A stretch of 64,000 nucleotides of DNA. Origin: a phage. Numbering within the stretch: position 1 is the stretch's first letter; each line of letters opens with the position of its first letter. The stretch lies in assembly GCA_017822615.1 (NCBI GenBank), contig GCA_017822615.1_4530.1; one strand, written 5' to 3'. The position numbers and the translations under genes were made by a program. Positions 1-64,000 of this stretch are shown one piece after another. The notes beneath the pieces were generated by a model. The model worked only from the letters and a program-made list of their open reading frames with translations, made no database searches and had not been told where the DNA came from.

Positions 1-177
1 GCAACACTTAATGGGAATGTTACTGTGGAGACTAAAACCATCTTCAAAGCACCAGAAGATTGCTATAACTCCTTGGTAACTTGGCCTCGTGATGATGATG
101 ATAAGGCAGAGTATCAGTGTTTTTACATTGAGGGTAATCCTGTAGAATTTGAGGTTAAAGTGAAGGAGGAAAAATGA
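1..177 (+). CDS. 3' end of an upstream gene (partial), hypothetical protein
   Basis: Open frame from window edge to TGA at 175-177; stop overlaps next start (ATGA). Confidence 0.4.
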   Translation, partial: ATLNGNVTVETKTIFKAPEDCYNSLVTWPRDDDDKAEYQCFYIEGNPVEFEVKVKEEK

Positions 178-644
178 GAATTAAAGTAACTAAAGCTTAC
201 GATGATAACCCGAAGTTTATCTCTTTGAATAAGAGTTATGGTGTCGAAAACGGCGATGAGTTCGAGGTTATCGATCTTTTTGAGGACCACGGTTATATTG
301 TCAAAGCCCCAATCACAGAGCAGGCTATTATCATCTTACGCACAGAGGCTGTTGAGGTAGGTTCTGATGAGCCTCAATATGACAGCCCATACATGACAGA
401 GTGGATCGTAGCTGTGGATGTTGGAGGTATGGTTTCTGTACTGAAGGCTCCTAATCTCCATCCTAGTTTTACAGAGAACGGTAAGACAGCTTTGGATTAT
501 GGGTTGCCAGAAGATGTTGAGAATACACCGCCAGGTATGTACCGTTGGATTTGCTCTTTCCATGAAGAGAAGGATTGGGAATCAGGGCTTGTTGATGATT
601 GGCATTTTGAAGTGGAAAGTTCTTTTTTAATCATGCCAGCTTAA
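174..644 (+). CDS. hypothetical protein
   Basis: ORF track; RBS aaggagg upstream of ATG 174. Confidence 0.6.
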   Translation: MRIKVTKAYDDNPKFISLNKSYGVENGDEFEVIDLFEDHGYIVKAPITEQAIIILRTEAVEVGSDEPQYDSPYMTEWIVAVDVGGMVSVLKAPNLHPSFTENGKTALDYGLPEDVENTPPGMYRWICSFHEEKDWESGLVDDWHFEVESSFLIMPA

Positions 645-654
645 AGGAGGTTAT

Positions 655-999
655 ATGAAAGTTTGGATAGATGATATGCGGAACCCAGCCGACTATGGAC
701 AGGAGGATGCAATTTGGTTTAAAACGTCACAAGAAGCTATGGCCTTTCTCAACGATCCTGCTAAACTGTATCGAAGAGTAACCGAGTGGTCTTTTGACAA
801 TGATTTAGGTATGGAGTCAGACCAAGATGGGTATGATGTTTTCCTGTACCTGGAAGAACTTCTGGCGTTTGGTAAACCTTGCTTTGGTTCACCCACCATT
901 TTCGTGCATACTTCTAATCCCGCCGCTGGGGATAAATTCATGCTTGCAAAAGAATCCATGCTGCGTTATGGTATTAAAATGATTCGTGTGCACTACTAA
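655..999 (+). CDS. hypothetical protein, possible cyclic-phosphate-processing receiver-like domain
   Basis: N-terminal MKVWIDDMRNP pattern recalled from receiver-like domains found beside RNA-repair genes; RBS aaaggagg; sits next to the RNA-repair cassette. Confidence 0.45.
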   Translation: MKVWIDDMRNPADYGQEDAIWFKTSQEAMAFLNDPAKLYRRVTEWSFDNDLGMESDQDGYDVFLYLEELLAFGKPCFGSPTIFVHTSNPAAGDKFMLAKESMLRYGIKMIRVHY

Positions 1000-1008
1000 G
1001 GAGAGAAC

Positions 1009-1152
1009 ATGCATCATTCGGTTTGGTCGGAACAAGAAGAGGACGAAGGTTACTTTATCTACCGAGAAGAAGAGGATTGGCCCGACACAAGTAATGATCT
1101 TTTACTTCCAGACGCTAGTTTTTTCGAGGATAACTTAAGAGAGGAGGATTAG
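1009..1152 (+). CDS. small acidic protein (47 aa)
   Basis: ATG with RBS aaggagag; not in track (<60 aa); fills intergenic gap. Confidence 0.35.
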   Translation: MHHSVWSEQEEDEGYFIYREEEDWPDTSNDLLLPDASFFEDNLREED

Positions 1153-1158
1153 GAAACA

Positions 1159-1515
1159 ATGAGTGGTATTGAAAACAATATTTGTTACCAACCTCTTACC
1201 TGGATGGGTGAGGGTCATTATGCGCAACGTGTTATCGTCTGTGCTGCAAATAAGTATATTTTGAATAATGGTGAAGAGTTAATTATTCCTTGTGTTCGAC
1301 ATGCAAATCCTGTACTATATGCACAGTTAAACGTGTTGAAAGAAGCAGGTGTAATCAACAAAACTTTGTGCACACCAGATAATCAAGGCTTTATCGATCA
1401 GTATTACAATTGGTGGAGTCGTGCGGATGCTTACATCATCGCGGAAAATGCTGACCAGATCGACCATGAGCGTAATGGTCACGACCATGAATTATTTAGC
1501 GAGGGATTATACTAA
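1159..1515 (+). CDS. hypothetical protein
   Basis: ORF track; RBS agaggagg. Confidence 0.6.
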   Translation: MSGIENNICYQPLTWMGEGHYAQRVIVCAANKYILNNGEELIIPCVRHANPVLYAQLNVLKEAGVINKTLCTPDNQGFIDQYYNWWSRADAYIIAENADQIDHERNGHDHELFSEGLY

Positions 1516-2066
1516 TGTTTATTACAAGTGATTTGCATTTTATGCACAAACGTATACGAGAGTTTGCTCCTGAATATCGACCGTGGGAAGATATGGACCA
1601 CATGACAGAAGCACTGATCGAAGCATGGAATAAATGTGCTACTACTCCTGGTGTTAAGATGTGGCATTTGGGCGACTTCTGTTTCGGAACTGAAGAAGAT
1701 ACCCGTAAAATTGCTTCTCGTCTCCAAGGAGATATCACCTACTGTGTTGGGAACCATGACTACAGCAAACACCGAGAAGTGCTTGCAGAGTATGGTGAAG
1801 TGGTGTATTATGACGAAGTGAAATATCAGAAGCTGTTCTTCGTCTTAAGTCATTACCCTATGGCCTCCTGGAATAAACAAGGTCGTGGATCAATCATGCT
1901 ACACGGGCATTCCCACGGATCTTTCCCTGATGAAGCTTATGGTAAAATGTTAGATGTGGGTTGGGATGCACATGGAAAAATCTTGCATTTTGATGAGATA
2001 ATTTCTATGATGAGTAAACGAGATATCGTGACTGTAGACCATCACAAAATAATCAAAGGAGAGTAA
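1515..2066 (+). CDS. calcineurin-like metallophosphoesterase (candidate RNA 3'-phosphatase / 2',3'-cyclic phosphodiesterase)
   Basis: Motifs SDLHF, GDFCFG, GNHDY, HGHSH typical of metallophosphoesterases; adjacent to RNA ligase and kinase. Confidence 0.7.
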   Translation: MFITSDLHFMHKRIREFAPEYRPWEDMDHMTEALIEAWNKCATTPGVKMWHLGDFCFGTEEDTRKIASRLQGDITYCVGNHDYSKHREVLAEYGEVVYYDEVKYQKLFFVLSHYPMASWNKQGRGSIMLHGHSHGSFPDEAYGKMLDVGWDAHGKILHFDEIISMMSKRDIVTVDHHKIIKGE

Positions 2067-2067
2067 T

Positions 2068-3000
2068 GTGGCTAAATTTAACTGCGACGATTTGGTTGAA
2101 AAAGGTTTAGTTCATAAGAAAACATATAAAGAAGGAGAGTATTCTGGTCTATCTGTTCTTAAGTATAAGAACAAAGTTTTCTGGGATAACTTATGGGGCA
2201 TTGATTCTCGTCTTCTGGAATGTCGCGGAATCGTTGTTGACGCTGATGACAATGTTGTTATTTGGCCTTTCACTAAGATTTTTAATCATTTTGAGAATGG
2301 CACAGATCTACCAGCGGATGAACTTGTAGATGTGGTTCGTAAAGTAAATGGTTTTATGGCCTCTGTGGGTGTATATAAAGGTCAACTTATTGTATCGACA
2401 ACAGGAAGCCTTGAATCAGATTTTGCAAGTATTGCAAAGAATCATATTGTTTCAGAGTGTGATGACATAGAACATTTCATCAAATGGACAGAGAGTGCAA
2501 AAGCAACTTTCCTTTTTGAAATCTGTGATCCTTCTGATCCGCATATTGTCGAAGAAGAACCAGGTGCATACTTAATTGGTGCCAGAATTCAAAACCCTGA
2601 TGGGACAAGTTTTATGTTACCTGAAGGTGCTCTTGATGGAATTGCTTCTGTCACCAAATTTAAGCGTCCTGAAGTTTATCCAATGGTTAAGTTTTCAGAT
2701 GTTGTTGAAATGTCTAAACATTGTAAACACGAAGGGTTTGTAGTTCGTGAAACAAACTATCCGTTCAACTTACTTTTAAAAATTAAATCACCACACTATC
2801 TTACTAAGAAGTTTCTTATGCGCGGTGGAGATAAAAAGTGGGATCTGATTTGGGATAATCCGAAAAATGCCAAACAAATTGTTGACGAAGAATATTACGC
2901 TTTGTTAGAATGGATTCGAAATAATTTTACGAAGACTCAATGGGCTGCTTTAAATCAGCAAGAGCGACGTGAAAAAATCGAAAACTTCTTTGGAGGATAA
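2068..3000 (+). CDS. rnlA: RNA ligase 1 (T4 RnlA-like)
   Basis: LLECRGIVVDADDN matches T4 RnlA ALECRGIMFEMDGE; nucleotidyltransferase motifs IV EGFVVR and V LLLKIKSP; motif I appears as KVNG. Confidence 0.65.
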   Translation: MAKFNCDDLVEKGLVHKKTYKEGEYSGLSVLKYKNKVFWDNLWGIDSRLLECRGIVVDADDNVVIWPFTKIFNHFENGTDLPADELVDVVRKVNGFMASVGVYKGQLIVSTTGSLESDFASIAKNHIVSECDDIEHFIKWTESAKATFLFEICDPSDPHIVEEEPGAYLIGARIQNPDGTSFMLPEGALDGIASVTKFKRPEVYPMVKFSDVVEMSKHCKHEGFVVRETNYPFNLLLKIKSPHYLTKKFLMRGGDKKWDLIWDNPKNAKQIVDEEYYALLEWIRNNFTKTQWAALNQQERREKIENFFGG

Positions 3001-3405
3001 ATGAAACAACTTATCATTTTACGTGGCGTTTCAGGTGCTGGTAAATCTACGGTAGCAGAAATTATTTCTGAAGGTTATTGGCCTATCTGTGAGGCAGATC
3101 AATATCATTACACAGAGAGTGGTGTTTACGATTGGAAGCCAGAAAATGTAGGTAAAGCACACGCATGGTGTCAGGGTATTGTTCGTGATGCTATGGCATC
3201 TAATCTTAACAAGATTATTGTTTCTAATACTTCAACCACAGAGAAAGAACTTAAACCTTATCTAGCTCTTGCTGAAGAGTTTGGTTATCAAGTTATCTCT
3301 TTAATTGTTGAAAATAGGCACGGTAATGATTCAATTCACGAGGTTCCACAATATATCCGTGATCAGCAAGAGAAACGTCTTCGTGGTTCACTTAAACTTC
3401 AATAA
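3001..3405 (+). CDS. P-loop polynucleotide/nucleotide kinase (Pnk kinase-domain-like)
   Basis: Walker A GVSGAGKST; 134 aa kinase-only protein following the RNA ligase. Confidence 0.6.
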   Translation: MKQLIILRGVSGAGKSTVAEIISEGYWPICEADQYHYTESGVYDWKPENVGKAHAWCQGIVRDAMASNLNKIIVSNTSTTEKELKPYLALAEEFGYQVISLIVENRHGNDSIHEVPQYIRDQQEKRLRGSLKLQ

Positions 3406-3414
3406 GGAGAAATA

Positions 3415-3741
3415 ATGCAGATTTATACAGATGATCGTAAATATGAGACAATTTTAGATGAAGATACTGGACGAATTACCGTTCTCCGTCACGGTGAAGA
3501 GTGGCGTGATGAAACGGGAGACAATTATATCTTGTCTCTGATTCATCTTATTGAACAAATGCGTGATGATTACGCTGAACTGCATTATGAAAATGAGGCT
3601 AATAAAGTAAAATTTGAAAATGAATTAGAAGAGAAAGAATCCGAAATGGTATATCTAAAAGAAGAGATCTCCCGTTTGGAGGAAGAGATTGATGCTCTTC
3701 AAGAAGAGATTTACGAACTCAACAACGAACTGAACGCTTAA
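3415..3741 (+). CDS. hypothetical acidic coiled-coil protein
   Basis: ORF track; RBS aaggag; heptad-like EEISRLEEEIDALQEEIYEL. Confidence 0.6.
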   Translation: MQIYTDDRKYETILDEDTGRITVLRHGEEWRDETGDNYILSLIHLIEQMRDDYAELHYENEANKVKFENELEEKESEMVYLKEEISRLEEEIDALQEEIYELNNELNA

Positions 3742-3750
3742 GGAGGGATT

Positions 3751-3939
3751 ATGAAAAAAGATATCGTTGTTGGTTGGCTGACTTGCCCTTGTGGTAGTAA
3801 TGACATAACTGTAAACACAGAGGGTGATAAAAATTATTTATTCTACGGGGATAAAATCACTTGCAATACCTGCGGACGTGTTGGTATTATAGAAACCGAT
3901 GATTGTTGTGCTTTTGAATCTTGGGATGAAGAAGAATGA
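3751..3939 (+). CDS. small zinc-ribbon protein
   Basis: CPCG...CNTCG cysteine pairs; RBS aaggaggg. Confidence 0.55.
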   Translation: MKKDIVVGWLTCPCGSNDITVNTEGDKNYLFYGDKITCNTCGRVGIIETDDCCAFESWDEEE

Positions 3940-4157
3940 GTACTGCATTTTATGTTCGTAGCGGAGACGAGGATTTTCTAGCTACTTTTGATGACGGTGA
4001 TCTTGAAGATATGTATGAAGATATGCTTGACTATGCCAAAGGGCAAGGTTTCACAAGCATTGATTATATGTTGGCAACATCTACAACGTTACTCGACGCA
4101 GATTTGGATGAAGTGTGTAACAGATTGAAAATTTCAGTTTTTAAATGGGAGGACTAA
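3936..4157 (+). CDS. hypothetical protein
   Basis: ORF track; overlapping start/stop with neighbours. Confidence 0.5.
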   Translation: MSTAFYVRSGDEDFLATFDDGDLEDMYEDMLDYAKGQGFTSIDYMLATSTTLLDADLDEVCNRLKISVFKWED

Positions 4158-5272
4158 TGCAACAAACAAATCAAACGCTGTATGGTAAAGATTCAAAAGG
4201 AAAACTTAAACAGTGGACAGTATATACAGATGGTGCAGTTGTTACTGTAGCTCATGGAAGAGTAGGTGGAAAGATCACAGAAAAATCTTATACAGCAGAA
4301 GCAAAAAACATTGGTCGTTCCAATGAAACAACACCGGAAGAACAAGCTGAACTTGAAGCTTTTGCCAAATGGACAAAACAGTTAAAGAATGGCTATTATA
4401 AAACAAAAGAAGAAGCTGAAAACCATGTTCCTTCCACACCAATGAAATGCCAGGATTATAAAGATTATCCTGAAAGGGTTGTGTTCCCTGGTTATGCACA
4501 ATACAAACTGAACGGGTTACGTTCTATGATTAACATGAAAGGGGAGTGTTTATCAAAAGCTGGGGAAGTGTATAACCTGCCACCTCATTGGAAAGGTATT
4601 CCAAACTTTATTAGTGAAGTTGTTGGTCATCCTCTTGATGGTGAAGTGTTTGCTGGGTTAGGTGTCCTTAGTCTGCAACAAATTAACAGTGCTTGGAAGA
4701 AGCATAATGCAAATACACCTTTGCTGAATTATTACGTATACGATATTCCAGTTCCAGGTCTACCGTTTGAAAAACGTGTTGATGCTCTTGCTGCTCTTAA
4801 GGCAGTAGTTGAAGATTATGGTCTTGACGAGCTTATTTGTGTAGTTCATACAGAGTATATTGAAAACCAAGAGCGGTTTGACGCTTTCTATGAAAAAGCT
4901 TTACTTGAGAAAGCTGAAGGTGTAGTATATCGTAATGCTCACGGAGTTTACGAATTTGATAAACGTTCTTATGACGTTATTAAACGTAAGCCTCGCCACA
5001 CCCTTGAAGTTAAAGTAACAAATTCAAAAAGCGATAAAAATGGCGATGGAGTGTTGACAGGTGAGATGGAAAATGGTAAAGTAGTCGAATTCTTAATGCG
5101 TAAAGATGCTCATGAGACTATCAATTATCGTAAAGCAGAGAATGCTTCTACCTTGATTAATCAGTTCGTTGAAATAGAGTATGAAGAATTTTCAGATGAA
5201 GGTATTCCAACAAAACCTGTTGGTGTTCGTATTCGAGAAATGATCCCAGGCACTTGGGAACCAGCAGAGTAA
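4145..5272 (+). CDS. ATP-dependent DNA ligase (T4 gp30-like)
   Basis: PGYAQYKLNGLR resembles T4 PAFAQLKADGAR (motif I); motif III LDGEVF, IV EGVVYR, V DVIKRK. Alternative start ATG 4157. Confidence 0.75.
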   Translation: MGGLMQQTNQTLYGKDSKGKLKQWTVYTDGAVVTVAHGRVGGKITEKSYTAEAKNIGRSNETTPEEQAELEAFAKWTKQLKNGYYKTKEEAENHVPSTPMKCQDYKDYPERVVFPGYAQYKLNGLRSMINMKGECLSKAGEVYNLPPHWKGIPNFISEVVGHPLDGEVFAGLGVLSLQQINSAWKKHNANTPLLNYYVYDIPVPGLPFEKRVDALAALKAVVEDYGLDELICVVHTEYIENQERFDAFYEKALLEKAEGVVYRNAHGVYEFDKRSYDVIKRKPRHTLEVKVTNSKSDKNGDGVLTGEMENGKVVEFLMRKDAHETINYRKAENASTLINQFVEIEYEEFSDEGIPTKPVGVRIREMIPGTWEPAE

Positions 5273-5281
5273 GGAGGAAAA

Positions 5282-5476
5282 ATGTTCTTAGCCATTTTAA
5301 TCGTTTTCAGTGTACTTTCTTTTTATTGTATGAATGCTTCGGAAAACTTTCCTAAGAATTCAAAGAAAAGAACCGTATGTGTTGTGATTGATTCATGTAT
5401 GTCTGGAGTTGGGTATGCGGTAGTTTCTTGTTTCTTAGCTTATCATTGTTCAAAATACCTGGAGGCATTTTTATGA
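5282..5476 (+). CDS. small hydrophobic protein
   Basis: RBS aaggagga; hydrophobic N-terminus. Confidence 0.45.
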   Translation: MFLAILIVFSVLSFYCMNASENFPKNSKKRTVCVVIDSCMSGVGYAVVSCFLAYHCSKYLEAFL

Positions 5477-5655
5477 TAATTTTAGCAACAATTCTTATGA
5501 TGCTGATAGCAATTGCTATTGTAATTCTGGCATCTTTTCCAGCGGATAAATGGTATTTCAATATTCCACGTATGCTTGTTTTCGGTTTCGCAGGAATTTA
5601 CATGGGTGAGACTGTAGTAAATATTAGCAACTTTCTAGAAAGCTATTTTAAATAA
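5473..5655 (+). CDS. small membrane protein (60 aa)
   Basis: ATG 5473 after ctggagg; two hydrophobic helices; track ORF 5395..5655 read as over-extended. Confidence 0.5.
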   Translation: MIILATILMMLIAIAIVILASFPADKWYFNIPRMLVFGFAGIYMGETVVNISNFLESYFK

Positions 5656-5664
5656 GGAGTTATA

Positions 5665-6390
5665 ATGATCGAGAATTTTTTTAAAGATATTAAGTTCGAT
5701 ACTGAATTTTTCAAAAATGCAGCGAAGCACGTGATTGATTGGAATGCTAAAGCACGAGGTGGTGAACAACCTGAATTCACTCAAGAGCTATTTATGTCCC
5801 AAATCGGATTCGTTCGTGAAGAGCTTAAAGAGTATGAAACAGCCGCGAAAGTAAACGATCATGTAGAACTCTTGGATGCAGCAGCGGATATTTTTGTAGT
5901 ATCCAGTTATCTGACCTACATGTTCTTTGGTGAAGAACATACGATGAATTTCTTGGACTATGCTGTAGGCGATGTTTTTACTCCAACTGTGTATACTGAT
6001 TTTGATGCTTTGGAACAAACATTTACAGAGCCAGTTCAAATGGCACTAATGGCTGCTGGTATTATGCGTATGTCTCGTGACACTCTAATCCGTTCAAAAT
6101 ATCCAGAAAAGAAAGTTATTAAAGAGGTATTGAAAAGTAATGATTCCAAGTATCCAACTAAACAACAGTTGCTGAAAACTTGGAAAACTTCGGATATCGA
6201 TTCAGCCATTGCACAAGAATGCGCTGCAATTGAAGAACGAAATGCCAATCGTCCAGAAGGGGCATACACTGGTGTTCATGCTGTTTATAATGAAAAACAG
6301 AAAGTGTATGTGTTCTTTGATGATAAAGGTAAGATCATGAAACCATCGACCTTTGTCAAACCTAATATTGCAGGTATTATTAATAAGTAA
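5665..6390 (+). CDS. hypothetical protein, possible MazG-like nucleotide pyrophosphohydrolase
   Basis: EELKEYETAA...ELLDAAADIF resembles all-alpha NTP-PPase motif; RBS aaggag. Confidence 0.45.
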   Translation: MIENFFKDIKFDTEFFKNAAKHVIDWNAKARGGEQPEFTQELFMSQIGFVREELKEYETAAKVNDHVELLDAAADIFVVSSYLTYMFFGEEHTMNFLDYAVGDVFTPTVYTDFDALEQTFTEPVQMALMAAGIMRMSRDTLIRSKYPEKKVIKEVLKSNDSKYPTKQQLLKTWKTSDIDSAIAQECAAIEERNANRPEGAYTGVHAVYNEKQKVYVFFDDKGKIMKPSTFVKPNIAGIINK

Positions 6391-6446
6391 TGTTGTAAGC
6401 CGCCCTTTATGGGCGGTAATGTGAGATGTATTAAATAGGAGGAAAC

Positions 6447-7325
6447 ATGTTTGTAAAATCTTTTAAATCCGCTCTGCCTATGGTTGTTGGTGACAATGCT
6501 TCTGTAGCATCCCTTAACAGCATTACAGATATTCCTCTGGAATTTGTAACAGCAGAAGGCTCCCAGTCACACACTATCGGTCTTGTTCGTTTCGAAGATG
6601 ACTCTAAATTTGTAAAAGAGTTTTCAGATCTTGAACTGCTTAATGTAGGTCAATCTGTGAAGAAGGTAGATAAAAAGAAAGTTAAACGTATTCTGAATGA
6701 ACGTCTAGAAGAAATGCGTCAGGACATGGAGAGCGAAGGTAAAGAGTTTTATGTCGATAAAGAAGTAGTCAAAGCAATGAAAGAAGATATTGAATTTGCA
6801 CTATTGCCTGAAACAGAACCTGAAGATTTCTTTAACTATGTTGTCTTGGATAAAACTACGAATCTTCTTTATGTTCTTAATGGAAGTAAAAAGGTTGCAG
6901 AAGAGATTACTTCTTTCCTCCGTTCCGTCCTGGGGACTTTCCCTTCGGTAGGTTTTAGTGTGCACGAAGAAGCTATTGTAAAAGGTTTTGGTGAATTGCT
7001 GGAGAATCACGAAGCAGATCGTATTACTCTCGGAAATTATATCAAAATGGAGGATAGCGAGGGCGTTGTTGTTTGGAGTAAAGAATCTCTATACGAGTCT
7101 AAAGCTGTCGAACTAAAAGAAGATGGTAAAGATGTTGTTGCAATCGGTCTTGAATATGACGGTGTTGTAGATTTTGTAGTGGATAAAGAGTTTAAACTTT
7201 CTAAACTACGTTTTCCGAAATATTTTGCAGACGAAGAAGGTAGTATTGAAGCTTCAGTCCTTCTGTGCTTCAATGAGATTCGAGGTCTGATGGAAGATTT
7301 AACCAAAGCAACAATCCTTAAATAA
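6447..7325 (+). CDS. recombination-associated protein RdgC-like
   Basis: LLYVLNGSKKVAEEITSFLRSVLGTFPSVGFS resembles E. coli RdgC [32 protein letters not shown]; about 290 aa. Confidence 0.65.
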   Translation: MFVKSFKSALPMVVGDNASVASLNSITDIPLEFVTAEGSQSHTIGLVRFEDDSKFVKEFSDLELLNVGQSVKKVDKKKVKRILNERLEEMRQDMESEGKEFYVDKEVVKAMKEDIEFALLPETEPEDFFNYVVLDKTTNLLYVLNGSKKVAEEITSFLRSVLGTFPSVGFSVHEEAIVKGFGELLENHEADRITLGNYIKMEDSEGVVVWSKESLYESKAVELKEDGKDVVAIGLEYDGVVDFVVDKEFKLSKLRFPKYFADEEGSIEASVLLCFNEIRGLMEDLTKATILK

Positions 7326-7329
7326 GTTC

Positions 7330-7382
7330 TTGACTTGCGGGATTAGTTATGATATTATGCCTACCTACTTAATGAGGTAGGC
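7330..7382 (+). promoter_or_regulatory. sigma70-type promoter with 5'-UTR hairpin
   Basis: TTGACT 7330-7335, 17-nt spacer, TATTAT 7353-7358; hairpin gcctacc...ggtaggc 7359-7382, then RBS aggagg. Confidence 0.6.
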
Positions 7383-7397
7383 TTTTTAGGAGGCGTT

Positions 7398-7607
7398 ATG
7401 AAAAAGATTCTGACAGTCGTTCTTTTAGCTTTTAGTTTCACAGTAGCAGCAGGTCAAATTACTTTAATCTTGTCTGATTCTGAAGTTAATGGCAACACAA
7501 AATATTGCTACTATTCTAACGCTAACCAAGATGAAGTTATAGCAATCCCGAAAAGTCGTCAATGTCCGTATACTAAAACATTCTCAACAGAGGATGACGA
7601 TGAATAA
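7398..7607 (+). CDS. small secreted protein (signal peptide)
   Basis: MKKILTVVLLAFSFTVAAGQ signal-peptide-like N-terminus; RBS aggagg. Confidence 0.6.
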   Translation: MKKILTVVLLAFSFTVAAGQITLILSDSEVNGNTKYCYYSNANQDEVIAIPKSRQCPYTKTFSTEDDDE

Positions 7608-7619
7608 TTAGGGGGAAAT

Positions 7620-8738
7620 ATTAGCGGTTATATTTTAATTAAACCTGAAGATCTTCATTTATATGTCAACGAAGAAACAATAGCTGCAATTGATTATGAT
7701 CAGATCGCTTTCCAAGCAGCGTCTGCATTAGAGAAAAGAACAATCATTGCGAAGCACATCCCTTCAGGTGCTCAAAAGGAATTTAAAAATAAGACAGAGT
7801 TTTGGGGTAAAAGCAAGACTAAAATTGGAGGTTGGCTAGGAGATACAAATGCAGAAAGAGCCTCCAAAAACAAACGTCCCTTCACAAAGGAAGAGTTCGA
7901 AATCATTGATAAGCAATATCCGCCAGAAGATATCGGACACACCTTCCAAGCAGCTAAAACAAAAGTCTTAGGTATTCTAAAACATCTACGTTTAGAAAAA
8001 TATTGCGGAGTTATTGGCGTAGGAAAAACTTTCAGACACGCCTTCAAAATGCCTGTAGAATATAAATCTGAACGATTAGATATCAAACCACTCCAGCTTT
8101 CAGAAACCAAAGATTATCTTGTGGAGTTCCACAATGGTGATGTTGTTACTGTAATAGAAGCTGATGATGAGTTAGAGAAGTATGGTTTCCAAGGTTATAA
8201 AGATTATAAAAGGACGGGTAAATTTTCTTATATCGTTGTATCTATAGATAAAGATAGTTTACATACTCCTAGTATCCTTTTTAATTTCTACAAAGAGGAT
8301 GGAGTATTTAAAAATCCAGATATAATTCTTATTGACGAGTCTATTGGCGACATATGGATCGTAGATAAAGGTAAAAAGAAAGAAGTTAAAGGTTGGGGCA
8401 GTTACTGGTTAGCATATCAGATGCTAATGGGAGATAAAACAGATAGTATCCGACCTTATCAAGATTTTGATATTAAGTTCGGAGATATTACTTGTTTTAA
8501 TCTTCTTTCAGCTTGTAAAACTCAAGCAGAACTTTTCCAAACAGTTAAAGATACTTACTACTCATGGTTCCCAGATGGTGTTAATTTTACTTCTTGGGAT
8601 GGAGAAGAAGTCCATATGACAACAGATGAATGGATAGAAACAATTTTCCAGTTGGTATACATGAAACGCTGGGATAATGACGATACAACATTTGAGAGTA
8701 TGCTTCAGTCATACATCTCGCAACAGGAGGCAGAGTGA
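7620..8738 (+). CDS. rnh: RNase H / 5'-3' flap endonuclease (T4 rnh-like); start codon non-canonical or missing
   Basis: IAAIDYDQIAF resembles T4 ICLIDFSQIA; IEADDE and MGDKTDSI resemble FEN motifs. Frame is open from 7608 but holds no ATG/GTG/TTG before 8049. Confidence 0.65.
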   Translation: MSGYILIKPEDLHLYVNEETIAAIDYDQIAFQAASALEKRTIIAKHIPSGAQKEFKNKTEFWGKSKTKIGGWLGDTNAERASKNKRPFTKEEFEIIDKQYPPEDIGHTFQAAKTKVLGILKHLRLEKYCGVIGVGKTFRHAFKMPVEYKSERLDIKPLQLSETKDYLVEFHNGDVVTVIEADDELEKYGFQGYKDYKRTGKFSYIVVSIDKDSLHTPSILFNFYKEDGVFKNPDIILIDESIGDIWIVDKGKKKEVKGWGSYWLAYQMLMGDKTDSIRPYQDFDIKFGDITCFNLLSACKTQAELFQTVKDTYYSWFPDGVNFTSWDGEEVHMTTDEWIETIFQLVYMKRWDNDDTTFESMLQSYISQQEAE

Positions 8739-9694
8739 GCAGATTAACAGAAGAGCAGAAAGCAGATATCCTTAGTATGAGTGCAGAGGGTATGTCTTCT
8801 CGCAATATTGCAGCAATTGTTTTAGGTAGTCCAACAAGAAAAAGCACAGTGAACGATTTCCTTGCACGATTCGGAGCAAGTAAACAAGAGCCAGTTAAAA
8901 AGAAACAACCAGTTATTAAAATTATTGATGTTGAAACTGCACCAGAGATTGCATATACTTTCCGTCGATTCAAAGCCTTCATTTCTCCAGATCAAGTAAT
9001 TCGTAGGGGTTATTTGTTATCTTACTCTTCTGCCGACCTGTATACTGGTGAAGTGGAAGGTAAGAACTTGTCTTCTTATCCTCTTTTTGATATTGATCAT
9101 ACAGATGATTGGGAGCTTTGCCAAGATCTTTGGAACCTTCTGAATGAGGCAGATGTAGTTGTGGCACACAACGGATATAAGTTTGACCGTGCATACATTA
9201 ACCAACGATTTGCATATCACGATATGGCTCCTCCTTCTAATTATGTAGTTGTTGATACATTGAAGGCAGCTAAGAAACAATTTGCACTTCCTTCCAACTC
9301 CCTTAAAGAAATGGGAGCATATTTCGAAACAGAAAGTGAAAAACTGGATAACGAGGGGTTCCCTTTATGGAAAGCATGTTGTGAAGGTGATCGTGATGCT
9401 TTTGAACGTATGCAGATTTACAATGATGGTGATGTTGTTTCGCTCCGTGATTTGTATATGAAAATCCTTCCGTGGATTCCACAGCATCCTAACTTATCCG
9501 CTTATTACACAGATGAGAAGGTCCGTTGTTCTCGTTGTGGCAGTGATCACGTTCACGTTGTTACTGGTAAACAATACCACACTGCGGTAAGTTCTTTCGA
9601 TATCATTCGTTGTGAATCTTGTGGAGGTTTGTCACGTAGTAGAGCAAACACCAGATCCAAAGATAAACGAGCAGCAACTATTATTGGAATCTAA
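8735..9694 (+). CDS. DnaQ-like 3'-5' exonuclease with N-terminal HTH and C-terminal Zn-ribbon
   Basis: Exo motifs IIDVETAP, AHNGYKFD, LRDLY; C-terminal CSRCG...CESCG. Confidence 0.6.
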   Translation: MSRLTEEQKADILSMSAEGMSSRNIAAIVLGSPTRKSTVNDFLARFGASKQEPVKKKQPVIKIIDVETAPEIAYTFRRFKAFISPDQVIRRGYLLSYSSADLYTGEVEGKNLSSYPLFDIDHTDDWELCQDLWNLLNEADVVVAHNGYKFDRAYINQRFAYHDMAPPSNYVVVDTLKAAKKQFALPSNSLKEMGAYFETESEKLDNEGFPLWKACCEGDRDAFERMQIYNDGDVVSLRDLYMKILPWIPQHPNLSAYYTDEKVRCSRCGSDHVHVVTGKQYHTAVSSFDIIRCESCGGLSRSRANTRSKDKRAATIIGI

Positions 9695-9700
9695 TAATCA

Positions 9701-9723
9701 GGGAGCTTATTGCTCCCTTTTTT
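9701..9723 (+). terminator. rho-independent terminator
   Basis: Hairpin gggagc-ttatt-gctccc followed by T6. Confidence 0.7.
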
Positions 9724-9724
9724 A

Positions 9725-9753
9725 TTGACAAAAATTTGATATTAGTGTATACT
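9725..9753 (+). promoter_or_regulatory. consensus sigma70 promoter
   Basis: TTGACA 9725-9730, 17-nt spacer, TATACT 9748-9753. Confidence 0.65.
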
Positions 9754-9780
9754 CTGCTAACCACAATAAAAGGAGGAAAT

Positions 9781-10008
9781 ATGAGCATTACATTAACAGG
9801 TAACGAAATTTTCGAACTGTTTGAAATGTTAGGTTTAAACTACACCATCGAGAAAGACCCAGATTTACTTGACGTTAAAATAACAATTCAAGAAGATACA
9901 GCAATCTACAATGATGATGGTGATGTTATCTATCAAGGTAGGGTAGCTTATTATACAGATTACCCAGAAGAAGGCGCAGTAGGAATTCAGGAGGAAAATT
10001 ATGTCTAA
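9781..10008 (+). CDS. hypothetical protein
   Basis: ATG 9781 after aaaggagg; track ORF 9736 overlaps the promoter, so the shorter start is preferred. Confidence 0.6.
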   Translation: MSITLTGNEIFELFEMLGLNYTIEKDPDLLDVKITIQEDTAIYNDDGDVIYQGRVAYYTDYPEEGAVGIQEENYV

Positions 10009-10402
10009 TGCTTTTGATAATCAGGTTGACGGTGATCACTACACAAAAATGGCAATGCAACCTATCGAACTAACTTATTTGGTTGGTGGCACACCTTGTT
10101 TTTGCAAATTGGCAAAATACGCAACACGTATTAAAGGTGAACGTCAGATTAACCTAGATAAAGCTATTCATTGTATCGAACTAGAAAGAACCCTTATGCA
10201 AAATAACACGTATATGGTTCGTGAAAATTATCCATCTATGACAAATGCAGCTAAACATGATCAAGCTATGCTTCTTATTGATTTCTTCACAAAAGATCCT
10301 TTAATCCGAGTGGCACTGAAACACATGTATAACTCTTCTTATGTAGATGCAGTTGAAGCTATTAAACAACTTAAGGAACGTATTAGTGGCGAGCAATACT
10401 AA
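10001..10402 (+). CDS. DUF3310-like protein
   Basis: GDHYTKMAMQPIE matches the G-x-HY...QPIE signature recalled for DUF3310. Confidence 0.55.
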   Translation: MSNAFDNQVDGDHYTKMAMQPIELTYLVGGTPCFCKLAKYATRIKGERQINLDKAIHCIELERTLMQNNTYMVRENYPSMTNAAKHDQAMLLIDFFTKDPLIRVALKHMYNSSYVDAVEAIKQLKERISGEQY

Positions 10403-10491
10403 ACAATATGGAGCAGGAGAAGTTTATAAAATATTCAACCGAAAAGGTGATAAACTTTTACTAACTTTGACTATTCCAGAAACAATGTGCA

Positions 10492-10520
10492 AGGCGGGGT
10501 TAGACCGCCTTTTGTTTTTT
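10492..10520 (+). terminator. rho-independent terminator
   Basis: Hairpin aggcgg...ccgcct followed by tttgtttttt. Confidence 0.65.
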
Positions 10521-10569
10521 AAACACAATATCCCACCAGGGGAATATACAGCTAAAAAGGTGAGCAATA

Positions 10570-11145
10570 TTGGCAGGTGAACCAAAAATAATGTGGGGTG
10601 AAGGAACACCCTGGAAAACACAAGCGGAATTTTATACTTATCTTAGAGGATGTTTTAGAAAAGCATGGATGAGACACCCTAATAAAATTAAGGTTATCAA
10701 TGCAAGGCGTTTTAAAGTTGATCGCGTAGATAAAGACGGCAATGTGATGATAGACAAGAAAACTGGAAAACCAAAACAAGTTTGGAATTGTGAGTGCGAA
10801 ATATGTGGACATAGAGGAGGAATGAAAGACTTCCAAGTGGATCATATTCACGCAGCAAAACAACTTCAATGTTTTGATGATATTCCTCTTTTTGTTTTCC
10901 GTTTAATCTATGTGAAAGAAGAAGATTTGCGAATGGTTTGTAAATTGTGCAACTCTATTCTTGCTTATGCAGACAAGCAAGGCATATCTTTTGAAGAAGC
11001 GAAAGCTGAAAAAGAAGCAATAGCTTTGTGTAGAGCTAAGAAAGATAAAGCTTGGTTGAAGAAGCGTAAAATAGAACCTGAAAGCACAGTAGCGAAACGC
11101 CGCAAACAAATAGTCAAAATCCTATTGCAGGAAATTGAAAGTTAG
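10570..11145 (+). CDS. HNH homing-type endonuclease
   Basis: CECEICGH...QVDHIHAA (Cys pair plus His-x-His); TTG start after aaggtga. Confidence 0.6.
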   Translation: MAGEPKIMWGEGTPWKTQAEFYTYLRGCFRKAWMRHPNKIKVINARRFKVDRVDKDGNVMIDKKTGKPKQVWNCECEICGHRGGMKDFQVDHIHAAKQLQCFDDIPLFVFRLIYVKEEDLRMVCKLCNSILAYADKQGISFEEAKAEKEAIALCRAKKDKAWLKKRKIEPESTVAKRRKQIVKILLQEIES

Positions 11146-11181
11146 TATAAGATAACTATACTAAAAGAGAGAGGAGGTTTT

Positions 11182-11791
11182 ATGCAGATAGTATGTGATT
11201 GGGATTTAGTTGTGGCTCCATTAGATGTTGCTTGGTTAGAATGGTTGAATAAGATTAGTGGACTTGGTGTTAAGATAGACACATTCACAAAAAAATGCAG
11301 ACTATGATCTTACCAACTACTTTCCTGGGTTCAGGGAGGAGTTCAATATAGATCCTTACGGATTTCTGGATAATCCTCATCTCTATGATACAATGGGTTT
11401 TGTTCCAGGTATGCCAGATTTCTTAAAGTATGTTTCAAGGAAAGGTAGCAATCTTTTGATCGCAAGTGTGACAAAAGGTGGTCACTTAAGTTCTAAACAT
11501 AAGCATGTTTTAAGAACGTTAGATACGATTGATTTTAGCAAAGGATCTGGTAACGGCTTTTTTGCTACGAAAGAAAAATACTTATTGCCTTGTGATATAG
11601 CAATAGATGACAGGGCTGATAACCTACTATATTTTCCAGATGAAGTGGTTAAAATATATTTTAATACGCCTTATAAAGATAACCATCTAGAAGAACTAAA
11701 GAAAAAACCAAATGTTGTGATCACAGGTTTAGAAGATCAGTGGCTAACATGTTTGGATGTTTTTAACACTTTGAACAATTTTAAAAACTAA
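11182..11791 (+). pseudogene. HAD-family 5'(3')-deoxyribonucleotidase interrupted by a +1 frameshift at an A7 run
   Basis: N-terminal ORF 11182-11307 carries DWDLV (HAD motif I); C-terminal frame (open from 11279, track ORF 11393..11791) carries IASVTKG and IDD. Frames differ by +1 at A7 11289-11295. Confidence 0.55.
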
Positions 11792-11800
11792 GGAGAAAAA

Positions 11801-12799
11801 ATGACAAAACAGATTTCGGCTAGTATTATTGCGCATTCCATCACTGAAGACGGAAAAGAGATTGTAACTTTTGAACTAGAGTATCCACGTATTATTCATT
11901 CAGAATTGATGACTCACCGCCTGTTCAGTCGTAATGCTGCTTCTAGCCGTGCTATACCTGTTAAAACACTGATTGAAATGGTGCGAAGTCAACCTGCTCG
12001 TCCTTATCGTTTTGGGGCTAACCAACCTGGTATGCAGGATAAAGGTGTTGACCATGATGCTCTTATTGATGCAGGTTATACTGCTCAAGAGTGGTGGGAT
12101 CTTGCCGCGCTTAGTGCAGCACGTTTTGCAGAAGAATTCTCTTTGGCAGGGTACCACAAACAAGTTGCAAACCGTCTTCTGGAACCTTTCCAACGAATTA
12201 AAACAGTTCTGACAGCAACAGAATATGAAAATTTCTGGTGGCTACGTGATGACAAAGAAGCCGATCCTACTATCGAGGCTTTGGCTAAAGAGATGCACAA
12301 AGAGTATGAAGAATCTACACCAGAAGTGCTGAAACCAGGGCAATGGCACACACCTTATGTAGACCATTTCTATGATAGTATTGGCACAGAAGGTGACGAT
12401 CATTTTGTTTTTGGTGGATACTATGTTCAAGATGAATCTGGAGAAGTTGTTGTGCTTACTTTGGAAGAAGCCAAAGCTATTTCAGCTTCGTGTTGTGCAC
12501 AGGTTAGCTATCGTCGTTTGAATGCAACTAAAGATAAAGCTTTAGATATCTATGGTCGTTTGCTAACTGGGCGCAAGGTTCATGCTTCTCCGTTTGAACA
12601 TCAAGCCACCCCAATGCAAGAAACATGCGAACAATACGGAGAGAACTGTTTTGAAGATTTGTTTATCAATGCTCCTTGGGATTTTAACTCTTGGGAACCA
12701 GGTATTACCCATGTAGATCGTAATGGTAAGTTTTGGTCTGGCAATTTCAAAGGCTGGATTCAACATCGTCAACTTTTAACAAATCATACTAAATGGTGA
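11801..12799 (+). CDS. thyX: flavin-dependent thymidylate synthase ThyX
   Basis: RHRLFSRNAASSRAIP matches the ThyX RHRxxSxxxxSxR signature; RBS aaggag. Confidence 0.9.
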   Translation: MTKQISASIIAHSITEDGKEIVTFELEYPRIIHSELMTHRLFSRNAASSRAIPVKTLIEMVRSQPARPYRFGANQPGMQDKGVDHDALIDAGYTAQEWWDLAALSAARFAEEFSLAGYHKQVANRLLEPFQRIKTVLTATEYENFWWLRDDKEADPTIEALAKEMHKEYEESTPEVLKPGQWHTPYVDHFYDSIGTEGDDHFVFGGYYVQDESGEVVVLTLEEAKAISASCCAQVSYRRLNATKDKALDIYGRLLTGRKVHASPFEHQATPMQETCEQYGENCFEDLFINAPWDFNSWEPGITHVDRNGKFWSGNFKGWIQHRQLLTNHTKW

Positions 12800-12815
12800 T
12801 CTGTTTAAATAGTTA

Positions 12816-12876
12816 TTGACTTTAGTATTAGTTTTAGTATAATATAGCACAATACTGGGAGGAGGTGAGTCCTCCC
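12816..12876 (+). promoter_or_regulatory. sigma70-type promoter with 5'-UTR hairpin
   Basis: TTGACT 12816-12821, 16-nt spacer, TATAAT 12838-12843; hairpin gggagga...tcctccc 12857-12876. Confidence 0.6.
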
Positions 12877-12897
12877 ATTCAAAATGAAGGAGAAAAT

Positions 12898-13308
12898 ATG
12901 TCATTAGTAAATACTACAACTTGGGCTACCGTAAGCATGTCTACTGTAATGTCTACCCCTATCTGGAAACTAGAATCAAATAAACACAATGGTAATATCC
13001 CACACGAGAAACAAAATGCTGTTATTAGAGCGTCGCTTGTAATGCTGGGTATGGCTGAAGATTCACACTATTCTGTTGAGCGTAATGTGAATATCCGAAG
13101 CAATAACGATAAGCGAGTAGTGTTTGCAAATACAACGCTTTTCACTTTCCCTGTTTCACCTAATTGTGGTTTTAAACGAATCTATCAAGAAAATGATATT
13201 TTTCATTTTGGTGATGAAGAATTTACAGGTTGGGGTGCGTCACATATTAAGATGGATGATTTCGGTAACTCTTATGATCCTGCGAAAGCAGATGATACTA
13301 ATCAATGA
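12898..13308 (+). CDS. hypothetical protein
   Basis: ATG 12898 after aaggag; track ORF 12865 overlaps the UTR hairpin. Confidence 0.6.
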   Translation: MSLVNTTTWATVSMSTVMSTPIWKLESNKHNGNIPHEKQNAVIRASLVMLGMAEDSHYSVERNVNIRSNNDKRVVFANTTLFTFPVSPNCGFKRIYQENDIFHFGDEEFTGWGASHIKMDDFGNSYDPAKADDTNQ

Positions 13309-13559
13309 GAGGGACAATGACTGATAATAAATATGAAGGCTGTGAAATCGAAGTCTATTTTGATGAAACTGTTGGTTGTAATGTAACTGTAATTCTAGAC
13401 ACTTCAAAACGTTTATCTCCTAAAAGACAAGAAGCAGACCGTCGAGCAAAAGCAAAAGGGTTTGATGACATAACTCATTTTGAAGGTTTTCTATATGCTA
13501 ATGGACTTTTTAATGAAATGAAGTTCGGTTATGATGTAGATGTTTTGAATATGCATTAA
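13305..13559 (+). CDS. hypothetical protein
   Basis: ORF track; ATGA start/stop overlap; alternative ATG 13317. Confidence 0.5.
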   Translation: MRGTMTDNKYEGCEIEVYFDETVGCNVTVILDTSKRLSPKRQEADRRAKAKGFDDITHFEGFLYANGLFNEMKFGYDVDVLNMH

Positions 13560-13575
13560 TAATAGGGAGGAGAAG

Positions 13576-15822
13576 TTGATTCGTTTTGTAACTAAATCTA
13601 ACGGTAAGACAGAGGAGTTTAATCCAGAAAAACTTCGCAAGTGGTCTGAATTTGCAGCAGGTAAACTAAACTGGTCTGAAATTGAATTAGAAGCTGTGAA
13701 GCGGTGTTATGACGGTGTGTCTACACGTGATCTGCATAAAGCAATGATTGCAGCGTGTATTGACAAGAAAACACAAGCTTACAGTGATATGGCAGGAAGA
13801 CTTCTTCTGGGTATGATTTACAAACAGGCTCATGGGGGATACCACAGTATCCCTTCACTGAATACCTTTTATCATGATATGGTAGAACGTGGACATTGGG
13901 CTAAAATGGATTATACTGATGAAGAGATCAAAGAAATCGGTAAGATTGTAAAGCATAATAAAAATCTAACTTATGGTTATTCTGTTTTACGTCAGATGGT
14001 AGATAAATATCTTATTCGAGATGCAGTAAACGATGTGGTGCATGAGTCTCCACAGTTTCTTTTCATTGGTATCGCAATGAAGGTTATGGAGATCCAACCA
14101 AAAGAACGCCGTATAGAAGATATTAAAAAACTTTATACTTATGTTAGCGATCTTAAGATTAATCTGCCATCGCCGTATCTGACAACTCTACGAACTCCAA
14201 TCAAAGGAAGTGCGTCTTGTTGTTTGTTCCGTGCAGACGATACGGCAGAGTCTTTAGCCATTGCTAATTACTTAGCTCATGAGTATACGTTGAATAACGC
14301 AGGTATTGGTGTTAATCTTCAAACTCGTGCCACAGGTCAAGGTGTTAAGAATAATCGTATTATTCATGGTGGTCTTCTTCCATATCTGAAATGGATGGAA
14401 GATAGTGTTGGAGCTTCGAAGCAAGCAAGCCGTGGAGGTAGTGCTACAGTTACCTTTACCATACTTGAACCAGACTTCGACGATCTGATTCGACTGAAGA
14501 ATCCAACAACACCTATAGATAAACGAGTGGATAAACTAGATTATTCTATTGTTGTTAACCGTTCGTTCTTGCGTAGAGCAGCAAAAAACGAAGACTGGAT
14601 GTTAGTTAGTTGTGATGATGCTCCTGAACTTTATGAAGCCTTGTATAAAAGTGAAGAAGAGTTTGATGCAGTTTATGACAAAGTAAGCCGTCGTCGCATT
14701 AAGAAAAAATTTGTTAAGGCTCGTGATCTTCTGACAGAGATTATTGTTCAACGTGCAGAAACAGGACGTATTTACATGTTCTTTGCTGACAACGTTAACA
14801 ACCATACACCTTTCCTGGATACGGTGTATCAATCAAACCTGTGTCAAGAGATCTTCTTACCAACTAAAGCTTTCCACAGTATGCCGGATCTCTTTACTGG
14901 TGAGAATACAGAAGATCAAGAATTGGCTTTATGCTTCTTATCTTCTATTGTCGCTGGTCGTGTCTTACCTGAAGAATATGAGGATGTTGCATACTACACT
15001 GTATTGACAATTGACAACGTTATTGAAACAATGGATTATCCATTTAAACATAACGAAATAACTGCTAAAGCACGTAGATCTATTGGTGTAGGTATTACAA
15101 ACTTAGCGCATTATTTGGCAAGTAATTTTGTAAATTATTCAGATGCTTATGCTAAAAAATTAATGCATGAACTTGCAGAACGTCATTACTTTTGGTTGGC
15201 AAAAGCCTCTCTGCGTCTGGCTAAGGAAAAAGGTAATGCAGAATGGATCGATAAGACCAAATGGCCTCAAGGTTGGCTACCAATTGACACTTATGCTAAA
15301 ACAGTAGATAGTATCGGTAATTTTGATCTTAAAATGGACTGGGAAGGCTTACGTGCTGAAATCATTGAACAAGGTGGTATCCGTAACAGTGTCTTGGCTG
15401 CTATTGCACCTAATGAGTCCAGCAGTTTGGTAAGCAATACTACTAACTCTCTGTACCCTGTTCGTGATACTATTATGTATAAACAAAGTCAGAAAGGTAG
15501 CGTATTATTTATTGTTCCAGATTATGAAAAACTGAAAATGTTCTACCAGTCTGCCTGGGACACTCCGGCTAAAGATCTTGCAGAAATGTATGGTATCTTT
15601 ACCAAGTTTACGGACCAAGGAATTTCTTGTGATTCTTGGCTAGATTATTCTAAATTGGTAGGTGGACGTTTATCAGTGAAAGCTGAGATGCAGTTTATTC
15701 TGAATTTTGCTAGACTGGGTGGCAAGTCATTGTATTACCTTAACAGTAGAACAAAATCAGCAGACTCTTTAGCACAAGAAGATAACTTAAAAGAATCTGG
15801 TTGTGAAGGCTGCTCTATGTGA
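13576..15822 (+). CDS. nrdA: ribonucleotide reductase class Ia alpha subunit
   Basis: 748 aa; ATP-cone-like N-terminus; NLCQEIFL active-site motif; TTG start after gggaggag. Confidence 0.9.
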   Translation: MIRFVTKSNGKTEEFNPEKLRKWSEFAAGKLNWSEIELEAVKRCYDGVSTRDLHKAMIAACIDKKTQAYSDMAGRLLLGMIYKQAHGGYHSIPSLNTFYHDMVERGHWAKMDYTDEEIKEIGKIVKHNKNLTYGYSVLRQMVDKYLIRDAVNDVVHESPQFLFIGIAMKVMEIQPKERRIEDIKKLYTYVSDLKINLPSPYLTTLRTPIKGSASCCLFRADDTAESLAIANYLAHEYTLNNAGIGVNLQTRATGQGVKNNRIIHGGLLPYLKWMEDSVGASKQASRGGSATVTFTILEPDFDDLIRLKNPTTPIDKRVDKLDYSIVVNRSFLRRAAKNEDWMLVSCDDAPELYEALYKSEEEFDAVYDKVSRRRIKKKFVKARDLLTEIIVQRAETGRIYMFFADNVNNHTPFLDTVYQSNLCQEIFLPTKAFHSMPDLFTGENTEDQELALCFLSSIVAGRVLPEEYEDVAYYTVLTIDNVIETMDYPFKHNEITAKARRSIGVGITNLAHYLASNFVNYSDAYAKKLMHELAERHYFWLAKASLRLAKEKGNAEWIDKTKWPQGWLPIDTYAKTVDSIGNFDLKMDWEGLRAEIIEQGGIRNSVLAAIAPNESSSLVSNTTNSLYPVRDTIMYKQSQKGSVLFIVPDYEKLKMFYQSAWDTPAKDLAEMYGIFTKFTDQGISCDSWLDYSKLVGGRLSVKAEMQFILNFARLGGKSLYYLNSRTKSADSLAQEDNLKESGCEGCSM

Positions 15823-15828
15823 TATCAA

Positions 15829-15850
15829 GGGGCTTCGGCCCCTTTATTTT
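15829..15850 (+). terminator. rho-independent terminator (UUCG tetraloop)
   Basis: ggggcttcggcccc followed by tttatttt. Confidence 0.7.
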
Positions 15851-15863
15851 CTAAGGAGAAAAT

Positions 15864-16202
15864 ATGGAAACATTAATAGTGTTACCAGGCGCATCACCTA
15901 TACATAAACGTGATGGAACCGTTATCTTGGTAGATTCCAAAGATTTTACTTTACATTGGTGTTGCAATTATATTGCTGCCTACCAACTTAGGGATATACA
16001 AATATGGGCTTCTGATGATCCTAGTGCAACGGCTTTTGCATTAGGTAGAGCAAGATCAGAAAATAACATAACAATAATCTTAACTAAAAGTGTATGGGAT
16101 GGTCTAGAAGGTGTTTATAAGATAGACGGAGCAAGCGAAGAAGATATTGCAGAACTTAAAAGCATGTGTTATATAGTGGAGGACTTAAATGGCAGCAATT
16201 AA
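15864..16202 (+). CDS. hypothetical protein between nrdA and nrdB
   Basis: ORF track; RBS aaggag. Confidence 0.6.
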   Translation: METLIVLPGASPIHKRDGTVILVDSKDFTLHWCCNYIAAYQLRDIQIWASDDPSATAFALGRARSENNITIILTKSVWDGLEGVYKIDGASEEDIAELKSMCYIVEDLNGSN

Positions 16203-17277
16203 TTTACACAATGAAGTTTACAAAACAGGAAAATATCCAGTATTTTTGGGGGAGCAATTAGGGATCTTTGATTCTGTTAACGTAACTTATCCAGAAATGC
16301 ACAAACTCTACAAACTTCAAAAAGCACAAGATTGGGATGAGAATGAAGTCAATCTGGATCAGACACGTAAAGATTTCGTAGCTTGTTCTAAAAACAACTA
16401 TGATGTTATGATTAAAAACTTATCGTTCCAATGGGAAAATGATTCTCTTGCAAAATCAATCATCACTTTGTTCTCTCCATTTTTGAGTAACAATGAAGCC
16501 TGTGCTATGATGATGAAGCAGAGTGAAATGGAAGTTCTCCATGCGTTAACGTATTCTGAAATAATCCGTCAATGTACTCCAGATCCAATTGAAGTCATCA
16601 ATCAGATTATGATTAATGATAAAATTTTCAATCGTATGGGTATCATTGCTGATATCATGGGTCAGTTGGAAGAAGCTGGTCATAAGTATGCTCTAGGATT
16701 GATTGAAGCTAACGATGAACTTCGACTGCTGATTCTTAAAGGGATGGTAGCCCTGATTGGATTAGAAGGTATTCAGTTTATATCTTCCTTCTCTGCTACT
16801 TTTGCTATGGCAGAACAACAACTGTTTGTTGGGGCTTGTAAACTGATCCAGAAAATTATGCTAGATGAAATCTTGCATGTTAAGATGGATTATGCTGTAA
16901 TTGATGCATTGATGCATGACCCAATTTGGCGTAAAATTTACGAAGACAATATTGAAGAGTTGACTTTGATCCTCGACACTGTTGTTGAACAAGAGGAACA
17001 GTGGTGTGACTACCTGTTTAGTGAAGGTCGTTTTATTGTAGGTCTTAACGCCGAATTGTCTAAACAGTGGGTTTATTTCAATGCTGCTCCTATTTATCGT
17101 CGATTGAAAATGAAAGCCAAGTTTAAAGCACCTAAACATAGCCCTTTAGCTTGGATGGAAAAATGGTTGAATCCTGATTTGATTCAGTCAGCAGCCCAAG
17201 AGATTCAGTTAACTAACTACAAATTGAATTCAGCTAACAAAGATCTCTCTGATGATGAGGAGCTTGACTTCGAATGA
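16189..17277 (+). CDS. nrdB: ribonucleotide reductase class Ia beta subunit
   Basis: 362 aa; E-x-x-H motifs (MEVLHALTYSEII); follows nrdA. Confidence 0.85.
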   Translation: MAAINLHNEVYKTGKYPVFLGEQLGIFDSVNVTYPEMHKLYKLQKAQDWDENEVNLDQTRKDFVACSKNNYDVMIKNLSFQWENDSLAKSIITLFSPFLSNNEACAMMMKQSEMEVLHALTYSEIIRQCTPDPIEVINQIMINDKIFNRMGIIADIMGQLEEAGHKYALGLIEANDELRLLILKGMVALIGLEGIQFISSFSATFAMAEQQLFVGACKLIQKIMLDEILHVKMDYAVIDALMHDPIWRKIYEDNIEELTLILDTVVEQEEQWCDYLFSEGRFIVGLNAELSKQWVYFNAAPIYRRLKMKAKFKAPKHSPLAWMEKWLNPDLIQSAAQEIQLTNYKLNSANKDLSDDEELDFE

Positions 17278-17483
17278 TTTTGAAATGTGTTGGTATAATC
17301 GACACATTCAAAGACGTTTTTGATAAAGGGGCTTCTTATGAAGCCTCTGAAATGAAGAATGGTTTTTGTGATGTATTCGGTAAACGCCTGAAGAAAAACG
17401 GCGATCCTTGGCTAGGAGTTATGTCTTGTGGTCATATTATTGTAAATGGTGTTGCCAAATTTGAAATAATTAAGGAGGAATAG
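17274..17483 (+). CDS. hypothetical protein
   Basis: ORF track; overlapping stop/start. Confidence 0.5.
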   Translation: MILKCVGIIDTFKDVFDKGASYEASEMKNGFCDVFGKRLKKNGDPWLGVMSCGHIIVNGVAKFEIIKEE

Positions 17484-17635
17484 TGGCTGAAAAACTTATT
17501 TTTTGTCCTGTGTGCGGTGGGACGGGACAGATGGAAGTGGAAATTATGGTAACATTTCCTTGCCTGAATTGTCATGGTGAGGGACGAGTAGTAGTCTTTG
17601 AAAAAGAAGGGTTGGAGGTAGAAGATGGAGAGTGA
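17483..17635 (+). CDS. small zinc-ribbon protein (50 aa)
   Basis: GTG after ttaaggagg; CPVCGG...CLNCHG; not in track. Confidence 0.4.
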   Translation: MAEKLIFCPVCGGTGQMEVEIMVTFPCLNCHGEGRVVVFEKEGLEVEDGE

Positions 17636-17789
17636 AAAAGAGTATGTTCGCATTCCACGAGAATTAACAGATCACATTGCAGAAGCAATAGCTTTCGAAG
17701 CTAGATGTTGTGGAGGCATTGCTTACAATATTTATGAAGCAATTATTAAAGCTGCTCAAGAAGAGGAGGAGATGAAAAATGGGTATTGA
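17625..17789 (+). CDS. small hypothetical protein (54 aa)
   Basis: ATG after ggaggtagaag; not in track. Confidence 0.3.
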   Translation: MESEKEYVRIPRELTDHIAEAIAFEARCCGGIAYNIYEAIIKAAQEEEEMKNGY

Positions 17790-18105
17790 TATCGAATGGC
17801 GTATGTTACAGGGTGCACCTTTAAATAAGTGGGAAGAGGCTGTAGGAGAAGATCCTAGAATTGAAGAAGAATTTGACGGAGATTTTAACTGGTTCTTACA
17901 AGAAGGTCTTGACTTAAGCCGCATCTCTCCTTTCTACGATGCGGATGAGTCTTATTGCATATATGGCCTTGATTTAGAAGGCGGAGAAGGAAGCATAGCT
18001 GTAGATCTTGAGCAATTGAATGAGAATGCAAAAGAAGCCTATGCAAAGCTACTTGAAAAATATAACATTAAAACGGAAACTATTATTTCTCAACATGTCT
18101 GGTAA
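17779..18105 (+). CDS. hypothetical acidic protein
   Basis: ORF track. Confidence 0.55.
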   Translation: MGIDIEWRMLQGAPLNKWEEAVGEDPRIEEEFDGDFNWFLQEGLDLSRISPFYDADESYCIYGLDLEGGEGSIAVDLEQLNENAKEAYAKLLEKYNIKTETIISQHVW

Positions 18106-18114
18106 GGAGAACTG

Positions 18115-19107
18115 ATGCGCTATCTGGTAACAGGTGGTCTTGGTTTTATTGGGAGTGCCGTGGTGCGCTCTCTTTGTCAAGATCCCAATAACGAAGTTTT
18201 TGTCGTTGATAAGATGGGCTATGCAGCAGATATTGAGAATGTAGGCGATATCACTCACGTTAAACTGAGCATAACAGATTTGGCAAACGAAACCCAGGTC
18301 AAAAGTTTAGTAGTAGAGTGCAATCCCGATTTCATCATTCACTTAGCGGCAGAGAGTCATGTGGATAATTCTATCAAGAATCCACGAGTTTTCATCGACT
18401 CCAATATTATTGGTACATACAATTTATTGGAAGCTGCAAGGCTCCTCCCAAAAAATAAACTTAAGATGTTCGTACATGTCTCCACAGACGAAGTGTACGG
18501 CGATATGGCAGACTCTGGCGTTCCCTTTACCGAAGAGACAGCTTATGCCCCTTCAAGCCCGTACAGTGCGTCTAAGGCAGCATCTGACCATCTTGTGAAA
18601 GCTTGGTACCGTACCTACGGTTTACCTGTTGTGATAACCAACTGCTCCAATAACTTTGGACCTTATCAACATCCAGAAAAGCTGATCCCAAAAATCATCA
18701 CAAGTATCTTGACGAATAAAGAGATTCCGGTGTATGGTAAAGGCGATCAGGTGCGAGACTGGCTTTTTGTTGAGGATCATGCGCGAGCTATTCTTCAAGT
18801 GGCAACAGGTGGAGAACCAGGTCAAACGTATAATGTTGGAACACGTAATCCCAAAACCAATATGGAGATCATCTATATGGTTTGTGACTACATGGATGCT
18901 GTACATCCAGAAGCAGGAACCTACCCTTCTTCCAACTTGATAACTTTTGTTGAAGATCGTAAAGGACATGACTTGCGTTATGAAATCAATCCTTCTAAAA
19001 TAGAGTCTGAACTGGGTTGGAGTGCAAACTCTACATTTGAACAAGATCTCTACTCAACGATTGAATGGTACTTAAACAACCCTCAATGGTGGAGTGAGAA
19101 GATTTAA
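18115..19107 (+). CDS. rmlB: dTDP-glucose 4,6-dehydratase
   Basis: [15 protein letters not shown]-binding motif; YSASKAASD (YxxxK). Confidence 0.9.
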
Positions 19108-19115
19108 GGAGGGTT

Positions 19116-19994
19116 ATGAAAGGTATTATTTTGGCGGGAGGAAGTGGAACCCGCCTTCATCCGGTAACACGCAGTGTGAGCAAGCAATTGCTCCCTGTGT
19201 ATGACAAACCCATGATCTACTACCCTTTATCGGTATTGATGTTGGCTGACATTAAGGATATCTTAATCATCACCACACCAGGCGATCAGGAAGACTTTGA
19301 GTATCTTCTTGGAGATGGGTCTATGTTTGGGATAAAACTCACTTACGCAATCCAATCCAAGCCACGAGGTCTTGCGGACGCTTTCATCATCGGTAAAGAT
19401 TTTATCGGAGAAGACTCTGTTGCTCTTATTTTAGGTGACAACCTATTCTTCGGACAAAGCTTTGGTAAACTACTGATTGACGCTAGTGAGATGGTAGATG
19501 TTTGGGGCGGAGCTTGTATCTTCGGGTGTTTGGTGAAAGATCCTGAACGATTCGGTGTGGTTGAATTTGGGAGTAATCGTCAAGTTATTTCTATTGAAGA
19601 GAAACCTGAAAATCCTAAATCAGATTATGCTGTCACAGGTTTGTATTTCTATGATAACTCTGTTATTCAACGTGCATTAGAAGTAACCCCTTCCGCGCGT
19701 GGAGAACTGGAGATCACTGATATCAATCGCAGCTACCTCGAAGACAGGAAGTTACAAGTGGAAGTTCTCGGACGAGGATTTACTTGGCTTGACACAGGAA
19801 CACACGCCAGTCTGATGGAAGCTGGTCAATTCGTGCAGACTATTGAGAACTGTCAAGGATTGAAGATTGCGTGCCTGGAAGAAATTGCTTTCAAAAAAGG
19901 GTGGATTTCTTTAGAGACTTTGGTCTACCATGGAAACTCACTGAAGAAAACAGAGTACGGGCAATACCTACTCAAATTAGCGGAGGGAAAATGA
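19116..19994 (+). CDS. rmlA: glucose-1-phosphate thymidylyltransferase
   Basis: [18 protein letters not shown] nucleotidyltransferase signature. Confidence 0.9.
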
Positions 19995-20557
19995 AAGTAG
20001 AAAAAACAAAAATTGAAGGTGCGGTAATTATCAAACCAGACGTTTATAAAGACGACCGTGGTTTCTTTTTAGAAACATATAATGAACAAAAATACGAAGA
20101 TATCATTGGTAGACAAACTTTCGTTCAAGATAACATGTCTAAATCAAACTTCGGTGTTTTGCGAGGAATGCACTTTCAAACAAATAATCCGCAAGGTAAG
20201 CTTGTTCGTTGTGTAAGTGGTGAAGTATTGGATTTCGCTGTAGACTTACGTAAAGATAGTCCTACTTACGGTGCTTGGGACGGTGTTGTTCTTCGTGCAC
20301 GACACCATACGCAGTTTTGGCTTCCACCTGGTTTGGCACATGGTTTTATAGTTTTGAGTATGGATGCTATCTTTGAATACAAATGCACAACTCCATACGA
20401 CCCTTCTAGTGAAGAAAGTTTACGTTGGGATGATCCTGATATAGGGATCGATTGGGGCTTCGATATGATTTTTGATGAAGGTTTTAAACCTATCCTATCA
20501 ACAAAAGATGCAATGGCTAAATCTTTTCAACAGTTACGTAGCGAGGGTGTATGCTAA
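19991..20557 (+). CDS. rmlC: dTDP-4-dehydrorhamnose 3,5-epimerase
   Basis: [10 protein letters not shown] and GVLRGMHFQ cupin motifs; ATG 19991 after ggaggg. Confidence 0.85.
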
Positions 20558-21393
20558 CATATCTGGTATTGGGTGGTAATGGACAACTGGGACAAGCTTT
20601 ACGTAAAGTTGCCCCTGCAAATGTATCTTTAATTTATCCTAAAGAACGTGTAGATATTACAAATTTTGAAGCTGTGCGAAACGCTATTGTTGAAGATTAT
20701 GTAGATGGTGTTATTAATTGCGCCGCTTATACGGCTGTAGATAAAGCCGAACAAGATTTTGCTACTGCTTTGGCTGTTAATGCTTATGGCCCTGCAAATA
20801 TTGCGGCAGTGTGCAGCAAACTTAAAATTGATTTTGTGCATATTTCCACAGACTATATTTTTAATTATTCTCATCCTATTTTTGAAGACACTACACCTAA
20901 CCCAATAAACAATTATGGGTATACGAAAGAACTTGGTGAAAAAATGGTGCGAGGAGTTAACCCAAATGCATATATTATTCGAACAGCCTCGGTATATAGC
21001 GAATTTGGAAATAACTTTCTAAAAACTATGTTGTCTCGCTATAATGATGGACAACGTGATTTTATTATTGTTGCTGATCAGTTCTCTTGTCCAACATATG
21101 CTCCAGATTTAGCAGAAGCTATTTTTGAAGTATTAAAAACAGGTTGGTCAAGGTCTGTTAAGACTTACCATTTTGCAGGAAGCCATCTTATTTCTTGGGC
21201 GGAGTTTGCGGAAAAGATCTTGACACAGATGCCAGAACCTGTTAAGATATCGGCGGTATCAGCTTCAACCTATAATGCTCCAGCAGCACGTCCGGTGAAG
21301 TCACAACTAGTAACCAGTCACTATCTTACAAAATCAGATTTAAATAAAGGTATTGAACAGTCTTTAGCAGTATTACTTAATAAGGAGAGGTAA
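20551..21393 (+). CDS. rmlD: dTDP-4-dehydrorhamnose reductase
   Basis: LVLGGNGQLGQAL Rossmann start; completes the rml gene set. Confidence 0.8.
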   Translation: MLTYLVLGGNGQLGQALRKVAPANVSLIYPKERVDITNFEAVRNAIVEDYVDGVINCAAYTAVDKAEQDFATALAVNAYGPANIAAVCSKLKIDFVHISTDYIFNYSHPIFEDTTPNPINNYGYTKELGEKMVRGVNPNAYIIRTASVYSEFGNNFLKTMLSRYNDGQRDFIIVADQFSCPTYAPDLAEAIFEVLKTGWSRSVKTYHFAGSHLISWAEFAEKILTQMPEPVKISAVSASTYNAPAARPVKSQLVTSHYLTKSDLNKGIEQSLAVLLNKER

Positions 21394-21653
21394 TGGAATT
21401 TGTAATTTTTGGTAAACCTAACTGTCAATTTTGTGAAATGTCAAAACAACTATTGACTATGCGCAATAAACAGTTTGAATATTTAAGTCTTGACCAAGAC
21501 TATGATTTAGAATCAATGACTAAAACAGTTGTTGATCTTACCGGAGTTCCTCCACGCACATTTCCACAAATTCTGTCTGAAGTGAACGGGGAGGTAACAT
21601 ACGTAGGCGGTTTTACCGAACTGCGTGATCTCATGGCTCAAATTGCGGAGTAA
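21393..21653 (+). CDS. glutaredoxin/NrdH-like redoxin
   Basis: 86 aa; CQFC active-site motif near N-terminus. Confidence 0.7.
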   Translation: MEFVIFGKPNCQFCEMSKQLLTMRNKQFEYLSLDQDYDLESMTKTVVDLTGVPPRTFPQILSEVNGEVTYVGGFTELRDLMAQIAE

Positions 21654-21658
21654 CAATT

Positions 21659-21808
21659 ATGAAAAGTAAACAGAAACGTAAGATCTTTTCTCGTGCTTTG
21701 GCAAATGAGCTGAAGTCCAACATAAAGAAAACGAAACCAAAACGTGAAACTTCTCCAGAACATCTGTTGTTTAATGAGTTGGATCACGGAGTAGGAGACG
21801 ACGAATAG
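21659..21808 (+). CDS. small basic protein (49 aa)
   Basis: ATG after gcggag; not in track. Confidence 0.3.
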   Translation: MKSKQKRKIFSRALANELKSNIKKTKPKRETSPEHLLFNELDHGVGDDE

Positions 21809-21815
21809 GAAGTAA

Positions 21816-22316
21816 ATGGCTAAAGTAGTAGATGAGTTTGATATGCTACGAGTCGATGAAGGACTGAAGCTTACTGTTTACCAAGATCATCTTGGTTATT
21901 GGACAGTTGGCATAGGACACCTTCTGACTAAAATAAAAGATAAAGCAAAGGCTATTCAAATCTTAGATAATCTCCTTGGTCGTAAGACCAATGGAGTTAT
22001 CACAGAAAAAGAAGCCCGTCAAATCTTTGCTGACGATGTTGCAAAAGTGAAGAGAGACATAAAAAACAGTGCTATCTTATCACCAATCTATGATAAGGTG
22101 AGTGATACTCGTAAATTGGGAATAATCAACATGGTTTTCCAGTTGGGGTTAAAAGGTGCTGAAGGGTTTAAAAATAGCTTGACTTTAATCAGCAATGCAT
22201 ATTATACTCAAGCAGGTAAAAACATGCGTAAAAGCCGATGGTATAGCCAAACGCCAAACCGTGCTGAACGAGTAATTAAAGTTCTGACTTCTGGAACTTT
22301 AGATGCTTACAACTAA
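21816..22316 (+). CDS. e: T4 e-type lysozyme (GH24 endolysin)
   Basis: LRVDEGLKLTVYQDHLGYWTVGIGHLL and SRWYSQTPNRAERVIKVLTSGTLDAY closely resemble T4 lysozyme. Confidence 0.9.
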   Translation: MAKVVDEFDMLRVDEGLKLTVYQDHLGYWTVGIGHLLTKIKDKAKAIQILDNLLGRKTNGVITEKEARQIFADDVAKVKRDIKNSAILSPIYDKVSDTRKLGIINMVFQLGLKGAEGFKNSLTLISNAYYTQAGKNMRKSRWYSQTPNRAERVIKVLTSGTLDAYN

Positions 22317-22353
22317 TAAAGGGGCTTCGGCCCCTTCTAAAAGGAGTGCTACT

Positions 22354-23112
22354 ATGGGAAATAAAACCGCAGCTAAAACACAACGGCAGAAACTGGCTAA
22401 TTCAGCAAAGATTGAAAGCCGTTATGCAGCAAAAGCGGTAGGTAATGACGATTACCGTTTAGATGAATTTATGCCTGAAGGGGACCAAAATAAGATTGTT
22501 CAAAGCATGATTTGGAATGATCTGACTGTTGTAAATGCTCCGGCAGGGACTGGTAAAACCTCTGTTGCTTTATGGAAAGCTTTGCAGATGCTTCGTTCAG
22601 GAGACTTCCGTAAACTACTTTTTATCAAGAACCCTACTGAAGTCGGAGATGATCAGATTGGTTTCTTGTCTGGAGATAAAACAGATAAACTAGCAGCACA
22701 CTATGAATCTACAAAACGTATTTTCCAGCAATTCATGACAGCCAACAAATTGGAAAACGATATTGGATCAGGTAAGATCGAATTGAATATTCCTAACTAT
22801 TTGTTGGGGGCCACCTTGGATAATACAATCGTCATTATTGACGAAGCACAACTTATGTCAACAGAAACACTTAAACTTCTTATTGAACGTGCAGGTATTA
22901 ATACGCATGTTATTGTATTAGGCGATGTTCGCCAGACATATGCAATTAAAAAACGTAGCAATGGTCTGCATCAAATTTTGGAACTTTTATATCCAGAAAA
23001 TGAAGAAGGTGTTCGTGAGCCAATTGTAGATTTTATTGGATACGTTGAACTGACAACGGACGATAATAAACGTGGACGTTTGTCTAAACTGATTACTGAA
23101 GTGTTTGTTTAA
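22354..23112 (+). CDS. phoH: PhoH-like ATPase
   Basis: Walker A NAPAGTGKT; ATG 22354 after aaaaggag. Confidence 0.85.
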   Translation: MGNKTAAKTQRQKLANSAKIESRYAAKAVGNDDYRLDEFMPEGDQNKIVQSMIWNDLTVVNAPAGTGKTSVALWKALQMLRSGDFRKLLFIKNPTEVGDDQIGFLSGDKTDKLAAHYESTKRIFQQFMTANKLENDIGSGKIELNIPNYLLGATLDNTIVIIDEAQLMSTETLKLLIERAGINTHVIVLGDVRQTYAIKKRSNGLHQILELLYPENEEGVREPIVDFIGYVELTTDDNKRGRLSKLITEVFV

Positions 23113-23147
23113 TAATGTGGCAGGGAAGCCATTTATAAGGAGGATTG

Positions 23148-23648
23148 ATGGGTGTAGCAACAATAGCTATCGGAAGAAGCGGTATAGATGAGTGCTATCA
23201 AACGGGACTCGTAAAACCTAACGAATTTCGTCAAATTTGTGTAAACCATATTGAAAAAGAGATTGCTCTTACTTTAGAGAATATGACCCTCCGAGATAAA
23301 CTGGAAATGTTTAAATGTTGGTGTCTAGGAGAAGATTGGCTTTTAAACCATTTTCAAGAACTTTCTGATAGTAAAGAAAGCTTGTTTGATTGTATAATAG
23401 GAATAGCTGGCTCCGATCCTAGCCTTCTGCACATAACAGAAGAAGAGGCGAAGTTACTGTTCTTAAGTAATTTGTTTAATAAGAAAGCACTGCTTGTTCG
23501 TGATTGTAGTGATCTTCTTAATAACCCGCTCGCAACGTCTGATCAAATTTTTGTTGACAAAGAGACACTACGTGCGATAGAATACATCTGCAAATATGTG
23601 AATGGCGGGAAAGCGGTTCTTAAAACATTAACAGAGGAGGAAGAATAG
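23148..23648 (+). CDS. hypothetical protein
   Basis: ORF track; RBS aggagg. Confidence 0.55.
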   Translation: MGVATIAIGRSGIDECYQTGLVKPNEFRQICVNHIEKEIALTLENMTLRDKLEMFKCWCLGEDWLLNHFQELSDSKESLFDCIIGIAGSDPSLLHITEEEAKLLFLSNLFNKKALLVRDCSDLLNNPLATSDQIFVDKETLRAIEYICKYVNGGKAVLKTLTEEEE

Positions 23649-24340
23649 TGACGACAATTATTGCAACCAAAAATAAGATTTTGAGTGACGGTAAGGTAAC
23701 TTTTGGTGGACGTGTAGATTCTATTAATTTCAAAAAGGTCCGAAAAATTGGAGATTACCTTGTAGGTGGTGCTGGTCGTCTGACCTCCGTGCTTTCTTTC
23801 TTTCAATGGTTTGAACAAAATCTACAGTGCGAAGCAGCACGTGATGCTGTCCCTGGTTTGATGATTCACTCTGATCCAGACAAAGAAGATGAAGAGTTTA
23901 TTGCACTTGTTGTTCATCCAGACGGACGTATTTTCCTGCATGAAGGTAACAACCCAACACGTGCATATCCGATTGATGAAGAATATTATGCAGTAGGAAG
24001 TGGGTCAGATTTTGCTTTAGCTGCTCTTGACGCAGGGGCAACACCAGAACAAGCTATGGAAGTAGCTAAAAAGCGAGATGCTTTTTCTGGTGGTGAAACA
24101 TTTGTTGAAGAACAAGATGAGATTATTGAATTAACAGACGATGATTTAGAAAACTTCTCCAAAGAAGAATTAATCAATCTTTTGAAATTCGGTAATCCCT
24201 ACGGTGAAGAAGAACCTCGTAACGTGGCAGGTAACGAGGCGGATACTGAAGAAAAATCTGTTGCAGAAAACAACTTGACTTCTAAATCTGAAAATATTAA
24301 TCTCGTAAATGTGGCGGATTTCGAAGGAACCGCTATTTAA
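23648..24340 (+). CDS. HslV-like N-terminal-nucleophile peptidase with acidic C-terminal extension
   Basis: MTTIIAT...KKVRKIGDYLVGGAG...AVGSGSDFALAALDAG aligns with E. coli HslV (MTTIVSV...KKVRRL...AGFAGG...AIGSGGPYAQAAA); Thr at position 2. Confidence 0.7.
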   Translation: MTTIIATKNKILSDGKVTFGGRVDSINFKKVRKIGDYLVGGAGRLTSVLSFFQWFEQNLQCEAARDAVPGLMIHSDPDKEDEEFIALVVHPDGRIFLHEGNNPTRAYPIDEEYYAVGSGSDFALAALDAGATPEQAMEVAKKRDAFSGGETFVEEQDEIIELTDDDLENFSKEELINLLKFGNPYGEEEPRNVAGNEADTEEKSVAENNLTSKSENINLVNVADFEGTAI

Positions 24341-24346
24341 CAAACT

Positions 24347-24366
24347 GCCCCTTCGGGGGCATTTCT
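24347..24366 (+). terminator. terminator-like hairpin (UUCG tetraloop)
   Basis: gccccttcgggggc followed by atttctt. Confidence 0.55.
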
Positions 24367-24385
24367 TAAACATAGGAGATTAATA

Positions 24386-24820
24386 ATGTTACAAGTTCCT
24401 GCTAAGTTTGTTGAAGGCGCTATCCACTCTTACCGTCAAACATGTAAGAGGGCAAGAAACTGTTTAGATGGTCTGGTGGCAAAAACCTATACTGTTGAAA
24501 AGAAGAAACGTTGGTTTGGCAAAGATGTTTACGAAGTTAATATTTTTGGTGAACATAAACTAAACCACGATACTCCTGAAAACATGTTAGAAATATTTCT
24601 AAGAGATGACAAAATATCTCCTATGGATTACCAACTTTTAAAATTTTATGATTCTTCTTTGGCTATTGATAAGTTTGTTGAAGATATTCTGTCTAGAAAA
24701 ACAGATAAAAACACTTATCCTCTAGAGGCTGATCAAATAGGATTATTAAACGAGATTTCATCCTTTAAAGAGTTGGATAATATTACAAAAGAGGAGATTT
24801 TAGATGGCATTAGATTATGA
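24386..24820 (+). CDS. hypothetical protein
   Basis: ORF track; RBS aggag. Confidence 0.6.
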   Translation: MLQVPAKFVEGAIHSYRQTCKRARNCLDGLVAKTYTVEKKKRWFGKDVYEVNIFGEHKLNHDTPENMLEIFLRDDKISPMDYQLLKFYDSSLAIDKFVEDILSRKTDKNTYPLEADQIGLLNEISSFKELDNITKEEILDGIRL

Positions 24821-25313
24821 TCGCCCAACAAGCGATTATTATCCGACACCGCAAAAAGCAATCAATAGTTTGTTTAGTGTTATAGATTTCAAAAATCTAA
24901 AGGAAGAAGGTTGGGTTTTTGCAGAACCTTGCAGAGGTGAAGCTGAAGCGATTTATCGCCATTTTCCTGAAGGTTCAGAATATTGCGAACTTGAAGAAGG
25001 TAAAGATTATTTTAGTCACGAATGGGAAAATCGTCCCGACATTATAATCACAAATCCTCCATTTAAGTTAGCAATGGAGTTCTTGGAAAAGAGCTTAAAA
25101 GAGGCGGATGTTTGTATTTATCTTCTTCGGTTGGGCTTCTTGGAGTCAAAGAAACGACGAGAGTTCCATCAAAAGAATCCACCAACAAACCTTATAGTCC
25201 TTTCAGAACGGCCTTCGTTTGTTGCAGGTGGAACAGATAAGACAGCATACGCTTGGTATGTATACGACCCAAAGAATCGTTTGGGCCTCTCTCAACCATT
25301 TTATTTTGTTTAA
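24804..25313 (+). CDS. phage Dam-like DNA N6-adenine methyltransferase (small)
   Basis: IIITNPPF (motif IV NPPF); N-terminal YYPTP and EPC resemble small phage Dam-family proteins. Confidence 0.55.
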   Translation: MALDYDRPTSDYYPTPQKAINSLFSVIDFKNLKEEGWVFAEPCRGEAEAIYRHFPEGSEYCELEEGKDYFSHEWENRPDIIITNPPFKLAMEFLEKSLKEADVCIYLLRLGFLESKKRREFHQKNPPTNLIVLSERPSFVAGGTDKTAYAWYVYDPKNRLGLSQPFYFV

Positions 25314-25325
25314 GGAGTGTGAACT

Positions 25326-25562
25326 ATGGGTAAACTAATTATGACAGTGGCTATTGATTTTGATGAAGTAGATGAAAGCCTCAACCTTTCACTTTCTACT
25401 GACGTAGATGGTGAAATGGATAATATTGAAGCAGCTACTGCTCTTTTCTTCAAAAAAGCCATTGAAGTTTATGCCGAACATGCTGCAAATCAGGCAGTAG
25501 ATTACGGTGGTATCGTGCGAGCTTTAGTTCACTCTACCGAGGGCAATGACTGGGAAGACTAA
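25326..25562 (+). CDS. hypothetical protein
   Basis: ORF track. Confidence 0.55.
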   Translation: MGKLIMTVAIDFDEVDESLNLSLSTDVDGEMDNIEAATALFFKKAIEVYAEHAANQAVDYGGIVRALVHSTEGNDWED

Positions 25563-25834
25563 TGGCTTACAATTATTACTGCATTTATGCACATGAAAAG
25601 AAAAAAGGTGACACTGGGACTAACGTTTATGCGGAGTCCGAATCTCATGCAAAAGAGATTGGTGCTATCCTTTTATCACGCTGGACTGGAAATAATTACA
25701 GTGCAGAAGATATGTTTGCAGAAGTGGATTCTAGAATCCAAGAAGACAACATAACAACTACGGATATACTTATACTCCCTTTTCGGAGGGAGTATTTTAA
25801 GGAGGGATTATGCAGAGCGGAGAAGAACTTTTAG
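25562..25834 (+). CDS. hypothetical protein
   Basis: ORF track. Confidence 0.55.
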   Translation: MAYNYYCIYAHEKKKGDTGTNVYAESESHAKEIGAILLSRWTGNNYSAEDMFAEVDSRIQEDNITTTDILILPFRREYFKEGLCRAEKNF

Positions 25835-26004
25835 AGAAACAATTCTCAACGCGTCAACAAGCTTTAAGTTATATGGTTTTTCTAAGCAATCTTGATGTGA
25901 ATGAGATACTTTTACGGCGCGAAGGTAATTTCTGGAGCGTTAAATATCATGCAACAAGGTCTGTAATCTACCTGGAAGAGGCGGAATTCTCTTTGGTAGA
26001 ATGA
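25810..26004 (+). CDS. hypothetical protein
   Basis: ORF track. Confidence 0.5.
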   Translation: MQSGEELLEKQFSTRQQALSYMVFLSNLDVNEILLRREGNFWSVKYHATRSVIYLEEAEFSLVE

Positions 26005-26018
26005 TCCGAGGAGTAGTT

Positions 26019-26591
26019 ATGCGTTCAACTTTCACTGGCAAAATAAATGCTGGTTTGATTTTTACAGCAGTAAGCATTCTTAGCAAAAAGTTTAAAGTTG
26101 TTAACTTACCTGTGTGTGTCGATTTCGATCATGTTTTTGATCCTTCGAACCCCACTCGTTGCATAGTAAGGAGTAATGTTGAAAACCCAACAGAAAATCT
26201 TTTTTATGTAACAAAACCATCTCAAAGCATACTTAACCAGGTTGAGGCGAAATTGATACCTAACGGTAAATATTACTCCTTTTTACCTTGTAAGTCGGTT
26301 GAAGTAGAGAATAGCAATACTTTCGCTAATAACTTGTCTGTATTCGTTTTCTTTGTTTCACAGGAAGACGAAACAGATGAAATGGTAGCAACAGTGAGAT
26401 CACTTTATGACTCTTTAGGGGTTGTTTATAGTCAACAAGTGTGCGAAAATAATAAAGCCTGTGTAGATTTCATTATCAACGGTATTTGTGTTTGTAGAGT
26501 AGAATCTTTTTGGCTGCACGATACATATGTGACTGTAGCAGAGGTTATATCTGAACCAAGATTTAGTCATGCGGTTTCGTTAATAATTTGA
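26019..26591 (+). CDS. hypothetical protein
   Basis: ATG 26019 after gaggag (track start 26001). Confidence 0.55.
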   Translation: MRSTFTGKINAGLIFTAVSILSKKFKVVNLPVCVDFDHVFDPSNPTRCIVRSNVENPTENLFYVTKPSQSILNQVEAKLIPNGKYYSFLPCKSVEVENSNTFANNLSVFVFFVSQEDETDEMVATVRSLYDSLGVVYSQQVCENNKACVDFIINGICVCRVESFWLHDTYVTVAEVISEPRFSHAVSLII

Positions 26592-26601
26592 GGAGGAAGG
26601 A

Positions 26602-26931
26602 ATGGAAATTACTACAGAACAAGCCCTTATCGACGAGGGTCGTAAAATCTTAGAAAAGTATTTAGGGGAGATTCATAAAACCCCTGGCTATTTGGGTTGG
26701 AGAATTGTTGAAGCTGTAGATTTCCTTCCTCGTAACAGTAAAAACGTCGAAATGCGATCTCTTTTCTTATTAGTAAAGGTGGATGGGGATACGCCTTTTA
26801 AAGATGCCGCAGAACATATTGAAAAAGTTGAAGAGAAAGCTTATGCAGAATTTGCCGATCTTGTTTTAGAACAAGAGATTGAAGGAAAGGTGAATATTTT
26901 TATTTTCTTAGATTTTGAGGAGGATAAGTGA
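26602..26931 (+). CDS. hypothetical protein
   Basis: ORF track; RBS gaggagg. Confidence 0.55.
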   Translation: MEITTEQALIDEGRKILEKYLGEIHKTPGYLGWRIVEAVDFLPRNSKNVEMRSLFLLVKVDGDTPFKDAAEHIEKVEEKAYAEFADLVLEQEIEGKVNIFIFLDFEEDK

Positions 26932-27671
26932 TCATACACAGAGAAATTACTGTTAAAAGCGATCAAGATCTTTTTATAATTGGAGATCTACACGGTTGTT
27001 ATAATTTGTATGAAAAAGGAAAGGCAAAGTTAGGTATCCGAGATACAGATGTGGTTGTATCTCTAGGAGATCTTACTGACCGTGGAAAGCAAAACTTTCG
27101 TTGTGTTTTAGAATTTACTCGTAAACACAATCGCTACGCTATTCGTGGCAATCATGAAGACATGATGATTAAAGGTATGCTGGAAGGAGATCGTAGCTAC
27201 TACGAGTGTTGGTATCAAAATGGAGGATATACGGTCTTTGAAGAATGTGGTGAAGAAGGAGCTACAGCCTTAGCAATGATGACAGAAGATTTACCTGTTG
27301 TTCTCATTGTTAACTACAGAGGCATGAAACTTGCGTTTATTCATGGTGGGTATCCATCTTCTTTGGAATATCTCCCTGTAACAGATATTCCAGAATACAT
27401 TTCGAAGATGACAAAAACACAGGAAAACCGTTTTGCTGAAGCACTTATGTGGGACAGAGATATGGTAGACTGTGCTAAAGAGGGAATGAAACTTCCTGTT
27501 GTGATGGGTGTGGATTATGTGTTTCATGGACACTCTTATGTAAAAACACCTATTATCAATGCGAATCGTGTTTATATGGATACTGGATCTGTGTTCAATA
27601 ATAACTTAACATTTGCTTATTTCGATATGGACGGTGGTCTTCAATTTTATTCAACTCTTGAGGAGGATTAA
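26928..27671 (+). CDS. Ser/Thr protein phosphatase (lambda-PPase-like metallophosphatase)
   Basis: GDLHG, GDLTDRG, GNHE motifs. Confidence 0.8.
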   Translation: MIIHREITVKSDQDLFIIGDLHGCYNLYEKGKAKLGIRDTDVVVSLGDLTDRGKQNFRCVLEFTRKHNRYAIRGNHEDMMIKGMLEGDRSYYECWYQNGGYTVFEECGEEGATALAMMTEDLPVVLIVNYRGMKLAFIHGGYPSSLEYLPVTDIPEYISKMTKTQENRFAEALMWDRDMVDCAKEGMKLPVVMGVDYVFHGHSYVKTPIINANRVYMDTGSVFNNNLTFAYFDMDGGLQFYSTLEED

Positions 27672-27979
27672 TGTATAAGATTACAATTATTCAAAGTGTA
27701 GGTAATATCCGTAAAGAAGTTATCTTAGAAACAGAAGATGTTAATCTTGTTCGTGAGATTGTTCTTAAGGAAGATAACCTGCAAGCTGTAGAATCAGATG
27801 CACCGAATCTTATGGTGGATCAAGAATATTCTGAACTTCGTCGTATTTTTGAAGAGATTCAGAAGAAAGAAACACAACCGACCATAAAACCTTTTGGTCC
27901 TTATGATCCGAGCAATCCTAGCAGTCCTTGGATCATGAGAAATACGGAACCGTATACACCTTTTGAAATTACTTGTTGA
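27671..27979 (+). CDS. hypothetical protein
   Basis: ORF track. Confidence 0.55.
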   Translation: MYKITIIQSVGNIRKEVILETEDVNLVREIVLKEDNLQAVESDAPNLMVDQEYSELRRIFEEIQKKETQPTIKPFGPYDPSNPSSPWIMRNTEPYTPFEITC

Positions 27980-27986
27980 GGTGATT

Positions 27987-28568
27987 ATGGCAGAACTGTT
28001 CTATACGGGAGTTGGAAGTAGAGACATATCCGAAGAAGAGTGGGCTTTGATGGTAGGCATAGGGAAATGGCTTTCAAACCTTGGGTTTAAATTAAGGTCT
28101 GGGAAGGCAGAGGGTAGTGATTCTGCTTTTGAAACAGGTGTCCAAGAGTCTGAAAATCCTACTAACAAGGAGATTTATGTTCCTTGGGAAAATTTCAAAG
28201 GTAATCAGATTCCAGGGGATGTTATTGTTCTTGCAAAACCAGATACAATGAACTATGCTATCTCTGTGCAATGGATCAAAGATGTTCACCCAGCTTATGA
28301 AAAGCTTAAGCAGGGTGCTAGAAAATTGCACCAACGTAATGTGCATCAAGTGTTAGGTAGAGATTTGGAAAATCCTGCTCCATCCTGTTTCTTGTTGGCT
28401 TGTGCTAATACTGATAAACATGGAGATGCAAAAGGTGGAACAGCTACGGCTTGGAAGATAGCTAAAGCCAATAATGTTCCTTGTTTAAACATTCGTGGGA
28501 AAACAAAACAAGAGATTTACGATTTTCTACGACCTTTGGTAATGAGGGCAATAACAAGTGATTCCTAA
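27987..28568 (+). CDS. SLOG-superfamily (DprA/Smf- or LOG-like) Rossmann protein
   Basis: GVGSRDIS...IGKWLSNLGFKLRSGKAEGSDSAFETGV follows the GSR...SG-A-G-D-A pattern of DprA/SLOG domains. Confidence 0.45.
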   Translation: MAELFYTGVGSRDISEEEWALMVGIGKWLSNLGFKLRSGKAEGSDSAFETGVQESENPTNKEIYVPWENFKGNQIPGDVIVLAKPDTMNYAISVQWIKDVHPAYEKLKQGARKLHQRNVHQVLGRDLENPAPSCFLLACANTDKHGDAKGGTATAWKIAKANNVPCLNIRGKTKQEIYDFLRPLVMRAITSDS

Positions 28569-29070
28569 ACGTAAACGTGGTGAACAAAGAACAAACTTGG
28601 CAGAAATCTTAGATTACAACATGGTTAATGATGTGACAAAAGAAATTCTCCCTGTTGTAGAAGATATTCTTCATAGAGGGTTACGATTCTGCTCTGATCG
28701 GGTGCATTTCATGTGGACACATAAAAGTGACTCCGCTTTGAATTTCTATCCTTTGGACTATACTCTGAACAATACGGAGATGAAAGATATCAACAAATAC
28801 TTAATGGGATATAAAGATATAACAGAAACTGTTCTTGGAGAATTGGCAGAAATCTTGGCTAACGATATCCTTAGAAATATTAATAAGGCTCTTGACAGAA
28901 GCCCAGCAGGAGTAGTAGTATCTTTTGCTGTGCCAGATATGGTTAAATATGAGTCTACAATACCTAATAAAGCTTATGCCTTTCTTCGGAGAGACGTTCG
29001 TGGAAATGTGTTGGAGATGGAGTCAAACTACAAGATTGAGGAGGTTTTATGGCAGAGTTCGGATCAGTAA
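28558..29070 (+). CDS. hypothetical protein
   Basis: ORF track. Confidence 0.55.
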   Translation: MIPKRKRGEQRTNLAEILDYNMVNDVTKEILPVVEDILHRGLRFCSDRVHFMWTHKSDSALNFYPLDYTLNNTEMKDINKYLMGYKDITETVLGELAEILANDILRNINKALDRSPAGVVVSFAVPDMVKYESTIPNKAYAFLRRDVRGNVLEMESNYKIEEVLWQSSDQ

Positions 29071-29339
29071 CAAGTTTTGAAAGTAACTTCGTTACCGCTT
29101 GGGAAGCTTGGGATGAAATGGGTGTTGGGGAACTTTATTTTTACAATGTAACACTACGTCCAGAGTATGCTTACCTGGTACCAGAAGGAACAGTTCAAAT
29201 TGGCATGTATTTGTCTTCTCAAGACGGTGTTGTTCAATTTGAGTTTTATTCTAACACAACGGACAACGAATTTACATACCGCGCATTTCATGTCAACATG
29301 TCTTTAGGAGAGGAGAAATTTTATGACGACCAAGTTTAA
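29049..29339 (+). CDS. hypothetical protein
   Basis: ORF track. Confidence 0.5.
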   Translation: MAEFGSVTSFESNFVTAWEAWDEMGVGELYFYNVTLRPEYAYLVPEGTVQIGMYLSSQDGVVQFEFYSNTTDNEFTYRAFHVNMSLGEEKFYDDQV

Positions 29340-29520
29340 AACAGTAGAAGAAGCCGTAAAAGCAGCTTATGAGGCTTTAGCGGAAGCAGAGCAGTTAGCA
29401 GATGAGACTGGTAAAGGTTTCCGTTTCTCCCCTGAGTATGGGATGGGTGGTTATTATGATCCAGAAGACGAAAATGAGAACACTGGAACAAATTGGCATC
29501 CATCTTCTTTAAGTTGTTAA
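29323..29520 (+). CDS. small acidic protein, W-x-SSS-C C-terminal family member 1
   Basis: C-terminus ...TNWHPSSLSC. Confidence 0.5.
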   Translation: MTTKFKTVEEAVKAAYEALAEAEQLADETGKGFRFSPEYGMGGYYDPEDENENTGTNWHPSSLSC

Positions 29521-29531
29521 TAGGAGGTAAA

Positions 29532-29801
29532 GTGGGAATCGAAGATATCAAAGGTTATAAACCGCATACCGATGACAAAATTGGTAAAGTGAATGCTATT
29601 AAAGATGCTGAAGTTCGATTAGGATTAATCTTTGATGCTCTAATGTCTGAATTGTGGGCTGAACTGGATGATTGTGAAGATTTGGAAGAGTCTACCAATA
29701 TATCCACCCGCCTTGACCAAATTTCAATAGCAAAGACTAAGTTGAAAGAAGCTTCTATGTGGGCCTGTCGTTCCGTTTTCCAACCAGAGGAGAAATACTA
29801 A
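29532..29801 (+). CDS. hypothetical protein
   Basis: GTG 29532 after taggagg (track start 29493). Confidence 0.5.
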   Translation: MGIEDIKGYKPHTDDKIGKVNAIKDAEVRLGLIFDALMSELWAELDDCEDLEESTNISTRLDQISIAKTKLKEASMWACRSVFQPEEKY

Positions 29802-30019
29802 TGAGTGATCGTAATGTTGAAGAATTAACTGAAAAAGCCCAAGCTATTATGGCTTTAGTGGACGAACTTACAAAAGAAGCTGAAGATGCTGGTTTTGGTC
29901 TTAGTTTAGAAAATGACGCAATCTGTTTTGAAGATTGGCAATCCTCTTCTTGTTATGGTGAAGGTGATGATGGTTTCGTCGTTAATTCTCAAGGCGTTTG
30001 GCACAGTAGTAGCTGTTAA
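29801..30019 (+). CDS. small acidic protein, W-x-SSS-C C-terminal family member 2
   Basis: C-terminus ...GVWHSSSC; internal DWQSSSC; ATG 29801 after agaggag. Confidence 0.55.
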   Translation: MSDRNVEELTEKAQAIMALVDELTKEAEDAGFGLSLENDAICFEDWQSSSCYGEGDDGFVVNSQGVWHSSSC

Positions 30020-30028
30020 GGAGAGATT

Positions 30029-30301
30029 GTGGAGTCTGAAGGCGAACTGCTGATAAAAAAGAAAGTTAAAGAGATGGAACAAGCACAAAGAAAGTTTCGT
30101 AAGGAGATTGAAGAACTTTGTGAACAGTTTCAGGAACAAGCTTGGATAGGTGACTACGGTAACGGAGAAACTTATTACCCTACAGGAACGCCAGCCGCAG
30201 ATCACTATATTGATTTCATTTGTGAAGATTATGGTGTAGAGTTGGATGAAAATGGTTTAACCACAAGAGGTGTTTGGATCTCTTCTTCCTCAATGTGTTA
30301 G
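30029..30301 (+). CDS. small acidic protein, W-x-SSS-C C-terminal family member 3
   Basis: C-terminus ...GVWISSSSMC; GTG start after aaggagag. Confidence 0.55.
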   Translation: MESEGELLIKKKVKEMEQAQRKFRKEIEELCEQFQEQAWIGDYGNGETYYPTGTPAADHYIDFICEDYGVELDENGLTTRGVWISSSSMC

Positions 30302-30311
30302 TAAATAATAA

Positions 30312-30331
30312 CCCGCTTCGGCGGGTTTTTT
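30312..30331 (+). terminator. rho-independent terminator (UUCG tetraloop)
   Basis: cccgcttcggcggg followed by T6. Confidence 0.7.
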
Positions 30332-30332
30332 A

Positions 30333-30361
30333 TTGACAGGAATCTGGAAGCTTGATAAACT
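30333..30361 (+). promoter_or_regulatory. sigma70-type promoter
   Basis: TTGACA 30333-30338, 17-nt spacer, TAAACT 30356-30361. Confidence 0.6.
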
Positions 30362-30391
30362 TAACCTATCAACCAATAGAGGAGAAATATT

Positions 30392-31333
30392 ATGGTGTTA
30401 ATTGGTAGCCGTGCATTGCAAATTCATGCTATGGACATGGGAAAAGACTTGTATCGCCCTTGTGTAGATTTAGATTACCTGTGTACAGAACAAGAGTGGG
30501 AAGAATTATCAAAAATGTTCTCTCAAGAGGAGTTTGTTGAACTTGTAGAACGTAAAGGAAACAAAGGCCATGTCAAAATGATAGCTGGTGCACATTTGGA
30601 ATACGATATTGCTTCTCAAGGAGATAGCACAGAAGCTTTGATTAGTTATTGTGAAGATTCTGATGATGTTCGTCGAACTTACGCTGGACATGTTGTTGCT
30701 CCTTTAGATGTGCTCTACCTTCTTAAAATGAGTCATCGTTTTAAAAAGGATAGTCCTCACTTCTTTAAAACTATGAAAGATATTCATTTCATGCGGTCAC
30801 TGGGCGCAAAGATCCCAGAAAATCTTAAGAGTATTTATGAGTTGCGTGAGAAAGAAACATACACTTACTCTCATCCGAACTTAAACGTAAAAAGTAAAGA
30901 CTTTTTTAAAGGTGATGAGGTTCCGTATGTTTATGATCATGATTCTATCCATGAAGCAATCGCGGTAATGGATGCTCCGGCATATAAATCTTATATGAAA
31001 GATGGAAGTGAAGTTATGACCAGCAAAGAAAAGTTTTTTGCTCAACCAAAACATGTGCGCCTGTTAGGTGTTTATGAAGAAGCGTGTGTTTTGGCTTTGG
31101 AACGTTCACAAATTCCTTTCGGTGGAGAGATCGGAGGTCCAACCCCTAAGCAAAGTTTTATAATGGCTTTATCTAAAGTCTGCACATCCATCACTAGTGG
31201 TTGGTTTAGGGAATATGCTTGGGAAAACTTTTATGTTGTTATTAAGCTATATGAAAACATGGGCGAAAACGACTATGTTGAACGTTTTAAAGCTAATCAA
31301 CATGTAGTAAAGCCTTTTGAAGGAGGTTATTAA
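30392..31333 (+). CDS. hypothetical protein, possible Pol-beta-type nucleotidyltransferase fold
   Basis: N-terminal LIGSRALQ...VDLDYL loosely fits the GS...DxD nucleotidyltransferase signature (spacing atypical). Confidence 0.4.
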   Translation: MVLIGSRALQIHAMDMGKDLYRPCVDLDYLCTEQEWEELSKMFSQEEFVELVERKGNKGHVKMIAGAHLEYDIASQGDSTEALISYCEDSDDVRRTYAGHVVAPLDVLYLLKMSHRFKKDSPHFFKTMKDIHFMRSLGAKIPENLKSIYELREKETYTYSHPNLNVKSKDFFKGDEVPYVYDHDSIHEAIAVMDAPAYKSYMKDGSEVMTSKEKFFAQPKHVRLLGVYEEACVLALERSQIPFGGEIGGPTPKQSFIMALSKVCTSITSGWFREYAWENFYVVIKLYENMGENDYVERFKANQHVVKPFEGGY

Positions 31334-31334
31334 T

Positions 31335-31730
31335 ATGTGTGGATATCTTTCAGAAAGTTATTTCAAAGTGACGCATGAGGATTTAGAAAAAGCACGATTG
31401 AAACTGACAGCTATTATTGAATACTCTAATACTGTTGATCACAGATTAAAGACTACTAAAGTATCTGTTCCTTGTTGGTTAGGTTTACGGCATAAAATAA
31501 TGTCTCAACATGACCATGTTGTTCGAGAGATGCATGGTTGGTGTTGGTTTCACGATGTGGCTCTGCATTTTGGTTATATTACAGAAGAAGAGCATAGATT
31601 CTGTGAACTAACATATCGTATTCCAACCCTTCACGATTTAGATTTGTGGAAGAAAGCAAACGAGATTTTTCTTACAGAAAGTGATTGGCGTAAAGTTATG
31701 GCTTGTCTTGAATGGAGGGGTAATGAGTAA
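31335..31730 (+). CDS. hypothetical protein
   Basis: ATG 31335 after aggagg (track start 31317). Confidence 0.55.
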   Translation: MCGYLSESYFKVTHEDLEKARLKLTAIIEYSNTVDHRLKTTKVSVPCWLGLRHKIMSQHDHVVREMHGWCWFHDVALHFGYITEEEHRFCELTYRIPTLHDLDLWKKANEIFLTESDWRKVMACLEWRGNE

Positions 31731-32406
31731 AACAGTTTTGTCTATGTTTGACGGATCTGGGATCATGGTGTTACGTTATGCCGAAGCAGGTCACAAGTGT
31801 TTTTGTGTAAACGCTGATGAAGGGGATCACGGTAAATACGAGGTTAGGATGGAGCACCCAAACATAACCTATGTGAATGCCTGGATAGATTCTACATTCA
31901 ACCCTGAAGATCATGGGATACCTAAACCCGATATTATTTTTGGATTTCCACCTTGCACTATGTTAGCAGGTAGTGGTAGCAAACACGAACGCAGCACAGA
32001 GGAATTGGATGAAGCTTTAGCTAATATTCGTGTAGTGGAAGCTTTGGGTAACAAATATAATGTTCCTTGGATGATTGAGAACCCAGTAGGTAAACTTTCA
32101 ACCTTATGGCGTAAACCCGATTTTTACTTTGATCCTTATGAGTATGGTGGGTATTTGTTTGAAGAGGAAGGAAGCTTTCATCCTAAAATGCCTACCCGTG
32201 ATGGGTATACAAAGAAAACTTGTATTTGGCACGGCAATGGTTTTGTTCAACCAGTGAAGAAACCAGTAGATCATATAGGCTGCTTCTGGGGTTGGAAAAG
32301 CTTAGGTGGAGCTAGTGCAAAAACAAAACAACTTAGATCACTAACCGCACGTGGTTTTGCTCGTGCAGTGTTTTTGTCTAACAATCTTCTAGATAAGGAG
32401 AAATAA
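31723..32406 (+). CDS. small C5-cytosine methyltransferase-like protein (227 aa)
   Basis: Motif I LSMFDGSG, motif IV GFPPCT (Pro-Cys), motif VI ENPVG; no obvious target-recognition domain. Confidence 0.5.
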   Translation: MSKTVLSMFDGSGIMVLRYAEAGHKCFCVNADEGDHGKYEVRMEHPNITYVNAWIDSTFNPEDHGIPKPDIIFGFPPCTMLAGSGSKHERSTEELDEALANIRVVEALGNKYNVPWMIENPVGKLSTLWRKPDFYFDPYEYGGYLFEEEGSFHPKMPTRDGYTKKTCIWHGNGFVQPVKKPVDHIGCFWGWKSLGGASAKTKQLRSLTARGFARAVFLSNNLLDKEK

Positions 32407-33059
32407 TGTCAAATTCAAAACCAGTGGTTGCTTATCAAGTAGATCGTAATGATGGTGAAGGAAGTGTTGTTATTTTCAGTACACACGGTCTTGAGGCTCG
32501 TCGGAAAGGTGCATATCGTTTAGAATGTGAGTTTGAAGACTGCACAAGCCACCGTGTCAAACAATTCGATCAATATGCTGATAAAGGCTTCGTCCCTATC
32601 AAAGCGTTACTGGAAGATGGTTGGTGGGTATATTCTGCTTTTGATTACTCAAAACTGGAGGAGTCAGCTTCGTGCGCCTCCGAGATCGAATATGATGATT
32701 ACTATGACACTCTCTACCTTCCAGAATGGCTTGTCTTTTCCCCTGATGAGAGAAGCGTCTGGAAAACTTGGGAAGAAATGGAGAGACATGCGTATAGCAT
32801 CAATGAAGCCTTAGATCGTAAAGCTTGGTTTATTGAGGCAGTAAAGGCGGCATACCCTCAATTTTCATTCTGTGATTTCACTGGTGGCCCAGGGTACATT
32901 ACACATACAGCCTCTTTTGAGTTCCCTGGCTCACGTTATAAAGGTAATGTTTATTGGGATTGGGATGAAAATAAACAACCTTCGGCTCAAGACTTCCGTT
33001 GCTATGTTTGTCAAGGTGATCAAGAAGCCCTTGACAAATACCTTCAAAGTCTGGTATAG
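32406..33059 (+). CDS. hypothetical protein
   Basis: ORF track. Confidence 0.6.
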   Translation: MSNSKPVVAYQVDRNDGEGSVVIFSTHGLEARRKGAYRLECEFEDCTSHRVKQFDQYADKGFVPIKALLEDGWWVYSAFDYSKLEESASCASEIEYDDYYDTLYLPEWLVFSPDERSVWKTWEEMERHAYSINEALDRKAWFIEAVKAAYPQFSFCDFTGGPGYITHTASFEFPGSRYKGNVYWDWDENKQPSAQDFRCYVCQGDQEALDKYLQSLV

Positions 33060-33076
33060 TGCCGATATCTGAACAA

Positions 33077-33105
33077 AGCCTCCTGTTTCAGGGGGCTTTT
33101 CTTTT
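33077..33105 (+). terminator. rho-independent terminator
   Basis: Hairpin agcctcc...gggggct followed by tttcttttat. Confidence 0.6.
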
Positions 33106-33117
33106 ATAGGAGGGAAT

Positions 33118-33591
33118 ATGTTTCAAGTAAATGTCAATGTGCATAATAGTTACTCTGATTGTGAAACGTGTGGCTATAATTCATCTAATGTTGTTCGTAT
33201 TAGTGGCGATTTAGGAGAAGCTTCTTTTGGAGAAGAAGCAAGTTGCTTTAGTGGTATGGATGCAGAATGGAATGATATTGCACATTGGTTGGTGAGCAAA
33301 CTAAAAGAAAAAGAGAAACCATTTCCTACCCTGCTTGATCGTTCTCTTGTGGAAGATGCAGGTAAAGCATATGCAGACTATGCGTATGCAGACGGGAAAT
33401 ATTTGGAAGATGATAAGGCTAACCATTTGCTTTATGTTTACTATGAAGCTGAATCTGCCTACGATAATTATTATAGCATGTCTAACATCCTCCGTCTATT
33501 TGCAGAGTTTGATATTTATTTCGAAGTAGAATTTTCAGAAGATGATACTTACGAATATGATTCTTATGATCCATTTGAGGAGGATGAATAA
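33118..33591 (+). CDS. hypothetical acidic protein
   Basis: ORF track; RBS aggaggg. Confidence 0.6.
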   Translation: MFQVNVNVHNSYSDCETCGYNSSNVVRISGDLGEASFGEEASCFSGMDAEWNDIAHWLVSKLKEKEKPFPTLLDRSLVEDAGKAYADYAYADGKYLEDDKANHLLYVYYEAESAYDNYYSMSNILRLFAEFDIYFEVEFSEDDTYEYDSYDPFEEDE

Positions 33592-34391
33592 TGCCAAGAC
33601 GTGTATATTTTATTAGTGGTGCGGGACTAAGTGCTGACAGCGGAATCCAAACATTTCGCACAGAAACAGATTCTGGAAAGGCATTATGGGATGAATATGA
33701 TTTAACAGAAGTCTGTGACATTTTCAACTTCCGTGACGGTTATCAGCAAGAACAGGGTATTCCTGATGCTATGGGTGGCTTAGATGTGGAAGGATATAAC
33801 CTCTACCGTAAAACTCACGACTTCTACAATAAACGTCGCGTGGAATTAGAGAAAGTTGACCCGAATCCAGCACATCTTCAGATTGGAGAATGGTTCGAAA
33901 AATACGGTGCAGAAAGGATTATTAACATCACTACTAACGTTGACGATCTATTAGAACGCGCTGGAATCGATAGAGAAGAAATATTGCACGTTCATGGTTT
34001 CTTGCCAGAAGTTGTTGTTGATAACAAAATTATCAAAGATGTGGGTTACGCAGCTATTGATGTAGACGATTACAAATATGTGAAGCCTAATGTGGTGTTT
34101 TTTGGTGAGAATGCACCACTCTACACAGACATGTATCACAAACTGGATCAACTAACATCACAAGATATGGTTATCGTTGTAGGCTGCTCTAACCAAGTAA
34201 TCAACTTCAACTGGGAACTCTTCCCTGCCCTGAATATTGGGGTTAAGATGGTTGTAGTTAACCCAGGTTTGAATTTTGTAGAACAAACTCTCTACGAAGA
34301 ACGTGGAGTGCTTGTCTACCGAGAGAAAGCAGGAACAGTCTTCAGTGATGAAGGCTTTATCAAAATGGTTGAAGACCATTTAAACAAATAA
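33591..34391 (+). CDS. Sir2-family (sirtuin-like) protein lacking the zinc-ribbon cysteines
   Basis: ISGAGLSADSGIQTFR, ITTNVDDLLERAG, HVHG, VVFFGE, IVVGCSN match sirtuin motifs; no CxxC pairs between HG and VVFFGE. Confidence 0.75.
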   Translation: MPRRVYFISGAGLSADSGIQTFRTETDSGKALWDEYDLTEVCDIFNFRDGYQQEQGIPDAMGGLDVEGYNLYRKTHDFYNKRRVELEKVDPNPAHLQIGEWFEKYGAERIINITTNVDDLLERAGIDREEILHVHGFLPEVVVDNKIIKDVGYAAIDVDDYKYVKPNVVFFGENAPLYTDMYHKLDQLTSQDMVIVVGCSNQVINFNWELFPALNIGVKMVVVNPGLNFVEQTLYEERGVLVYREKAGTVFSDEGFIKMVEDHLNK

Positions 34392-34400
34392 ACCACTCAA

Positions 34401-34420
34401 GGGGCTTCGGCCCCTTTCTT
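34401..34420 (+). terminator. rho-independent terminator (UUCG tetraloop)
   Basis: ggggcttcggcccc followed by tttctt. Confidence 0.65.
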
Positions 34421-34434
34421 ATTAGGAGAACAAA

Positions 34435-34707
34435 ATGACTGAAGAAATCCGTGATTACTACCTTGCACATTACGTTTACTACTTTGCTAATGCTACACAA
34501 AAAGGGGAAGGTAATCTTTACTTGGCAACAGGGCATGGAACAGGTGTTAGGAAATCAAATATTGATAATGCCTTGGCTCAAGTGGCTGCTGGGCTAGAAG
34601 ATAAACTTCAAACACCTGTAGTTGTAGTGATGCAAAACATAAGTTACCTAGCAAGTTGTACTGAAACCGAATTTAACGCGTCTGAAACGCAATCTAACGA
34701 AGAATAA
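34435..34707 (+). CDS. hypothetical protein
   Basis: ORF track; RBS aggag. Confidence 0.55.
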   Translation: MTEEIRDYYLAHYVYYFANATQKGEGNLYLATGHGTGVRKSNIDNALAQVAAGLEDKLQTPVVVVMQNISYLASCTETEFNASETQSNEE

Positions 34708-34711
34708 AATA

Positions 34712-34745
34712 AAGGCACCCACTTGGGTGCCTTTTCTATTTTAGA
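34712..34745. terminator. bidirectional terminator at the convergent junction
   Basis: Hairpin aaggcaccc-actt-gggtgcctt with T-runs on both sides; plus genes end at 34707, minus genes at 34777. Confidence 0.65.
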
Positions 34746-34776
34746 GCGTCTCTGTTCGATTTAGGTGGGTTCTAGC

Positions 34777-35007
34777 TTACTTGTGTAGTGCTCTCTCGTA
34801 TAACTCAATGATCAATTCATCCTCTACTGTAATACGCGCCATTTGATCCGTCTTAAGTATTGTTGGTTGGTAGTGGTGCATTTCACTATTGATACTACAA
34901 TCCCATTCGTCATAACCTAAATACTCTCCTACATGGACCTTAACCATAAAGGGAAACGGGTTATCTACCAAAAATGCCATACAACCTTCTTCGATTTTAT
35001 TTAACAC
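34777..35007 (-). CDS. hypothetical protein
   Basis: ORF track. Confidence 0.55.
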   Translation of the reverse strand: MLNKIEEGCMAFLVDNPFPFMVKVHVGEYLGYDEWDCSINSEMHHYQPTILKTDQMARITVEDELIIELYERALHK

Positions 35008-35032
35008 ACGACCTCCTATTGCTATAGATATG

Positions 35033-35052
35033 AAAAAACCCGCCGAAGCGGG
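35033..35052 (-). terminator. rho-independent terminator (UUCG tetraloop)
   Basis: Reverse strand reads cccgcttcggcggg followed by T6. Confidence 0.6.
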
Positions 35053-35098
35053 TTCTATTGCTACGATAGGATCACTATCCTATAGTATTGTTTCTGTG

Positions 35099-35380
35099 TC
35101 AAGCCTTAGCGTAGAAAAACTTCTCATATTCAGATTTTGTTACGATTGTGGGGCAACCTTTTGTTCCATCCTCGATAACAGGGGCTTCTACCATTCTGGT
35201 GTTGAATAAGCAATAAGTTCCACGCATGTAAATACCCAGTTTTGTTTCTACGATGTGCTCTTTACTTACGCTTGAAAACTTAATCTCACCATCGGAGTCT
35301 CTTATAGCAATAAGTGCATGTTCGGGCCAATCTTTTCCTTTTGCTCCTAAAGCATTATACAATTCTTGAACGAGTTCCAT
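35099..35380 (-). CDS. hypothetical protein
   Basis: ORF track. Confidence 0.55.
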   Translation of the reverse strand: MELVQELYNALGAKGKDWPEHALIAIRDSDGEIKFSSVSKEHIVETKLGIYMRGTYCLFNTRMVEAPVIEDGTKGCPTIVTKSEYEKFFYAKA

Positions 35381-35392
35381 ATGACCTCCTTA

Positions 35393-35593
35393 TTAAATAA
35401 CAAATTTTTCTTCTTCTGGCTTATCGTAATCTGGAGAATAAACATGTGCGGGATTAAAACCTTTAAAATTTCCGCGACCTTTACGTGGACAGTTGAATGT
35501 GCGAGCTTGATGATCCCCAAAAGATTTCCCACAATGCATACATTTAAAATCAGTGCGTTTAGTCATGCCATATCTCCTTTTAAAAGGCTGCAC
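35393..35593 (-). CDS. small zinc-finger protein
   Basis: CMHCG...NCPRKG cysteine pairs. Confidence 0.5.
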   Translation of the reverse strand: MQPFKRRYGMTKRTDFKCMHCGKSFGDHQARTFNCPRKGRGNFKGFNPAHVYSPDYDKPEEEKFVI

Positions 35594-35729
35594 CTATTGA
35601 AGATGCAGCTTTGATAGATTATTTAGATGAGTCTAAAATGTCTTTTACTTTTGCCGTGATAACGTCTTGATATTTGTTAATAAGATAGCCTACAACTACA
35701 CCTACGATAAATGAAACCATTATTTCTCC

Positions 35730-36338
35730 TTATTTAAGTGGTGAGAGAACAATCTCTCGGTTTTTTAAGAACCAAAGCATGTCATCTTGATCATAGTCTG
35801 ATCCCTCTGTAGTAGAATTTTTGATAGAATCAAAAAACCAACGAGGTATACCAAAACAACTTCCAGATGACTGTATGTCTTTCTGCGACATTTTAAATGT
35901 GATTGGAAAATCACAATTATCAATCTCTCGGATATCTGCTGAAGATAAGATTGTAACTTCAACCAGTTCGTCGTTAGATGTAGTATCGTTGTCTTCCTGA
36001 ATAATGTCAAATGCTTTTTGCACATCTTTTGCATCTAATGTTAAACCTGTGGCTTTCTGAAAAGCCGAAACAAAAATTAGAGCTTCTTCAGAGCAAGGGG
36101 CTTCCAGCAAATGAGCCATAATAGGTGACAAGCAAATGTTAAGATCTTTGTCATACCAACGAACAATCCATACAGGCGTTGCTCCGTTTTGTTTGTCACG
36201 AGCCAAAATTGTAACGTGCTGACCTTCTTCTGGTATATGATACAAACCAGAAAAACCAGGGCCTGTAGTAGATTTTTTGACACGTGCTACGTGTCCAACT
36301 TCTAAAGGATCTTTACCATCCCAAATCTTCTCTTCCAT
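35730..36338 (-). CDS. hypothetical protein
   Basis: ORF track. Confidence 0.6.
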   Translation of the reverse strand: MEEKIWDGKDPLEVGHVARVKKSTTGPGFSGLYHIPEEGQHVTILARDKQNGATPVWIVRWYDKDLNICLSPIMAHLLEAPCSEEALIFVSAFQKATGLTLDAKDVQKAFDIIQEDNDTTSNDELVEVTILSSADIREIDNCDFPITFKMSQKDIQSSGSCFGIPRWFFDSIKNSTTEGSDYDQDDMLWFLKNREIVLSPLK

Positions 36339-36346
36339 ATAACCTC

Positions 36347-36610
36347 CTAAATAACATCTTTGAAATAGTGAATCACTTCAATATTATGGTACAAAGTGCT
36401 TCGCTCTTTTGTGTACTCTGTTTTAGTAACAAACACTTTTGCAATACCGTACTTATGTGCTGGTAGGTTTGGATTGGTTTGCATAATTTCTTTCACTACA
36501 CTTATAGTTTCGTGCTCGGATTCCCAATAAGTGAAGTAACCCTCACTATCAACGATTAAAGACTCGTTTTCAAGATCTACAAAACAGAAAAATATTGACG
36601 GATGGCTCAT
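36347..36610 (-). CDS. hypothetical protein
   Basis: ORF track. Confidence 0.55.
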   Translation of the reverse strand: MSHPSIFFCFVDLENESLIVDSEGYFTYWESEHETISVVKEIMQTNPNLPAHKYGIAKVFVTKTEYTKERSTLYHNIEVIHYFKDVI

Positions 36611-36774
36611 TCTTTTTCTTCAACCTTCCTCAAAGCTTTTTGATCGAATATGGCGTGTTGCAATTCCCCGTTTTCATCGAACCAAGTTACTTTACAAGAT
36701 TCACCATAACTTTCTATTACTGTCATTTGTTTGTTTGCACCTTTAAGGCAAACCACATCACCTACTTGCATCAT
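36607..36774 (-). CDS. small hypothetical protein (55 aa)
   Basis: Reverse-strand ATG with ATGA overlaps to both neighbours; not in track. Confidence 0.4.
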   Translation of the reverse strand: MMQVGDVVCLKGANKQMTVIESYGESCKVTWFDENGELQHAIFDQKALRKVEEKE

Positions 36775-37220
36775 GATTGAGTTCCTTTTTGTTTTTCAAT
36801 AGCTGCACGAATTTCTGCTAAAGGTTCTGCTACCAAGTCTTCAACTTCTTGGATTTGTTCATTCATCACATCACGAACCATTTGAATCCGCTCTTCAAGG
36901 GAAACAGCAAGTTCATCTGCATAAGCCATATTAAGAACGTGGTAGAAATTTTCTTGTGCACTTAAAGCACCAGATAACAAATAATCCTGATCTTCCTCTG
37001 GTAAAAGCATGTGTTGCTCATATTCGGCAAAAGTGTTTTTGTTAATCTCAAGTAAAGCACCCATCATAACATCATACTGATAATCTTTATGATCAGGATT
37101 GTTTAAAATAACATCTTCAAAGATATTAAGAAGAATCTTAGTAACAAAAGCATTGTTTTCGGCACCTTCCATCTGACGGATTACCGTGATTACTTCTTTT
37201 TCTTTAGCGTTTTGGCTCAT
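36771..37220 (-). CDS. hypothetical protein
   Basis: ORF track. Confidence 0.6.
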   Translation of the reverse strand: MSQNAKEKEVITVIRQMEGAENNAFVTKILLNIFEDVILNNPDHKDYQYDVMMGALLEINKNTFAEYEQHMLLPEEDQDYLLSGALSAQENFYHVLNMAYADELAVSLEERIQMVRDVMNEQIQEVEDLVAEPLAEIRAAIEKQKGTQS

Positions 37221-37410
37221 AGTATTTCTCCTCTGACTCTGCTTGGATATAACCCGTGGTTTTGCACGGATTACACTCGTAGATTTGACCTACATCCGCC
37301 ATAACATACCCTGCACCACCACAATAGGGGCAAGACATAGGAGGACAAGGTATGGACGTAGTAATTGTTACAACATCATCAATTGCTAACATTTTCGCCA
37401 TTATTACCAC
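37204..37410 (-). CDS. small zinc-binding protein
   Basis: CPYCGGAGY...CNPCKTTGY, DnaJ-type CxxCxGxG repeats. Confidence 0.55.
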   Translation of the reverse strand: MVIMAKMLAIDDVVTITTSIPCPPMSCPYCGGAGYVMADVGQIYECNPCKTTGYIQAESEEKYYEPKR

Positions 37411-37652
37411 TCCGCTATTAATGTCAGACCAAGTGCATCGTTAAAACGTTCAACATTTGAATATAGGTATGGAGGGGTTATTTGCTCTAAAATTTGTGCT
37501 GCTTCCACTTGGTGCTCTATGTTTTGAGAAGTTCGGGCATAAACTAAGACACCCATTTTATTCAAAATAAAAACAGAATCAGACCCATCCAGCTTATCAA
37601 CGGCTGCATACATTTTAGTCATATTTTCTCCTGGATTACCATTCAGCAACAA
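37404..37652 (-). CDS. hypothetical protein
   Basis: ORF track. Confidence 0.55.
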   Translation of the reverse strand: MLLNGNPGENMTKMYAAVDKLDGSDSVFILNKMGVLVYARTSQNIEHQVEAAQILEQITPPYLYSNVERFNDALGLTLIAEW

Positions 37653-37851
37653 GACTAGGATTCATAGCAAAAGCTTTGAAAGTTGTTATGTCATGACTAA
37701 CATTAAAACTAACACCTTTTACTTTCTCTAGTATTTGAACTTTCGTCTCTCCGTCCCACGGTAGGATGATAACACCATCTTCTGTGATCAACCACCAATG
37801 GTTCTCTCCATCTCGTGAATCTTTTGCTTTGTATAGAAAATTGGAACTCAT
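37636..37851 (-). CDS. hypothetical protein
   Basis: ORF track; RBS aggaggaag on reverse strand. Confidence 0.55.
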   Translation of the reverse strand: MSSNFLYKAKDSRDGENHWWLITEDGVIILPWDGETKVQILEKVKGVSFNVSHDITTFKAFAMNPSLVAEW

Positions 37852-38212
37852 TCTTCCTCCTGTTCGGTATTATTCACCTGTGAGACACAATGTAACACAA
37901 GCTTTGTGAGTTTGTCAAGGATCTAATTACATTCTACACAAGAAGAGGGGTTAATAACTATAGGAATAGTCTTACTATAGGTGCAATACAAGTTAAGAGT
38001 TAGATTGATAGGTAAGACTTATCTTAAACACATAATTGATAGGTGAACCAGCATTGACTTTTTCAAAAAAATATGGTACCCTAAACATATGTTTACGAGC
38101 GATAGCGAGTAGTAGATTTCTATATAATAATGTTTCATGTTACTCACGATAGTGAGGTATGAAACGTAAGTGAAGGTAGATAAACTATGATCATCTATCT
38201 ACCATCTATTAA

Positions 38213-38422
38213 TCAATATAGATCTAATGTTAGACTAACAGTTATCCAACAAACAATAGCAGTCCATATAACAAGTAATGATCTACAAACTACATTCCAT
38301 TCAAATACATTGTATGTTAACCATTCTCCCATCACAACACAAGAACCTAACCAACATCCGACAATAACTATAATCCAATAAAAGAATCCTACAGTAGAGT
38401 ATACAGCAAAAGCTTTTAACAT
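38213..38422 (-). CDS. small membrane protein
   Basis: Two hydrophobic segments; RBS ggaggaaag on reverse strand. Confidence 0.5.
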   Translation of the reverse strand: MLKAFAVYSTVGFFYWIIVIVGCWLGSCVVMGEWLTYNVFEWNVVCRSLLVIWTAIVCWITVSLTLDLY

Positions 38423-38835
38423 CTTTCCTCCAGAAGTTGTTCAACAGTTTGACGAGTATGATTGTCCCAGTAAACCTTAGTGAAGTCAAGAGTTCCTTGT
38501 TCGTTTCTCTTAGTTTCGAAGAAGTATCCGCCTTCTCTTTCTACTCTGTCTCTAATGTGCTCTATGAGGTGCTTTTTACAAGATGCTGATAAACAATAGT
38601 CATACTCCCCACGAAGCAATACTATAGCTGCAAGTCTGTTATCACCAACTTGGGATATTGTCCAAGAAAGCATACTACCTTTTATACCTAAAGGTGTTTG
38701 TCGAATGGAATATCCACCATGCCGACTGATAGAAATTATGGCAAGCTGTTCTCCTGTTAGAGATCTTCCTAATGCACCTTCTGTTGGACTTCCTTCAATA
38801 ATACTTTTGAAAAAAGCTTTGATCTTACCTAACAT
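38416..38835 (-). CDS. hypothetical protein
   Basis: ORF track. Confidence 0.55.
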   Translation of the reverse strand: MLGKIKAFFKSIIEGSPTEGALGRSLTGEQLAIISISRHGGYSIRQTPLGIKGSMLSWTISQVGDNRLAAIVLLRGEYDYCLSASCKKHLIEHIRDRVEREGGYFFETKRNEQGTLDFTKVYWDNHTRQTVEQLLEERC

Positions 38836-38853
38836 AAGTCCCCCCTTAAAAAT

Positions 38854-38988
38854 TTACTTGTTTAAAGTATCTCTTACTTGTTCTGCTTGACGTTTAGTAA
38901 TAAAAGTCCCAACCGAAACGTTAAACTCATTGACTACAGAGAACGATCCATCACGGTTCTCACGAATATTAAACAATTTCTTACTCAT
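38854..38988 (-). CDS. small hypothetical protein (44 aa)
   Basis: Reverse-strand ATG after gaaggaggtaga; not in track. Confidence 0.4.
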   Translation of the reverse strand: MSKKLFNIRENRDGSFSVVNEFNVSVGTFITKRQAEQVRDTLNK

Positions 38989-39184
38989 TTCTACCTCCTT
39001 CAATGCTTTGTGCCGTACCATCCCAAGCCATTAGAATGTTTTCCAATAGTTCACGAGGCTCTTTAAACCAAACTTCCATTTCATCAAGAATCTCGTCCGT
39101 GTCGTAAGTATAGCCTGGAACACCAAGTTCACATTTCTTAATATAACTTTCTAACCAACGATGATAAGTCTTAGCCCCATTCAT
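38981..39184 (-). CDS. hypothetical protein
   Basis: ORF track. Confidence 0.5.
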   Translation of the reverse strand: MNGAKTYHRWLESYIKKCELGVPGYTYDTDEILDEMEVWFKEPRELLENILMAWDGTAQSIEGGRNE

Positions 39185-39461
39185 ACTGTGCTACCTTTTC
39201 TTTTACCCAATCTACGCGATCTTTGTCATAATGTTGAGTGCCAAGAAAAAGACCATTGTGGAAGCTTTCAGCACCGAAAGGATAAATCGGATCTAAACCA
39301 TCTTCTTCAAATAACATTTTTAGTCTCTTTGATGTAGATTTCTTAGTCTCTGAATTGTAGCTTGTGGTTATAAGCCAGTCTTCCAAACAACGACACAAAC
39401 CTTGACGAGAGTCCCAAGGAAAAACACAATCTCCAACAGGAGCTTTTTCCGCCCATTCCAA
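39171..39461 (-). CDS. GLC/WVK paralog family member (N-terminal region in another frame)
   Basis: Carries GLCRCL, PFG and RVDWVKEK; the family N-terminal helix is encoded in the -1 frame upstream (ORF 39368..39508). Confidence 0.5.
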   Translation of the reverse strand: MEWAEKAPVGDCVFPWDSRQGLCRCLEDWLITTSYNSETKKSTSKRLKMLFEEDGLDPIYPFGAESFHNGLFLGTQHYDKDRVDWVKEKVAQYEWG

Positions 39462-39508
39462 CCAGCCTTTAAAAAGTTATACAATATGTAGTCTTCAGTG
39501 TAATACAT
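39368..39508 (-). CDS. small ORF with strong RBS; candidate frameshift partner of 39171..39461
   Basis: Reverse-strand AAGGAGG 5 nt before ATG at 39508; encodes MYYTEDYILYNFLKAGW...; track lists it from an upstream start. Confidence 0.4.
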   Translation of the reverse strand: MYYTEDYILYNFLKAGWNGRKKLLLEIVFFLGTLVKVCVVVWKTGL

Positions 39509-39559
39509 TAGCGCCTCCTTTACGTATACAATAACACCCCGCAGAACGGGGTGCAACTA

Positions 39560-40171
39560 TTATTTAATCTGTTTAAAAATTTCGTTTGGAACGGTACCGT
39601 TTAAAATACCTTCTACGATCTCTTGTGCAGATGTGTAAGAGAGTCCAAAAGAAGCTACGCCTAAAATTGCCTCCTTCAAAGGATCTGGCAGGGGTTCAAA
39701 ATTACCTGCAACAAAGCCACCTGCACAAGCAGCGCCTTCATCATCCCAGAAAACAACTGCTACATCGTTACCATGCGAAGTTGTGCGATGTGCAATAACT
39801 TCAACTTCGGTGCCTTCTTTAGGAACAGAATAAGAACTGTCCCAAGAATATCTTTCCAAATCAGGAACAAAGATAACCTTTTCACCTACTGGCGGCAGTT
39901 CACAACGATAATACCAAGAATTTTTTTCGTTCATTGCTTTATTTTCCTCCACGTCTTCAAAAGTAACGATCCAATCGTAGCCGTAAGAAAACGGATATTT
40001 TAGATCTAAAGAATAAGTTTGACCTAAATCGTCCTCAACAAGAACCATCCTGTCAAAGTTTGCGATGTTAGGATTATGTTTAATGACAGGGTATGTTTCC
40101 CCTACAGTAAATTGTCCTAAATGGTAAAGTTCATCTCTCCAAGTAATTTGGATATGAGTGCATTGAATCAT
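39560..40171 (-). CDS. hypothetical protein
   Basis: ORF track. Confidence 0.6.
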   Translation of the reverse strand: MIQCTHIQITWRDELYHLGQFTVGETYPVIKHNPNIANFDRMVLVEDDLGQTYSLDLKYPFSYGYDWIVTFEDVEENKAMNEKNSWYYRCELPPVGEKVIFVPDLERYSWDSSYSVPKEGTEVEVIAHRTTSHGNDVAVVFWDDEGAACAGGFVAGNFEPLPDPLKEAILGVASFGLSYTSAQEIVEGILNGTVPNEIFKQIK

Positions 40172-40175
40172 AAAA

Positions 40176-40448
40176 TCACCCCCAAGAAATATTTATATAT
40201 CTTACAATGTTTGCACTGTCTAAAGCCATGTTTGCACCACACCCACGCTCGCGCCAATAACTAACAATACCTTCACAGATACTCTCTTGTATCTTCTTAT
40301 CACTTGGCATTTCTAGTATAAGACTTGGGTTGTGGATGTTTATGTTATAATATCCTTCCTCTGCGGCTTGAGCTACCAATTTACTTACTTTTTCAAAGTA
40401 CGGGGAATTAGTGGCATCTGCCATTGTTTTTAAGGTTTGTCTATCCAT
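40176..40448 (-). CDS. hypothetical protein
   Basis: ORF track. Confidence 0.55.
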   Translation of the reverse strand: MDRQTLKTMADATNSPYFEKVSKLVAQAAEEGYYNINIHNPSLILEMPSDKKIQESICEGIVSYWRERGCGANMALDSANIVRYINISWG

Positions 40449-40846
40449 TATTCTGCCTCATCATAGAAGAAATCCAACTCTTGTTCCAGTTGTTTAACTC
40501 GCTCCTTAACCCACTGTACACGTTTTTCATTAAACATGCAACGTTTTTCCTTACACTCTTGCTCAAAAGATTTTGCTGTGTTAAACGGGAAAGTTGTATC
40601 TAAACCAGCATTTTCAAAACTGGCTAATTGCATACCATAAACAGAATATGCTAAAGAATGATCGGCTCGAAATTCATCACTTATATACATACGTAGACCT
40701 CGACATAAGCCAACATCAGCGTAACCACTTTCTCGTGGAAAGAGACGGAGGTGTTCTAACCAATTATTATAGAAATCTAAAAGAATCCTCTTACACTTCA
40801 AATCAATTGTCATAAAAAGTTTCTCCTTCATCGAACAAGTTGGCAA
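40448..40846 (-). CDS. GLC/WVK paralog family member
   Basis: LLDFYNNWL...GLCRGL...FPFN...RVQWVKERV. Confidence 0.6.
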   Translation of the reverse strand: MPTCSMKEKLFMTIDLKCKRILLDFYNNWLEHLRLFPRESGYADVGLCRGLRMYISDEFRADHSLAYSVYGMQLASFENAGLDTTFPFNTAKSFEQECKEKRCMFNEKRVQWVKERVKQLEQELDFFYDEAE

Positions 40847-41213
40847 GATTGTTCACCGCAATTTGGGTGGAAAGAAGACAACTGTTTGCAGACACATAAG
40901 CACGGGCTATTTTGTAAACATAAGCTTTCGTATTGCAATCTTCTAAAATCGGAAGACTTTCATCGATAGCATCTATAACACTAAACATCACATCTAAAAC
41001 TTTAATTGTAAGTATTGTATCTATATCTTCGTAACCTTTTTCAATCCGACCTGAATAGAAAGTATAGTCCTCAACAGTTCGTCGTTTAAATTGGCGCATA
41101 AAATCAGAACCATCTGTAGCAGAATTGAACAAATTTTCAAAAAATACCTCCCATCCGGCAAAAAGGGCTGACAGCATGATTAAGTGATCTACAGATTCAT
41201 TTTCTTGTTTCAT
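40803..41213 (-). CDS. hypothetical protein
   Basis: ORF track. Confidence 0.55.
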   Translation of the reverse strand: MKQENESVDHLIMLSALFAGWEVFFENLFNSATDGSDFMRQFKRRTVEDYTFYSGRIEKGYEDIDTILTIKVLDVMFSVIDAIDESLPILEDCNTKAYVYKIARAYVSANSCLLSTQIAVNNLANLFDEGETFYDN

Positions 41214-41221
41214 ATCCTCTC

Positions 41222-41899
41222 CTATTTAATGTTCAATCTAGCACACAAGCGAGAAACAGTTTTAGCATCCCACTTACCACCACGTGCTGTTGCGATTTTC
41301 TTACTATTGAATTTTTCAGCAATAGTTTTGTAAGGTGTATTTAAATCTCTAAGGATCTCCAAGCGTTCACGGAATGTCTCTGCAAAAGCGTCTGCTTTAA
41401 CAGAATTGTATTCCATTTTTCCTTTTCTACGTGCAGCGGCAGTTTTAGGATTAGCACTGCCTAATAAAACACCTTTGCTTTTTGCTACAGCAAGACCCTT
41501 TTTAATACGATCAGCAATACCTCTGACTTCTTGTTCAGCCAGAACAGACAGAAGCTGTATAACCATTTTATCTGCATCTGGCATGATGGCTATCTTAACA
41601 TCGATCATTTCTAGAAGAGTTGCTACGGAGGCGTTGTTACGACCCAAGCGGTCAACTTTAGCTACCAATAAAGTTGCTCCGGTAGCTTTACACATTTCAA
41701 CCGCTTTGACCAGTTCCTTACGTTGCTTCCAATCGCCCTTACCCGAATAGTATTCAGAAAATTGACCAATAACTTCAGCATCAGGCACAGAGTCTAAGAA
41801 GTAACGGATATCGTTCTCTTGGCTCTCCATACCATATTGTGCCTCACCTTTTTTCTGTTTAGAAAGACGACTGTAAACAACAAACTTTTTCATAACCAC
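41222..41899 (-). CDS. serine recombinase (resolvase/invertase family)
   Basis: YSRLS catalytic region, YYSGKG, LLVAKVDRLGRN, EQEVRGIADRIKKG; C-terminal HTH; reverse-strand TTGACA-17-TAAAGT upstream. Confidence 0.8.
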   Translation of the reverse strand: MVMKKFVVYSRLSKQKKGEAQYGMESQENDIRYFLDSVPDAEVIGQFSEYYSGKGDWKQRKELVKAVEMCKATGATLLVAKVDRLGRNNASVATLLEMIDVKIAIMPDADKMVIQLLSVLAEQEVRGIADRIKKGLAVAKSKGVLLGSANPKTAAARRKGKMEYNSVKADAFAETFRERLEILRDLNTPYKTIAEKFNSKKIATARGGKWDAKTVSRLCARLNIK

Positions 41900-41963
41900 T
41901 CCTAAACCATTGCTGTATTCTCACTTTACAAAACGAATAAACACTTGTCAAGGTATTTATTAT

Positions 41964-42176
41964 TTACAGCCATTCTACTTTTAAGCAGTATTCTTCGACA
42001 TGTTGTTTACGCTTGTTTTTGTCTATGTAAGTGTATTCAACAAATGTCCCAAGATAATCCTTGTCCACATTGTGTTGGCTATTAATTGGACATTTAGTAC
42101 GACAAACCCGTTGCCACTGACGAAGAATTACGGCTTTGTTTTTAGGATCAAAGGGATGAGGGTAATGTGCCTTCAT
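41964..42176 (-). CDS. hypothetical protein
   Basis: ORF track. Confidence 0.5.
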   Translation of the reverse strand: MKAHYPHPFDPKNKAVILRQWQRVCRTKCPINSQHNVDKDYLGTFVEYTYIDKNKRKQHVEEYCLKVEWL

Positions 42177-42500
42177 TCACGCCTCCTGTTTTAGTCGAAA
42201 AATATTTTGAATAACGAGAGATGTATAGTTATCACTTAGTCCCATAAGTTCTACTTCCAAGTTTCGAATATCTTCCACCGTAGGAGGATATGTTGGTAAA
42301 AATGCTTGAGCATTACCAGATCCAACCTCATTGCTGTAAGCAGTTGTAAAATTGTAAGATACAAAACATGAAACACCTTTTTGTCGGTACCCGATTAATC
42401 GACGAATACACCAGATAAGAGCCAAACCTATGAGAACACCTCCTAAACCAGCTAACAAGAAAGATAAGTTCATAATAGCTTCGTTAACAACTGCTTGCAT
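42177..42500 (-). CDS. membrane protein
   Basis: Hydrophobic LSFLLAGLGGVLIGLALIWCI. Confidence 0.55.
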   Translation of the reverse strand: MQAVVNEAIMNLSFLLAGLGGVLIGLALIWCIRRLIGYRQKGVSCFVSYNFTTAYSNEVGSGNAQAFLPTYPPTVEDIRNLEVELMGLSDNYTSLVIQNIFRLKQEA

Positions 42501-42510
42501 TCTTTTCTCC

Positions 42511-42858
42511 TTAGTTATGTAAACCCAAATGTGCTACAACTTCTCTACGATAAGATAACTGCATAGCGATTTTATAGCCAGGATGAAAACCATTTACATC
42601 AATGTCATCAAACCAAACCTCAAATGAACCGTGTTTAAGAGTCATTAAGTTAATATACCATTCAATAGTATAATGATCGTTAGCAATACCTTCGATGTAA
42701 AATTCTCGACAACAGTGAGATAAATCTTCACTTGTTTCACGTTTCCAGTCTTTGATAGCACCCTTCTCTTTGGCTTTATTCAGAATGTGGATCAGGTCTT
42801 CAACTTGCATATTCTCTCCTTTAGTTCCAACTAATAATGATGTGTTTGATAATCCCAA
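42511..42858 (-). CDS. hypothetical protein
   Basis: ORF track. Confidence 0.55.
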   Translation of the reverse strand: MGLSNTSLLVGTKGENMQVEDLIHILNKAKEKGAIKDWKRETSEDLSHCCREFYIEGIANDHYTIEWYINLMTLKHGSFEVWFDDIDVNGFHPGYKIAMQLSYRREVVAHLGLHN

Positions 42859-43375
42859 AAATACTGTGCTCTGCGGTTGCCAATGTTACATCCAAACCTT
42901 TTGCACGTAGTATTGTAGCTACAACATTTGCCCCTCTTTTCTGTTCACTTATCTGTTCATAAGAAGAAGGGTTATTGCACAAACCAAAACTGGAAGGTTC
43001 AAAGTATTTTTCAAACTTCCCTTGTTCCGCACAATCTTCAATCTCTAATAGAACGGCGTCTACCATTTCAGTAAAATGGGAATTTGCTTGCAGTGCTTTA
43101 TTACGCAGTTTATCACGTAAACTTCCCGTAGATTCTTCCTGCTCTTCTGTCTGTCCATCTTCACAGAAAGGATGAAGTTCAGCCCAGTCCCAAGCATCTC
43201 CTTCTAAAGCAAATGGAGTGTTGTAATTGAAGAAAGTGCAGCGCGGATATTCCCCGTTGAAAGAATCTTTCAGCAGGATATATTTCTTACCGTTTGCATG
43301 GAAGAGTTCTCCTTTGATAACCTTACCTACAAGGATATCACTGTTAGTGGAACGGGTGCAAATAAACTTTTTCAT
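42821..43375 (-). CDS. hypothetical protein
   Basis: ORF track. Confidence 0.6.
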   Translation of the reverse strand: MKKFICTRSTNSDILVGKVIKGELFHANGKKYILLKDSFNGEYPRCTFFNYNTPFALEGDAWDWAELHPFCEDGQTEEQEESTGSLRDKLRNKALQANSHFTEMVDAVLLEIEDCAEQGKFEKYFEPSSFGLCNNPSSYEQISEQKRGANVVATILRAKGLDVTLATAEHSIFGIIKHIIISWN

Positions 43376-43429
43376 GATTTTCTCCTCTCTGTTTCGATGA
43401 GATGATTATGACAAAGACAGATCCTTCTG

Positions 43430-43756
43430 TCAACCAATTATTTCTTCTGCTACACGTTCTTTTACCCAGTTCACACGATCCATATTCAAATGACAGCGGC
43501 TTTTTTCCGCTTCTAAGGTGTACTTTCCAAAATTACTGTTGAAAGGCAACACCATAACCAAATCTTTGCGGTAGAACTGCTCATGCATTTCATCCAGTAC
43601 AGGTTCGTATCGTTCGCTTTCCCCCATATCGTAAAAATCATAGAGGTTAGAGCACAAACCTGTGCAACGGGTGAACGGTTCACCTTCAGGAGCACCAGCT
43701 TCCAACCATGCCAAATACGTGCGGTAAAATGTTAATAGTTCTTCGCTCATTTCCAC
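43430..43756 (-). CDS. GLC/WVK paralog family member
   Basis: LTFYRTYLAWLEAGAPEG...GLCSNL...LPFN...RVNWVKERV. Confidence 0.65.
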   Translation of the reverse strand: MEMSEELLTFYRTYLAWLEAGAPEGEPFTRCTGLCSNLYDFYDMGESERYEPVLDEMHEQFYRKDLVMVLPFNSNFGKYTLEAEKSRCHLNMDRVNWVKERVAEEIIG

Positions 43757-43962
43757 TCTCCTTCATGTTTTTTAATATCATAGGAGTAGTATTCAAACAT
43801 ACTCATGCTCACCACACCTGCCATCTCTAAACAAAGAGGTTTGTCATTATAGAAGGCACTTACTGCTCTTCCTGCTTTGTGTGCTGCTTCTTCGGAATCG
43901 CAACCACAAACATTATGCACCCAAGAACCTGGACCATCATATTTAAGACGGACAATCCACAT
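43747..43962 (-). CDS. hypothetical protein
   Basis: ORF track. Confidence 0.55.
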   Translation of the reverse strand: MWIVRLKYDGPGSWVHNVCGCDSEEAAHKAGRAVSAFYNDKPLCLEMAGVVSMSMFEYYSYDIKKHEGEWK

Positions 43963-43964
43963 GG

Positions 43965-44192
43965 TTATTCCTCCATCTCAAACCATTCAGGGAACACTTT
44001 GCGGAAGACCCGCGTGTTTTCTAAGAGAAATGCCAACTCTTTTTCCAAATCTGCGTTCCAACCGTTTATTTTAACACGGATTGCCAATGCACTTGCACGG
44101 CGACTTAATTCTTGACAGATTGGATCACGCAGAACTATTGAATCATAAAACTGACAAACAGCTTCAAGTTCATACCAGTTATAATCCGACAT
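43965..44192 (-). CDS. hypothetical protein
   Basis: ORF track. Confidence 0.55.
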   Translation of the reverse strand: MSDYNWYELEAVCQFYDSIVLRDPICQELSRRASALAIRVKINGWNADLEKELAFLLENTRVFRKVFPEWFEMEE

Positions 44193-44518
44193 TATTCATC
44201 CTCCTCTGCAATACGATTTCTTACCCAATTAATTCTGTCCACGTTCAGGTGACAGGCATCTGCATCTGACTCTAAGACATATGCATCGTAGTTCTCATTG
44301 AAAGGGAGTTCTTGATTCAACCCTTTATGGTAAAACTGTGCGTGCATTTCATCTGACAAGGTTGTTATAATGGGGTTGTAATTACCTCTGTGCACATAAT
44401 CGAACAAGTTGGCACACAAACCACAATCCCGCCGAAAAGGTTTACCATCAGGAGCACCAACATCAATCCATGCTAGATAAATTTTATAAAACTCCATCAA
44501 CCTTGCGCTTGTTTTCAT
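44192..44518 (-). CDS. GLC/WVK paralog family member
   Basis: MEFYKIYLAWIDVGAPDG...GLCANL...LPFN...RINWVRNRI. Confidence 0.65.
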   Translation of the reverse strand: MKTSARLMEFYKIYLAWIDVGAPDGKPFRRDCGLCANLFDYVHRGNYNPIITTLSDEMHAQFYHKGLNQELPFNENYDAYVLESDADACHLNVDRINWVRNRIAEEDE

Positions 44519-44756
44519 TTAGCCACCTCGTTAGTTTTTCTTGCTCTTTGTTTGCGCGTTCTAAGCTTCTGAACTTTAAACAGAGGGAACGAGAATCCCT
44601 ACCCATGCACAAGCTTTCATCTAAGCTGTGCTCCCCAACCAACCAAAGAGAGTATGTTTGAACATCTAACCCATAGTTTCTGTCTTTCCATAATCTCACC
44701 CCAAGAACATCAAAAGGAGCTTCCGCGACTAAAGAAAGAAACCGATCTTTATTCAT
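44484..44756 (-). CDS. hypothetical protein
   Basis: ORF track. Confidence 0.5.
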   Translation of the reverse strand: MNKDRFLSLVAEAPFDVLGVRLWKDRNYGLDVQTYSLWLVGEHSLDESLCMGRDSRSLCLKFRSLERANKEQEKLTRWLNENKRKVDGVL

Positions 44757-44818
44757 ATTACACCACCTTGCTCACGTTGATAATGTATGTATACCATACA
44801 TAAAATAAATGTCAAGGC

Positions 44819-45019
44819 TTATCGACACAGATAGTTGTAACGATCTGCTTTATCCTCGGCTTCAGCAAAGTCAGCAATCAAGGAAGTTTTGAGTTCTTCC
44901 AACTCTTTCACCCAAGAGTCGTAATCGTTCTGTGTTTCTCCAATAGTTTGGAGAAAACAATCGTCGTAGCCAATAGACATGGCTAACTCGATAATACGTT
45001 CCAGTTTTTCTTCCATCAC
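44819..45019 (-). CDS. hypothetical protein
   Basis: ORF track. Confidence 0.5.
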   Translation of the reverse strand: MMEEKLERIIELAMSIGYDDCFLQTIGETQNDYDSWVKELEELKTSLIADFAEAEDKADRYNYLCR

Positions 45020-45498
45020 TTCTCTCCTTCTACAGACTTCTGTTTAACATAAAAGTAAGCACCACGAGCAAGATACAAATCATGTTCAATATCGCTCACA
45101 GGAAAACCATCTGGATTTTTAAAACCATCTTCTACAGCCAAAATGAGAGATCGTAAACTGATAGCTAACAACTCCATTTGATCTTGTAGTTTTCTATTTT
45201 CTGCGTAAAGGTTTTTGCATTTTTGTTCTGCATTTTTCCATTGTTCTAATGCATGATCATAGCGGTGCATAAGAATAGCTTTTTCTTGTTCACGCTTAAA
45301 AGTTTCTTCGCAAATGAAACCTGTGCCTAAACCAGTTTCTTCGTCTTTGACAAACACTTCAACAAAATCTTTAGACATATTATCTCCTATTTGCTTTCGG
45401 ATACTCCCAACCCTCTGGGAGATCTTCTTTACACATCCACTCAAAAGGCCAGCGACAATAACTGTGCCACTTTCCATTGAGATACAAACAATCTTCAT
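45016..45498 (-). CDS. hypothetical coiled-coil protein
   Basis: ORF track. Confidence 0.6.
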   Translation of the reverse strand: MKIVCISMESGTVIVAGLLSGCVKKISQRVGSIRKQIGDNMSKDFVEVFVKDEETGLGTGFICEETFKREQEKAILMHRYDHALEQWKNAEQKCKNLYAENRKLQDQMELLAISLRSLILAVEDGFKNPDGFPVSDIEHDLYLARGAYFYVKQKSVEGEK

Positions 45499-45643
45499 CT
45501 ACTGGTCCACAAGGGTTGATAACTACAACACACCCTTTTGCTCGCCAATATTGAACTATTTCAGGGTAAAAACAAGAAACGTCGGTCCACTCCCAAATAC
45601 GCTCATCATTCAAACGATATGCTGCTGGTAATGTTTCTTCCAT
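45380..45643 (-). CDS. hypothetical protein
   Basis: ATG at 45643 chosen so it does not overlap 45648..46103; track start 45670. Confidence 0.5.
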   Translation of the reverse strand: MEETLPAAYRLNDERIWEWTDVSCFYPEIVQYWRAKGCVVVINPCGPVDEDCLYLNGKWHSYCRWPFEWMCKEDLPEGWEYPKANRR

Positions 45644-45647
45644 ATTG

Positions 45648-46103
45648 TTAAACCTGAACCAAGGAGTCACGCCAATTAAGGTTGTTTCCTTCTCCTAAAT
45701 ACCAGCAATCTGCAACATTAAAAACTTCATAAGGAATACGCCACGCATAAGCGAAATCTGGAATCTCCGGTTTATGAGTGTAACCATAACGCTCGCCACT
45801 CGAATCTGTTGCAATATAATTAACAAATTCAGGAACATCTAAAGTTTCACCTTGATACTCTACACGCTTGAAGCCATCTTCCACTTCTTTCTCACCTTCA
45901 ACCAGACAAGCAAGAAGTTTGATGTGAGGGCAAGTGAAATCTTGTCCTGGATAACGTGAACGGATATCAGTTAACAATGCGATCACAGCATCCGATAACT
46001 CTTTATAATCCTCATATTTTACAAATGTGCCTTCTGTCGGATCATCAGGACACAAACGCCAAACATCGTTGCAGTTTACAGCATAATGTCTTATTTTAGT
46101 CAT
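45648..46103 (-). CDS. hypothetical protein
   Basis: ORF track. Confidence 0.6.
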   Translation of the reverse strand: MTKIRHYAVNCNDVWRLCPDDPTEGTFVKYEDYKELSDAVIALLTDIRSRYPGQDFTCPHIKLLACLVEGEKEVEDGFKRVEYQGETLDVPEFVNYIATDSSGERYGYTHKPEIPDFAYAWRIPYEVFNVADCWYLGEGNNLNWRDSLVQV

Positions 46104-46175
46104 AAATACCTCTATTCATATATTAAGAAACCCAAAATAATAACCAGAACAACGAAAATGATAGTCTCTATCATA

Positions 46176-46424
46176 TTACCAAGCTGCCACTACCCCAGTG
46201 CGTAGGGTTTCTTCATACCCCCAAATATCTGCACTAAGAGCAACAGCGGTCCATTCTGGGGACCAAGTAAAACCCAACAGGTCTGTCATCTTTTCAGCAT
46301 CTTTTTTAATGCTTTCTTCATCAGAGAAAACACGGTAAAGATCTTCCAACTCTTTTGTAATCTCTACACGTTCTTCTTCGGTAATCGGTGTTCCTACACG
46401 ATCAGTAGTAAAAACATTCAGCAT
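46176..46424 (-). CDS. hypothetical protein
   Basis: ORF track. Confidence 0.55.
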   Translation of the reverse strand: MLNVFTTDRVGTPITEEERVEITKELEDLYRVFSDEESIKKDAEKMTDLLGFTWSPEWTAVALSADIWGYEETLRTGVVAAW

Positions 46425-46433
46425 AATATCCCC

Positions 46434-46832
46434 TTATCGTTGCGTACAATCAGCTTCTAGAGTAAGAACATTCGTTATTGTTTTATCATTTTTTAGAAAT
46501 GCAAACCAAGCCAAAGTGTCTCGATACTCTGTGCGCATCATCACAACTTCAGTAGTGCCAATAAACTGCTGTGAACCGTACATAGAACTTCCATCTTTAC
46601 TCTTTCCTCCTGTGTTTTGAAGAATACCGCTCATCAAAGCACCACCCGAATTTTTAAGGATAAAAGAGTTATCTTTATTAATGACAACAGAAGCCATTTT
46701 CTTAGGACCAGAAATCACTTCACCTTTCAGATTTTTAACAACTACATCTGATACACACTCATAAACTTGAGACGCACTTGCTGTTCCAAGTGATGCAATG
46801 AGTAACAAGAAACCTACGATGATCTTTTTCAT
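46434..46832 (-). CDS. secreted protein with signal peptide
   Basis: Internal start MKKIIVGFLLLIASLGTASASQ is signal-peptide-like; track start 46907. Confidence 0.55.
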   Translation of the reverse strand: MKKIIVGFLLLIASLGTASASQVYECVSDVVVKNLKGEVISGPKKMASVVINKDNSFILKNSGGALMSGILQNTGGKSKDGSSMYGSQQFIGTTEVVMMRTEYRDTLAWFAFLKNDKTITNVLTLEADCTQR

Positions 46833-46927
46833 ATAAACTCTCCTCTTTATTTGCCCGACGCGCCCCTGTTGGGCGGAAAGGGTTGTACGCAAAATTTTTA
46901 GCTCCAATCGTCGGGTGTCCCGACTCC

Positions 46928-47134
46928 TTACGCTTTTAATGTTTTAACAGAATGACAAGCTTTGCAAACAATAACCGGAACAAGTTCATCTCCATTATCC
47001 GCATAAATCACTGTTTTCTTCATTCTGCCACCGCATGAACAATACTCTGTATGATCCGCAGGAATATTAAATATTCCGTAATCACTTTCATACTGTTTCT
47101 TACATATGGACACTGCTTTCGTAAAACAAGACAT
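46928..47134 (-). CDS. small zinc-ribbon protein
   Basis: CSCGG...CKAC cysteine pairs. Confidence 0.5.
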   Translation of the reverse strand: MSCFTKAVSICKKQYESDYGIFNIPADHTEYCSCGGRMKKTVIYADNGDELVPVIVCKACHSVKTLKA

Positions 47135-47136
47135 GC

Positions 47137-47358
47137 CTACTCCGCAAGAACCTTCACTTCGTCAGAGAAGAATACGTAATCACAACCTTCCCAAACATCT
47201 TCTTCAAACCACTCCCATCCCTCGACTTTGGACATTTCTTCTATCGTAACAAAGAATGTTGTCATATCATCGCTAACAAGATGTGCTTCAACAACAAAAG
47301 GAATCTGAACATTCTCAAAACCAACATAACCCAATACATCACAAACTCTAATTTTCAT
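47137..47358 (-). CDS. hypothetical protein (MKIRV/DYVFF pair, member 1)
   Basis: Shares MKIR..., EGWEWFEED..., DYVFF with 50650..50880. Confidence 0.55.
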   Translation of the reverse strand: MKIRVCDVLGYVGFENVQIPFVVEAHLVSDDMTTFFVTIEEMSKVEGWEWFEEDVWEGCDYVFFSDEVKVLAE

Positions 47359-47359
47359 A

Positions 47360-47560
47360 TTATGCTCCTTTGTAGATTATGTTGGTGCGTTCACACTCTG
47401 CCACCAGCAAGCGATTAGCAATGTTGTCCATAGGAACATCAATCTCTACGCTCCAAGCGTTGATATACACTTCTTCAATCTTTGCTCCAAGCATTTGTGC
47501 GATCAGAGCAACAGCGCCAGCATACTCAAGTTTAATCTCAATTACCATTTTGCACCTCAA
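47360..47560 (-). CDS. hypothetical protein
   Basis: ORF track. Confidence 0.5.
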   Translation of the reverse strand: MRCKMVIEIKLEYAGAVALIAQMLGAKIEEVYINAWSVEIDVPMDNIANRLLVAECERTNIIYKGA

Positions 47561-47562
47561 GG

Positions 47563-47799
47563 TTATTTGTCTTGCTTGTATCTTACAAGGCGATCACACT
47601 CCAGGTCAAGAAATTTCTCCGCATTTCGTTCATGTTTGAGCACAATACATTGTTCTTTCCAGTCTGTAGCTCTTTGCTGCGCTGCTCCTGGGTCAAAATC
47701 CCAAAGCCATGCCGCGAAAAGAACAACCATAACAATTACCAAGAAACTAAACACTATTGGCATTGCACATCCTCCTGTGTAGCATGATCTTTTACCCAT
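47563..47799 (-). CDS. hypothetical membrane-anchored protein
   Basis: Hydrophobic IVFSFLVIVMVVLFAAWL. Confidence 0.5.
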   Translation of the reverse strand: MGKRSCYTGGCAMPIVFSFLVIVMVVLFAAWLWDFDPGAAQQRATDWKEQCIVLKHERNAEKFLDLECDRLVRYKQDK

Positions 47800-48068
47800 T
47801 TTATACGGGCAGCATTCAAATGCAATAGCCCGTTTCTTTGTGCAAAATCATATTTAAACCAATCTCCGTCATCAAACGGGTATTCTTCAGACAACCCTGC
47901 TTCGTGGAATTGCATTTGCATTTCATAATTTAGATCATCATAGCCACCAGACCAAAGATAGAGGCAACTGCACAAACCTTTATCATGCCAGAAAGGATTA
48001 TTATCTGGAGCACCAGCTAACAGCCAATTATGATAGGTTTGATAAAATTCTTTAAGTTCCTCTGACAT
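47754..48068 (-). CDS. GLC/WVK paralog family member
   Basis: KEFYQTYHNWLLAGAPDN...GLCSCL...YPFD...RIKWVKDH. Confidence 0.65.
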   Translation of the reverse strand: MSEELKEFYQTYHNWLLAGAPDNNPFWHDKGLCSCLYLWSGGYDDLNYEMQMQFHEAGLSEEYPFDDGDWFKYDFAQRNGLLHLNAARIKWVKDHATQEDVQCQ

Positions 48069-48266
48069 TTAGCCTCCCGTATGCAGTGTTGAAAGATACA
48101 CAGCAAAAGCATTCTCGGCTGTTTTAACCTCCTCTTCAAGATCTTCACGCTCTGCTGGCGTTAGCGCATTTCGCACAGCAGCGTCTGCTTCTCGGATTTT
48201 TCTTACTAAACGTGAAACATCTTTCAATTGTTGAAAAGTAGCCATAATCTTCCTCCTTTTAGTCAA
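48069..48266 (-). CDS. hypothetical protein
   Basis: ORF track. Confidence 0.5.
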   Translation of the reverse strand: MTKRRKIMATFQQLKDVSRLVRKIREADAAVRNALTPAEREDLEEEVKTAENAFAVYLSTLHTGG

Positions 48267-48558
48267 ACCAGTTGTATTCAGAAGGGTAACGAGCGTAGTT
48301 TGGCTTATACCCCAGCCTTTTCATCTTAACAGACATACGAGTGAAGCCAAAGGTTGTTTTGCCCTTAGACATAAACTTCTTCCCGCTCTTCATTGGCTTC
48401 TTAGGGTTTTTGATCGTCTGGTGTAACGCTCGCGCAAGCCACAAAGTGTATGCGCTCGGCACTTGATTAACTTTCATCTTGTTACCTTTCATCGAAACCT
48501 CCTCAGTGAACTTCGTGCCAAGTGCCAAACTCTTCTGCTGATACTTTAGGAACGGCAT
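48259..48558 (-). CDS. hypothetical basic protein
   Basis: ORF track. Confidence 0.5.
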   Translation of the reverse strand: MPFLKYQQKSLALGTKFTEEVSMKGNKMKVNQVPSAYTLWLARALHQTIKNPKKPMKSGKKFMSKGKTTFGFTRMSVKMKRLGYKPNYARYPSEYNWFD

Positions 48559-48730
48559 GAGTTTCTCGGTATTTGTTTAAAGCTTTCTCAATGGCTGTAG
48601 CAAAAACATCTTGTGATTTATAAGGCATATAATAAGAGCGTCCCATGTATGCCACTGCATCACGTAATTCTTCTGCTTGCTCTTGTGTAACTGTCAATGT
48701 GATAGTAACCATTATTTCACCTCCGACCAA
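48503..48730 (-). CDS. hypothetical protein
   Basis: ORF track. Confidence 0.5.
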   Translation of the reverse strand: MVGGEIMVTITLTVTQEQAEELRDAVAYMGRSYYMPYKSQDVFATAIEKALNKYRETHAVPKVSAEEFGTWHEVH

Positions 48731-49011
48731 TCAATAGTGATCCACTCGTATGCCCCGTTCAGATCCATTTCTTTATAAACAATAAGCCCACGCTCACGAA
48801 GAATTGCTACTGCTTCATCCATCCACTTCACCTGATTGTAGATCTCCCCTGGGTGGGTAGGGGAATTATCCAGACCAAAATCAGATGGCGTGAAATTTCT
48901 TGAAGAGTTTCCCGCTCGTGCTTCAGCAAAACATGTCTCGATCACTTCTTCAACAGGGAAGTTGAAGGAAGCTTCTTTTGCAATACGGCGTAACTGTTCG
49001 GTCAGATTCAT
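48712..49011 (-). CDS. hypothetical protein
   Basis: ORF track. Confidence 0.55.
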   Translation of the reverse strand: MNLTEQLRRIAKEASFNFPVEEVIETCFAEARAGNSSRNFTPSDFGLDNSPTHPGEIYNQVKWMDEAVAILRERGLIVYKEMDLNGAYEWITIDWSEVK

Positions 49012-49038
49012 TTTATTCTCCTTTCGTTGTGCGAAACA

Positions 49039-49476
49039 TTACAGCAGATCTAATGCTTTCAACTCTTCTTTCAATGATTCAGGCAGGTCACATTCAATGT
49101 CAATCAGAGATAACAAGTGACCAACAATGCCTTCCAGATGTTGATACTCACTATAACTTATAAATTCAGAATTGTAAACAGAAACATCCTTAGTTTCTTT
49201 CACAACTTCCCCCGCAGACACGCACATAAAAAAGTTACGCTCTCCGCGAGCTAACAATATCTCCCAACTTCTGAACGGATACTGTCCAGCTTCAATAATA
49301 TCTCCGCTGTCCAATAAAGTCAATGAGCAAACAGACCCTGATTCACTAACATCTTCGACGCGGAAACAAGACCCTTCAATCAAAGCTGCCATTTTGAAAT
49401 TTTCATCAGAGATCATAGAGAAAGCTTCACATGCAGCTTTGCTTTTGAAACAGTAAACAGCATTAATTTTAAACAT
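49039..49476 (-). CDS. hypothetical protein
   Basis: ORF track. Confidence 0.6.
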   Translation of the reverse strand: MFKINAVYCFKSKAACEAFSMISDENFKMAALIEGSCFRVEDVSESGSVCSLTLLDSGDIIEAGQYPFRSWEILLARGERNFFMCVSAGEVVKETKDVSVYNSEFISYSEYQHLEGIVGHLLSLIDIECDLPESLKEELKALDLL

Positions 49477-49488
49477 AACATTCTCCTT

Positions 49489-49947
49489 TTAAACAAAAGA
49501 TACGCCGATGGTAGCAACAACCAAACGTTTATAAACTTCAACCTCTTCTGTAGGATTAGCCATTTTATGCTCCGCTGCTTCTTTCAAAGCTTCTTCATAA
49601 TTTTGAGATCCAGAAATACAGGTGTCACCAGTCATTACAACATACCACTCTTCTTTTGTTGTATCAACAGGTTCTTCTTGGGGTTTTCCACGACCACCAC
49701 GAACACCACCGTCAACAAAATAATCTATATGAGCAGAATTGATTATGTAACGATCCCCATCACCAGCAGTGATAATACCATCTCTCATACCTATTACAAC
49801 CATTGACAAGATATTACCATTTGCATCAGTGCTCAACACCTCGAAAAAATTCTCTCCAATGATAGCCGCAATACTGTTATCAAAGGTAGAATATAGTCGC
49901 ATATAATCCTCATCCTGGAAACGGTAGACATGACCTTCTTTAAACAT
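49489..49947 (-). CDS. hypothetical protein
   Basis: ORF track. Confidence 0.6.
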   Translation of the reverse strand: MFKEGHVYRFQDEDYMRLYSTFDNSIAAIIGENFFEVLSTDANGNILSMVVIGMRDGIITAGDGDRYIINSAHIDYFVDGGVRGGRGKPQEEPVDTTKEEWYVVMTGDTCISGSQNYEEALKEAAEHKMANPTEEVEVYKRLVVATIGVSFV

Positions 49948-50401
49948 TGCTCTCTCCTCCTAGTTCATCATACCATTTCAAAGCGTCTTTTGGAAGCATA
50001 CCAAAATCTTCTTTCAATTCTTTTTCAATCTCTTCTTGCATTTCCATCAGCATTTTCAGTTGGCGTATTTTCTTCCGTAACAAAGCTTCCCGTTCACTGT
50101 TGCTTGGTGTTACTTCGTTTGCTGTTACCATTACATATCCTGTCGGAGAGCAAGGAAGATAATCATCAATATTTTCTAAAGCATAACGATAATTGGAGTC
50201 CAGGAAGTTTACATGCACTCGATCACATCCAAACAACGTGGCACGAAATACTTCATAACGAGTTTCAGATAAGATATGTTGCACACAGACAATGCCTACA
50301 TCATTTTGCACTGCACAGGTTACATTTAATAAACTTGAGTGTTCTTTGACATAATCTACAACACATTGCACATGCGCTTCCAGTATAGATGGTTGTCTCA
50401 T
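49940..50401 (-). CDS. hypothetical protein
   Basis: ORF track. Confidence 0.6.
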   Translation of the reverse strand: MRQPSILEAHVQCVVDYVKEHSSLLNVTCAVQNDVGIVCVQHILSETRYEVFRATLFGCDRVHVNFLDSNYRYALENIDDYLPCSPTGYVMVTANEVTPSNSEREALLRKKIRQLKMLMEMQEEIEKELKEDFGMLPKDALKWYDELGGESNV

Positions 50402-50646
50402 TTTCTACCTCCCCATAATGCTAACATTTTATTGAAAATGGAAACGCGTCGTGCGCGAGATGCCATATCATAATTCATTCTTTCCGTCTCTGCAAGAAAT
50501 TGATCTACTGTAATCAACGCTTCTGTCTTCTCTTTCAGAGTTTGCATATTCATCCATTCACATTCAGAGTACCAATTATCGAAATACAAACTATCGAGAA
50601 GATCCATTGCTGCTTCATTCTGTTGTGGTGTGATCATTGCACACAA
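50398..50646 (-). CDS. hypothetical protein
   Basis: ORF track. Confidence 0.55.
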   Translation of the reverse strand: MCAMITPQQNEAAMDLLDSLYFDNWYSECEWMNMQTLKEKTEALITVDQFLAETERMNYDMASRARRVSIFNKMLALWGGRK

Positions 50647-50649
50647 CCT

Positions 50650-50880
50650 TTAATAGACAATTTCATATTCGTGAGGAAAGAAAACATAATCTTCCCCTTC
50701 TCGTGCATCTATCTCGTCCCAAAACCATTCCTGCACTTCCATCATCTTCGAGAATCGCACATGAGCAAGCCCACTGTATTCCACTGTAGCTTCCAACACA
50801 AGTGGAAATTTTGCATGTGCCAATCCTTTATAACCACCATCATTCTCAATACGAATTTTCATGCGTTTCATGTTATGCAT
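50650..50880 (-). CDS. hypothetical protein (MKIRV/DYVFF pair, member 2)
   Basis: MKIRIENDGG...WFWDEIDAREGEDYVFF parallels 47137..47358. Confidence 0.55.
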   Translation of the reverse strand: MHNMKRMKIRIENDGGYKGLAHAKFPLVLEATVEYSGLAHVRFSKMMEVQEWFWDEIDAREGEDYVFFPHEYEIVY

Positions 50881-51082
50881 CCTTCAGACCCTTAATAAAG
50901 TAACGACCAACCGGATTCCCTCGGAAGTATTCGTTAATGAAATCGATAACACACGTTTCACTGCCTGTCACAACGGACGGCTTAAAGTTTTGGAATTCTA
51001 CAACTACACGGCTGGCTTTAGCCAGTGCTTGCACACGTGTAGGATCAGTCAAGAACATTGTGACAGTTTTCAAATTCTTCAT
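50873..51082 (-). CDS. hypothetical protein
   Basis: ORF track. Confidence 0.5.
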   Translation of the reverse strand: MKNLKTVTMFLTDPTRVQALAKASRVVVEFQNFKPSVVTGSETCVIDFINEYFRGNPVGRYFIKGLKDA

Positions 51083-51131
51083 TTCATCTCCTCATTGGCT
51101 ATCTGTTATGTCATCCATTATACAAACATCT

Positions 51132-51515
51132 TTATTCAATGCAAGCATTATTTGCATCTTCAATCCGATCTTTCACCCACTGAAGACGTAACGTGTTGGT
51201 ATGACACGCCAAGTTTATACACTCTGAAAGGTAATCCATGCAATCCACATTGAACGGAAGATTGTAGTCCAGCCCTGCACATGTAAATTGTTTCCTCATT
51301 TCATATTTCAAACGGTCCAACAAATGATCACGCCATTTTCTATCTTCTTCTCTAGGTGTATCACCAACAAAATCATCTACATAATCTACCAGACAACCAC
51401 ATAAGCCACTCGTTGTGCGATTCATTGCAGGATAGTTGGCAATCCATGCTTTATAGAAGCGAAGCAATGTTGCACTGCTCAATGGAATACTATTTGTCAT
51501 CTTTCTCTCCTTCAT
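51132..51515 (-). CDS. GLC/WVK paralog family member
   Basis: LLRFYKAWIA...SGLCGCL...LPFN...RLQWVKDRI. Confidence 0.65.
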   Translation of the reverse strand: MKERKMTNSIPLSSATLLRFYKAWIANYPAMNRTTSGLCGCLVDYVDDFVGDTPREEDRKWRDHLLDRLKYEMRKQFTCAGLDYNLPFNVDCMDYLSECINLACHTNTLRLQWVKDRIEDANNACIE

Positions 51516-51834
51516 AATCTTGAATTCTATCTAGCACCCATTGTATACGATGTTTGTTTTTATGGCAAATATGTTTTTTATGTTCAAAGGTGTATTCCTC
51601 ATAACCACCTTCATTAAACGGGAAATTGTAATCCAATCCTGCACCAATAAACTGTGATTTCATCTCTTGTTGTAGACGAGGTAACAGTTCATCAGGGTAT
51701 GTTCCCTCTACATACTTAATCAAACATATGCACAAACCACTCGTTGTGTGACCTTCTACCTCACCAGCAAGCCAAGCTTTGTAAAACTTCATTAGACGTA
51801 AACTACTTAACGGAACATTTTTACTCTCTTGCAT
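51490..51834 (-). CDS. GLC/WVK paralog family member
   Basis: LMKFYKAWLA...SGLCICL...FPFN...RIQWVLDRI; RBS gagaggag on reverse strand. Confidence 0.65.
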   Translation of the reverse strand: MQESKNVPLSSLRLMKFYKAWLAGEVEGHTTSGLCICLIKYVEGTYPDELLPRLQQEMKSQFIGAGLDYNFPFNEGGYEEYTFEHKKHICHKNKHRIQWVLDRIQDYEGEKDDK

Positions 51835-52173
51835 GACAATCTCCTCTCATCGTTAGCCATCTTTCATGGCAATCATCAATCACCAACATCATACGATCAA
51901 TCTTAAGGAATTACAATCGATTTATCATAGGGGATTCCTATCAATTATCCCATATATACCGATTATTTTTGACACCCCGCTCTTGTATAAAAAGTAACCC
52001 AAAATATCTACGGGGAGAGATTATTTCGGGACACCCTGTTTCATGGCAATCATGGCAAGAATATCTAATAGAATCAATATCATATGGCAAAAATCATGGC
52101 GCATACGTAAGAAGTGCTTAACGCGAATTTTCGGGCCGTCAGGTCCACGCAGCGACAATTCCCAAATATCATG

Positions 52174-52196
52174 CGAATGAGAATAATTATCATTCG
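52174..52196. promoter_or_regulatory. 23-bp near-perfect palindrome, Fur-box-like operator
   Basis: cgaatgagaataattatcattcg; resembles the GATAATGATAATCATTATC-type AT-rich dyad. Confidence 0.4.
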
Positions 52197-52353
52197 TATT
52201 CAATGACTTATGCAAGGCTCATGCCAACATAGCGACAAGGTGGGCCACCTGATTATAAATCACACAAACACTTATTTATCAATGGCTTGGCAACTTCATC
52301 ATATGACGGAACAATGTCAACTAATCCCGCTCATGACAGACGGACTATTATTT

Positions 52354-52374
52354 ATATGAGAATGATTATTATTT
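52354..52374. promoter_or_regulatory. iteron-like site (ATGAGAATGATT motif)
   Basis: atatgagaatgattattattt shares the ATGAGAATGATT core with the iterons at 63829-63944. Confidence 0.35.
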
Positions 52375-53089
52375 AAACGTTTATTAACATATAAACTAAA
52401 ATAAATCAAGAATTTTCTGATTTTATTTACGTTTAAGAGAACTTGCTCAACATATCGCTACGCGATAGTATTCGCCCCCAAAAGATTAGCCTTTATTTTC
52501 TTGTATGTTTATACACTATGTGCACACTATGCAACCTGTCGCTATTCGCTCATGTTGCTACGTGCAATTATTCATCTTGCTAATGATCTCATCTTGTAAT
52601 TACCACAATGATTATTGTTATTGCGCTAATGTTATGATCTTGGTAATTACATATAATGCTAATAATAAGCCAGCGCAATAAGTGTAAGCGTCATTACGCT
52701 TGCAATTATTGCAAGCTACGCAGTAACAAGAAATAACCGTCACCGATGGTTATGATTGTTGGGGTGTAGTTGGCTTATTATTAGCTCGCTATGTGTCCGG
52801 CATAGCGTGCTAATGATGACTCTGTGAATGATTCGTTTTGTAATGATTTCATTCATGCACTATTTTGCTAATAGTTATTATTTTAATGGTTTCGTTTGTT
52901 ATTGTTCGTTAGTTGGTTGTTTTGTCGTGTTATCGTTATCTTGCTTAGTATTCATCATGGTTTGATTGTTTGTCGTTATCAATCATCTTGCTATTATTCC
53001 TTTGATTATGATTAGTTTGCTTATTGTTTTAGGTTGTTGGTTAGTTAGTTGTTGCGAACTATTATCAACATTATAATTATGCGCTTATA

Positions 53090-53130
53090 TTGCATAGATA
53101 ATCATGGGTAGATGATAATGGTTATCATTG
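53090..53130 (+). promoter_or_regulatory. promoter-like element overlapped by a Fur-box-like site
   Basis: TTGCAT 53090-53095, about 17 nt, GATAAT; gatgataatggttatcattg 53111-53130 matches about 14/19 of the Fur consensus. Confidence 0.35.
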
Positions 53131-53151
53131 CACTAGAAAGGAGGTAAAAGG

Positions 53152-53250
53152 GTGTTTTTGATGGTTTGTTGTTGGTTGTTGATCGATTTTAACCGCTATA
53201 AATGGCTCTCTAACAGCCTGTTACCCTGGGAGGTATGGTTATTCGTTTAA
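53152..53250 (+). CDS. candidate small hydrophobic Trp/Cys-rich peptide (32 aa)
   Basis: AAGGAGG 53138-53144 placed 7 nt before GTG 53152; peptide MFLMVCCWLLIDFNRYKWLSNSLLPWEVWLFV; not in track. Confidence 0.25.
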   Translation: MFLMVCCWLLIDFNRYKWLSNSLLPWEVWLFV

Positions 53251-53333
53251 TGGTTGATTAGCTCGATACCGCGATTTATTCAATTTTGTTCTGTGTCGGT
53301 TTTTCATAGGCGAAAGCTATCAACATTGTTCGG

Positions 53334-53364
53334 GCAAAAAGAAAGGGCGCTTGGTGCGCCCCTT
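53334..53364 (-). terminator. rho-independent terminator (aagggcgc hairpin family)
   Basis: Hairpin aagggcgc-ttggt-gcgcccctt; reverse strand followed by ctttcttttt; ends the early block. Confidence 0.65.
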
Positions 53365-53377
53365 GTTTTGTTGTCAA

Positions 53378-53797
53378 TTATAACGCTTCATAGATTGAGT
53401 AGATCCGGTTTGCCAGGTCATTACGAAAGCGGAATTTTTCATCACGTTTGATCATCAGATCCTTAAAACCGCATTCTTTCAGTGCTTCATTAACTTTATG
53501 GCGGCAAACGTTCATATTATCCTGCGCGTCACCAATAAACTTATTACTGTGATGCATTGCTTTGATCTCTTCCTCTAATACCAGGGCAACTACACGGATC
53601 GGATCAAGCTGATATGCGGTAACATCCATGCGGCATTGTAAACGGCTTTTAACATCGTTTACCGGATACACTGCAACCTCTTCCCCGTCAACGTTCACGA
53701 TAACCAATTTACCATCGATTTCGAAGCCTTTGGCGGCGCTACCGTGACAAAAAGCGTTATCGAAGGAGTAAGCTGGATTATTTGATTTAATGTTCAT
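53378..53797 (-). CDS. hypothetical early protein
   Basis: ORF track; RBS aaggataa on reverse strand. Confidence 0.6.
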   Translation of the reverse strand: MNIKSNNPAYSFDNAFCHGSAAKGFEIDGKLVIVNVDGEEVAVYPVNDVKSRLQCRMDVTAYQLDPIRVVALVLEEEIKAMHHSNKFIGDAQDNMNVCRHKVNEALKECGFKDLMIKRDEKFRFRNDLANRIYSIYEAL

Positions 53798-53842
53798 AGT
53801 GTTATCCTTTGTTTCGTTTCGTTGTTTGCTGCCAGTGAGTTA

Positions 53843-53877
53843 AATATAATATAACGCCGATCCCCTGTCAATAGGGG
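53843..53877 (-). promoter_or_regulatory. sigma70-type promoter with palindrome around -35
   Basis: Reverse strand TTGACA (53866-53871), 17 nt, TATATT (53843-53848); palindrome cccctgtcaatagggg 53862-53877. Confidence 0.55.
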
Positions 53878-53907
53878 ATAGCGCATTATTTACATTTCTT
53901 TACGTTA

Positions 53908-53929
53908 AAGGGCGCTTAGTGCGCCCCTT
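53908..53929 (-). terminator. terminator-like hairpin (aagggcgc family)
   Basis: aagggcgc-ttagt-gcgcccctt just downstream of 53938..54306; weak T-run. Confidence 0.4.
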
Positions 53930-53937
53930 GTATAATC

Positions 53938-54306
53938 TTACTTTGTGCGGTTGTGAACGTTATCGCGTTCAACCATCAGGGCAAGGCGGATCAGTTGATC
54001 AGTTGTATCGCGTAAATTGTCGGGCCATGTTTTACTGTTCCAGCTATCTAAATTTGATTGAATATAGGTTTCAATGGCTTGATCCATATTATCAAACAAG
54101 TTTTCCTCCAGGCTCTCGGCTGTTTCACACTGGAAAGCATTAGCGACACTATTAATCAATAAGCAAGCCAGTAAATCAGCATTACGCCAATTTTTACGGA
54201 TAGTTTCATCTGTCAGATAACCAACGAGATTAACCTTTGCGCCAGTAGTTGACGTTGCGATCACTTCTTGTGCTTTTTCAAGTGCTTTAATTGCTGATTT
54301 GCTCAT
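53938..54306 (-). CDS. hypothetical early protein
   Basis: ORF track. Confidence 0.6.
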   Translation of the reverse strand: MSKSAIKALEKAQEVIATSTTGAKVNLVGYLTDETIRKNWRNADLLACLLINSVANAFQCETAESLEENLFDNMDQAIETYIQSNLDSWNSKTWPDNLRDTTDQLIRLALMVERDNVHNRTK

Positions 54307-54323
54307 TTTATTTTCCTCTTTGT

Positions 54324-54383
54324 GGGCTTGCTGTATTGCTCGCCCTACGCAATAACTATAAGTTAACAGGAGCTATAAAGCAA
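54324..54383 (-). promoter_or_regulatory. early promoter + 5' GC-hairpin cassette (degenerate hairpin)
   Basis: Reverse strand TTGCTT (54378-54383), 17 nt, TATAGT (54355-54360), then TAGGGCG and weak hairpin 54324-54345. Confidence 0.55.
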
Positions 54384-54384
54384 G

Positions 54385-54618
54385 TTATTTTTTATAAAAT
54401 TTTTCTGCTGTGATATTCTTCCCAGTAGGCTTAACCACTTGCAAGATCTTATCATGTGCCGAACGTCCAAAAGAGTAAGATCCGTACACGGTAAACCAAT
54501 AATCCCCGTTAGGTTGAACGGTTACGGCGGCGTACGGTGTACCTCTTTCATTATCCCCGATAAAGTGAGAAACATTACCGTTAACATTTGGTGTAGTGCT
54601 TTTAATTTGTTCGATCAT
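54385..54618 (-). CDS. hypothetical early protein
   Basis: ORF track. Confidence 0.6.
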   Translation of the reverse strand: MIEQIKSTTPNVNGNVSHFIGDNERGTPYAAVTVQPNGDYWFTVYGSYSFGRSAHDKILQVVKPTGKNITAEKFYKK

Positions 54619-54639
54619 GATATGACTCCTAAATCAGAT

Positions 54640-54695
54640 GGGAAACATTCCCGCCCTACGTGATAAATAATAATGTAAGCGTGATCCGGTGTCAA
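54640..54695 (-). promoter_or_regulatory. early promoter + 5' GC-hairpin cassette
   Basis: Reverse strand TTGACA (54690-54695), 17 nt, TATTAT (54667-54672), TAGGGCGG, hairpin gggaa-aca-ttccc 54640-54652. Confidence 0.6.
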
Positions 54696-55007
54696 TAGGT
54701 GGGATTGTAAAGATTTGATAGTTTATCTCTTTGATGTTTTGTTGTTTGATAGGTGTTAGCTATCAATATATAGCGGGGTCTTCCGGTGATTATCTTCCCC
54801 TGCTCCCAGGTGCCGCCCGTTCAATAAGTATAACAAAAAACAGGACTATTGCAAGCCCTGTTTATTTATCTTAAAACCAGTTGCCAACCGTTTCTAATAG
54901 GTCGCTGACTACCAGGACAACATTGATCAGCACATGTTCAACCATGAAGGGAATAAGCGCCAGCGTTGCTACTACGATCCCCATTGTGATGATTACCTTT
55001 CTCATGG

Positions 55008-55292
55008 TTAGCGGCTTACGTAAGCTTTACCGTTTACGGTCATCGGTATGGCCTCAAGGTCTGGATCTTCCTTAAGGTCGCGTGCAAGCTCACCGCACCG
55101 GATACCCTCGAATCCGTAGTACTCTGTTGTGCCATCCTGGAAAGTTTTAGCGGCAAGGCATAGGCGATAATTAACACCGATCCGGTTCACTGCGTTGATA
55201 TCGGTTAACGTGATGGATTCAGGCAACTCATTAGCCAGTACAGGCGCGTTAATACCAACAACCAGGGCAACTACTGCGATCATCTTTTTCAT
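55008..55292 (-). CDS. secreted early protein (signal peptide)
   Basis: MKKMIAVVALVVGINAPVLA signal-peptide-like N-terminus. Confidence 0.6.
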   Translation of the reverse strand: MKKMIAVVALVVGINAPVLANELPESITLTDINAVNRIGVNYRLCLAAKTFQDGTTEYYGFEGIRCGELARDLKEDPDLEAIPMTVNGKAYVSR

Positions 55293-55322
55293 GCTTTCTA
55301 GCCTCTTCCTATTGCGTTTAAT

Positions 55323-55338
55323 GGGGCGTTACCGCCCC
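55323..55338 (-). promoter_or_regulatory. intercistronic GC hairpin (no promoter)
   Basis: ggggcg-ttac-cgcccc between the stop at 55348 and the next RBS. Confidence 0.5.
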
Positions 55339-55347
55339 GCTTATGGT

Positions 55348-55584
55348 TTATTGATTGATGTTATAATGAAAGTTATTTTCTTCAATAGCTTTTAAAATAA
55401 AAGCTGTGATCGCTTTCGTGTCTACTTGTTCGAACGTATCAGAATAGCACCAATAATGATCATCCCCTACTTTCGGCGGGTAAACCTGGACAAGGAGATC
55501 GCCACCTGGTTGATCTATAAGCTCAACATGCAAGCCGGATGATTCAGCGGTTTTAACGGCGTTTAATACTGTTGCAATACTCAT
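55348..55584 (-). CDS. hypothetical early protein
   Basis: ORF track. Confidence 0.6.
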   Translation of the reverse strand: MSIATVLNAVKTAESSGLHVELIDQPGGDLLVQVYPPKVGDDHYWCYSDTFEQVDTKAITAFILKAIEENNFHYNINQ

Positions 55585-55604
55585 AATCTTTTCCTTTCTG
55601 ATGT

Positions 55605-55620
55605 GGGGCGTTGCCGCCCC
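55605..55620 (-). promoter_or_regulatory. intercistronic GC hairpin (no promoter)
   Basis: ggggcg-ttgc-cgcccc, 8 nt after the upstream stop and about 20 nt before the next RBS. Confidence 0.5.
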
Positions 55621-55628
55621 TTTGTTGA

Positions 55629-55928
55629 TTAGATCGCTGTTTCCAGTAGTTCGGCTAACGTCTTACCGCCTGATAGTTGGTCTAACGTTTGCTCTTCTGG
55701 CAAGAAATTAGCTGATATTAAACCGACTTGATTCCCTTTGTGCCAGTTAGCCTGGCGGATGATTCCATCCTTTAAAGATTTTACCGCCATTGTGCAACCG
55801 TCGCCAAATGATTCATTTTTATGATCCATTACTTCATAAGCGCCCAGCTTGCTGCTGTTAGGCACCATTAACGCGAATACATCACCAACAACCAGTTTTT
55901 CTACGGTAACAATAGCGATAGTTTCCAT
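55629..55928 (-). CDS. hypothetical early protein
   Basis: ORF track. Confidence 0.6.
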   Translation of the reverse strand: METIAIVTVEKLVVGDVFALMVPNSSKLGAYEVMDHKNESFGDGCTMAVKSLKDGIIRQANWHKGNQVGLISANFLPEEQTLDQLSGGKTLAELLETAI

Positions 55929-55947
55929 TTTACTTTCCTCATTATCG

Positions 55948-56003
55948 GCGGCACCATTGCCGCCCTACGTGGTAAATATTAGCACACTGGCGATCTGTGT
56001 CAA
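55948..56003 (-). promoter_or_regulatory. early promoter + 5' GC-hairpin cassette
   Basis: Reverse strand TTGACA (55998-56003); hairpin gcggca-ccat-tgccgc 55948-55963; 35-nt segment identical to 61609-61642. Confidence 0.6.
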
Positions 56004-56009
56004 TACTTT

Positions 56010-56396
56010 TTATTCAATATAAATCAAATTATCTTCACCAATGTAAGCCGACACGTCCGGCATGAATTTAGCGGCATTTGTTAGGCGGTTCGCCGTGTTA
56101 GTGGTGTATATTTCAGGGCGATCCCAAAAGCCTACGCCGTGACTGTTACGGGTAAAATGTAAATCATTCCCGATCTGGTTGGCTGTTGCGCCGTCGCTCA
56201 TTGCCTCAGAGATAGCGGCAAGATTAGCATTAATAAAGGCTGTTACATCCTGGGCGATCCGTTGATCCGCGCTAGGAGAAAAATCATAATCGTCTAAGTT
56301 ATCAATAAAATTACCTTCATGATCCCTTGCTGATTCAGCAAAAATAAAGGCTTCTTTATAGCCGTTGATGATTTCGTTAATGATTTCTGTTTTCAT
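56010..56396 (-). CDS. hypothetical early protein
   Basis: ORF track. Confidence 0.6.
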   Translation of the reverse strand: MKTEIINEIINGYKEAFIFAESARDHEGNFIDNLDDYDFSPSADQRIAQDVTAFINANLAAISEAMSDGATANQIGNDLHFTRNSHGVGFWDRPEIYTTNTANRLTNAAKFMPDVSAYIGEDNLIYIE

Positions 56397-56608
56397 GCTG
56401 TACGCTCGACAATAATAATAGTTTGCGGGATCTCGTTTTCTACTACTAACAAGGCTTTTTTCTGTGTGATAGATATTTTAACACGTTGTAAAGTAGCGGT
56501 GAAATCTTTCATTTCATTATGCGCGGACTTCGTGCAATGCCAGATCTCAGGCTTACCAACTTGTAAGCCGCGTAAAAATTCCGTTTTGCCTGTTTTGTTC
56601 GTGATCAT
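56393..56608 (-). CDS. hypothetical early protein
   Basis: ATG at 56608 after aaggtga; track GTG start 56617. Confidence 0.55.
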   Translation of the reverse strand: MITNKTGKTEFLRGLQVGKPEIWHCTKSAHNEMKDFTATLQRVKISITQKKALLVVENEIPQTIIIVERTA

Positions 56609-56618
56609 TTGTTTCACC

Positions 56619-56723
56619 TTAACCGATACCGTGGGAAGATAGGATCATGTTAGCCATAGTTGCAACCACTCCAACCGATAACGCCAGGCCCACTATTACA
56701 ACCGTGAAAATTTTCTCTAACAT
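56619..56723 (-). CDS. small membrane peptide (34 aa)
   Basis: Reverse-strand ATG after gagggtag; hydrophobic MLEKIFTVVIVGLALSVGVVA; not in track. Confidence 0.4.
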   Translation of the reverse strand: MLEKIFTVVIVGLALSVGVVATMANMILSSHGIG

Positions 56724-56741
56724 GATTCTACCCTCATTAAT

Positions 56742-56803
56742 GGGCGTTGCACCATTGCCCCGCCCTACGAAATACATTCTATCAGATAACAAATTATCGT
56801 CAA
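56742..56803 (-). promoter_or_regulatory. early promoter + 5' GC-hairpin cassette
   Basis: Reverse strand TTGACG (56798-56803), 16 nt, TAGAAT (56776-56781), TAGGGCGG, hairpin region 56742-56765. Confidence 0.55.
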
Positions 56804-56946
56804 GATTTATTTTTTACTTCCCAAACGGAAAATTCACTGCCTATCGGGATCATTCTTTTAATCTTGTTTGCTGCTGCTACCAGATCCACGGCTTGCACTG
56901 TAATAATATAACCAATTGTCGGGGCTGTTGCGTTGAAAGTTTTCAT
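56800..56946 (-). CDS. small hypothetical protein (48 aa)
   Basis: Reverse-strand ATG after aaggataat; stop overlaps the next -35; not in track. Confidence 0.4.
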   Translation of the reverse strand: MKTFNATAPTIGYIITVQAVDLVAAANKIKRMIPIGSEFSVWEVKNKS

Positions 56947-56990
56947 TATATTATCCTTTAATACAGGCGGGATTAATCCCGCCTTATTAA

Positions 56991-57161
56991 TTACTCTTCA
57001 TCGTCGCCGTTATAGTATTCAATGCCGTTTTCATCGGTTACAGTGATGTTAACGCCACCGATAGCGACACGATCACGGGCAAACGTCATAGCTTCATTTA
57101 AATCTTCGGACCAAAAAATATTGTGACCTTTGCGCGATACATAAAACATAGTCGGGGTCAT
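56991..57161 (-). CDS. hypothetical early protein
   Basis: ATG at 57161 (MTPTMFYV...); track TTG start 57245 lies inside the promoter. Confidence 0.55.
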   Translation of the reverse strand: MTPTMFYVSRKGHNIFWSEDLNEAMTFARDRVAIGGVNITVTDENGIEYYNGDDEE

Positions 57162-57184
57162 GATTTGTTTCTCTTCTGTTTTGA

Positions 57185-57245
57185 GCGGTGGACCATTCCG
57201 CCGCCCTATGTGATAAACTTTACTACGTTGTTTGCCTACTGTCAA
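57185..57245 (-). promoter_or_regulatory. early promoter + 5' GC-hairpin cassette
   Basis: Reverse strand TTGACA (57240-57245), 17 nt, TAAAGT (57217-57222), TAGGGCGG, hairpin 57185-57204 with one mismatch. Confidence 0.6.
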
Positions 57246-57246
57246 A

Positions 57247-57531
57247 TTATTTTTTAATGTTTTGCCCTACAAAATTGATCACTTCCTTAAGCTGTTTCTC
57301 TGTCATGATCGTACCTGGTAATTCCTCTTTAATTTCTTCCGGTAAATAAATATTACCGCGCCAGGTTAACAAACAACCGTTTTGATCTTCGCAGATAGAA
57401 TAAGAGAAGATCCACTCATTATCATTTTCAAGCTCCCAAAAACACAAAAAGTCTTCTTTCCCTAAGTTTTCAACGGTTAAGCATAATCCGCGACGTGCTG
57501 CATAATTAGTTAGGCTTTTTGTGATTTTCAT
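57247..57531 (-). CDS. hypothetical early protein
   Basis: ORF track. Confidence 0.6.
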   Translation of the reverse strand: MKITKSLTNYAARRGLCLTVENLGKEDFLCFWELENDNEWIFSYSICEDQNGCLLTWRGNIYLPEEIKEELPGTIMTEKQLKEVINFVGQNIKK

Positions 57532-57552
57532 GATTTTTCTCTCTTCTTGTGA

Positions 57553-57607
57553 GCGGCATCATTGCCGCCCTACGCAATAACTATAACACAATATAAAACC
57601 GGATCAA
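57553..57607 (-). promoter_or_regulatory. early promoter + 5' GC-hairpin cassette
   Basis: Reverse strand TTGATC (57602-57607), 16 nt, TATAGT (57580-57585), hairpin gcggca-tcat-tgccgc 57553-57568. Confidence 0.6.
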
Positions 57608-57816
57608 CCTTTATTTTTCCACGGTGTCAGCTTGTTAATCATTGGTGATAAATAACGTTTACCAACGTAAAACAGTACGCCAACTGATGCAACGGCGGCG
57701 ATCTCATGTAAGGAGGAAGGCCGCGCGGTGTCATAATAGGTACCAATAATAGCAATAGCGGCGACGGCGGTGATGTCAATAATGATTTTTTCTTGTTTTG
57801 CTGTGATAGTGGTCAT
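57604..57816 (-). CDS. small membrane protein
   Basis: Hydrophobic ITAVAAIAIIGTYY and AAVASVGVLFYV. Confidence 0.55.
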   Translation of the reverse strand: MTTITAKQEKIIIDITAVAAIAIIGTYYDTARPSSLHEIAAVASVGVLFYVGKRYLSPMINKLTPWKNKG

Positions 57817-57838
57817 AATGTTTTCTCTTCTGTGTGGT

Positions 57839-57894
57839 CGGGAACTATTCCCGCCCTATGTGATACATCTTAGTAAATCTGGTTATAATGTCAA
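57839..57894 (-). promoter_or_regulatory. early promoter + 5' GC-hairpin cassette
   Basis: Reverse strand TTGACA (57889-57894), 16 nt, TAAGAT (57867-57872), hairpin cgggaa-cta-ttcccg 57839-57853. Confidence 0.65.
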
Positions 57895-57900
57895 CCATTT

Positions 57901-58086
57901 TTAAAGATATTTTATACTGATAACATTTTCAGGTTTTACCTTATTATGCTGTGCATCTATATAGATTAAACCATCCTCAGAAAAGCCCAGGATCACGCCC
58001 TGCGCAATAAAACCGTATTGGTCACGGTAACGCACGGCTATTTTTAATGTTGCATTGTAGGCTGTTTTAAGCTCATTTAAAGTCAT
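57901..58086 (-). CDS. hypothetical early protein
   Basis: ORF track; RBS gaggataaa on reverse strand. Confidence 0.55.
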   Translation of the reverse strand: MTLNELKTAYNATLKIAVRYRDQYGFIAQGVILGFSEDGLIYIDAQHNKVKPENVISIKYL

Positions 58087-58105
58087 TTGTGTTTATCCTC
58101 TAGAT

Positions 58106-58136
58106 ATAAAAAGAAAGGGCGCTTGATGCGCCCTTG
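58106..58136 (-). terminator. rho-independent terminator (aagggcgc family)
   Basis: aagggcgc-ttgat-gcgccctt; reverse strand followed by tttcttttta. Confidence 0.65.
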
Positions 58137-58141
58137 TTATG

Positions 58142-58287
58142 TTAATCCTCTAAATCCATCCAATTATATTTATCACTCTTCCCGCGCTTTGTTTTATTGC
58201 GTTTATCACCTTTGCGGATCACTTCTTCATTCCATGCCTTGCGGATCTTGGAAGATTGAATTTTTTCTGCGCGATTAGATGTATTCA
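58142..58287 (-). CDS. small basic early protein
   Basis: ATG at 58287 (MNTSNRAEK...) after aagaggaaac; track start 58327 lies inside the hairpin element. Confidence 0.5.
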
Positions 58288-58308
58288 TTTTGTTTCCTCT
58301 TTGTATGA

Positions 58309-58361
58309 GCGGCATCATTGCCGCCATGTGGTTAATCTAAACTATTTTGTAAAATTGTCAA
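58309..58361 (-). promoter_or_regulatory. early promoter + 5' GC-hairpin cassette
   Basis: Reverse strand TTGACA (58356-58361), 16 nt, TAGATT (58334-58339), hairpin gcggca-tcat-tgccgc 58309-58324. Confidence 0.6.
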
Positions 58362-58367
58362 GGTTTA

Positions 58368-58721
58368 TCATTCATAAGAGCAAGCAAGGATCACGCCTGC
58401 AATATAAAGCCAATAATTTTCCCTTTCTCGTTGGATTTTATCATCGTTGCTATTCTCTTTAATGTATCCCCAGGATGTTAACAAGCGATCAATTTCCCAA
58501 TATTCGAAAGCGATATTGATATCTGATGGCAAACCTTGTAACCATGATGCAAGTGCTTTAACAATACTATAATTAAAACGTGATTGGTTATCAGGGTACC
58601 AGTACTCGGAATTAAAACGGCGCATCAATTCCGCGATCTTCTCTTTTTCGGTTGTAATACCGTAATCATTAAAATCGATAGCGGCAAGTATGTACTCTTT
58701 AATTGCATTTTGTGCTTTCAT
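58368..58721 (-). CDS. hypothetical early protein
   Basis: ORF track. Confidence 0.6.
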   Translation of the reverse strand: MKAQNAIKEYILAAIDFNDYGITTEKEKIAELMRRFNSEYWYPDNQSRFNYSIVKALASWLQGLPSDINIAFEYWEIDRLLTSWGYIKENSNDDKIQRERENYWLYIAGVILACSYE

Positions 58722-58740
58722 GGTCTTTCTCTCTTTTTGA

Positions 58741-58797
58741 GCGGGAACTATTCCCGCCCTACGTGTAACAGTTTACTAAAAATTAAATCGGTGTCAA
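58741..58797 (-). promoter_or_regulatory. early promoter + 5' GC-hairpin cassette
   Basis: Reverse strand TTGACA (58792-58797), 16 nt, TAAACT (58770-58775), hairpin gcgggaa-cta-ttcccgc 58741-58757. Confidence 0.65.
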
Positions 58798-58800
58798 GCT

Positions 58801-59022
58801 TTATTTTGTTACTACCATTTGGTACCCTGTTTCAATGTTAGTAAATACTGTTATTCCGTCCTGGCGTTCACTCATTAGCATACAAGGCGCTAACATCCTT
58901 TCTACTGCCTTGCACTCATTGTAAACGGCGGTTATGTCTCCTGCGGCCTTGTCTTCTGTGGTGAATGTATCGTTTATGTAAACCTGACCAGCGACAACGG
59001 CGACAATAGCGAAAGTGATCAT
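58801..59022 (-). CDS. hypothetical early protein (MITFA N-terminus)
   Basis: ORF track; first 15 nt of the CDS identical to 59097..59264. Confidence 0.55.
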   Translation of the reverse strand: MITFAIVAVVAGQVYINDTFTTEDKAAGDITAVYNECKAVERMLAPCMLMSERQDGITVFTNIETGYQMVVTK

Positions 59023-59055
59023 GATGTTTCCTTGTTAGTAGTGGTTTCTCTTCTC

Positions 59056-59093
59056 TATAGCGCCCATTATAAGGCGCTATAACGAAAAGTCAA
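59056..59093 (-). promoter_or_regulatory. promoter with palindrome spanning the -10
   Basis: Reverse strand TTGACT (59088-59093), 16 nt, TATAAT (59066-59071) inside inverted repeat tatagcgcc...ggcgctata 59056-59081. Confidence 0.5.
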
Positions 59094-59096
59094 CGA

Positions 59097-59264
59097 TTAT
59101 TTTTTAAGGCTTAAAGTACCTAACTTGTCAGCATGACGCAGACCAGGGAAGATCCATTTTCCTGATTCATCTTTTACAGGGGCTTTAAGCGTAGCGCCCA
59201 GGTTGGCGGCGTTAACTTTACGGGCAACGTTGCGAGCGGCTTCACGGGTAGCGAAAGTGATCAT
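59097..59264 (-). CDS. small early protein (55 aa, MITFA N-terminus)
   Basis: Reverse-strand ATG with the same initiation region as 58801..59022; not in track. Confidence 0.45.
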   Translation of the reverse strand: MITFATREAARNVARKVNAANLGATLKAPVKDESGKWIFPGLRHADKLGTLSLKK

Positions 59265-59288
59265 GATGTTTTCCTCTTCTCTTTGTTA

Positions 59289-59350
59289 GGCGGTGGACCA
59301 TTCCGCCGCCTTGATGTAATACAGTTTACTTTATTTTATTAAGATTGCAA
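59289..59350 (-). promoter_or_regulatory. early promoter + 5' GC-hairpin cassette
   Basis: Reverse strand TTGCAA (59345-59350), 16 nt, TAAACT (59323-59328), hairpin ggcggtgga-cca-ttccgccgcc 59289-59310. Confidence 0.55.
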
Positions 59351-59356
59351 GCGGTT

Positions 59357-59572
59357 TTATGAAATAATTGTCAAAGTAAAATCATAAGACTGATTTAATT
59401 TATATTGTACTTTATTGCCGTAGTAGTCACCTTTACGTAAAGATCCTCGAATACCTATTACATCCTTAACGTCTTTTAAATTTTTCACGCCTGTAATGTC
59501 TTTATTGAAATACTCGTCATCTGAAAATAAAACTTGACTTGCATTTTTTAACAGTGTGCGGATATTAGCCAT
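59357..59572 (-). CDS. hypothetical early protein
   Basis: ATG at 59572 (MANIRTLL...); track start 59620 lies inside the hairpin element. Confidence 0.5.
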   Translation of the reverse strand: MANIRTLLKNASQVLFSDDEYFNKDITGVKNLKDVKDVIGIRGSLRKGDYYGNKVQYKLNQSYDFTLTIIS

Positions 59573-59595
59573 TTTGATAATCCCTCTTACTATGA

Positions 59596-59651
59596 GCGGC
59601 ACTATTGCCGCCCTATGCATTACATTTTACTGATTTTAGTTATCTTGTCAA
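59596..59651 (-). promoter_or_regulatory. early promoter + 5' GC-hairpin cassette
   Basis: Reverse strand TTGACA (59646-59651), 16 nt, TAAAAT (59624-59629), hairpin gcggca-ctat-tgccgc 59596-59611. Confidence 0.65.
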
Positions 59652-59658
59652 TATTATT

Positions 59659-59886
59659 TTAGTTTAATTCATCCAGGCATAACAGGCGATCAACGTTGAG
59701 ATCGGTTAGGCTGATGGTCGGCACCTGGTAGGATTCGATGTACTCGACGCTTGCATATTCTCCAAAATTAGCAATAGCCCACTTATTCAAGATCTCACAT
59801 ACATCATTAATCTTTTTGTTTGTTACAACTGCTACAACCTGGGAATAGCCAACGGTGCCGGATACGCGAACAATATTGATAGCCAT
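59659..59886 (-). CDS. hypothetical early protein
   Basis: ORF track. Confidence 0.6.
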   Translation of the reverse strand: MAINIVRVSGTVGYSQVVAVVTNKKINDVCEILNKWAIANFGEYASVEYIESYQVPTISLTDLNVDRLLCLDELN

Positions 59887-59909
59887 AATCTTTAATCTCT
59901 CTGTTGTGA

Positions 59910-59968
59910 GCGGGAAACCATTTCCCGCCCTATGTGATACATCTTACACTAATTTTAAACGTTGTCAA
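59910..59968 (-). promoter_or_regulatory. early promoter + 5' GC-hairpin cassette
   Basis: Reverse strand TTGACA (59963-59968), 16 nt, TAAGAT (59941-59946), hairpin gcgggaaa-cca-tttcccgc 59910-59928. Confidence 0.65.
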
Positions 59969-59977
59969 CTGTTTTTA

Positions 59978-60217
59978 TTACATTCCAACCATCGCGGCAC
60001 GGATTGCAGTTTTACTATACTTGAAACCGTCTGGAGTTTTATCTTGTCCAGTTTGTTCCAGGAATAACATCATATCACGGGCAGCATCATTACGATTAGT
60101 ATTAGCGGCGATAAATTCTTTCGCCAACCGATATAATGATTCGTCGTTATTAATCCAAAGGCTTACATTCCAATGAGTTTTATTTTTGTGACCTAAGAAC
60201 ATTTTTGATTTAGCCAT
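59978..60217 (-). CDS. hypothetical early protein
   Basis: ORF track. Confidence 0.6.
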   Translation of the reverse strand: MAKSKMFLGHKNKTHWNVSLWINNDESLYRLAKEFIAANTNRNDAARDMMLFLEQTGQDKTPDGFKYSKTAIRAAMVGM

Positions 60218-60241
60218 GATGTTAATCTCTTTTTCAGTGAG

Positions 60242-60300
60242 GCGGGAAGTGTTCCCGCTCTCTATGTAATACAGTTTACTCTTTTTATTCGTGCTGTCAA
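60242..60300 (-). promoter_or_regulatory. early promoter + 5' GC-hairpin cassette
   Basis: Reverse strand TTGACA (60295-60300), 16 nt, TAAACT (60273-60278), hairpin gcgggaa-gtg-ttcccgc 60242-60258. Confidence 0.65.
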
Positions 60301-60306
60301 TGCTTT

Positions 60307-60672
60307 TTATAAATCTTTTTTACGTTTAACATCGCTTGCATGACTGTATACAGTGATCCCATTGTCACGGCAAAAACGGGAAAGATACGCGCCGCGTGAA
60401 AACTCTTTACCTTCCATATTAATAACCTTGCTAAATTCTTCCAGGGCGACGGTATCAAAATGATCACCATAACCATATTGAAACGGAACGTTAACCACCT
60501 CGATCAGTTTACCGCCGATCTCAACGTCAACCATTAAAGAAAAATATGTGTTACCGTAGGACTGTTGAAACCAACGACGGGCGCTAATATGCACCGCCTC
60601 AATGCTGGATAATTCAATTTTAGCCGTGTCAGCCAGGGTAGCATAAGAGGAAACATTGATATTAATAGCCAT
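60307..60672 (-). CDS. hypothetical early protein
   Basis: ORF track. Confidence 0.6.
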   Translation of the reverse strand: MAININVSSYATLADTAKIELSSIEAVHISARRWFQQSYGNTYFSLMVDVEIGGKLIEVVNVPFQYGYGDHFDTVALEEFSKVINMEGKEFSRGAYLSRFCRDNGITVYSHASDVKRKKDL

Positions 60673-60698
60673 GATATTACTCTCTTTTTTTGGTTAGT

Positions 60699-60750
60699 GG
60701 GAAGTATTCCCGATAAAAGTTATTATGCTTATACTATCACTCATTGTCAA
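60699..60750 (-). promoter_or_regulatory. early promoter + 5' GC-hairpin cassette (short hairpin)
   Basis: Reverse strand TTGACA (60745-60750); hairpin gggaa-gta-ttccc 60699-60711. Confidence 0.55.
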
Positions 60751-60769
60751 TAGTATAAGATTAAAACTT

Positions 60770-60949
60770 TTAACGATAATCGTTATAGGCTTTATTGACC
60801 TGGCGAATGTAACATTCGAAAGCAAGATCAATGTATTCGTATTCACGCACATAATCACCATAGGTCACTACATACATTTTTAAAGTTTCCTCATAAGCCA
60901 GGAGGATCGAATCTAAACCTATAATCTCAGTTTTTGCAATGATAGTCAT
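60770..60949 (-). CDS. small early protein (59 aa)
   Basis: Reverse-strand ATG; fills the gap between cassettes; not in track. Confidence 0.45.
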   Translation of the reverse strand: MTIIAKTEIIGLDSILLAYEETLKMYVVTYGDYVREYEYIDLAFECYIRQVNKAYNDYR

Positions 60950-60970
60950 GATGTTAACCTTTTATTGTTG

Positions 60971-61026
60971 GCGGCACCATTGCCGCCCTACGTGATAAAC
61001 TACACCAGAATTTTAAACAGTGTCAA
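60971..61026 (-). promoter_or_regulatory. early promoter + 5' GC-hairpin cassette
   Basis: Reverse strand TTGACA (61021-61026); hairpin gcggca-ccat-tgccgc 60971-60986, then TAGGGCGG. Confidence 0.6.
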
Positions 61027-61031
61027 CCGTT

Positions 61032-61394
61032 TTATTCGTAAATTTTACCGCTTTCGGCCCATACCATAACGCGGCGCATACTATCCCAAGTGTTCTGATC
61101 CAGGTTTAAGCCGTGCAACTCTTCGGTACTTCCCAGACCAGGTACCGCCTTGTTGTAAGTAGCATATAAGCGCCCTTGATACTCATACGCCAGGATGAGA
61201 TCCGTTTGAATCATCTTTTTAAGCATAGCATTAAGCATCATGTTAGCGGCATGTTGATCACGTTTTAGCGGTAACATGTCAATAAGGGCGCGATAAGCTG
61301 AAACATGAATATCAACCGTTTCACGTGGTAAATTTTTCATATCATCGCGGAAGGATACCAGGTTTAACATGATAGTATTGATTTGCTTGCTCAT
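61032..61394 (-). CDS. hypothetical early protein
   Basis: ORF track. Confidence 0.6.
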   Translation of the reverse strand: MSKQINTIMLNLVSFRDDMKNLPRETVDIHVSAYRALIDMLPLKRDQHAANMMLNAMLKKMIQTDLILAYEYQGRLYATYNKAVPGLGSTEELHGLNLDQNTWDSMRRVMVWAESGKIYE

Positions 61395-61416
61395 TGTGTT
61401 ACCCTTTTTTGTTTTG

Positions 61417-61476
61417 GCGGGGAAGTATTCCGCCGCCCTATGTGATACATCTTATCAGATTAAAAAACGTTGTCAA
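61417..61476 (-). promoter_or_regulatory. early promoter + 5' GC-hairpin cassette
   Basis: Reverse strand TTGACA (61471-61476), 16 nt, TAAGAT (61449-61454); imperfect hairpin 61417-61436. Confidence 0.6.
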
Positions 61477-61484
61477 GAATATTT

Positions 61485-61580
61485 TTAGAAAATAATAGCC
61501 GCTACTACAATCCAAAATGGAACGGCTAGAATGATAGCGTTAATCGTTCCAACCGTCAAGCTATTTTCTTTATTAATCAT
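61485..61580 (-). CDS. small membrane peptide (31 aa)
   Basis: Reverse-strand ATG; hydrophobic GTINAIILAVPFWIVVAAIIF; not in track. Confidence 0.35.
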   Translation of the reverse strand: MINKENSLTVGTINAIILAVPFWIVVAAIIF

Positions 61581-61609
61581 TGTAAGCCTCTTGCATAATT
61601 TCACTATGA

Positions 61610-61666
61610 GCGGCACCATTGCCGCCCTACGTGGTAAATATTATGCCAGTGGCGGCGATATGTCAA
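61610..61666 (-). promoter_or_regulatory. early promoter + 5' GC-hairpin cassette
   Basis: Reverse strand TTGACA (61661-61666), 17 nt, TAATAT (61638-61643), hairpin gcggca-ccat-tgccgc 61610-61625. Confidence 0.65.
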
Positions 61667-62220
61667 AGACTATTTTCAAAGTTTTCTAGTGCGATCCTTT
61701 TTTCTTCCTCTGTCGGCTGATAATCAGGAAAAGCATCAACACACAACAACGGCGGGATCTCTTCGTACTCTTCCTCTTCCGTTGTCTCCTCGTCTTCCTC
61801 CTGGGCTATGGCTGCAATTTTGGCTAATTTTCTTTCAGCTTGAATCAATTTACCATCAAGTACGTTTTTTGCCATGTTGTAAGCGGTCCAGGTGATGCGC
61901 TTACTTTCCAGGGCCTGATCGAGCGCCGCTATCTTGCTGGGGTATTCATCCAGGACACGAAAAGCCGGATCAACTTTGTACAAAGGATTATCTTTCGCGC
62001 CGTCGCTCGCATCTTCCGCACTGGATAAATCAGCGTTACCATTTGCCAGCCAGCCAGGGCGCACATAACGCGCTTTTACGTTGCCGTTACTACGTGCTAA
62101 TCTGTTACCTATTTGCTCACCGCTATATCCCGTGGATTCATCGATAAGATGATCGGGAATGATGCGCGGATCATCTGCTTCATGTTTTACCCAAGACTGG
62201 ATCACATATTCGCGGCCCAT
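61663..62220 (-). CDS. hypothetical early protein with acidic C-terminus
   Basis: ATG at 62220 (MGREYV...); track GTG start 62229 overlaps the upstream gene. Confidence 0.6.
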   Translation of the reverse strand: MGREYVIQSWVKHEADDPRIIPDHLIDESTGYSGEQIGNRLARSNGNVKARYVRPGWLANGNADLSSAEDASDGAKDNPLYKVDPAFRVLDEYPSKIAALDQALESKRITWTAYNMAKNVLDGKLIQAERKLAKIAAIAQEEDEETTEEEEYEEIPPLLCVDAFPDYQPTEEEKRIALENFENSL

Positions 62221-62221
62221 A

Positions 62222-62479
62222 TTAACCACCTTTTTTCAACAATTGGCATACTTTAAAAAGACTTGCTGAATCCTTGCAAGGGTAGAAAGATGTACGATAA
62301 TCACGTACGCCAACCTTGCGGATCTCGATGTTCTCGCATGTTGTTTGATCAAAGATATTTATTTCATCACGCCCCCTTATATAAACATAGTGGGGATGTA
62401 TTAACGCATATTTTGCTAATCTGTAAAAAGCGTTATCTTTGAACGCGATCACGTGACCTTTTAATTTGATGTAAAACAT
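62222..62479 (-). CDS. hypothetical early protein
   Basis: ORF track. Confidence 0.6.
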   Translation of the reverse strand: MFYIKLKGHVIAFKDNAFYRLAKYALIHPHYVYIRGRDEINIFDQTTCENIEIRKVGVRDYRTSFYPCKDSASLFKVCQLLKKGG

Positions 62480-62497
62480 TCTACCACCTTACAAATA

Positions 62498-62552
62498 GCG
62501 GGAACTATTCCCGCTTTATGTAACATATTAACAAATTATTCGTTAATGTCAA
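62498..62552 (-). promoter_or_regulatory. early promoter + 5' GC-hairpin cassette
   Basis: Reverse strand TTGACA (62547-62552), 16 nt, TAATAT (62525-62530), hairpin gcgggaa-cta-ttcccgc 62498-62514. Confidence 0.65.
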
Positions 62553-62555
62553 GCC

Positions 62556-62828
62556 TTAAAGCAAAAACGCTACATCTTGCGCTTTTAGTGTAGTATCAAC
62601 CATTTTCGGGCTTTTATAATCAACAAAGCGCGCGGTTTTTTCAATAGCGAAACCGAGATAATCTTGCTTGTTGAAATTACATTCTTTCTTAAATGTTTCC
62701 CGTGCAATAGCGATCGCTGCGTCCAGGGATAAACGCCCGTCAATATTGATATTAGCGAAAGATCCGCCACCGCTCATAGGTTTACCAGTTGTGCCAGCTA
62801 CGATCATTGTTGCGCTATATGATGCCAT
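62556..62828 (-). CDS. hypothetical early protein
   Basis: ORF track. Confidence 0.6.
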   Translation of the reverse strand: MASYSATMIVAGTTGKPMSGGGSFANINIDGRLSLDAAIAIARETFKKECNFNKQDYLGFAIEKTARFVDYKSPKMVDTTLKAQDVAFLL

Positions 62829-62853
62829 GATGATAATCTCTCTTCTGTTACGA

Positions 62854-62912
62854 GCGGGAAACCACTTCCCGCCCTATGTGATACATCTTATCAGGTTGTT
62901 GTTTGTTGTCAA
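62854..62912 (-). promoter_or_regulatory. early promoter + 5' GC-hairpin cassette
   Basis: Reverse strand TTGACA (62907-62912), 16 nt, TAAGAT (62885-62890), hairpin gcgggaa-accac-ttcccgc 62854-62872. Confidence 0.65.
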
Positions 62913-62918
62913 TAGTTT

Positions 62919-63117
62919 TTATTCTATTCCTGCGATTTGATTAACGCGCTTGCATTTTGTAGCGTGCTGGTCTTCTGTAATGACTCCCATTTCTAACAGG
63001 GAATCAATGAAAGATAAAACCGTTTCATGATCATCCTGGGGGTGACTGAACTCAGTAAAACCGTTTACCACTACGTTGATTTGTCCAGCTTTCGCCACAA
63101 TGTGCAATGTTGCCATG
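62919..63117 (-). CDS. hypothetical early protein
   Basis: ATG at 63117 (MATLHIV...); track TTG start 63194 lies inside the promoter -35. Confidence 0.55.
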
Positions 63118-63137
63118 ATCTTAACTCCAAATAGTGA

Positions 63138-63194
63138 GCGGCACCATTGCCGCCCTACAAGATGAATACTACGCCGCCGCCTGGTTAACGTCAA
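63138..63194 (-). promoter_or_regulatory. early promoter + 5' GC-hairpin cassette
   Basis: Reverse strand TTGACG (63189-63194), 17 nt, TAGTAT (63166-63171), hairpin gcggca-ccat-tgccgc 63138-63153. Confidence 0.6.
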
Positions 63195-63302
63195 CCATTT
63201 TTCAATCTTTTTTATTTTCTTTTTGCTTGCTATATATAAAGAAAAGGGCTATTATCTTTCTACCGCGCCAACCAGGGCGCACAACAAAGAAAGGGCGATA
63301 TC

Positions 63303-63569
63303 ATGACAAATACTACATTACACCTTATGCACTCATTGGGCTGGCAAGGCGGCACGGTGCACCAGGTAGCAAGCGCAACGGGCTTAAAGGTTGAAACCGT
63401 TCTCAACCTGGGCGATCATAAGGTGGAAGAGATAGATCATTTTGATACGTTCGCAAATGGTTATCTATGGGCTTGCAGTGGCGGCGGGGAAAGCAAGATA
63501 CCACCAGGGGCGCGGGGCGATATGTATTTTTGGTTAGGTGTCCTATCCTGGCAAGAAAACAAAAAATAA
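63303..63569 (+). CDS. hypothetical protein
   Basis: ORF track; RBS aagggcg; only plus-strand gene in this segment. Confidence 0.5.
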   Translation: MTNTTLHLMHSLGWQGGTVHQVASATGLKVETVLNLGDHKVEEIDHFDTFANGYLWACSGGGESKIPPGARGDMYFWLGVLSWQENKK

Positions 63570-63571
63570 TC

Positions 63572-63600
63572 TTGACAAGCCCAGGGATCGGGCTTATACT
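63572..63600 (+). promoter_or_regulatory. sigma70-type promoter with palindromic spacer
   Basis: TTGACA 63572-63577, 17-nt spacer agcccagggatcgggct (dyad agccc/gggct), TATACT 63595-63600. Confidence 0.5.
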
Positions 63601-63828
63601 GTTTTACATACAGAAGAGGAAGCGCCACCCCACGGCGTAAAGGCGGGGCTAACATACCAGGGGGCACTGGTTGGAAGGTTGATCGCCGGTAGGCTGGGTG
63701 CTATATATTTGTAAAGAAATGCAAAGATAAAATAATCGCTTGCTTTCCTGGCTGGATCTGTTATTCTTATTACATGGCGAGGGGACACGGGAGCGCGAGA
63801 CAAACACCGCCCCTGCGCGTCATTCTCT

Positions 63829-63944
63829 AAATGAGAATGATTGTCATTTACCTTATTAAATAAGAATCAATCTCATTTATAAACTTAAATGCGAATCATT
63901 ATCATTTGCATTTCCATATGAGAACTCTTCTCATTTTCACCTGC
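63829..63944. repeat. four tandem 29-bp iterons, each an imperfect dyad (ATGAGAA...TTCTCAT)
   Basis: Repeat units start at 63829, 63858, 63887, 63916 with consensus aAtgaGAAtcatTcTCATTT; followed by AT-rich tract 63945-64000. Confidence 0.6.
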
Positions 63945-64000
63945 ATAAAAATTTTTGTAAACTTTAAATTTTGCTTTTGTACTTTCATTTTTGTAAAAGC

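What the first reader, a model, noticed from the sequence alone, without database searches (positions are those of the whole stretch)
26928..34391. Zn-less Sir2 with a SLOG/DprA-like protein, a putative nucleotidyltransferase and a Ser/Thr phosphatase
Within 7.5 kb the phage carries a sirtuin-like protein (33591-34391) that has all the NAD-binding motifs but none of the zinc-ribbon cysteines, a SLOG-type Rossmann protein (27987-28568), a possible Pol-beta-type nucleotidyltransferase (30392-31333) and a lambda-type protein phosphatase (26928-27671). Sir2 and SLOG domains are the two halves of Thoeris ThsA in bacterial immunity, so phage-encoded free copies could deplete, sequester or mimic NAD-derived signals, or act in NAD salvage. 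Unknown genes 32406-33059 and 33118-33591 immediately precede Sir2 and may be partners. This may be an undescribed counter-defence or NAD-manipulation module.
Basis: partly seen in the sequence, partly recalled or inferred. Interest (0 to 1): 0.65.

Follow-up and report, generated by a model that had tools for sequence, protein, structure and literature searches.

The report
Known phage sirtuin beside unrelated accessory genes

Summary
The window is a Phapecoctavirus (phAPEC8-like) genome; the region is 95-99.7% identical to deposited, annotated phages. All four domain calls hold. The protein at 33591-34391 is a canonical-type sirtuin, closest to E. coli CobB, with every NAD and catalytic residue and no zinc cysteines. 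27987-28568 has a SLOG fold of the DprA type. 30392-31333 is a Pol-beta nucleotidyltransferase closest to MenT/AbiEii-type enzymes. 26928-27671 is a lambda-type phosphatase. The module reading does not hold. Terminator-like hairpins split the genes into separate units, and Sir2 has these neighbours in only 8 of 21 Sir2 lineages, which a lineage-conserved backbone order could explain. The four families are spread differently across phages. Neither Sir2 nor SLOG is of the Thoeris ThsA type. The zinc-less phage Sir2 was noted in 2016, and in 2022 its clade was proposed to act in RNA repair. In rV5-like phages Sir2 sits inside an RNA ligase, kinase and phosphoesterase cassette; this window carries that cassette at 655-6390, 27 kb upstream. 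The only tightly coupled partner here is a small acidic protein with three invariant cysteines (33118-33591), found only in a few close lineages. The Sir2 is probably an active NAD-dependent transferase; its substrate is unknown.

The parts
26928..27671 (+). PPP-family (lambda NinI / PrpA-PrpB-like) Ser/Thr protein phosphatase
   Evidence: Pfam Metallophos E=2.7e-13; phrog_246 E=1.8e-75; NCBIfam PrpA/PrpB 94 bits, below the equivalog cutoff. GDxHG, GDxxDRG and GNHE motifs are in the sequence. 1363 phage records.
27987..28568 (+). Stand-alone SLOG-fold protein with DprA-type motifs (Rossmann domain only)
30310..30327 (+). Terminator-like hairpin followed by a promoter-like site; separates the phosphatase/SLOG stretch from the NTase unit
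   Evidence: Annotated as a terminator in phAPEC8.
30392..31333 (+). Pol-beta-superfamily nucleotidyltransferase (DUF7277) with a conserved helical C-terminal domain (DUF7275); closest solved folds are the MenT/AbiEii-type and ANT(2'')/LnuA-type enzymes
31335..31730 (+). Unknown protein (phrog_16551), same unit as the NTase
   Evidence: no Pfam, NCBIfam or PADLOC assignment.
31723..32406 (+). Short C5-cytosine (Dcm-like) DNA methyltransferase
   Evidence: phrog_757 E=6.7e-85; weak PADLOC MTase_II/DruM hits. FDGSG, FPPC and ENP motifs are in the sequence. Annotated Dcm in relatives.
32406..33059 (+). Unknown acidic protein (phrog_8514), 54-600 nt upstream of Sir2 in 8 related lineages
   Evidence: Absent near Sir2 in T5-like and rV5-like phages.
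33075..33099 (+). Strong terminator-like hairpin (11-bp stem) plus an overlapping promoter-like site, between 32406-33059 and 33118-33591
33118..33591 (+). Small acidic protein (pI 4.05) with an invariant CxxCG...AxC motif; its stop codon overlaps the Sir2 start codon (TAATG)
   Evidence: phrog_9509. Overlap seen. Found in only 4 Sir2 lineages. Only 10 representatives among 1.84 billion proteins, none fused to Sir2. C15, C18 and C43 are invariant.
33591..34391 (+). Phage-clade sirtuin: CobB-derived, zinc-less, with catalytic residues intact
34399..34416 (+). Terminator-like hairpin directly after Sir2
655..6390 (+). RNA-end-repair cassette that flanks Sir2 in rV5-like phages. Here it lies 27 kb upstream on the same strand: cREC-like 655-999, metallophosphoesterase 1515-2066, Rnl1-type RNA ligase 2068-3000, P-loop kinase 3001-3405, ATP-dependent DNA ligase 4145-5272, MazG-like pyrophosphatase 5665-6390.
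   Evidence: tblastn and blastp against the rV5/PVP-SE1-type Sir2 neighbours: 30-80% identity depending on the component, lowest for the DNA ligase. PHROG assignments. Pfam hits on the rV5-type homologues. Annotated context in RudolfGeigy and PVP-SE1.

Best explanation
The 7.5-kb stretch is the end of the long rightward early/middle accessory-gene arm of a phAPEC8-like (Phapecoctavirus) E. coli myophage. It holds several auxiliary genes that are inherited independently and appear to be transcribed separately. It is not one functional module.

**Shown here**
- A lambda-type Ser/Thr phosphatase.
- A stand-alone SLOG protein with DprA-type motifs.
- A MenT/AbiEii-like nucleotidyltransferase with a C-terminal DUF7275 domain.
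- A short Dcm-like methyltransferase.
- A sirtuin of the phage-specific, CobB-derived, zinc-less clade that also occurs in T5-like, rV5-like, KVP40-like and some jumbo phages.

**Inferred**
- The sirtuin is catalytically active. It binds NAD+, releases nicotinamide and transfers ADP-ribose onto a nucleophile, because every NAD-binding residue and the catalytic histidine are invariant across the clade.
- Its substrate carries an anionic group, because the class-III Tyr-x-x-Arg pair that binds the acyl carboxylate in CobB and Sirt5 is invariant too.
- The most likely reaction is CobB-like removal of acidic acyl groups (succinyl or malonyl type) or acetyl groups from lysines of host or phage proteins, carried out without the zinc ribbon.
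- The main alternative is the RNA 2'-phosphate transfer proposed in 2022.

The phosphatase, SLOG protein, nucleotidyltransferase and methyltransferase each act on their own targets.

The confidence of 0.6 is for the whole statement. The gene identities and the 'no module' conclusion rate higher, about 0.8. The specific deacylase reaction rates lower, about 0.4.
For: **Identity of the phage.** The region is 99.7% identical to phage MirsaeidiM_Esher1 and 95% to phAPEC8 over its whole length.

**Domain assignments.**

**No module.**
- Of 59 IMG/VR loci encoding this Sir2, only 12 have the phosphatase within 10 kb, 14 the SLOG protein, 8 the NTase and 5 the gene at 33118.
- By Sir2 lineage, the block is present in 8 of 21. 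It is split by an inversion in three of them, lineages 12, 14 and 16 (L045-L048, L050, L055). The NTase and Dcm genes are missing in one lineage that keeps everything else.
- Counts across phage genomes differ: Sir2 981 records, SLOG 1443, NTase 735, phosphatase 1363, each with a different host and phage make-up.
- Terminator-like hairpins lie at 30310, 33075, 34399 and 34711.

**Sir2 is of the CobB type.**
- The clade profile's best PDB hit is E. coli CobB 1s5p at E=5.6e-23, with FYNkRR aligned to CobB FYNARR.
- The best NCBIfam hits are NAD-dependent protein deacylase models.
- There is no PADLOC hit.
- Invariant catalytic set: G10 A11 G12, F22 R23, Y79, R82, N116, D118, H135, F171, E173, G198, S200, V203, N224.

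**Prior descriptions.** PMC5107563; PMC9503650.
Against: - No biochemical data exist for any member of this sirtuin clade in the searched library, so the deacylase assignment rests on conserved residues only.
- The same residues would serve any NAD-dependent ADP-ribosyl transfer.
- The motif after G-C-S (NQVINFNWELFP) differs from the canonical GTSLxVxP substrate-stapling segment, and the zinc domain that helps form the substrate cleft is remodelled. The substrate may therefore not be an acyl-lysine peptide.
- Gene context in rV5-like and jumbo phages points to RNA-end processing, not protein deacylation (PMC9503650).
- Independent inheritance does not prove independent function within this phage.
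- Whole-genome co-occurrence could only be compared through summary counts, not with a test corrected for phylogeny.
Confidence: 0.6

Rival explanations
1. RNA-repair reading (Iyer et al. 2022). The sirtuin uses NAD+ the way Tpt1/KptA does. It removes a 2'-phosphate left at an RNA junction or end after cleavage by a host anticodon nuclease or another metal-independent RNase. In this phage it would work in trans with the cassette at 655-3405: the cREC-like protein and the metallophosphoesterase heal the end, the kinase phosphorylates the 5'-OH, and the Rnl1-type ligase seals the break. The invariant Tyr-x-x-Arg pair would bind the phosphate.
For: - In six of the 21 Sir2 lineages the neighbours within 5 kb include the metallophosphoesterase or the MazG-type pyrophosphatase, and in five the Rnl1-type ligase and the P-loop kinase.
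- Sir2 sits directly between the kinase and the DNA ligase in PVP-SE1, and in the RNA ligase-Sir2-DNA ligase block in RudolfGeigy.
- The window carries every component of that cassette at 655-6390, at 30-80% identity.
- The window's Sir2 matches Serratia phage BF, rV5-like and T5-like sirtuins, the exemplars of the published clade.
- The hypothesis is published in PMC9503650.
Against: - Here Sir2 is 27 kb from the cassette and in its own unit.
- The close relative nieznany keeps Sir2 but lacks the ligase and the kinase.
- T5-like phages, about half of all Sir2-bearing genomes, mostly lack this RNA ligase: 15 Salmonella phage records have the ligase against 289 with Sir2.
- An Rnl1 plus metallophosphoesterase pathway does not by itself leave a 2'-phosphate (general knowledge of T4 and Pnkp end healing).
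- No sirtuin has been shown to carry out this reaction.
Confidence: 0.25
2. Sir2, SLOG, NTase and phosphatase cooperate as a counter-defence or NAD-signal-manipulating module, for example by destroying, sequestering or mimicking Thoeris or CBASS signals.
For: - Viral SLOG proteins have been predicted to bind or degrade ADP-ribose-derived signals (PMC9503650).
- Phapecoctavirus-type phages do carry tested anti-TIR functions elsewhere in the genome. One is an Av05 NTase that makes competitor cyclic dinucleotides; another is the MazG-like Atd1 (preprint 10.1101/2022.06.09.495361 and PMC11370490).
- The region lies in an accessory arm that also holds two DNA methyltransferases.
Against: - Sir2 has these neighbours in only 8 of its 21 lineages, and the family distributions differ.
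- The genes lie in separate units bounded by terminator-like hairpins.
- The Sir2 is not ThsA/SIR2_2-type and has no PADLOC hit.
- The SLOG protein has DprA-type motifs, and the ThsA SLOG domain is only the 15th-ranked fold match.
- The NTase lacks the catalytic motif of the published phage cGAMP-forming NTases, and that motif occurs nowhere in the window.
Confidence: 0.07
3. Host-takeover reading. The sirtuin is mainly a protein mono-ADP-ribosyltransferase or an NADase. It would modify host proteins or lower NAD+ during early infection, as T4 Alt/Mod enzymes or SirTM-type sirtuins do, rather than act as a deacylase.
For: - The zinc ribbon is lost and the substrate-stapling segment is remodelled.
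- Other zinc-less Sir2 domains act as NADases in bacterial defence (general knowledge; papers listed).
- Several phage groups that carry this Sir2 also encode NAD+ salvage genes. NadV and PRPP synthetase lie 5-7 kb from Sir2 in PVP-SE1. KVP40-like phages are discussed in PMC5107563.
Against: - The protein matches canonical deacylase models and not the defence NADase families.
- The class-III Tyr-x-x-Arg pair is kept.
- No NAD+ salvage genes are annotated in the whole genome of the close relative nieznany, and a tblastn with the PRPP synthetase found nothing in the window or in nieznany.
Confidence: 0.12

Closest known systems
Phage sirtuin clade of Iyer, Burroughs, Anantharaman and Aravind 2022 (PMC9503650), also called 'Sir2/CobB' of T5, KVP40, rV5 and PVP-SE1 (PMC5107563)
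   Same: Same protein family. The window's Sir2 is 45-60% identical to the T5-like, rV5-like and PVP-SE1 proteins and 35-39% to the Vibrio schizoT4-like and Serratia BF proteins. It has the same missing zinc ligands and the same conserved catalytic set.
   Different: The gene context differs from the three published neighbourhood types. Here Sir2 follows a Dcm-like methyltransferase, an unknown acidic protein and a small protein with three invariant cysteines, while the RNA ligase cassette lies 27 kb away.
E. coli CobB / human Sirt5 (class III sirtuins, NAD-dependent lysine deacylases)
   Same: Best sequence and profile match. Shared GAGxS, xNxD, HG, FGE, GxS and N motifs and the Tyr-x-x-Arg pair.
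   Different: No zinc-ribbon cysteines. TTNVD in place of TQNID. The segment after G-C-S is distinct and strongly conserved. Most members carry a roughly 30-residue insertion at positions 46-75. Scores fall far below the NCBIfam CobB equivalog cutoffs (94.5 against 243; 79.7 against 320).
Thoeris ThsA (Sir2 NADase fused to a cADPR-sensing SLOG domain)
   Same: Both superfamilies, Sir2 and SLOG, are present in the region. Neither this Sir2 nor ThsA Sir2 has a zinc ribbon (the ThsA half from general knowledge).
DprA / ShosA Rossmann (SLOG) domain
   Different: The protein is 193 aa, roughly the size of a Rossmann domain alone, so there is little room for DprA's flanking SAM-like and winged-helix domains. 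It scores below the Pfam threshold itself (12.7 against 29.6 bits). Its ligand is unknown.
MenT / AbiEii (DUF1814) nucleotidyltransferase toxins, which extend tRNA 3' ends (PMC7450476, PMC10435456)
   Different: No sequence-level match to any nucleotidyltransferase model in Pfam, including AbiEii. An extra conserved helical region of roughly 170 residues (part of DUF7275) has no fold match. No antitoxin-like partner was identified. The gene is phage-borne, mostly in T4-like phages.

Membership tests
Sirtuin (Pfam SIR2, PF02146) | Profile score above the Pfam gathering threshold | tested here: met
   74.5 bits against 24; E=1.4e-20.
Sirtuin (Pfam SIR2, PF02146) | NAD-binding Rossmann motifs and the catalytic histidine | tested here: met
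   GAGxS, F22 R23, N116 D118, H135 G136, FGE, G198 x S200 and N224 are invariant in the clade and align to CobB.
Sirtuin (Pfam SIR2, PF02146) | Four-cysteine zinc ribbon in the small domain | tested here: not met
   No cysteine in residues 137-165 in any of 14 diverse clade members. CobB has its cysteines in the aligned segment.
Class III sirtuin / CobB orthologue | Tyr-x-x-Arg acyl-carboxylate-binding pair | tested here: met
   Y79 and R82 are invariant. FYNKRR aligns to CobB FYNARR. The role of the pair in CobB and Sirt5 is from general knowledge.
Class III sirtuin / CobB orthologue | NCBIfam equivalog/subfamily score cutoff | tested here: not met
   94.5 bits against 243 (NF001753); 79.7 against 320 (NF040867).
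Class III sirtuin / CobB orthologue | NAD-dependent lysine deacylase activity | not testable with these tools
   Needs an enzyme assay.
Thoeris ThsA-type Sir2-SLOG effector | Sir2 domain of the SIR2_2 / defence type | tested here: not met
   SIR2_2 scores 14.5 bits against a 24.5 cutoff. No PADLOC model hit at E<=0.1.
Thoeris ThsA-type Sir2-SLOG effector | Sir2 and SLOG in one protein or one conserved operon | tested here: not met
   The genes are 5 kb apart with terminator-like hairpins between them. SLOG lies within 10 kb of Sir2 in only 14 of 59 loci.
SLOG superfamily (DprA-like branch) | Rossmannoid SLOG fold | tested here: met
SLOG superfamily (DprA-like branch) | DprA sequence motifs / Pfam DNA_processg_A | tested here: inconclusive
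   The GSR, RSGxAxGxD, HxRNxxQ and GGTxT blocks are invariant. The family profile hits DprA 3maj at E=0.027. The window protein scores 12.7 bits against a 29.6 cutoff. Six relatives have PF02481 on record.
Pol-beta nucleotidyltransferase / MenT-AbiEii (DUF1814) | hG[GS] ... [DE]x[DE] ... [DE] catalytic residues | tested here: met
   G5 S6, D26 D28 and E70 are invariant in 33 sequences.
Pol-beta nucleotidyltransferase / MenT-AbiEii (DUF1814) | Fold similarity to solved members | tested here: met
Pol-beta nucleotidyltransferase / MenT-AbiEii (DUF1814) | Sequence-profile membership (Pfam AbiEii model) | tested here: not met
   The only hits above Pfam's cut-offs are DUF7275 and DUF7277; the one other hit at E<=0.1 (CLCA, 13.3 bits against 25.6) is below threshold, and no nucleotidyltransferase model appears.
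Phage cGAMP-forming anti-TIR-STING NTases (Ho et al. preprint) | GS-x-AY[GAN]T-x4-SDxD catalytic motif | tested here: not met
   The motif and relaxed versions of it are absent from all six frames of the window. Here GS and DxD are 19 residues apart.
PPP-family lambda-type Ser/Thr phosphatase | Metallophos profile plus the GDxHG / GDxxDRG / GNHE motifs | tested here: met
   Below the PrpA/PrpB equivalog cutoffs (94 against 326).
Published phage 'RNA-repair sirtuin' neighbourhoods (PMC9503650) | Sir2 adjacent to RNA ligase, cREC, kinase or phosphoesterase genes | tested here: not met
   Same Sir2 clade, and all cassette genes are present in the window, but at 655-6390, 27 kb upstream.

The most novel reading that the evidence does not exclude
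The translationally coupled pair 33118-33591 and Sir2 could be a two-subunit enzyme. The small, very acidic protein has an invariant CxxCG...AxC motif. It might supply in trans a metal-binding knuckle in place of the sirtuin's lost zinc ribbon. Alternatively its acidic tail might act as a substrate or nucleic-acid mimic that gates the sirtuin. That would make it a lineage-specific regulatory subunit for a zinc-less sirtuin.
Probability: 0.08. Interest if true: 0.6.

Novelty: already known. Interest (0 to 1): 0.28.

Why it matters
About a thousand sequenced virulent phages of enterobacteria and vibrios carry this zinc-less sirtuin, including T5-like, rV5-like and phAPEC8-like phages that literature hits describe as biocontrol or phage-therapy candidates. 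I found no biochemical study of it. If it proves to be an RNA 2'-phosphotransferase, that would be a new reaction for sirtuins and a new arm of phage tRNA repair. If it is a deacylase, it would show phages rewriting host protein acylation. This window adds no new kind of system. It does show three things:
- The sirtuin can be uncoupled from the RNA-repair cassette within a genome.
- The neighbouring SLOG, nucleotidyltransferase and phosphatase genes should be studied as separate functions.
- A MenT-like nucleotidyltransferase family (DUF7277/DUF7275) is widespread in T4-like and phAPEC8-like phages and has no assigned role.

Tried and rejected
- **Literature.** Searches for work on phAPEC8 or Phapecoctavirus Sir2, phage or viral sirtuins, T5 Sir2-like, and DUF7275/DUF7277 found no experimental study.
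- **PADLOC.** A scan of ten proteins from the region found no defence-system match for Sir2, the NTase or the unknown proteins. The only hint was ShosA for the SLOG protein, at E=0.02.
- **Published anti-TIR NTase.** I tested whether the NTase is the Av05 cyclic-dinucleotide synthase. Its catalytic motif is absent from the window, so that enzyme must lie elsewhere in such genomes.
- **Universal Sir2 partner.** I looked for one small protein upstream of Sir2 across the 21 lineages. The abutting small ORFs fall into unrelated clusters and none carries a CxxC motif outside the phAPEC8-like group.
- **Fusions.** I looked for fusions of the protein at 33118 to Sir2 in 1.84 billion representatives and found none. 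There were 10 hits, all 70-186 aa.
- **PDB by sequence.** Sequence-only searches for the SLOG protein and the NTase gave nothing usable, so structure prediction was needed.
- **tRNA scan.** There are no tRNA genes in the window. In the relative nieznany the tRNA genes lie elsewhere in the genome.

Full report
**What the window is.** The region 26928-34391 is 99.7% identical over its full length to Escherichia phage MirsaeidiM_Esher1, 99.1% to 'Klebsiella' phage ZCKP1 and 95% to phAPEC8. All are Stephanstirmvirinae of the genus Phapecoctavirus, myophages of about 150 kb. The genes lie at the end of a long +-strand block. That block also holds DNA ligase, exonucleases, ThyX, ribonucleotide reductase, dTDP-rhamnose synthesis genes, glutaredoxin, PhoH, an HslV-like peptidase and two DNA methyltransferases. 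It ends at a bidirectional terminator near 34.7 kb, where the coding strand and the GC skew both flip.

**Check of the observation.**
- *Sir2 (33591-34391).* It passes Pfam SIR2 (74.5 bits, E=1.4e-20) and matches phrog_2162 at E=1e-96.
- *Zinc-less claim.* This is correct and holds for the whole clade. In 14 members down to 51% identity the only conserved cysteines are C42 and C199. Neither lies in the segment that aligns to CobB's cysteine-bearing ribbon. Meanwhile GAG, F22/R23, N116/D118, H135, FGE, G198/S200 and N224 are invariant.
- *Phosphatase (26928-27671).* It is a PPP-family enzyme with all metal-binding motifs.

**Is it a module?** I fetched 59 IMG/VR loci that encode a relative of this Sir2, each with 10 kb of flank where the contig allowed. 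I then searched them with every protein from 23.6 to 34.7 kb of the window.
- Only 12 loci have the phosphatase nearby, 14 the SLOG protein, 8 the NTase, 10 the Dcm-like methyltransferase, 11 the gene at 32406 and 5 the gene at 33118.
- After grouping Sir2 into 21 lineages at 75% identity, these neighbours appear in 8 lineages. Those 8 share much of the same gene order from HslV to Sir2, so they look like relatives with a common backbone. I did not assign them a taxonomy.
- In three of those lineages an inversion puts HslV...phosphatase...SLOG on the opposite strand from NTase-Dcm-32406-Sir2.
- One lineage has lost the NTase and Dcm genes but keeps the rest.
- T5-like lineages place Sir2 between ribonucleotide reductase genes and the primase. 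rV5-like and PVP-SE1-like lineages place it in a quite different cassette.
- Counts over 50,697 phage records differ too. Sir2 is in 981, mainly Escherichia, Salmonella and Klebsiella phages of the T5, rV5 and phAPEC8 types. SLOG is in 1443, including 287 Pseudomonas and many T4-like phages. The NTase is in 735, mostly T4-like. The phosphatase is in 1363, including lambdoid and Vibrio phages.
- Strong terminator-like hairpins, each followed by a promoter-like site or a ribosome-binding site, lie at 30310-30327, 33075-33099 and 34399-34416. The predicted units are [...phosphatase...SLOG...], [NTase, 31335, Dcm, 32406], [33118, Sir2] and [34435]. The hairpins are consensus matches, not mapped RNA ends.

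Together these results argue for independently acquired accessory genes held in a lineage-conserved order, not a functional module.

**The ThsA analogy.** The Sir2 is of the canonical type, not the defence type.
- It scores below threshold on SIR2_2 and hits no PADLOC model.
- The clade profile's best solved relative is E. coli CobB (E=5.6e-23), followed by archaeal Sir2Af2/Af1, Sirt5 and Sir2Tm.
- The SLOG protein shares DprA's motif blocks. Its only sub-0.1 sequence-level matches to characterised families are weak ones: Pfam DNA_processg_A (E=0.07, together with an equally weak glycosyl-hydrolase hit), DprA 3maj (E=0.027) and the DprA-like ShosA (E=0.02).

So neither gene is a free copy of a ThsA half.

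**What was already known.**
- Skliros et al. 2016 (PMC5107563) reported that the Sir2/CobB of KVP40-like Vibrio phages lacks the zinc ligands. They noted homologues in T5 and other large phages and proposed deacetylation of host acetyl-CoA synthetase.
- Iyer et al. 2022 (PMC9503650) defined a distinct clade of phage sirtuins, with Serratia phage BF, Escherichia phage V5 and T5-like SP15 as exemplars. From gene neighbourhoods they proposed a KptA-like removal of RNA 2'-phosphates. They also surveyed viral SLOG domains.
- The window's Sir2 matches sirtuins of Serratia phage BF and of rV5-like and T5-like phages. Its exact sequence is already deposited as 'NAD-dependent protein deacylase'.
- I found no biochemical study of any member.

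In rV5-like and PVP-SE1-like phages Sir2 sits in a cassette with a metallophosphoesterase, an Rnl1-type RNA ligase, a cREC-like protein, a P-loop kinase, an ATP-dependent DNA ligase and a MazG-type pyrophosphatase. This window contains every one of those genes, at 30-80% identity, but at 655-6390:
- cREC-like 655-999
- phosphoesterase 1515-2066
- RNA ligase 2068-3000
- kinase 3001-3405
- DNA ligase 4145-5272
- MazG 5665-6390

At least 57 records in the phage collection carry this ligase-kinase stretch over most of its length, whereas the close relative nieznany lacks the ligase and kinase but keeps Sir2. In this genus, then, the sirtuin is physically and genetically uncoupled from the RNA-repair genes. 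T5-like phages carry the sirtuin largely without this ligase. This weakens the RNA-repair hypothesis but does not exclude it.

**Mechanism.** Every NAD-contacting residue and the catalytic histidine are invariant, so an active NAD-consuming transferase is very likely. The class-III Tyr79-x-x-Arg82 pair is invariant as well. In CobB and Sirt5 that pair binds the carboxylate of succinyl- or malonyl-lysine (general knowledge), so the substrate probably carries an anionic group.
- *Best guess:* a CobB-like lysine deacylase working without a zinc ribbon. My estimate for this specific reaction is about 0.4.
- *Main rival:* RNA 2'-phosphate transfer (0.25).
- *Then:* protein ADP-ribosylation or NAD hydrolysis (0.12).

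The remodelled small domain and the unusual, strongly conserved G-C-S-N-Q-V-I-N-F-N-W segment are the main reasons for caution.

**The other genes.**
- The NTase family (DUF7277+DUF7275; 2208 proteins in the large protein database at E<=0.001) is structurally MenT/AbiEii-like. MenT toxins extend tRNA 3' ends (PMC7450476, PMC10435456). This family matches no nucleotidyltransferase Pfam model, has a further conserved helical region with no fold match, and lacks the motif of the published phage cGAMP-forming NTases. Its substrate is unknown; an RNA 3' end is a reasonable guess.
- The SLOG protein is about the size of a DprA Rossmann domain alone, and its ligand is unknown.

**Possible partners of Sir2.**
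- The gene at 32406-33059 lies 54-600 nt upstream of Sir2 in the 8 related lineages, but a terminator-like hairpin separates them here.
- The gene at 33118-33591 overlaps the Sir2 start (TAATG) and encodes an acidic protein (pI 4.05). C15, C18, G19, G38, A41 and C43 stay invariant down to 26% identity. The family has only ten representatives among 1.84 billion proteins, and none is fused to Sir2.
- A role as a lineage-specific subunit or regulator of the zinc-less sirtuin is possible but untested, and I rate it low.

**Verdict.** The sirtuin and its zinc-less state are already described and its function remains open. The window adds a fourth gene context for the clade and shows that the sirtuin can be separated from the RNA-repair cassette.

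Noticed in passing
window 655-6390: A complete rV5-type RNA-end-repair cassette: cREC-like protein, metallophosphoesterase, Rnl1-type RNA ligase, P-loop kinase, ATP-dependent DNA ligase and MazG-like pyrophosphatase. In rV5 and PVP-SE1 the same cassette contains the Sir2 gene. Here Sir2 lies 27 kb downstream. The relative nieznany lacks the ligase and the kinase.
   Followed up: yes
window 5665-6390: MazG-like nucleotide pyrophosphohydrolase. A preprint (PMC11370490) lists the anti-TIR gene Atd1, a phage MazG that degrades (p)ppGpp, as present in Phapecoctavirus. I did not test whether this gene is that homologue.
   Followed up: partly
window 29323-29520, 29801-30019, 30029-30301: Three tandem small paralogues, all phrog_899 (unknown function). 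Each has an N-terminal helix and ends in W-x-S-S-(x)-C.
   Followed up: partly
window 33118-33591: Small acidic protein with an invariant CxxCG...AxC motif and an acidic tail, translationally coupled to Sir2. The family has only 10 representatives in 1.84 billion proteins.
   Followed up: partly
L045-L048, L050, L055 (IMG/VR contigs): In these more distant relatives an inversion puts HslV-methyltransferase-phosphatase-SLOG on the strand opposite to NTase-Dcm-32406-Sir2, converging on Sir2. In L050 the NTase itself was not found.
   Followed up: yes
window 26928-34391 compared with GenBank records: Records named Campylobacter phage B15, Acinetobacter phage vB_AbaM_ABPW7 and Klebsiella phage ZCKP1 are 98.7-99.1% identical to this E. 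coli phage region. The host labels, or the purity of those isolates, look doubtful.
   Followed up: no
window 34711-34734: A bidirectional terminator-like hairpin marks the switch from + strand to - strand genes. The GC skew changes sign at the same place.
   Followed up: no
window 23648-24340 and 26001-26591: An HslV/proteasome-like peptidase (weak Pfam Proteasome hit) and a protein that RefSeq labels 'histidyl tRNA synthetase' but that has no Pfam, NCBIfam or PADLOC support. The label looks unreliable.
   Followed up: no
L057 / L056 (IMG/VR contig of about 90 kb): In a different phage background a Dcm-like methyltransferase (42% identical to 31723-32406) sits directly upstream of Sir2. This is the only neighbour from the region that recurs next to Sir2 outside the phAPEC8-like group. 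It could be chance.
   Followed up: no

What the first reader, a model, noticed from the sequence alone, without database searches (positions are those of the whole stretch)
29323..30301. Three tandem small acidic proteins ending in W-x-SSS-C
Three near-adjacent genes encode 65-90 aa acidic proteins whose C-termini are TNWHPSSLSC, GVWHSSSC and GVWISSSSMC; the second also has an internal WQSSSC. The conserved Trp, Ser-run and terminal Cys could be a modification or cleavage site, a metal ligand or an interaction tag. Tandem triplication suggests dosage or target diversification.
Basis: seen in the sequence. Interest (0 to 1): 0.5.

Follow-up and report, generated by a model that had tools for sequence, protein, structure and literature searches.

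The report
Phage small-protein cassette beside a nucleotidyltransferase
The three small acidic proteins are real members of a widespread, unstudied phage protein family with an almost invariant Trp-x-Ser-Ser-x-x-Cys end, and this family nearly always sits just upstream of a toxin-like nucleotidyltransferase gene, so the two probably work together.

Summary
The window comes from a phAPEC8-like Phapecoctavirus. Genes 29323-29520 (65 aa), 29801-30019 (72 aa) and 30029-30301 (90 aa) encode acidic proteins (pI 4.05-4.4) ending in W-x-S-S..C. They are not strictly adjacent: an Acb2 anti-CBASS sponge homologue (29532-29801) lies between the first and second.

The motif is not chance. All three match PHROG 899, whose function is unknown. 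An exhaustive search found 123 clusters at 50% identity. In 113 of them the end is W-x-[S/A/P]-S-S-x-x-C, with Trp at position -8.

The three genes are anciently diverged paralogues, not a recent triplication. Gene 2 belongs to a conserved subtype that carries the motif twice.

The small proteins have no Pfam, NCBIfam, PDB or literature match.

Best reading: they are partner proteins of this phage nucleotidyltransferase, acting either as acceptor substrates or as regulators through the conserved tail. No interaction has been shown.

The parts
29323..29520 (+). Small acidic protein 1 (65 aa), short type A member of the family; tail W58-H-P-S-S-L-S-C65 at nt 29494-29517
   Evidence: ORF and GGAGAGGAG ribosome-binding site; phrog_899 1.2e-12; family HMM 2.6e-18; orthologues 75-97% identical keep the tail
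29532..29801 (+). Intervening Acb2-type cyclic-nucleotide sponge homologue (89 aa). It is not a family member and is a lineage-specific insertion into the cassette
   Evidence: PF24729 Acb2_Tad1_hairpin 1.2e-19; phmmer against T4 vs.4 1.9e-43; the only other match in the ~100 loci searched is a weak one (L060, 3e-10) downstream of the nucleotidyltransferase gene, so none lies inside the cassette
29801..30019 (+). Small acidic protein 2 (72 aa), type B subtype with the motif twice: internal D-W46-Q-S-S-S-C51-Y-G-E (nt 29936-29953) and terminal W67-H-S-S-S-C72 (nt 29999-30016)
   Evidence: phrog_899 1.4e-5; a distinct cluster present in 28 of 81 loci, always upstream of the nucleotidyltransferase gene; both motifs invariant in alignment A5; homologous to type A by hhalign, 94.4%, E 9e-8
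30029..30301 (+). Small acidic protein 3 (90 aa), long type A member; G-D-Y-G-N-G-E-T-Y-Y-P turn and tail W83-I-S-S-S-S-M-C90 (nt 30275-30298)
   Evidence: GTG start with AAGGAG ribosome-binding site; phrog_899 5.1e-14; AlphaFold2 model with pLDDT 93.9, showing helix 4-34, three strands and a C-terminal turn; 47% identical to its counterpart in the T4-like Edwardsiella phage PEi20
30310..30327 (+). Terminator-like hairpin with T-run after gene 3
   Evidence: AACCCGCTTCGGCGGGTT followed by TTTTTATT
30333..30361 (+). Sigma-70-like promoter ahead of the nucleotidyltransferase gene
   Evidence: TTGACA, 17-nt spacer, TAAACT with an extended TG, 10 of 12 matches; this is a consensus match only
30392..31333 (+). 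DUF7277+DUF7275 protein (313 aa): a MenT/AbiEii-like minimal nucleotidyltransferase and the conserved partner gene of the cassette

Best explanation
The three genes are members of an uncharacterised phage protein family. Its architecture is an N-terminal amphipathic helix ending in ..A-D-E-x-G, a short sheet with a Y-G-x-G-x-x-Y-x-P turn, a variable acidic linker, and a terminal G-x-W-x-[S/A/P]-S-S-x-x-Cys. One to five diverged copies form a cassette immediately upstream of a phage-specific MenT/AbiEii-like nucleotidyltransferase, and the family most likely works with that enzyme. My proposal is that the folded body docks on the enzyme and presents the invariant tail to its catalytic cleft. 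The preferred sub-mechanism (about 0.35) is that a tail Ser hydroxyl or the Cys thiol accepts a nucleotidyl or phosphoryl group. Several distinct paralogues would then be substrates of one enzyme through one shared tail. The alternative sub-mechanism (about 0.30) is that the tail acts as a pseudo-substrate plug and the proteins are MenA1-like regulators or specificity subunits. What is shown: the family, the conservation of the motif, the gene linkage, the nucleotidyltransferase fold and its catalytic motif, and restriction to phages. What is inferred: physical interaction, entry of the tail into the active site, any covalent modification, and the biological target (tRNA 3' ends by analogy with MenT, or host takeover or counter-defence).
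Against: There is no evidence of interaction or modification. In this window a terminator-like hairpin and a promoter-like site separate gene 3 from the enzyme gene, and in other phages up to about 1.6 kb and unrelated small genes intervene. AlphaFold2 places the tail inside the monomer fold (strand 82-85, turn 86-89, block pLDDT 86) rather than as a free tail. The distance from the Ser pair to Cys differs between subtypes (SSxxC, SxC, SSC), which argues against chemistry with precise geometry. The enzyme is mildly acidic (pI 5.7), so simple charge complementarity with acidic partners is absent. It matches no DUF1814 model by sequence. Six of the 80 enzyme-anchored loci show no candidate small gene within 4 kb. 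Distant enzyme homologues in actinophages and KVP40-like phages lack the family.
Confidence: 0.62

Rival explanations
1. The small proteins are independent host-directed effectors, for example acidic mimics or inhibitors of a host or defence protein. Their position next to the nucleotidyltransferase gene would then reflect only a shared accessory-gene island that moves between large virulent phages.
For: They are small, acidic and lie in an early-type accessory region, with an Acb2 anti-CBASS gene inserted among them here and SIR2, methylase and phosphatase genes nearby. A terminator and promoter separate them from the enzyme gene in this window. T4 lacks both genes in the 40-89 kb region examined, consistent with dispensable accessory functions.
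Against: The linkage survives across phage families whose other neighbours all differ. Orientation is always the same and the order is almost always the same. Acb2 is inside the cassette only in this lineage. No fold or sequence similarity to any known anti-defence protein or DNA mimic was found.
Confidence: 0.2
2. The W-x-S-S-x-x-C end is purely a structural element of a tiny fold, packing against the Y-G-x-G turn, or an oligomerisation or metal-bridging element using one Cys per subunit. It would have no role as a site acted on by an enzyme.
For: AlphaFold2 builds the tail into the fold with high confidence. In type B the internal W-x-S-S-x-C is directly followed by Y-G-E, which suggests that the two motifs are neighbours in space. 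About 5% of members tolerate 1-3 residues after the Cys.
Against: Invariance of two Ser and a lone Cys over this range of divergence, where the rest of the protein is 25-35% identical, is unusual for packing residues. 63 of 123 members have a single Cys and there is no conserved His, so no intramolecular metal site or disulfide is possible. This reading does not explain the gene linkage, although it is compatible with it.
Confidence: 0.12
3. The proteins are RiPP-like precursors. A tail Ser would be activated and eliminated to dehydroalanine, and the terminal Cys would add to it to form a C-terminal lanthionine or AviCys-type ring. The S-x-x-C-COOH spacing resembles that of epidermin-type AviCys (from my own knowledge).
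For: Type A has Ser at -4 and Cys at -1. There are several tandem 'precursor' genes beside one enzyme.
Against: No LanB/LanM/LanKC/LanD-like or other RiPP enzyme is conserved nearby. The Ser-to-Cys spacing varies (SSxxC, SxC, SSC). The whole 65-100 aa chain is predicted to be a compact domain rather than a leader plus core. There is no export or protease gene.
Confidence: 0.04
4. The shared ending of three unrelated small ORFs is a chance resemblance.
For: None after testing.
Against: HMM E-values of 1e-12 to 1e-18, 123 representative clusters, invariant motif columns, and profile-profile homology of the divergent copy.
Confidence: 0.01

Closest known systems
MenA1-MenT1 (MenAT1) toxin-antitoxin pair of Mycobacterium tuberculosis (PMC10435456, PMC11375011)
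   Different: The module is found in phages, not in chromosomal toxin-antitoxin loci: only 9 hits in 185,579 species genomes, all on MAG contigs. There are one to five diverged small genes instead of one. The small proteins have an invariant W-x-S-S-x-x-C end and a fold with no PDB match. The enzyme has no DUF1814 sequence match, carries an extra His/Asp-rich helical region, and lacks a conserved Ser/Thr at the MenT auto-phosphorylation position. Toxicity and tRNA activity are untested.
AbiEi-AbiEii and MenA3/4-MenT3/4 (COG5340 antitoxin plus DUF1814 nucleotidyltransferase)
   Same: Two-gene layout with the nucleotidyltransferase second; related enzyme fold.
   Different: [quoted passage not shown] Nothing similar exists here. 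The PADLOC defence-system models do not match either gene.
HEPN-MNT type VII toxin-antitoxin systems and GlnD/GlnE-type protein nucleotidylyltransferases (from my own knowledge)
   Same: These are nucleotidyltransferase-fold enzymes that nucleotidylylate a hydroxyl of a partner protein, encoded adjacent in the MNT case. This is the precedent for the 'acceptor substrate' reading. The structural neighbours LnuA and ANT(2'') also nucleotidylylate hydroxyl groups.
   Different: Those enzymes modify Tyr, not Ser or Cys, and no HEPN domain was detected here. No modification has been shown.
PHROG 899, and Pfam DUF7277/DUF7275
   Same: The three proteins match phrog_899. The partner enzyme matches both Pfam DUFs above their thresholds.
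   Different: These are unannotated bins with no assigned function. Full-text searches for DUF7275, DUF7277, PF23940 and PF23942 found no paper; searches for phrog_899 and motif strings found none that concerns this family.

Membership tests
PHROG 899 / W-x-S-S-x-x-C small-protein family (defined here) | Significant profile match over the C-terminal ~75 residues | tested here: met
   phrog_899 E-values 1.2e-12, 1.4e-5 and 5.1e-14; own HMM about 1e-18 for genes 1 and 3; gene 2 through hhalign of its subtype against type A, 94.4%, E 9e-8
PHROG 899 / W-x-S-S-x-x-C small-protein family (defined here) | Terminal W-x-[S/A/P]-S-S-x-x-C with Trp at -8 and Cys as the last residue | tested here: met
   Genes 1 and 3 fit exactly. 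Gene 2 has the shortened type B form W-x-S-S-S-C, which is conserved in 14 of 14 type B sequences
PHROG 899 / W-x-S-S-x-x-C small-protein family (defined here) | Located upstream, on the same strand, of a DUF7277/DUF7275 gene | tested here: met
   Window 29323-30301 followed by 30392-31333; general rule 17 of 17 and 67 of 80 loci
MenT / AbiEii (DUF1814) nucleotidyltransferase toxins (partner enzyme) | Pol-beta-type motif G[GS]...D-x-D plus a third carboxylate | tested here: met
   G5, S6, D26, D28 and E70 are invariant in 24 homologues
MenT / AbiEii (DUF1814) nucleotidyltransferase toxins (partner enzyme) | Overall bi-lobed MenT fold | tested here: met
MenT / AbiEii (DUF1814) nucleotidyltransferase toxins (partner enzyme) | Sequence match to the DUF1814/AbiEii models | tested here: not met
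   Pfam scan at E up to 10 lists only DUF7275, DUF7277 and a chance hit; PADLOC finds none; profile search against PDB sequences finds none
MenT / AbiEii (DUF1814) nucleotidyltransferase toxins (partner enzyme) | C-terminal motifs III (Lys) and IV (Asp) forming the catalytic site | tested here: inconclusive
   K112 and D130 are invariant with spacing similar to MenT1 K137/D152, but their structural equivalence was not checked residue by residue
MenT / AbiEii (DUF1814) nucleotidyltransferase toxins (partner enzyme) | Growth toxicity and addition of nucleotides to tRNA 3' ends | not testable with these tools
   Needs expression and tRNA 3'-end sequencing
MenA1-type short antitoxin | Sequence or fold similarity to MenA1 | tested here: not met
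MenA1-type short antitoxin | Neutralises the cognate nucleotidyltransferase by binding at the active site | not testable with these tools
Lanthipeptide / AviCys RiPP precursors | Adjacent dehydratase/cyclase (LanB/C, LanM, LanKC/L) or LanD decarboxylase | tested here: not met
   Only the nucleotidyltransferase is conserved in the neighbourhood
Acb2/Tad1 nucleotide sponges | Match to PF24729 or a related model | tested here: not met
   Only the intervening gene 29532-29801 matches; the three small proteins have no Pfam hit
Cys-based metal-binding mini-domains (zinc ribbon, rubredoxin-like) | Three or four conserved Cys/His ligands in one chain | tested here: not met
   63 of 123 representatives have one Cys; there is no conserved His

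The most novel reading that the evidence does not exclude
Large virulent phages carry a dedicated protein-nucleotidylylation system. A MenT-like nucleotidyltransferase would covalently load a nucleotide, or prime a short nucleotide chain, onto the invariant Ser-Ser/Cys tail of up to five different small acidic carrier proteins. The resulting protein-nucleotide conjugates would be used for host takeover or to counter nucleotide- or tRNA-based immunity. This would be a new class of enzyme-substrate module and a new Ser/Cys-linked protein modification in phage biology.
Probability: 0.25. Interest if true: 0.85.

Novelty: new variant of a known kind. Interest (0 to 1): 0.62.

Why it matters
The enzyme gene is present in 715 of 50,697 phage records, about 1.4%. 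These include T4-like, rV5/phAPEC8-like, Otagovirus, ackermannvirus and jumbo phages of Escherichia, Klebsiella, Acinetobacter, Pseudomonas and Aeromonas, many of which are used for therapy. It is essentially absent from cellular genomes.

MenT/AbiEii enzymes are known only as bacterial toxins and abortive-infection effectors that block tRNAs. A phage-borne relative with its own conserved multi-copy small partners suggests three possibilities. Phages may have adopted this chemistry as a weapon. They may use it to repair or pre-empt tRNA-directed immunity. Or it may be a protein-modification system.

The invariant tail gives a precise mutational and mass-spectrometric handle, so the question can be tested directly with a few constructs.

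Tried and rejected
- **Family libraries:** Pfam, NCBIfam and PADLOC scans of the three proteins, plus Pfam on 116 family members and NCBIfam on seven, gave nothing meaningful.
- **Literature:** Searches for YGMGG, phrog_899, the motif strings, DUF7275/DUF7277, and phage-encoded MenT/AbiEii found nothing relevant.
- **Locus search with the full family alignment:** A back-translated YGMGGTYYP pattern was used instead.
- **T4 counterpart:** The 40-89 kb region of T4 has neither the family nor the enzyme. The gene at the syntenic position (e.2) is not a member, and tk.1 gives only a weak partial match.
- **Acb2 as a conserved partner:** Rejected. It lies inside the cassette only in this lineage.
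- **The upstream 170-aa ORF ending LWQSSDQ as a fourth member:** The family HMM finds no relationship.
- **Bacterial toxin-antitoxin or defence origin:** Rejected. Only 9 MAG contigs in 185,579 genomes carry the enzyme.
- **HD or HEPN assignment for the His/Asp-rich C-terminal half of the enzyme:** No sequence support. Left as an open remark.
- **tRNA-gene proximity:** tRNA genes lay within the fetched flanks in 5 of 21 loci scanned, and there are none in the window. This is too weak to use.

Full report
**Source and anatomy**

The region is 99% identical to Phapecoctavirus genomes (phAPEC8, ESCO13, ESCO37 and others). In those records every gene here is annotated as 'hypothetical protein'.

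On the + strand the region contains, in order:
- gene 1, 29323-29520, 65 aa
- an Acb2/Tad1-hairpin gene, 29532-29801 (PF24729, 1.2e-19)
- gene 2, 29801-30019, 72 aa from the ATG that overlaps the Acb2 stop codon
- gene 3, 30029-30301, 90 aa, GTG start
- a terminator-like hairpin, 30310-30327
- a promoter-like site, 30333-30361
- a 313-aa DUF7277+DUF7275 gene, 30392-31333

The three small proteins have pI 4.05-4.40 and end in TNWHPSSLSC, GVWHSSSC and GVWISSSSMC. Gene 2 also has an internal WQSSSC.

**The motif defines a real family**

All three proteins match the C-terminal third of phrog_899, whose function is unknown. None matches Pfam or NCBIfam.

A word-indexed search found close orthologues plus relatives in T4-like phages such as Edwardsiella PEi20 and Enterobacter Entb_45. 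All of these keep the ending.

An exhaustive HMMER search of 1.84 billion representatives found 123 clusters with E <= 1e-3. Almost all are 65-175 aa, and the match nearly always runs to the last residue.

In 113 of the 123 the end is W-x-[S/A/P]-S-S-x-x-C, with Trp exactly at -8. In a 116-sequence alignment W, S, S and C are invariant, and a Y-G-x-G-(x)2-Y turn is nearly invariant. The information content per column peaks at these positions.

Of 152 distinct family ORFs in phage loci, 144 end exactly in Cys. A few carry 1-3 extra residues. In the window the motif's Ser codons come from both codon families, so the constraint is on the protein.

**The copies are old paralogues, not a recent triplication**

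The three proteins are 29-35% identical to each other. Each has a closer counterpart elsewhere:
- gene 1 is 62% identical to a metagenomic cluster
- gene 2 is 47-53% identical to proteins of T4-like phages
- gene 3 is 47% identical to the PEi20 protein

Gene 2 belongs to a separate subtype, type B, with two invariant motifs: an internal D-W-x-[S/N]-S-x-C-Y-G-E and a terminal W-x-x-S-S-C. Type B is homologous to the main type by profile-profile comparison (94.4%, E 9e-8).

**Structure of the small proteins**

**The key finding is gene linkage**

I scanned every locus recovered through the small protein. These included annotated phages, contigs encoding family members, and a back-translated YGMGGTYYP pattern. 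In all 17 loci with enough downstream DNA, the family gene or genes lie directly upstream of a DUF7277/DUF7275 gene on the same strand.

As an independent test I collected 80 IMG/VR loci using the enzyme as the anchor.
- 67 have 1-5 family ORFs upstream, and every family ORF found is on the enzyme's strand.
- Seven of the 13 remaining loci have divergent ORFs ending in W..S..C.
- In an all-against-all clustering of every ORF within 4 kb, only the small family (68 of 81 loci) and type B (28 of 81) are conserved with the enzyme. A 66-locus minus-strand cluster is antisense ORFs inside the conserved enzyme gene.
- Every other gene cluster is lineage-specific, occurring in 25 loci or fewer.

The same arrangement appears in 6 of 9 MAG contigs. 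T4 lacks both genes in the region examined. Acb2 is inside the cassette only in this lineage.

**The partner enzyme**

Twenty-four homologues, down to 51% identity, keep G5-S6, D26-x-D28 and E70. This is the Pol-beta nucleotidyltransferase signature. They also keep K112, D130 and a His/Asp-rich helical region.

The enzyme occurs in 715 of 50,697 phage records. It occurs in only 9 of 185,579 species genomes, and all 9 are MAG contigs.

**Interpretation**

MenT toxins add nucleotides to tRNA 3' ends. MenT1 is neutralised by a 68-aa protein encoded upstream, which blocks the active site (PMC10435456). That protein also induces auto-phosphorylation of an active-site Thr (PMC11375011). The phage module has the same layout and the same enzyme fold.

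It differs from MenAT1 in four ways:
- it is found only in phages
- the small partner belongs to an unrelated family with an invariant tail
- one to five diverged partners are kept
- the enzyme lacks a conserved Ser/Thr at the MenT auto-phosphorylation position

I conclude, with confidence about 0.6, that the small proteins function with this enzyme through their tail. Within that conclusion I slightly prefer the acceptor-substrate reading. It explains why many paralogues share one tail, why the invariant residues are hydroxyls and a thiol, and why the enzyme's structural neighbours modify hydroxyl groups. The alternative is a plug or regulator reading analogous to MenA1. All steps beyond linkage, fold and conservation are inference.

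Several observations count against this reading:
- the tail is modelled as part of the fold
- the Ser-to-Cys spacing varies between subtypes
- a terminator separates the genes in this window
- the enzyme is not basic
- six of the 80 enzyme-anchored loci have no candidate partner nearby

**Rivals**

- Independent host-directed effectors that merely share an accessory island with the enzyme: 0.2.
- A purely structural or oligomerisation motif: 0.12. This is compatible with the linkage but does not explain it.
- A RiPP-like thioether: 0.04. No RiPP enzyme is conserved nearby and the spacing varies.
- Chance: refuted.

**Novelty**

No paper in the searchable library mentions either DUF, and none found with the PHROG number or the motif strings concerns this family. 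The family and its linkage to a MenT-like enzyme therefore appear to be undescribed. Structurally it is a new variant of the 'small partner plus minimal nucleotidyltransferase' theme. If the tail is covalently modified, it would be a new kind of system.

Noticed in passing
window 29532-29801 (+): An Acb2-type anti-CBASS cyclic-nucleotide sponge homologue lies between small-protein genes 1 and 2 (PF24729 1.2e-19; phmmer 1.9e-43 to T4 vs.4). Public records of this phage group annotate it only as a hypothetical or 'phage' protein. Across about 100 related loci no Acb2 homologue lies inside the cassette; the only other match is a weak one in L060, downstream of the enzyme gene.
   Followed up: partly
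window 28558-29070 (+): This 170-aa ORF (phrog_8569) ends in ...EEVLWQSSDQ, which resembles the motif but lacks the Cys. The family HMM finds no relationship.
   Followed up: partly
window 27963-28568 (+): A DprA-like/SLOG-type protein (phrog_768, 2.3e-62) lies just upstream of the block. Pfam gave no hit at E <= 0.01.
   Followed up: no
L113 3600-3938, L114 3603-3896, L115 2411-2707: Distant, shorter homologues of the nucleotidyltransferase (251-263 aa) in Streptomyces phage Annadreamy, Gordonia phage Smoothie and Vibrio phage phi-pp2 have no W..SS..C neighbour. Each has instead an adjacent ~100-aa ORF ending in a '...YF.KTGYYDS...VEV.P.Q.TIT.YV'-like sequence, with weak mutual similarity (best E 1.5e-4). 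This may be an alternative small partner family.
   Followed up: partly
L020 401-2649, L080 2612-3564, L084 5290-5364, L106 4894-4981, L114 4853-6442; L023 13812-14834; L113 1034-1693: tRNA genes lie within the fetched flanks of the module in 5 of 21 loci scanned. An RNA ligase gene is directly downstream of the enzyme gene in Ralstonia phage RSP15 and two genes upstream of it in Annadreamy. This is a weak hint of an RNA or tRNA connection. The window itself has no tRNA gene.
   Followed up: partly
L017 20347-20550 (T4 tk.1) and L017 7824-8132 (T4 49.3): T4 lacks the family in the region examined, but tk.1 weakly resembles the '..F.F..YG..TYY' segment (E 0.004 among 408 ORFs). The 49.3 ORF aligns loosely, including 'EGKWIP' (E 0.69, not significant).
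   Followed up: no
window 31681-32406 and about 33588-34403 (+): A DNA methylase and a SIR2-family gene lie downstream of the enzyme gene (annotation of phAPEC8_ev052). SIR2 also lies a few kb downstream of the enzyme homologue in a related contig (L018) and in Vibrio phage phi-pp2 (L115).
   Followed up: no
window 30392-31333, residues ~105-300: The DUF7275 half of the enzyme has many invariant His/Asp/Cys residues (H115, H123, H161, D182-H183-D184, H187, C264 in CTSITSG). This suggests a second metal-dependent site. No HD or HEPN model matches by sequence.
   Followed up: partly
H2/H86 (MG065650.1), H6 (OP562383.1): Records labelled 'Campylobacter phage B15' and 'Acinetobacter phage vB_AbaM_ABPW7' are 99% identical to this E. 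coli Phapecoctavirus region. The host labels in those records look doubtful.
   Followed up: no

Follow-up and report, generated by a model that had tools for sequence, protein, structure and literature searches.

Seven N4-gp3-like paralogs among the small accessory genes of a Phapecoctavirus

Results

The DNA analysed here (the window) is a stretch of 64,000 nucleotides from a coliphage (GenBank assembly GCA_017822615.1, contig GCA_017822615.1_4530.1) that belongs to Phapecoctavirus and is 96-98% identical to phAPEC8. A preliminary description had placed seven related open reading frames in a block of small genes; all seven were found, on the minus strand, spread over 12.7 kb among the small accessory genes of this myovirus. 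Numbered 1 to 7, they correspond to phAPEC8 gp211, 214, 219, 222, 233, 244 and 245, all annotated as "hypothetical", and the window proteins are 92-99% identical to these orthologs. The sequences are therefore not new: they are "hypothetical proteins" of phAPEC8, already grouped in PHROG 2510. Ten neighbouring genes, scanned against PHROG and Pfam, gave "unknown function" only, plus one resolvase.

A Shine-Dalgarno site precedes each of the seven copies. The open reading frames first described do exist, but the starts supported by these sites shorten three of them, and a fourth is part of a frameshifted gene. Copy 1 (the gp211 ortholog, 39171..39508, minus strand, 112 aa; HMM E 1.6e-18) starts at an ATG at 39508 with the Shine-Dalgarno sequence AAGGAGG, and appears to have lost one nucleotide in a homopolymer, with A5 at 39471-39475 (plus strand) against A6 in phAPEC8 and ev052; the frame at 39171-39461 is what remains of the gene downstream of this frameshift, without helix 1. 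One 67-aa "member" placed in the copy-1 cluster proved to be the neighbouring gene and is not a truncated copy. Copy 2 (gp214, 40448..40813, minus strand, 121 aa; previously 40448-40846) has a Met in place of the His of the H-x-N motif. Copy 3 (gp219, 43430..43750, minus strand, 106 aa; previously 43430-43756) is missing from phAPEC8_ev052, and is 52% identical to copy 4 (gp222, 44192..44518, minus strand, 108 aa), the member chosen for structure modelling. Copy 5 (gp233, 47754..48068, minus strand, 104 aa) is followed along the window by copy 6 (gp244, 51132..51500, minus strand, 122 aa; previously 51132-51515), which has a long insert between helices 2 and 3, and by copy 7 (gp245, 51490..51834, minus strand, 114 aa), with which the minus-strand block begins. 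Copy 6 shares 49% identity with copy 7, and its start overlaps the end of copy 7 by 11 nt.

That these genes form one family is supported by several searches. When the open reading frames of the window were compared all against all by BLASTP, the seven copies formed the largest paralog group, with 18 of their 21 pairs at E<1e-4 (best 2e-39). The PHROG 2510 profile is matched by all seven proteins (E 1e-22 to 3e-32), and family HMMs run against every six-frame open reading frame of the window recovered exactly these seven, with no further frame at E<=1 for the wide HMM or E<=10 for the narrow one. A MAFFT alignment of the seven has 12 invariant columns (W, GLC, L, F, L, PF and R..WV), and the ordered motif set F-Y-x-x-W, G-L-C, E-M-x-x-Q-F, P-F-(N/G), N-x-x-R-x-x-W-V runs over about 100 aa in all of them, the first motif being missing from copy 1 in the window owing to the frameshift. 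The motifs reported earlier (the FY..W helix, GLC, PF(N/G), H-x-N and R-x-x-WV) are real and, except for the His, conserved across the family. One may object that the resemblance is compositional or due to chance, or that the frames are not genes at all, and the short length of the frames is the one point in favour of this. The BLASTP, PHROG and HMM matches indicate, however, that the similarity reflects homology and not composition, and 1,603 homologous clusters, a Shine-Dalgarno site at every copy and dN/dS values well under 1 refute the objection. We consider it almost certain that the seven genes constitute an N4-gp3-like paralog family.

This family is large. At 50% identity it comprises the 1,603 clusters just mentioned at E<=1e-3, and 670 at E<=1e-10. 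Its named members all come from virulent phages of Proteobacteria: N4 gp3, phi92 gp006, BcepSaruman gp323 and gp339, a protein of Citrobacter phage Tr1, and proteins of Drexlerviridae and of Rhizobium, Ralstonia, Achromobacter, Delftia and Erwinia phages. The hosts include alpha-, beta- and gamma-proteobacteria, and the carriers podo-, sipho-, myo- and jumbo phages. With tblastn, 260 phage records were found against a single one of 72,556 plasmids; as judged by the named members and by these phage and plasmid records, the family is restricted to phages. Members with one, two or three domains occur, and adjacent pairs like copies 6 and 7 are found as fused two-domain proteins in other phages; word-index homology searches, which returned 33 and 15 close relatives, gave no domain fusions. 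The preliminary description did not recognise the family, and it indeed has no name in any curated database. Scans of the seven proteins against Pfam, NCBIfam and PADLOC, and of long or distant relatives against Pfam and NCBIfam, gave sub-threshold noise only, PDB sequence searches with two profiles and one single sequence yielded nothing usable, and literature searches turned up nothing relevant on the PHROG identifier or on the function of N4 gp3.

The family fold is confidently predicted, with no solved relative. The model of copy 4 (pLDDT 94.9, pTM 0.87) is all-helical, with five helices at residues 5-19, 34-43, 50-64, 77-85 and 93-107, and matches no enzyme or other known fold. Among 171 diverse domains with a mean identity of about 25%, the Cys is conserved in 99%, the Pro and the Arg in 100%, the Trp in 94-99%, and Glu, Gln, Asn and Tyr positions in 78-91%. 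The motif set as a whole is conserved at 82-100%, except for the Met of E-M (61%) and the Asn of P-F-N (71%). The conserved core residues fall on the hydrophobic faces of the predicted helices and a second group of conserved positions, polar and aromatic, lies away from these faces, this off-core exposure resting on helical-wheel arithmetic and not on coordinates. Loop lengths vary widely (2-26 aa between helices 1 and 2, 11-34 aa between helices 2 and 3), the loop between helices 4 and 5 is also variable, and 71% of the single-domain members have a pI below 6.

The Cys and His residues had suggested a small metal-binding fold, and the window copies themselves speak for it: each has 3-7 Cys and 2-5 His, and GLC together with C-H-x-N is common to five of the seven. 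Across the family, however, conservation is limited to a single Cys; a second one is present in 42% of the domains and the His in 66%, 23 of the 171 domains have a single Cys and five have no His. The three or four conserved Cys/His ligands of zinc and metal domains are thus not found. Furthermore, the helices of the model form a well-packed bundle in which the conserved Cys, by the same arithmetic, would lie on the hydrophobic face of helix 2, and a search for similarity to zinc-binding folds found none. The family has no common Cys/His metal site, the data do not support a metal-binding fold, and we regard this reading as highly improbable. We also considered a papain-like Cys-His-Asn triad, because the Cys stands at the N-terminus of a helix and is followed by H-x-N; it was rejected in view of the incomplete conservation of the His, its replacement in copy 2, and a fold that is a small helical bundle.

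Seven diversified copies in one block had been taken as the signature of an arms race. The diversification itself holds, in that the copies are true paralogs with pairwise identities of 21-52%; the data give no arms-race signature. In 12 of 13 comparisons between orthologs dN/dS lies at 0.03-0.24, which indicates that the genes are maintained by purifying selection, and these comparisons gave no signal of positive selection. Divergence of the family between strains is no greater than that of the neighbouring genes, and three of the copies go back to older lineages and did not arise in a recent burst. Several copies have a closer homolog in another phage family than among the other copies (copy 5, for instance, shares 46.5% identity with a homolog from a Drexlerviridae siphophage, more than with any of the six other window copies), as would be expected if functionally distinct subfamilies had been retained side by side. 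Copy number among close relatives is 6, 7 or 9.

Homologs are present in early, host-takeover regions of three other phage lineages. The N4 gp3 gene is flanked by gp2 and gp4 and located upstream of RNAPII, in the early region as defined for N4 (PMC4496689); the gene for the phiAxp-3 homolog is in the same left-end cluster; and the RSB1 homolog is ORF5, two genes ahead of a gp0.7-like kinase. In the window phage itself, 15 repeated promoter-hairpin units occur in the neighbouring region at 54.3-63.2 kb and none in the paralog block, for which they give no timing. A scan of the block for sigma-70 promoters did no better than on shuffled sequence, and a search of the literature found no Phapecoctavirus transcriptome.

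Discussion

Our best guess is that the paralogs act early, in the cytoplasm, as binding modules that serve host takeover or counter-defence. We offer this mode of action, which we infer from sequences and a structure model, as a tentative proposal that is somewhat more likely to be wrong than right. The paralogs are soluble proteins of about 105-120 aa, most of them acidic, and are predicted to fold as a five-helix bundle with a core made of the conserved L/F/Y/W, GLC, M..F, PF and I..V residues. These proteins would be non-enzymatic binding modules, probably dimers or higher oligomers, produced before replication starts or at about that time, and their targets may be host proteins, bound either for takeover or to neutralise defence or toxin effectors. 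A common recognition surface could be provided by the off-core cluster N37, E57, Q61, Y80, E83, H90, R95 and W98 (copy-4 numbering), the target of each paralog being set by the variable-length loops H1-H2, H2-H3 and H4-H5. The two- and three-domain fusions, together with the adjacent and overlapping copies 6 and 7, argue for an oligomeric function.

One aspect of the data calls for caution. The near-invariance of Cys, Pro, Arg, Trp and several polar positions in phages whose hosts range over alpha-, beta- and gamma-proteobacteria is unusual for inhibitors of fast-evolving host proteins, and could be explained just as well by a universal ligand or a catalytic site. The proteins could then be small-molecule binders or minimal enzymes, with a pocket formed by C35, E57, Q61, N74, Y80, E83, H90, N92, R95 and W98, and the paralogs could be sponges of differing specificity for a ligand common to all Proteobacteria, such as a nucleotide-based immune signal. 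The conservation in the 171 domains and the very broad host range speak for this hypothesis, as do the presence of several diverged copies per genome and the tandem fusions, which suggest oligomers like those of known sponges. The model matched no enzyme, and sequence or fold similarity to solved anti-defence proteins (Ocr/ArdA/Arn; Acb2/Tad1/Tad2 etc.) was not found; we think this hypothesis quite unlikely. Another hypothesis makes the paralogs phage-internal regulators, in which a degenerate HTH-like bundle would act on phage DNA, RNA or transcription machinery. Expression timing, with one paralog for each transcription unit, would be its rationale; a significant winged-helix or HTH fold match combined with a basic DNA-binding surface was not found, and we hold regulators to be very unlikely.

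Returning to binding modules, one could go further and propose that the N4-gp3-like domain is a phage-wide counter-defence platform with a new fold, each paralog acting against a different immune effector or signal. We believe this to be unlikely, and state it for what would follow: Phapecoctavirus would carry an anti-immunity toolkit of 6-9 members on one scaffold, and single-purpose versions of it would be found in N4 gp3 and in the related proteins of T7-like, T1-like and jumbo phages. Against the PADLOC defence models the seven proteins gave nothing better than a sub-threshold match to PifA (E=0.023, 11 bits), and Atd1, the reported anti-defence gene of Phapecoctavirus, is a MazG-like enzyme unrelated to the seven paralogs.

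What the present analysis adds is that these "hypothetical proteins" belong to a phage-only domain family which, with about 1,600 clusters at 50% identity, is among the larger ones still uncharacterised, and which has grown to 6-9 copies in phages that are used for E. coli therapy. Seven proteins of 100-120 aa together with N4 gp3, in a model host, form a well-defined and cheap experimental target. If the domain turned out to be a host-takeover or anti-defence scaffold, thousands of phage genes would be annotated at once.

Comparison with known systems

T4 Arn and AsiA resemble the paralogs in being small early phage proteins, and the copy-6 cluster includes one database copy that carries the label "Anti-restriction nuclease". 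We reject this label, as hhalign against the family profile gave negligible probabilities (Arn 0.14%, AsiA 0.10%, Arn.2 0.4%) and PDB sequence and fold searches gave no match.

The colicin DNase immunity proteins Im7 and Im9 are small, acidic and all-helical, and occur as paralog arrays in which a conserved face provides affinity and a variable segment specificity. They serve here as an analogy only: they have four helices against five in our model, their genetic context differs, and PDB sequence and fold searches revealed no sequence or structural relationship to the family.

N4 gp3 (ABK54374.1, 104 aa), an early coliphage protein, is, by contrast, the best-known member of the same family, a single domain of similar length that has every motif (…YQEWL…GLC…LPFN…Y..E…CHLN..R..WI), reaches 72 bits (E 2e-22) with the HMM built from the 171 diverse domains, and shares 32-33% identity with copies 3 and 4. 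The difference is that N4 has one gp3 copy, in its vRNAP-transcribed early operon, whereas the window phage has seven scattered ones. The comparison gives the family and a hint on timing, and no mechanism. Finally, in the Burkholderia jumbo phage BcepSaruman gp339 has three domains and gp323 two, and the protein of Citrobacter phage Tr1 is also a two-domain one. These proteins are likewise uncharacterised, and their domains are fused where those of the window are encoded by separate genes, but their tandem arrangement parallels that of the adjacent, overlapping copies 7 and 6.

The paralog family and its genomic block

The stretch from 39 to 52 kb matches Escherichia phage phAPEC8 at 96-98% identity across 93-96% of its length, as it does many further Phapecoctavirus genomes (Stephanstirmvirinae). 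It carries a run of small minus-strand genes, among which the preliminary description had picked out seven ORFs sharing GLC, PF and R-x-x-WVK motifs. That observation is correct: all seven were confirmed on the minus strand where they had been placed, with slightly sharpened coordinates for copies 1, 2, 3 and 6. Numbered by position, the copies correspond to phAPEC8 gp211, gp214, gp219, gp222, gp233, gp244 and gp245, all annotated "hypothetical protein", and their exact sequences are already in public collections under that description.

The alignment of the seven proteins has 12 invariant columns (W, G-L-C, L, F, L, P-F and R..W-V) at pairwise identities of 21-52%, the nearest pairs being copies 3/4 (52%) and 6/7 (49%). 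When every window ORF of at least 45 aa was compared by all-against-all BLASTP, the seven formed one connected group (E<1e-4 for 18 of 21 pairs, best 2e-39), the largest paralog group of the window. Each matches PHROG 2510 ("unknown function") with E values of 1e-22 to 3e-32, and HMMs, whether built on the seven copies or on 171 diverse relatives, retrieve exactly these copies, and no eighth, among the six-frame ORFs of the window. The similarity is therefore one of homology and not of composition, and the likelihood of a chance resemblance is negligible.

A good Shine-Dalgarno site precedes the start in all seven copies, including the corrected starts of copies 2 (40448-40813, 121 aa), 3 (43430-43750, 106 aa) and 6 (51132-51500, 122 aa). 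Copy 1 (39171-39508) is frameshifted: one nucleotide is missing from a homopolymer run that reads A5 at 39471-39475 (+ strand) and A6 in phAPEC8 and its relative phAPEC8_ev052. The coding part with the ATG (39508) and helix 1 (MYYTEDYILYNF…) is therefore in a different frame from the remainder, and re-inserting the base gives a 112-aa protein. The deletion reflects either an error of sequencing or a true inactivation that left a pseudogene. On the minus strand, a terminator-like hairpin (39554-39534) immediately precedes the Shine-Dalgarno site and ATG of this copy.

Only one of ten neighbours tested by PHROG and Pfam scans has a recognisable function, a serine recombinase/resolvase-like gene (41222-41899, minus; Pfam Resolvase E 5e-18, PHROG "DNA invertase") located centrally in a virulent myovirus's accessory block; related records call it resolvase, recombinase or, wrongly, "methionine ABC transporter ATP-binding protein". 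Two adjacent genes (49039-49476 and 49489-49947, minus) both match PHROG 3710 (E 1.8e-7 and 2.5e-34) and are thus probably distant paralogs; their phAPEC8_ev052 counterparts are labelled "RNA metabolism moderator of RB51" and "goF mRNA metabolism modulator of RB69", labels for which Pfam gave no support in the window proteins. Further minus-strand paralog pairs in the block are 42824-43405/48715-49038 (BLASTP E 2e-7) and 47140-47376/50653-50883 (1e-10); elsewhere in the window we found 59849-60064/61309-61485, 59910-60173/62662-62937 and 18106-19104/20542-21390, the last probably nucleotide-sugar epimerases to judge from the phAPEC8 annotation. An 82-aa ORF (46176-46424, minus) has no counterpart in the compared loci of phAPEC8, phAPEC8_ev052 and phiWec188, another relative, and may be a strain-specific insertion in a mosaic block. 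Between copy 7, the first gene of the block, and a terminator-like hairpin (53364-53342) lie about 1.5 kb (51835-53340) with no long ORF and no tRNA or Rfam match; a matching gap is present in phAPEC8.

Evolution of the family

In phAPEC8, a scan of 97% of the genome found seven copies, all inside the corresponding block; six copies were found in phAPEC8_ev052, where the copy-3 type is absent, and nine, arranged in the same order, in phiWec188. Between the window and these three phages, 12 of 13 ortholog comparisons gave dN/dS of 0.03-0.24, which indicates that the genes are maintained by selection; the exceptional value, 1.65, comes from very few substitutions (dS 0.019). There is no sign of pervasive positive selection in these 13 comparisons. 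The phiWec188 positional counterparts of copies 1, 2, 5, 6 and 7 are only 27-50% identical to those of the window, and non-family neighbours are equally divergent; mosaicism therefore extends over the entire block, and the family is not specially accelerated. The earlier interpretation holds in part, as regards a real, diversified accessory family, unnamed in curated databases; its claim of an arms race is unproven.

Copies 1 and 5 (47754-48068) have closer homologs in other phage groups than any window paralog, copy 5 being 46.5% identical to a Drexlerviridae protein versus at most 39.6% to its paralogs. The closest relative of copy 2 (60%) is on metagenomic contigs, outside the window set; its next-best outside matches (31-36%) are no closer than its paralogs (33-34%). 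The set combines long-separated subfamilies with two more recent duplications (3/4 and 6/7) and does not stem from a single recent burst.

An exhaustive profile search over 1.84 billion cluster representatives yielded 1,603 proteins with E<=1e-3, of which 670 reach E<=1e-10. Members are typically single domains of 98-130 aa, and some have two or three tandem domains (e.g. 211, 231, 244, 344 and 376 aa). All relatives with a named source are from phages: N4 gp3, phi92 gp006, gp323 (two domains) and gp339 (three) of the Burkholderia jumbo phage BcepSaruman, Citrobacter phage Tr1, T1-like Drexlerviridae, and phages of Rhizobium, Ralstonia, Achromobacter, Delftia, Erwinia, Pectobacterium, Klebsiella and Yersinia. 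With copy 4 (44192-44518) as query, tblastn hit 633 places in 260 phage records and one of 72,556 plasmids; the "phage-only" status rests on the named relatives and on these phage and plasmid samples.

Gene position and timing

In N4, gp3 (1214-1528) is flanked by gp2 and gp4 within the early region at the left end, upstream of the RNAPII genes. According to a review of N4 transcription, the injected virion RNA polymerase transcribes this region, and gp1 and gp2 are RNAPII cofactors (PMC4496689). The N4-like Achromobacter phage phiAxp-3 has its homolog in this left-end cluster too. That of the T7-like Ralstonia phage RSB1, ORF5, is two genes ahead of the gp0.7-like kinase, a position that, by analogy with T7, we take to be class I early. 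Early expression is supported by gene position in these three lineages, and by extension may hold for the window phage; in a Drexlerviridae phage, Bas95 and a Straboviridae phage the homolog sits among small hypothetical genes. Our literature search found no Phapecoctavirus transcriptome paper, and a sigma-70 scan of the paralog block did no better than on shuffled sequence.

Elsewhere, 54340-63164 (both strands) holds at least 15 copies of a unit of about 70 nt, read functionally on the minus strand as TTGACA, about 25 nt and TATCACRTAGGGCGG, with a GC-rich hairpin (GGCGGCAATGGTGCCGCC) following directly. When up to 3 mismatches are allowed, the pattern CCGCCCTAYGTGATA has 16 matches against 1.35 expected, 15 of them inside this region. 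These units correspond to the "PHIRE/MEME promoters" annotated in phAPEC8 and look like one promoter plus hairpin for each small gene; they are absent from the 34-52 kb paralog block.

Conserved residues and possible function

Over 171 domains of the 150 best representatives (profile numbering), conservation is 91-95% for L12, F15, Y16 and W19, 95-99% for G32, L33 and C34, 73% for N36, 82-96% for E60, Q64 and F65, 78-87% for G69 and L70, 99-100% for P75 and F76, 71% for N77, 84% for Y83, 78% for E86, 66% for H93, 91% for N95, 100% for R98 and 87-94% for W101 and V102. A helical-wheel calculation on a 121-sequence alignment (copy-4 numbering), made from sequence and not from coordinates, suggests two groups: L7, F10, Y11, Y14, L34, C35, L38, M58, F62, I96, V99 and I103 on hydrophobic faces, and N37, E57, Q61, Y80, E83, R95 and W98, with H90, N92 and N74, off these faces or in loops. 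The three segments between helices differ widely in length, at 2-26, 11-34 and 11-28 residues. With pI values of 4.5-5.9 the window proteins are acidic, a property shared by 71% of single-domain relatives.

The small Cys/His metal-binding fold first suggested finds no support as a family property, and we regard it as very improbable. Only one Cys is conserved, and it behaves like a core residue; the Cys ahead of the His is 42% conserved, the H-x-N His gives way to Tyr in 15% of domains and, in copy 2, to Met, and of the 171 domains 23 have a single Cys and five no His. Particular copies that carry extra Cys residues could still bind metal.

What we have is a predicted five-helix domain that is phage-restricted in the samples searched, widely distributed and selectively maintained, found as a single domain, as tandem fusions and as multi-gene sets, and positioned in early regions in those phages whose timing is known. 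Our preferred reading, held tentatively and at rather less than even confidence, is that the proteins would be made early as soluble binding modules whose conserved surface and variable loops would contact host components, leading to host takeover or to neutralisation of defence or toxin effectors. They might act as dimers or oligomers, since the natural tandem fusions and the overlapping genes of copies 7 and 6 (51490-51834 and 51132-51500) suggest that two domains cooperate. The main rival, a ligand-binding or minimal catalytic role, could draw on near-invariant Cys, Pro, Arg and Trp, and on Glu, Gln, Asn and Tyr conserved across hosts as distant as Rhizobium and Escherichia; we consider it unlikely, and a regulator role more unlikely still, the rest of the probability going to something else.

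Scans of Pfam-A, NCBIfam and PADLOC did not find the family. One database copy in the copy-6 cluster is labelled "Anti-restriction nuclease"; the family profile showed no relation to T4 Arn, AsiA or Arn.2 (hhalign probabilities 0.14%, 0.10% and 0.4%). The anti-defence gene Atd1, which has been reported for Phapecoctavirus, encodes a MazG-like pyrophosphatase and is unrelated. The sequences were already known as hypothetical proteins; new are the family size, the link to N4 gp3, the expansion in Phapecoctavirus and, in the predicted model, an apparently new fold. We think that the family is a good and cheap experimental target.

The closest named relative, N4 gp3, belongs to the same PHROG 2510. 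Colicin immunity proteins, small acidic helical proteins that combine a conserved face with a variable specificity segment, are the nearest functional likeness to the family, as an analogy only.
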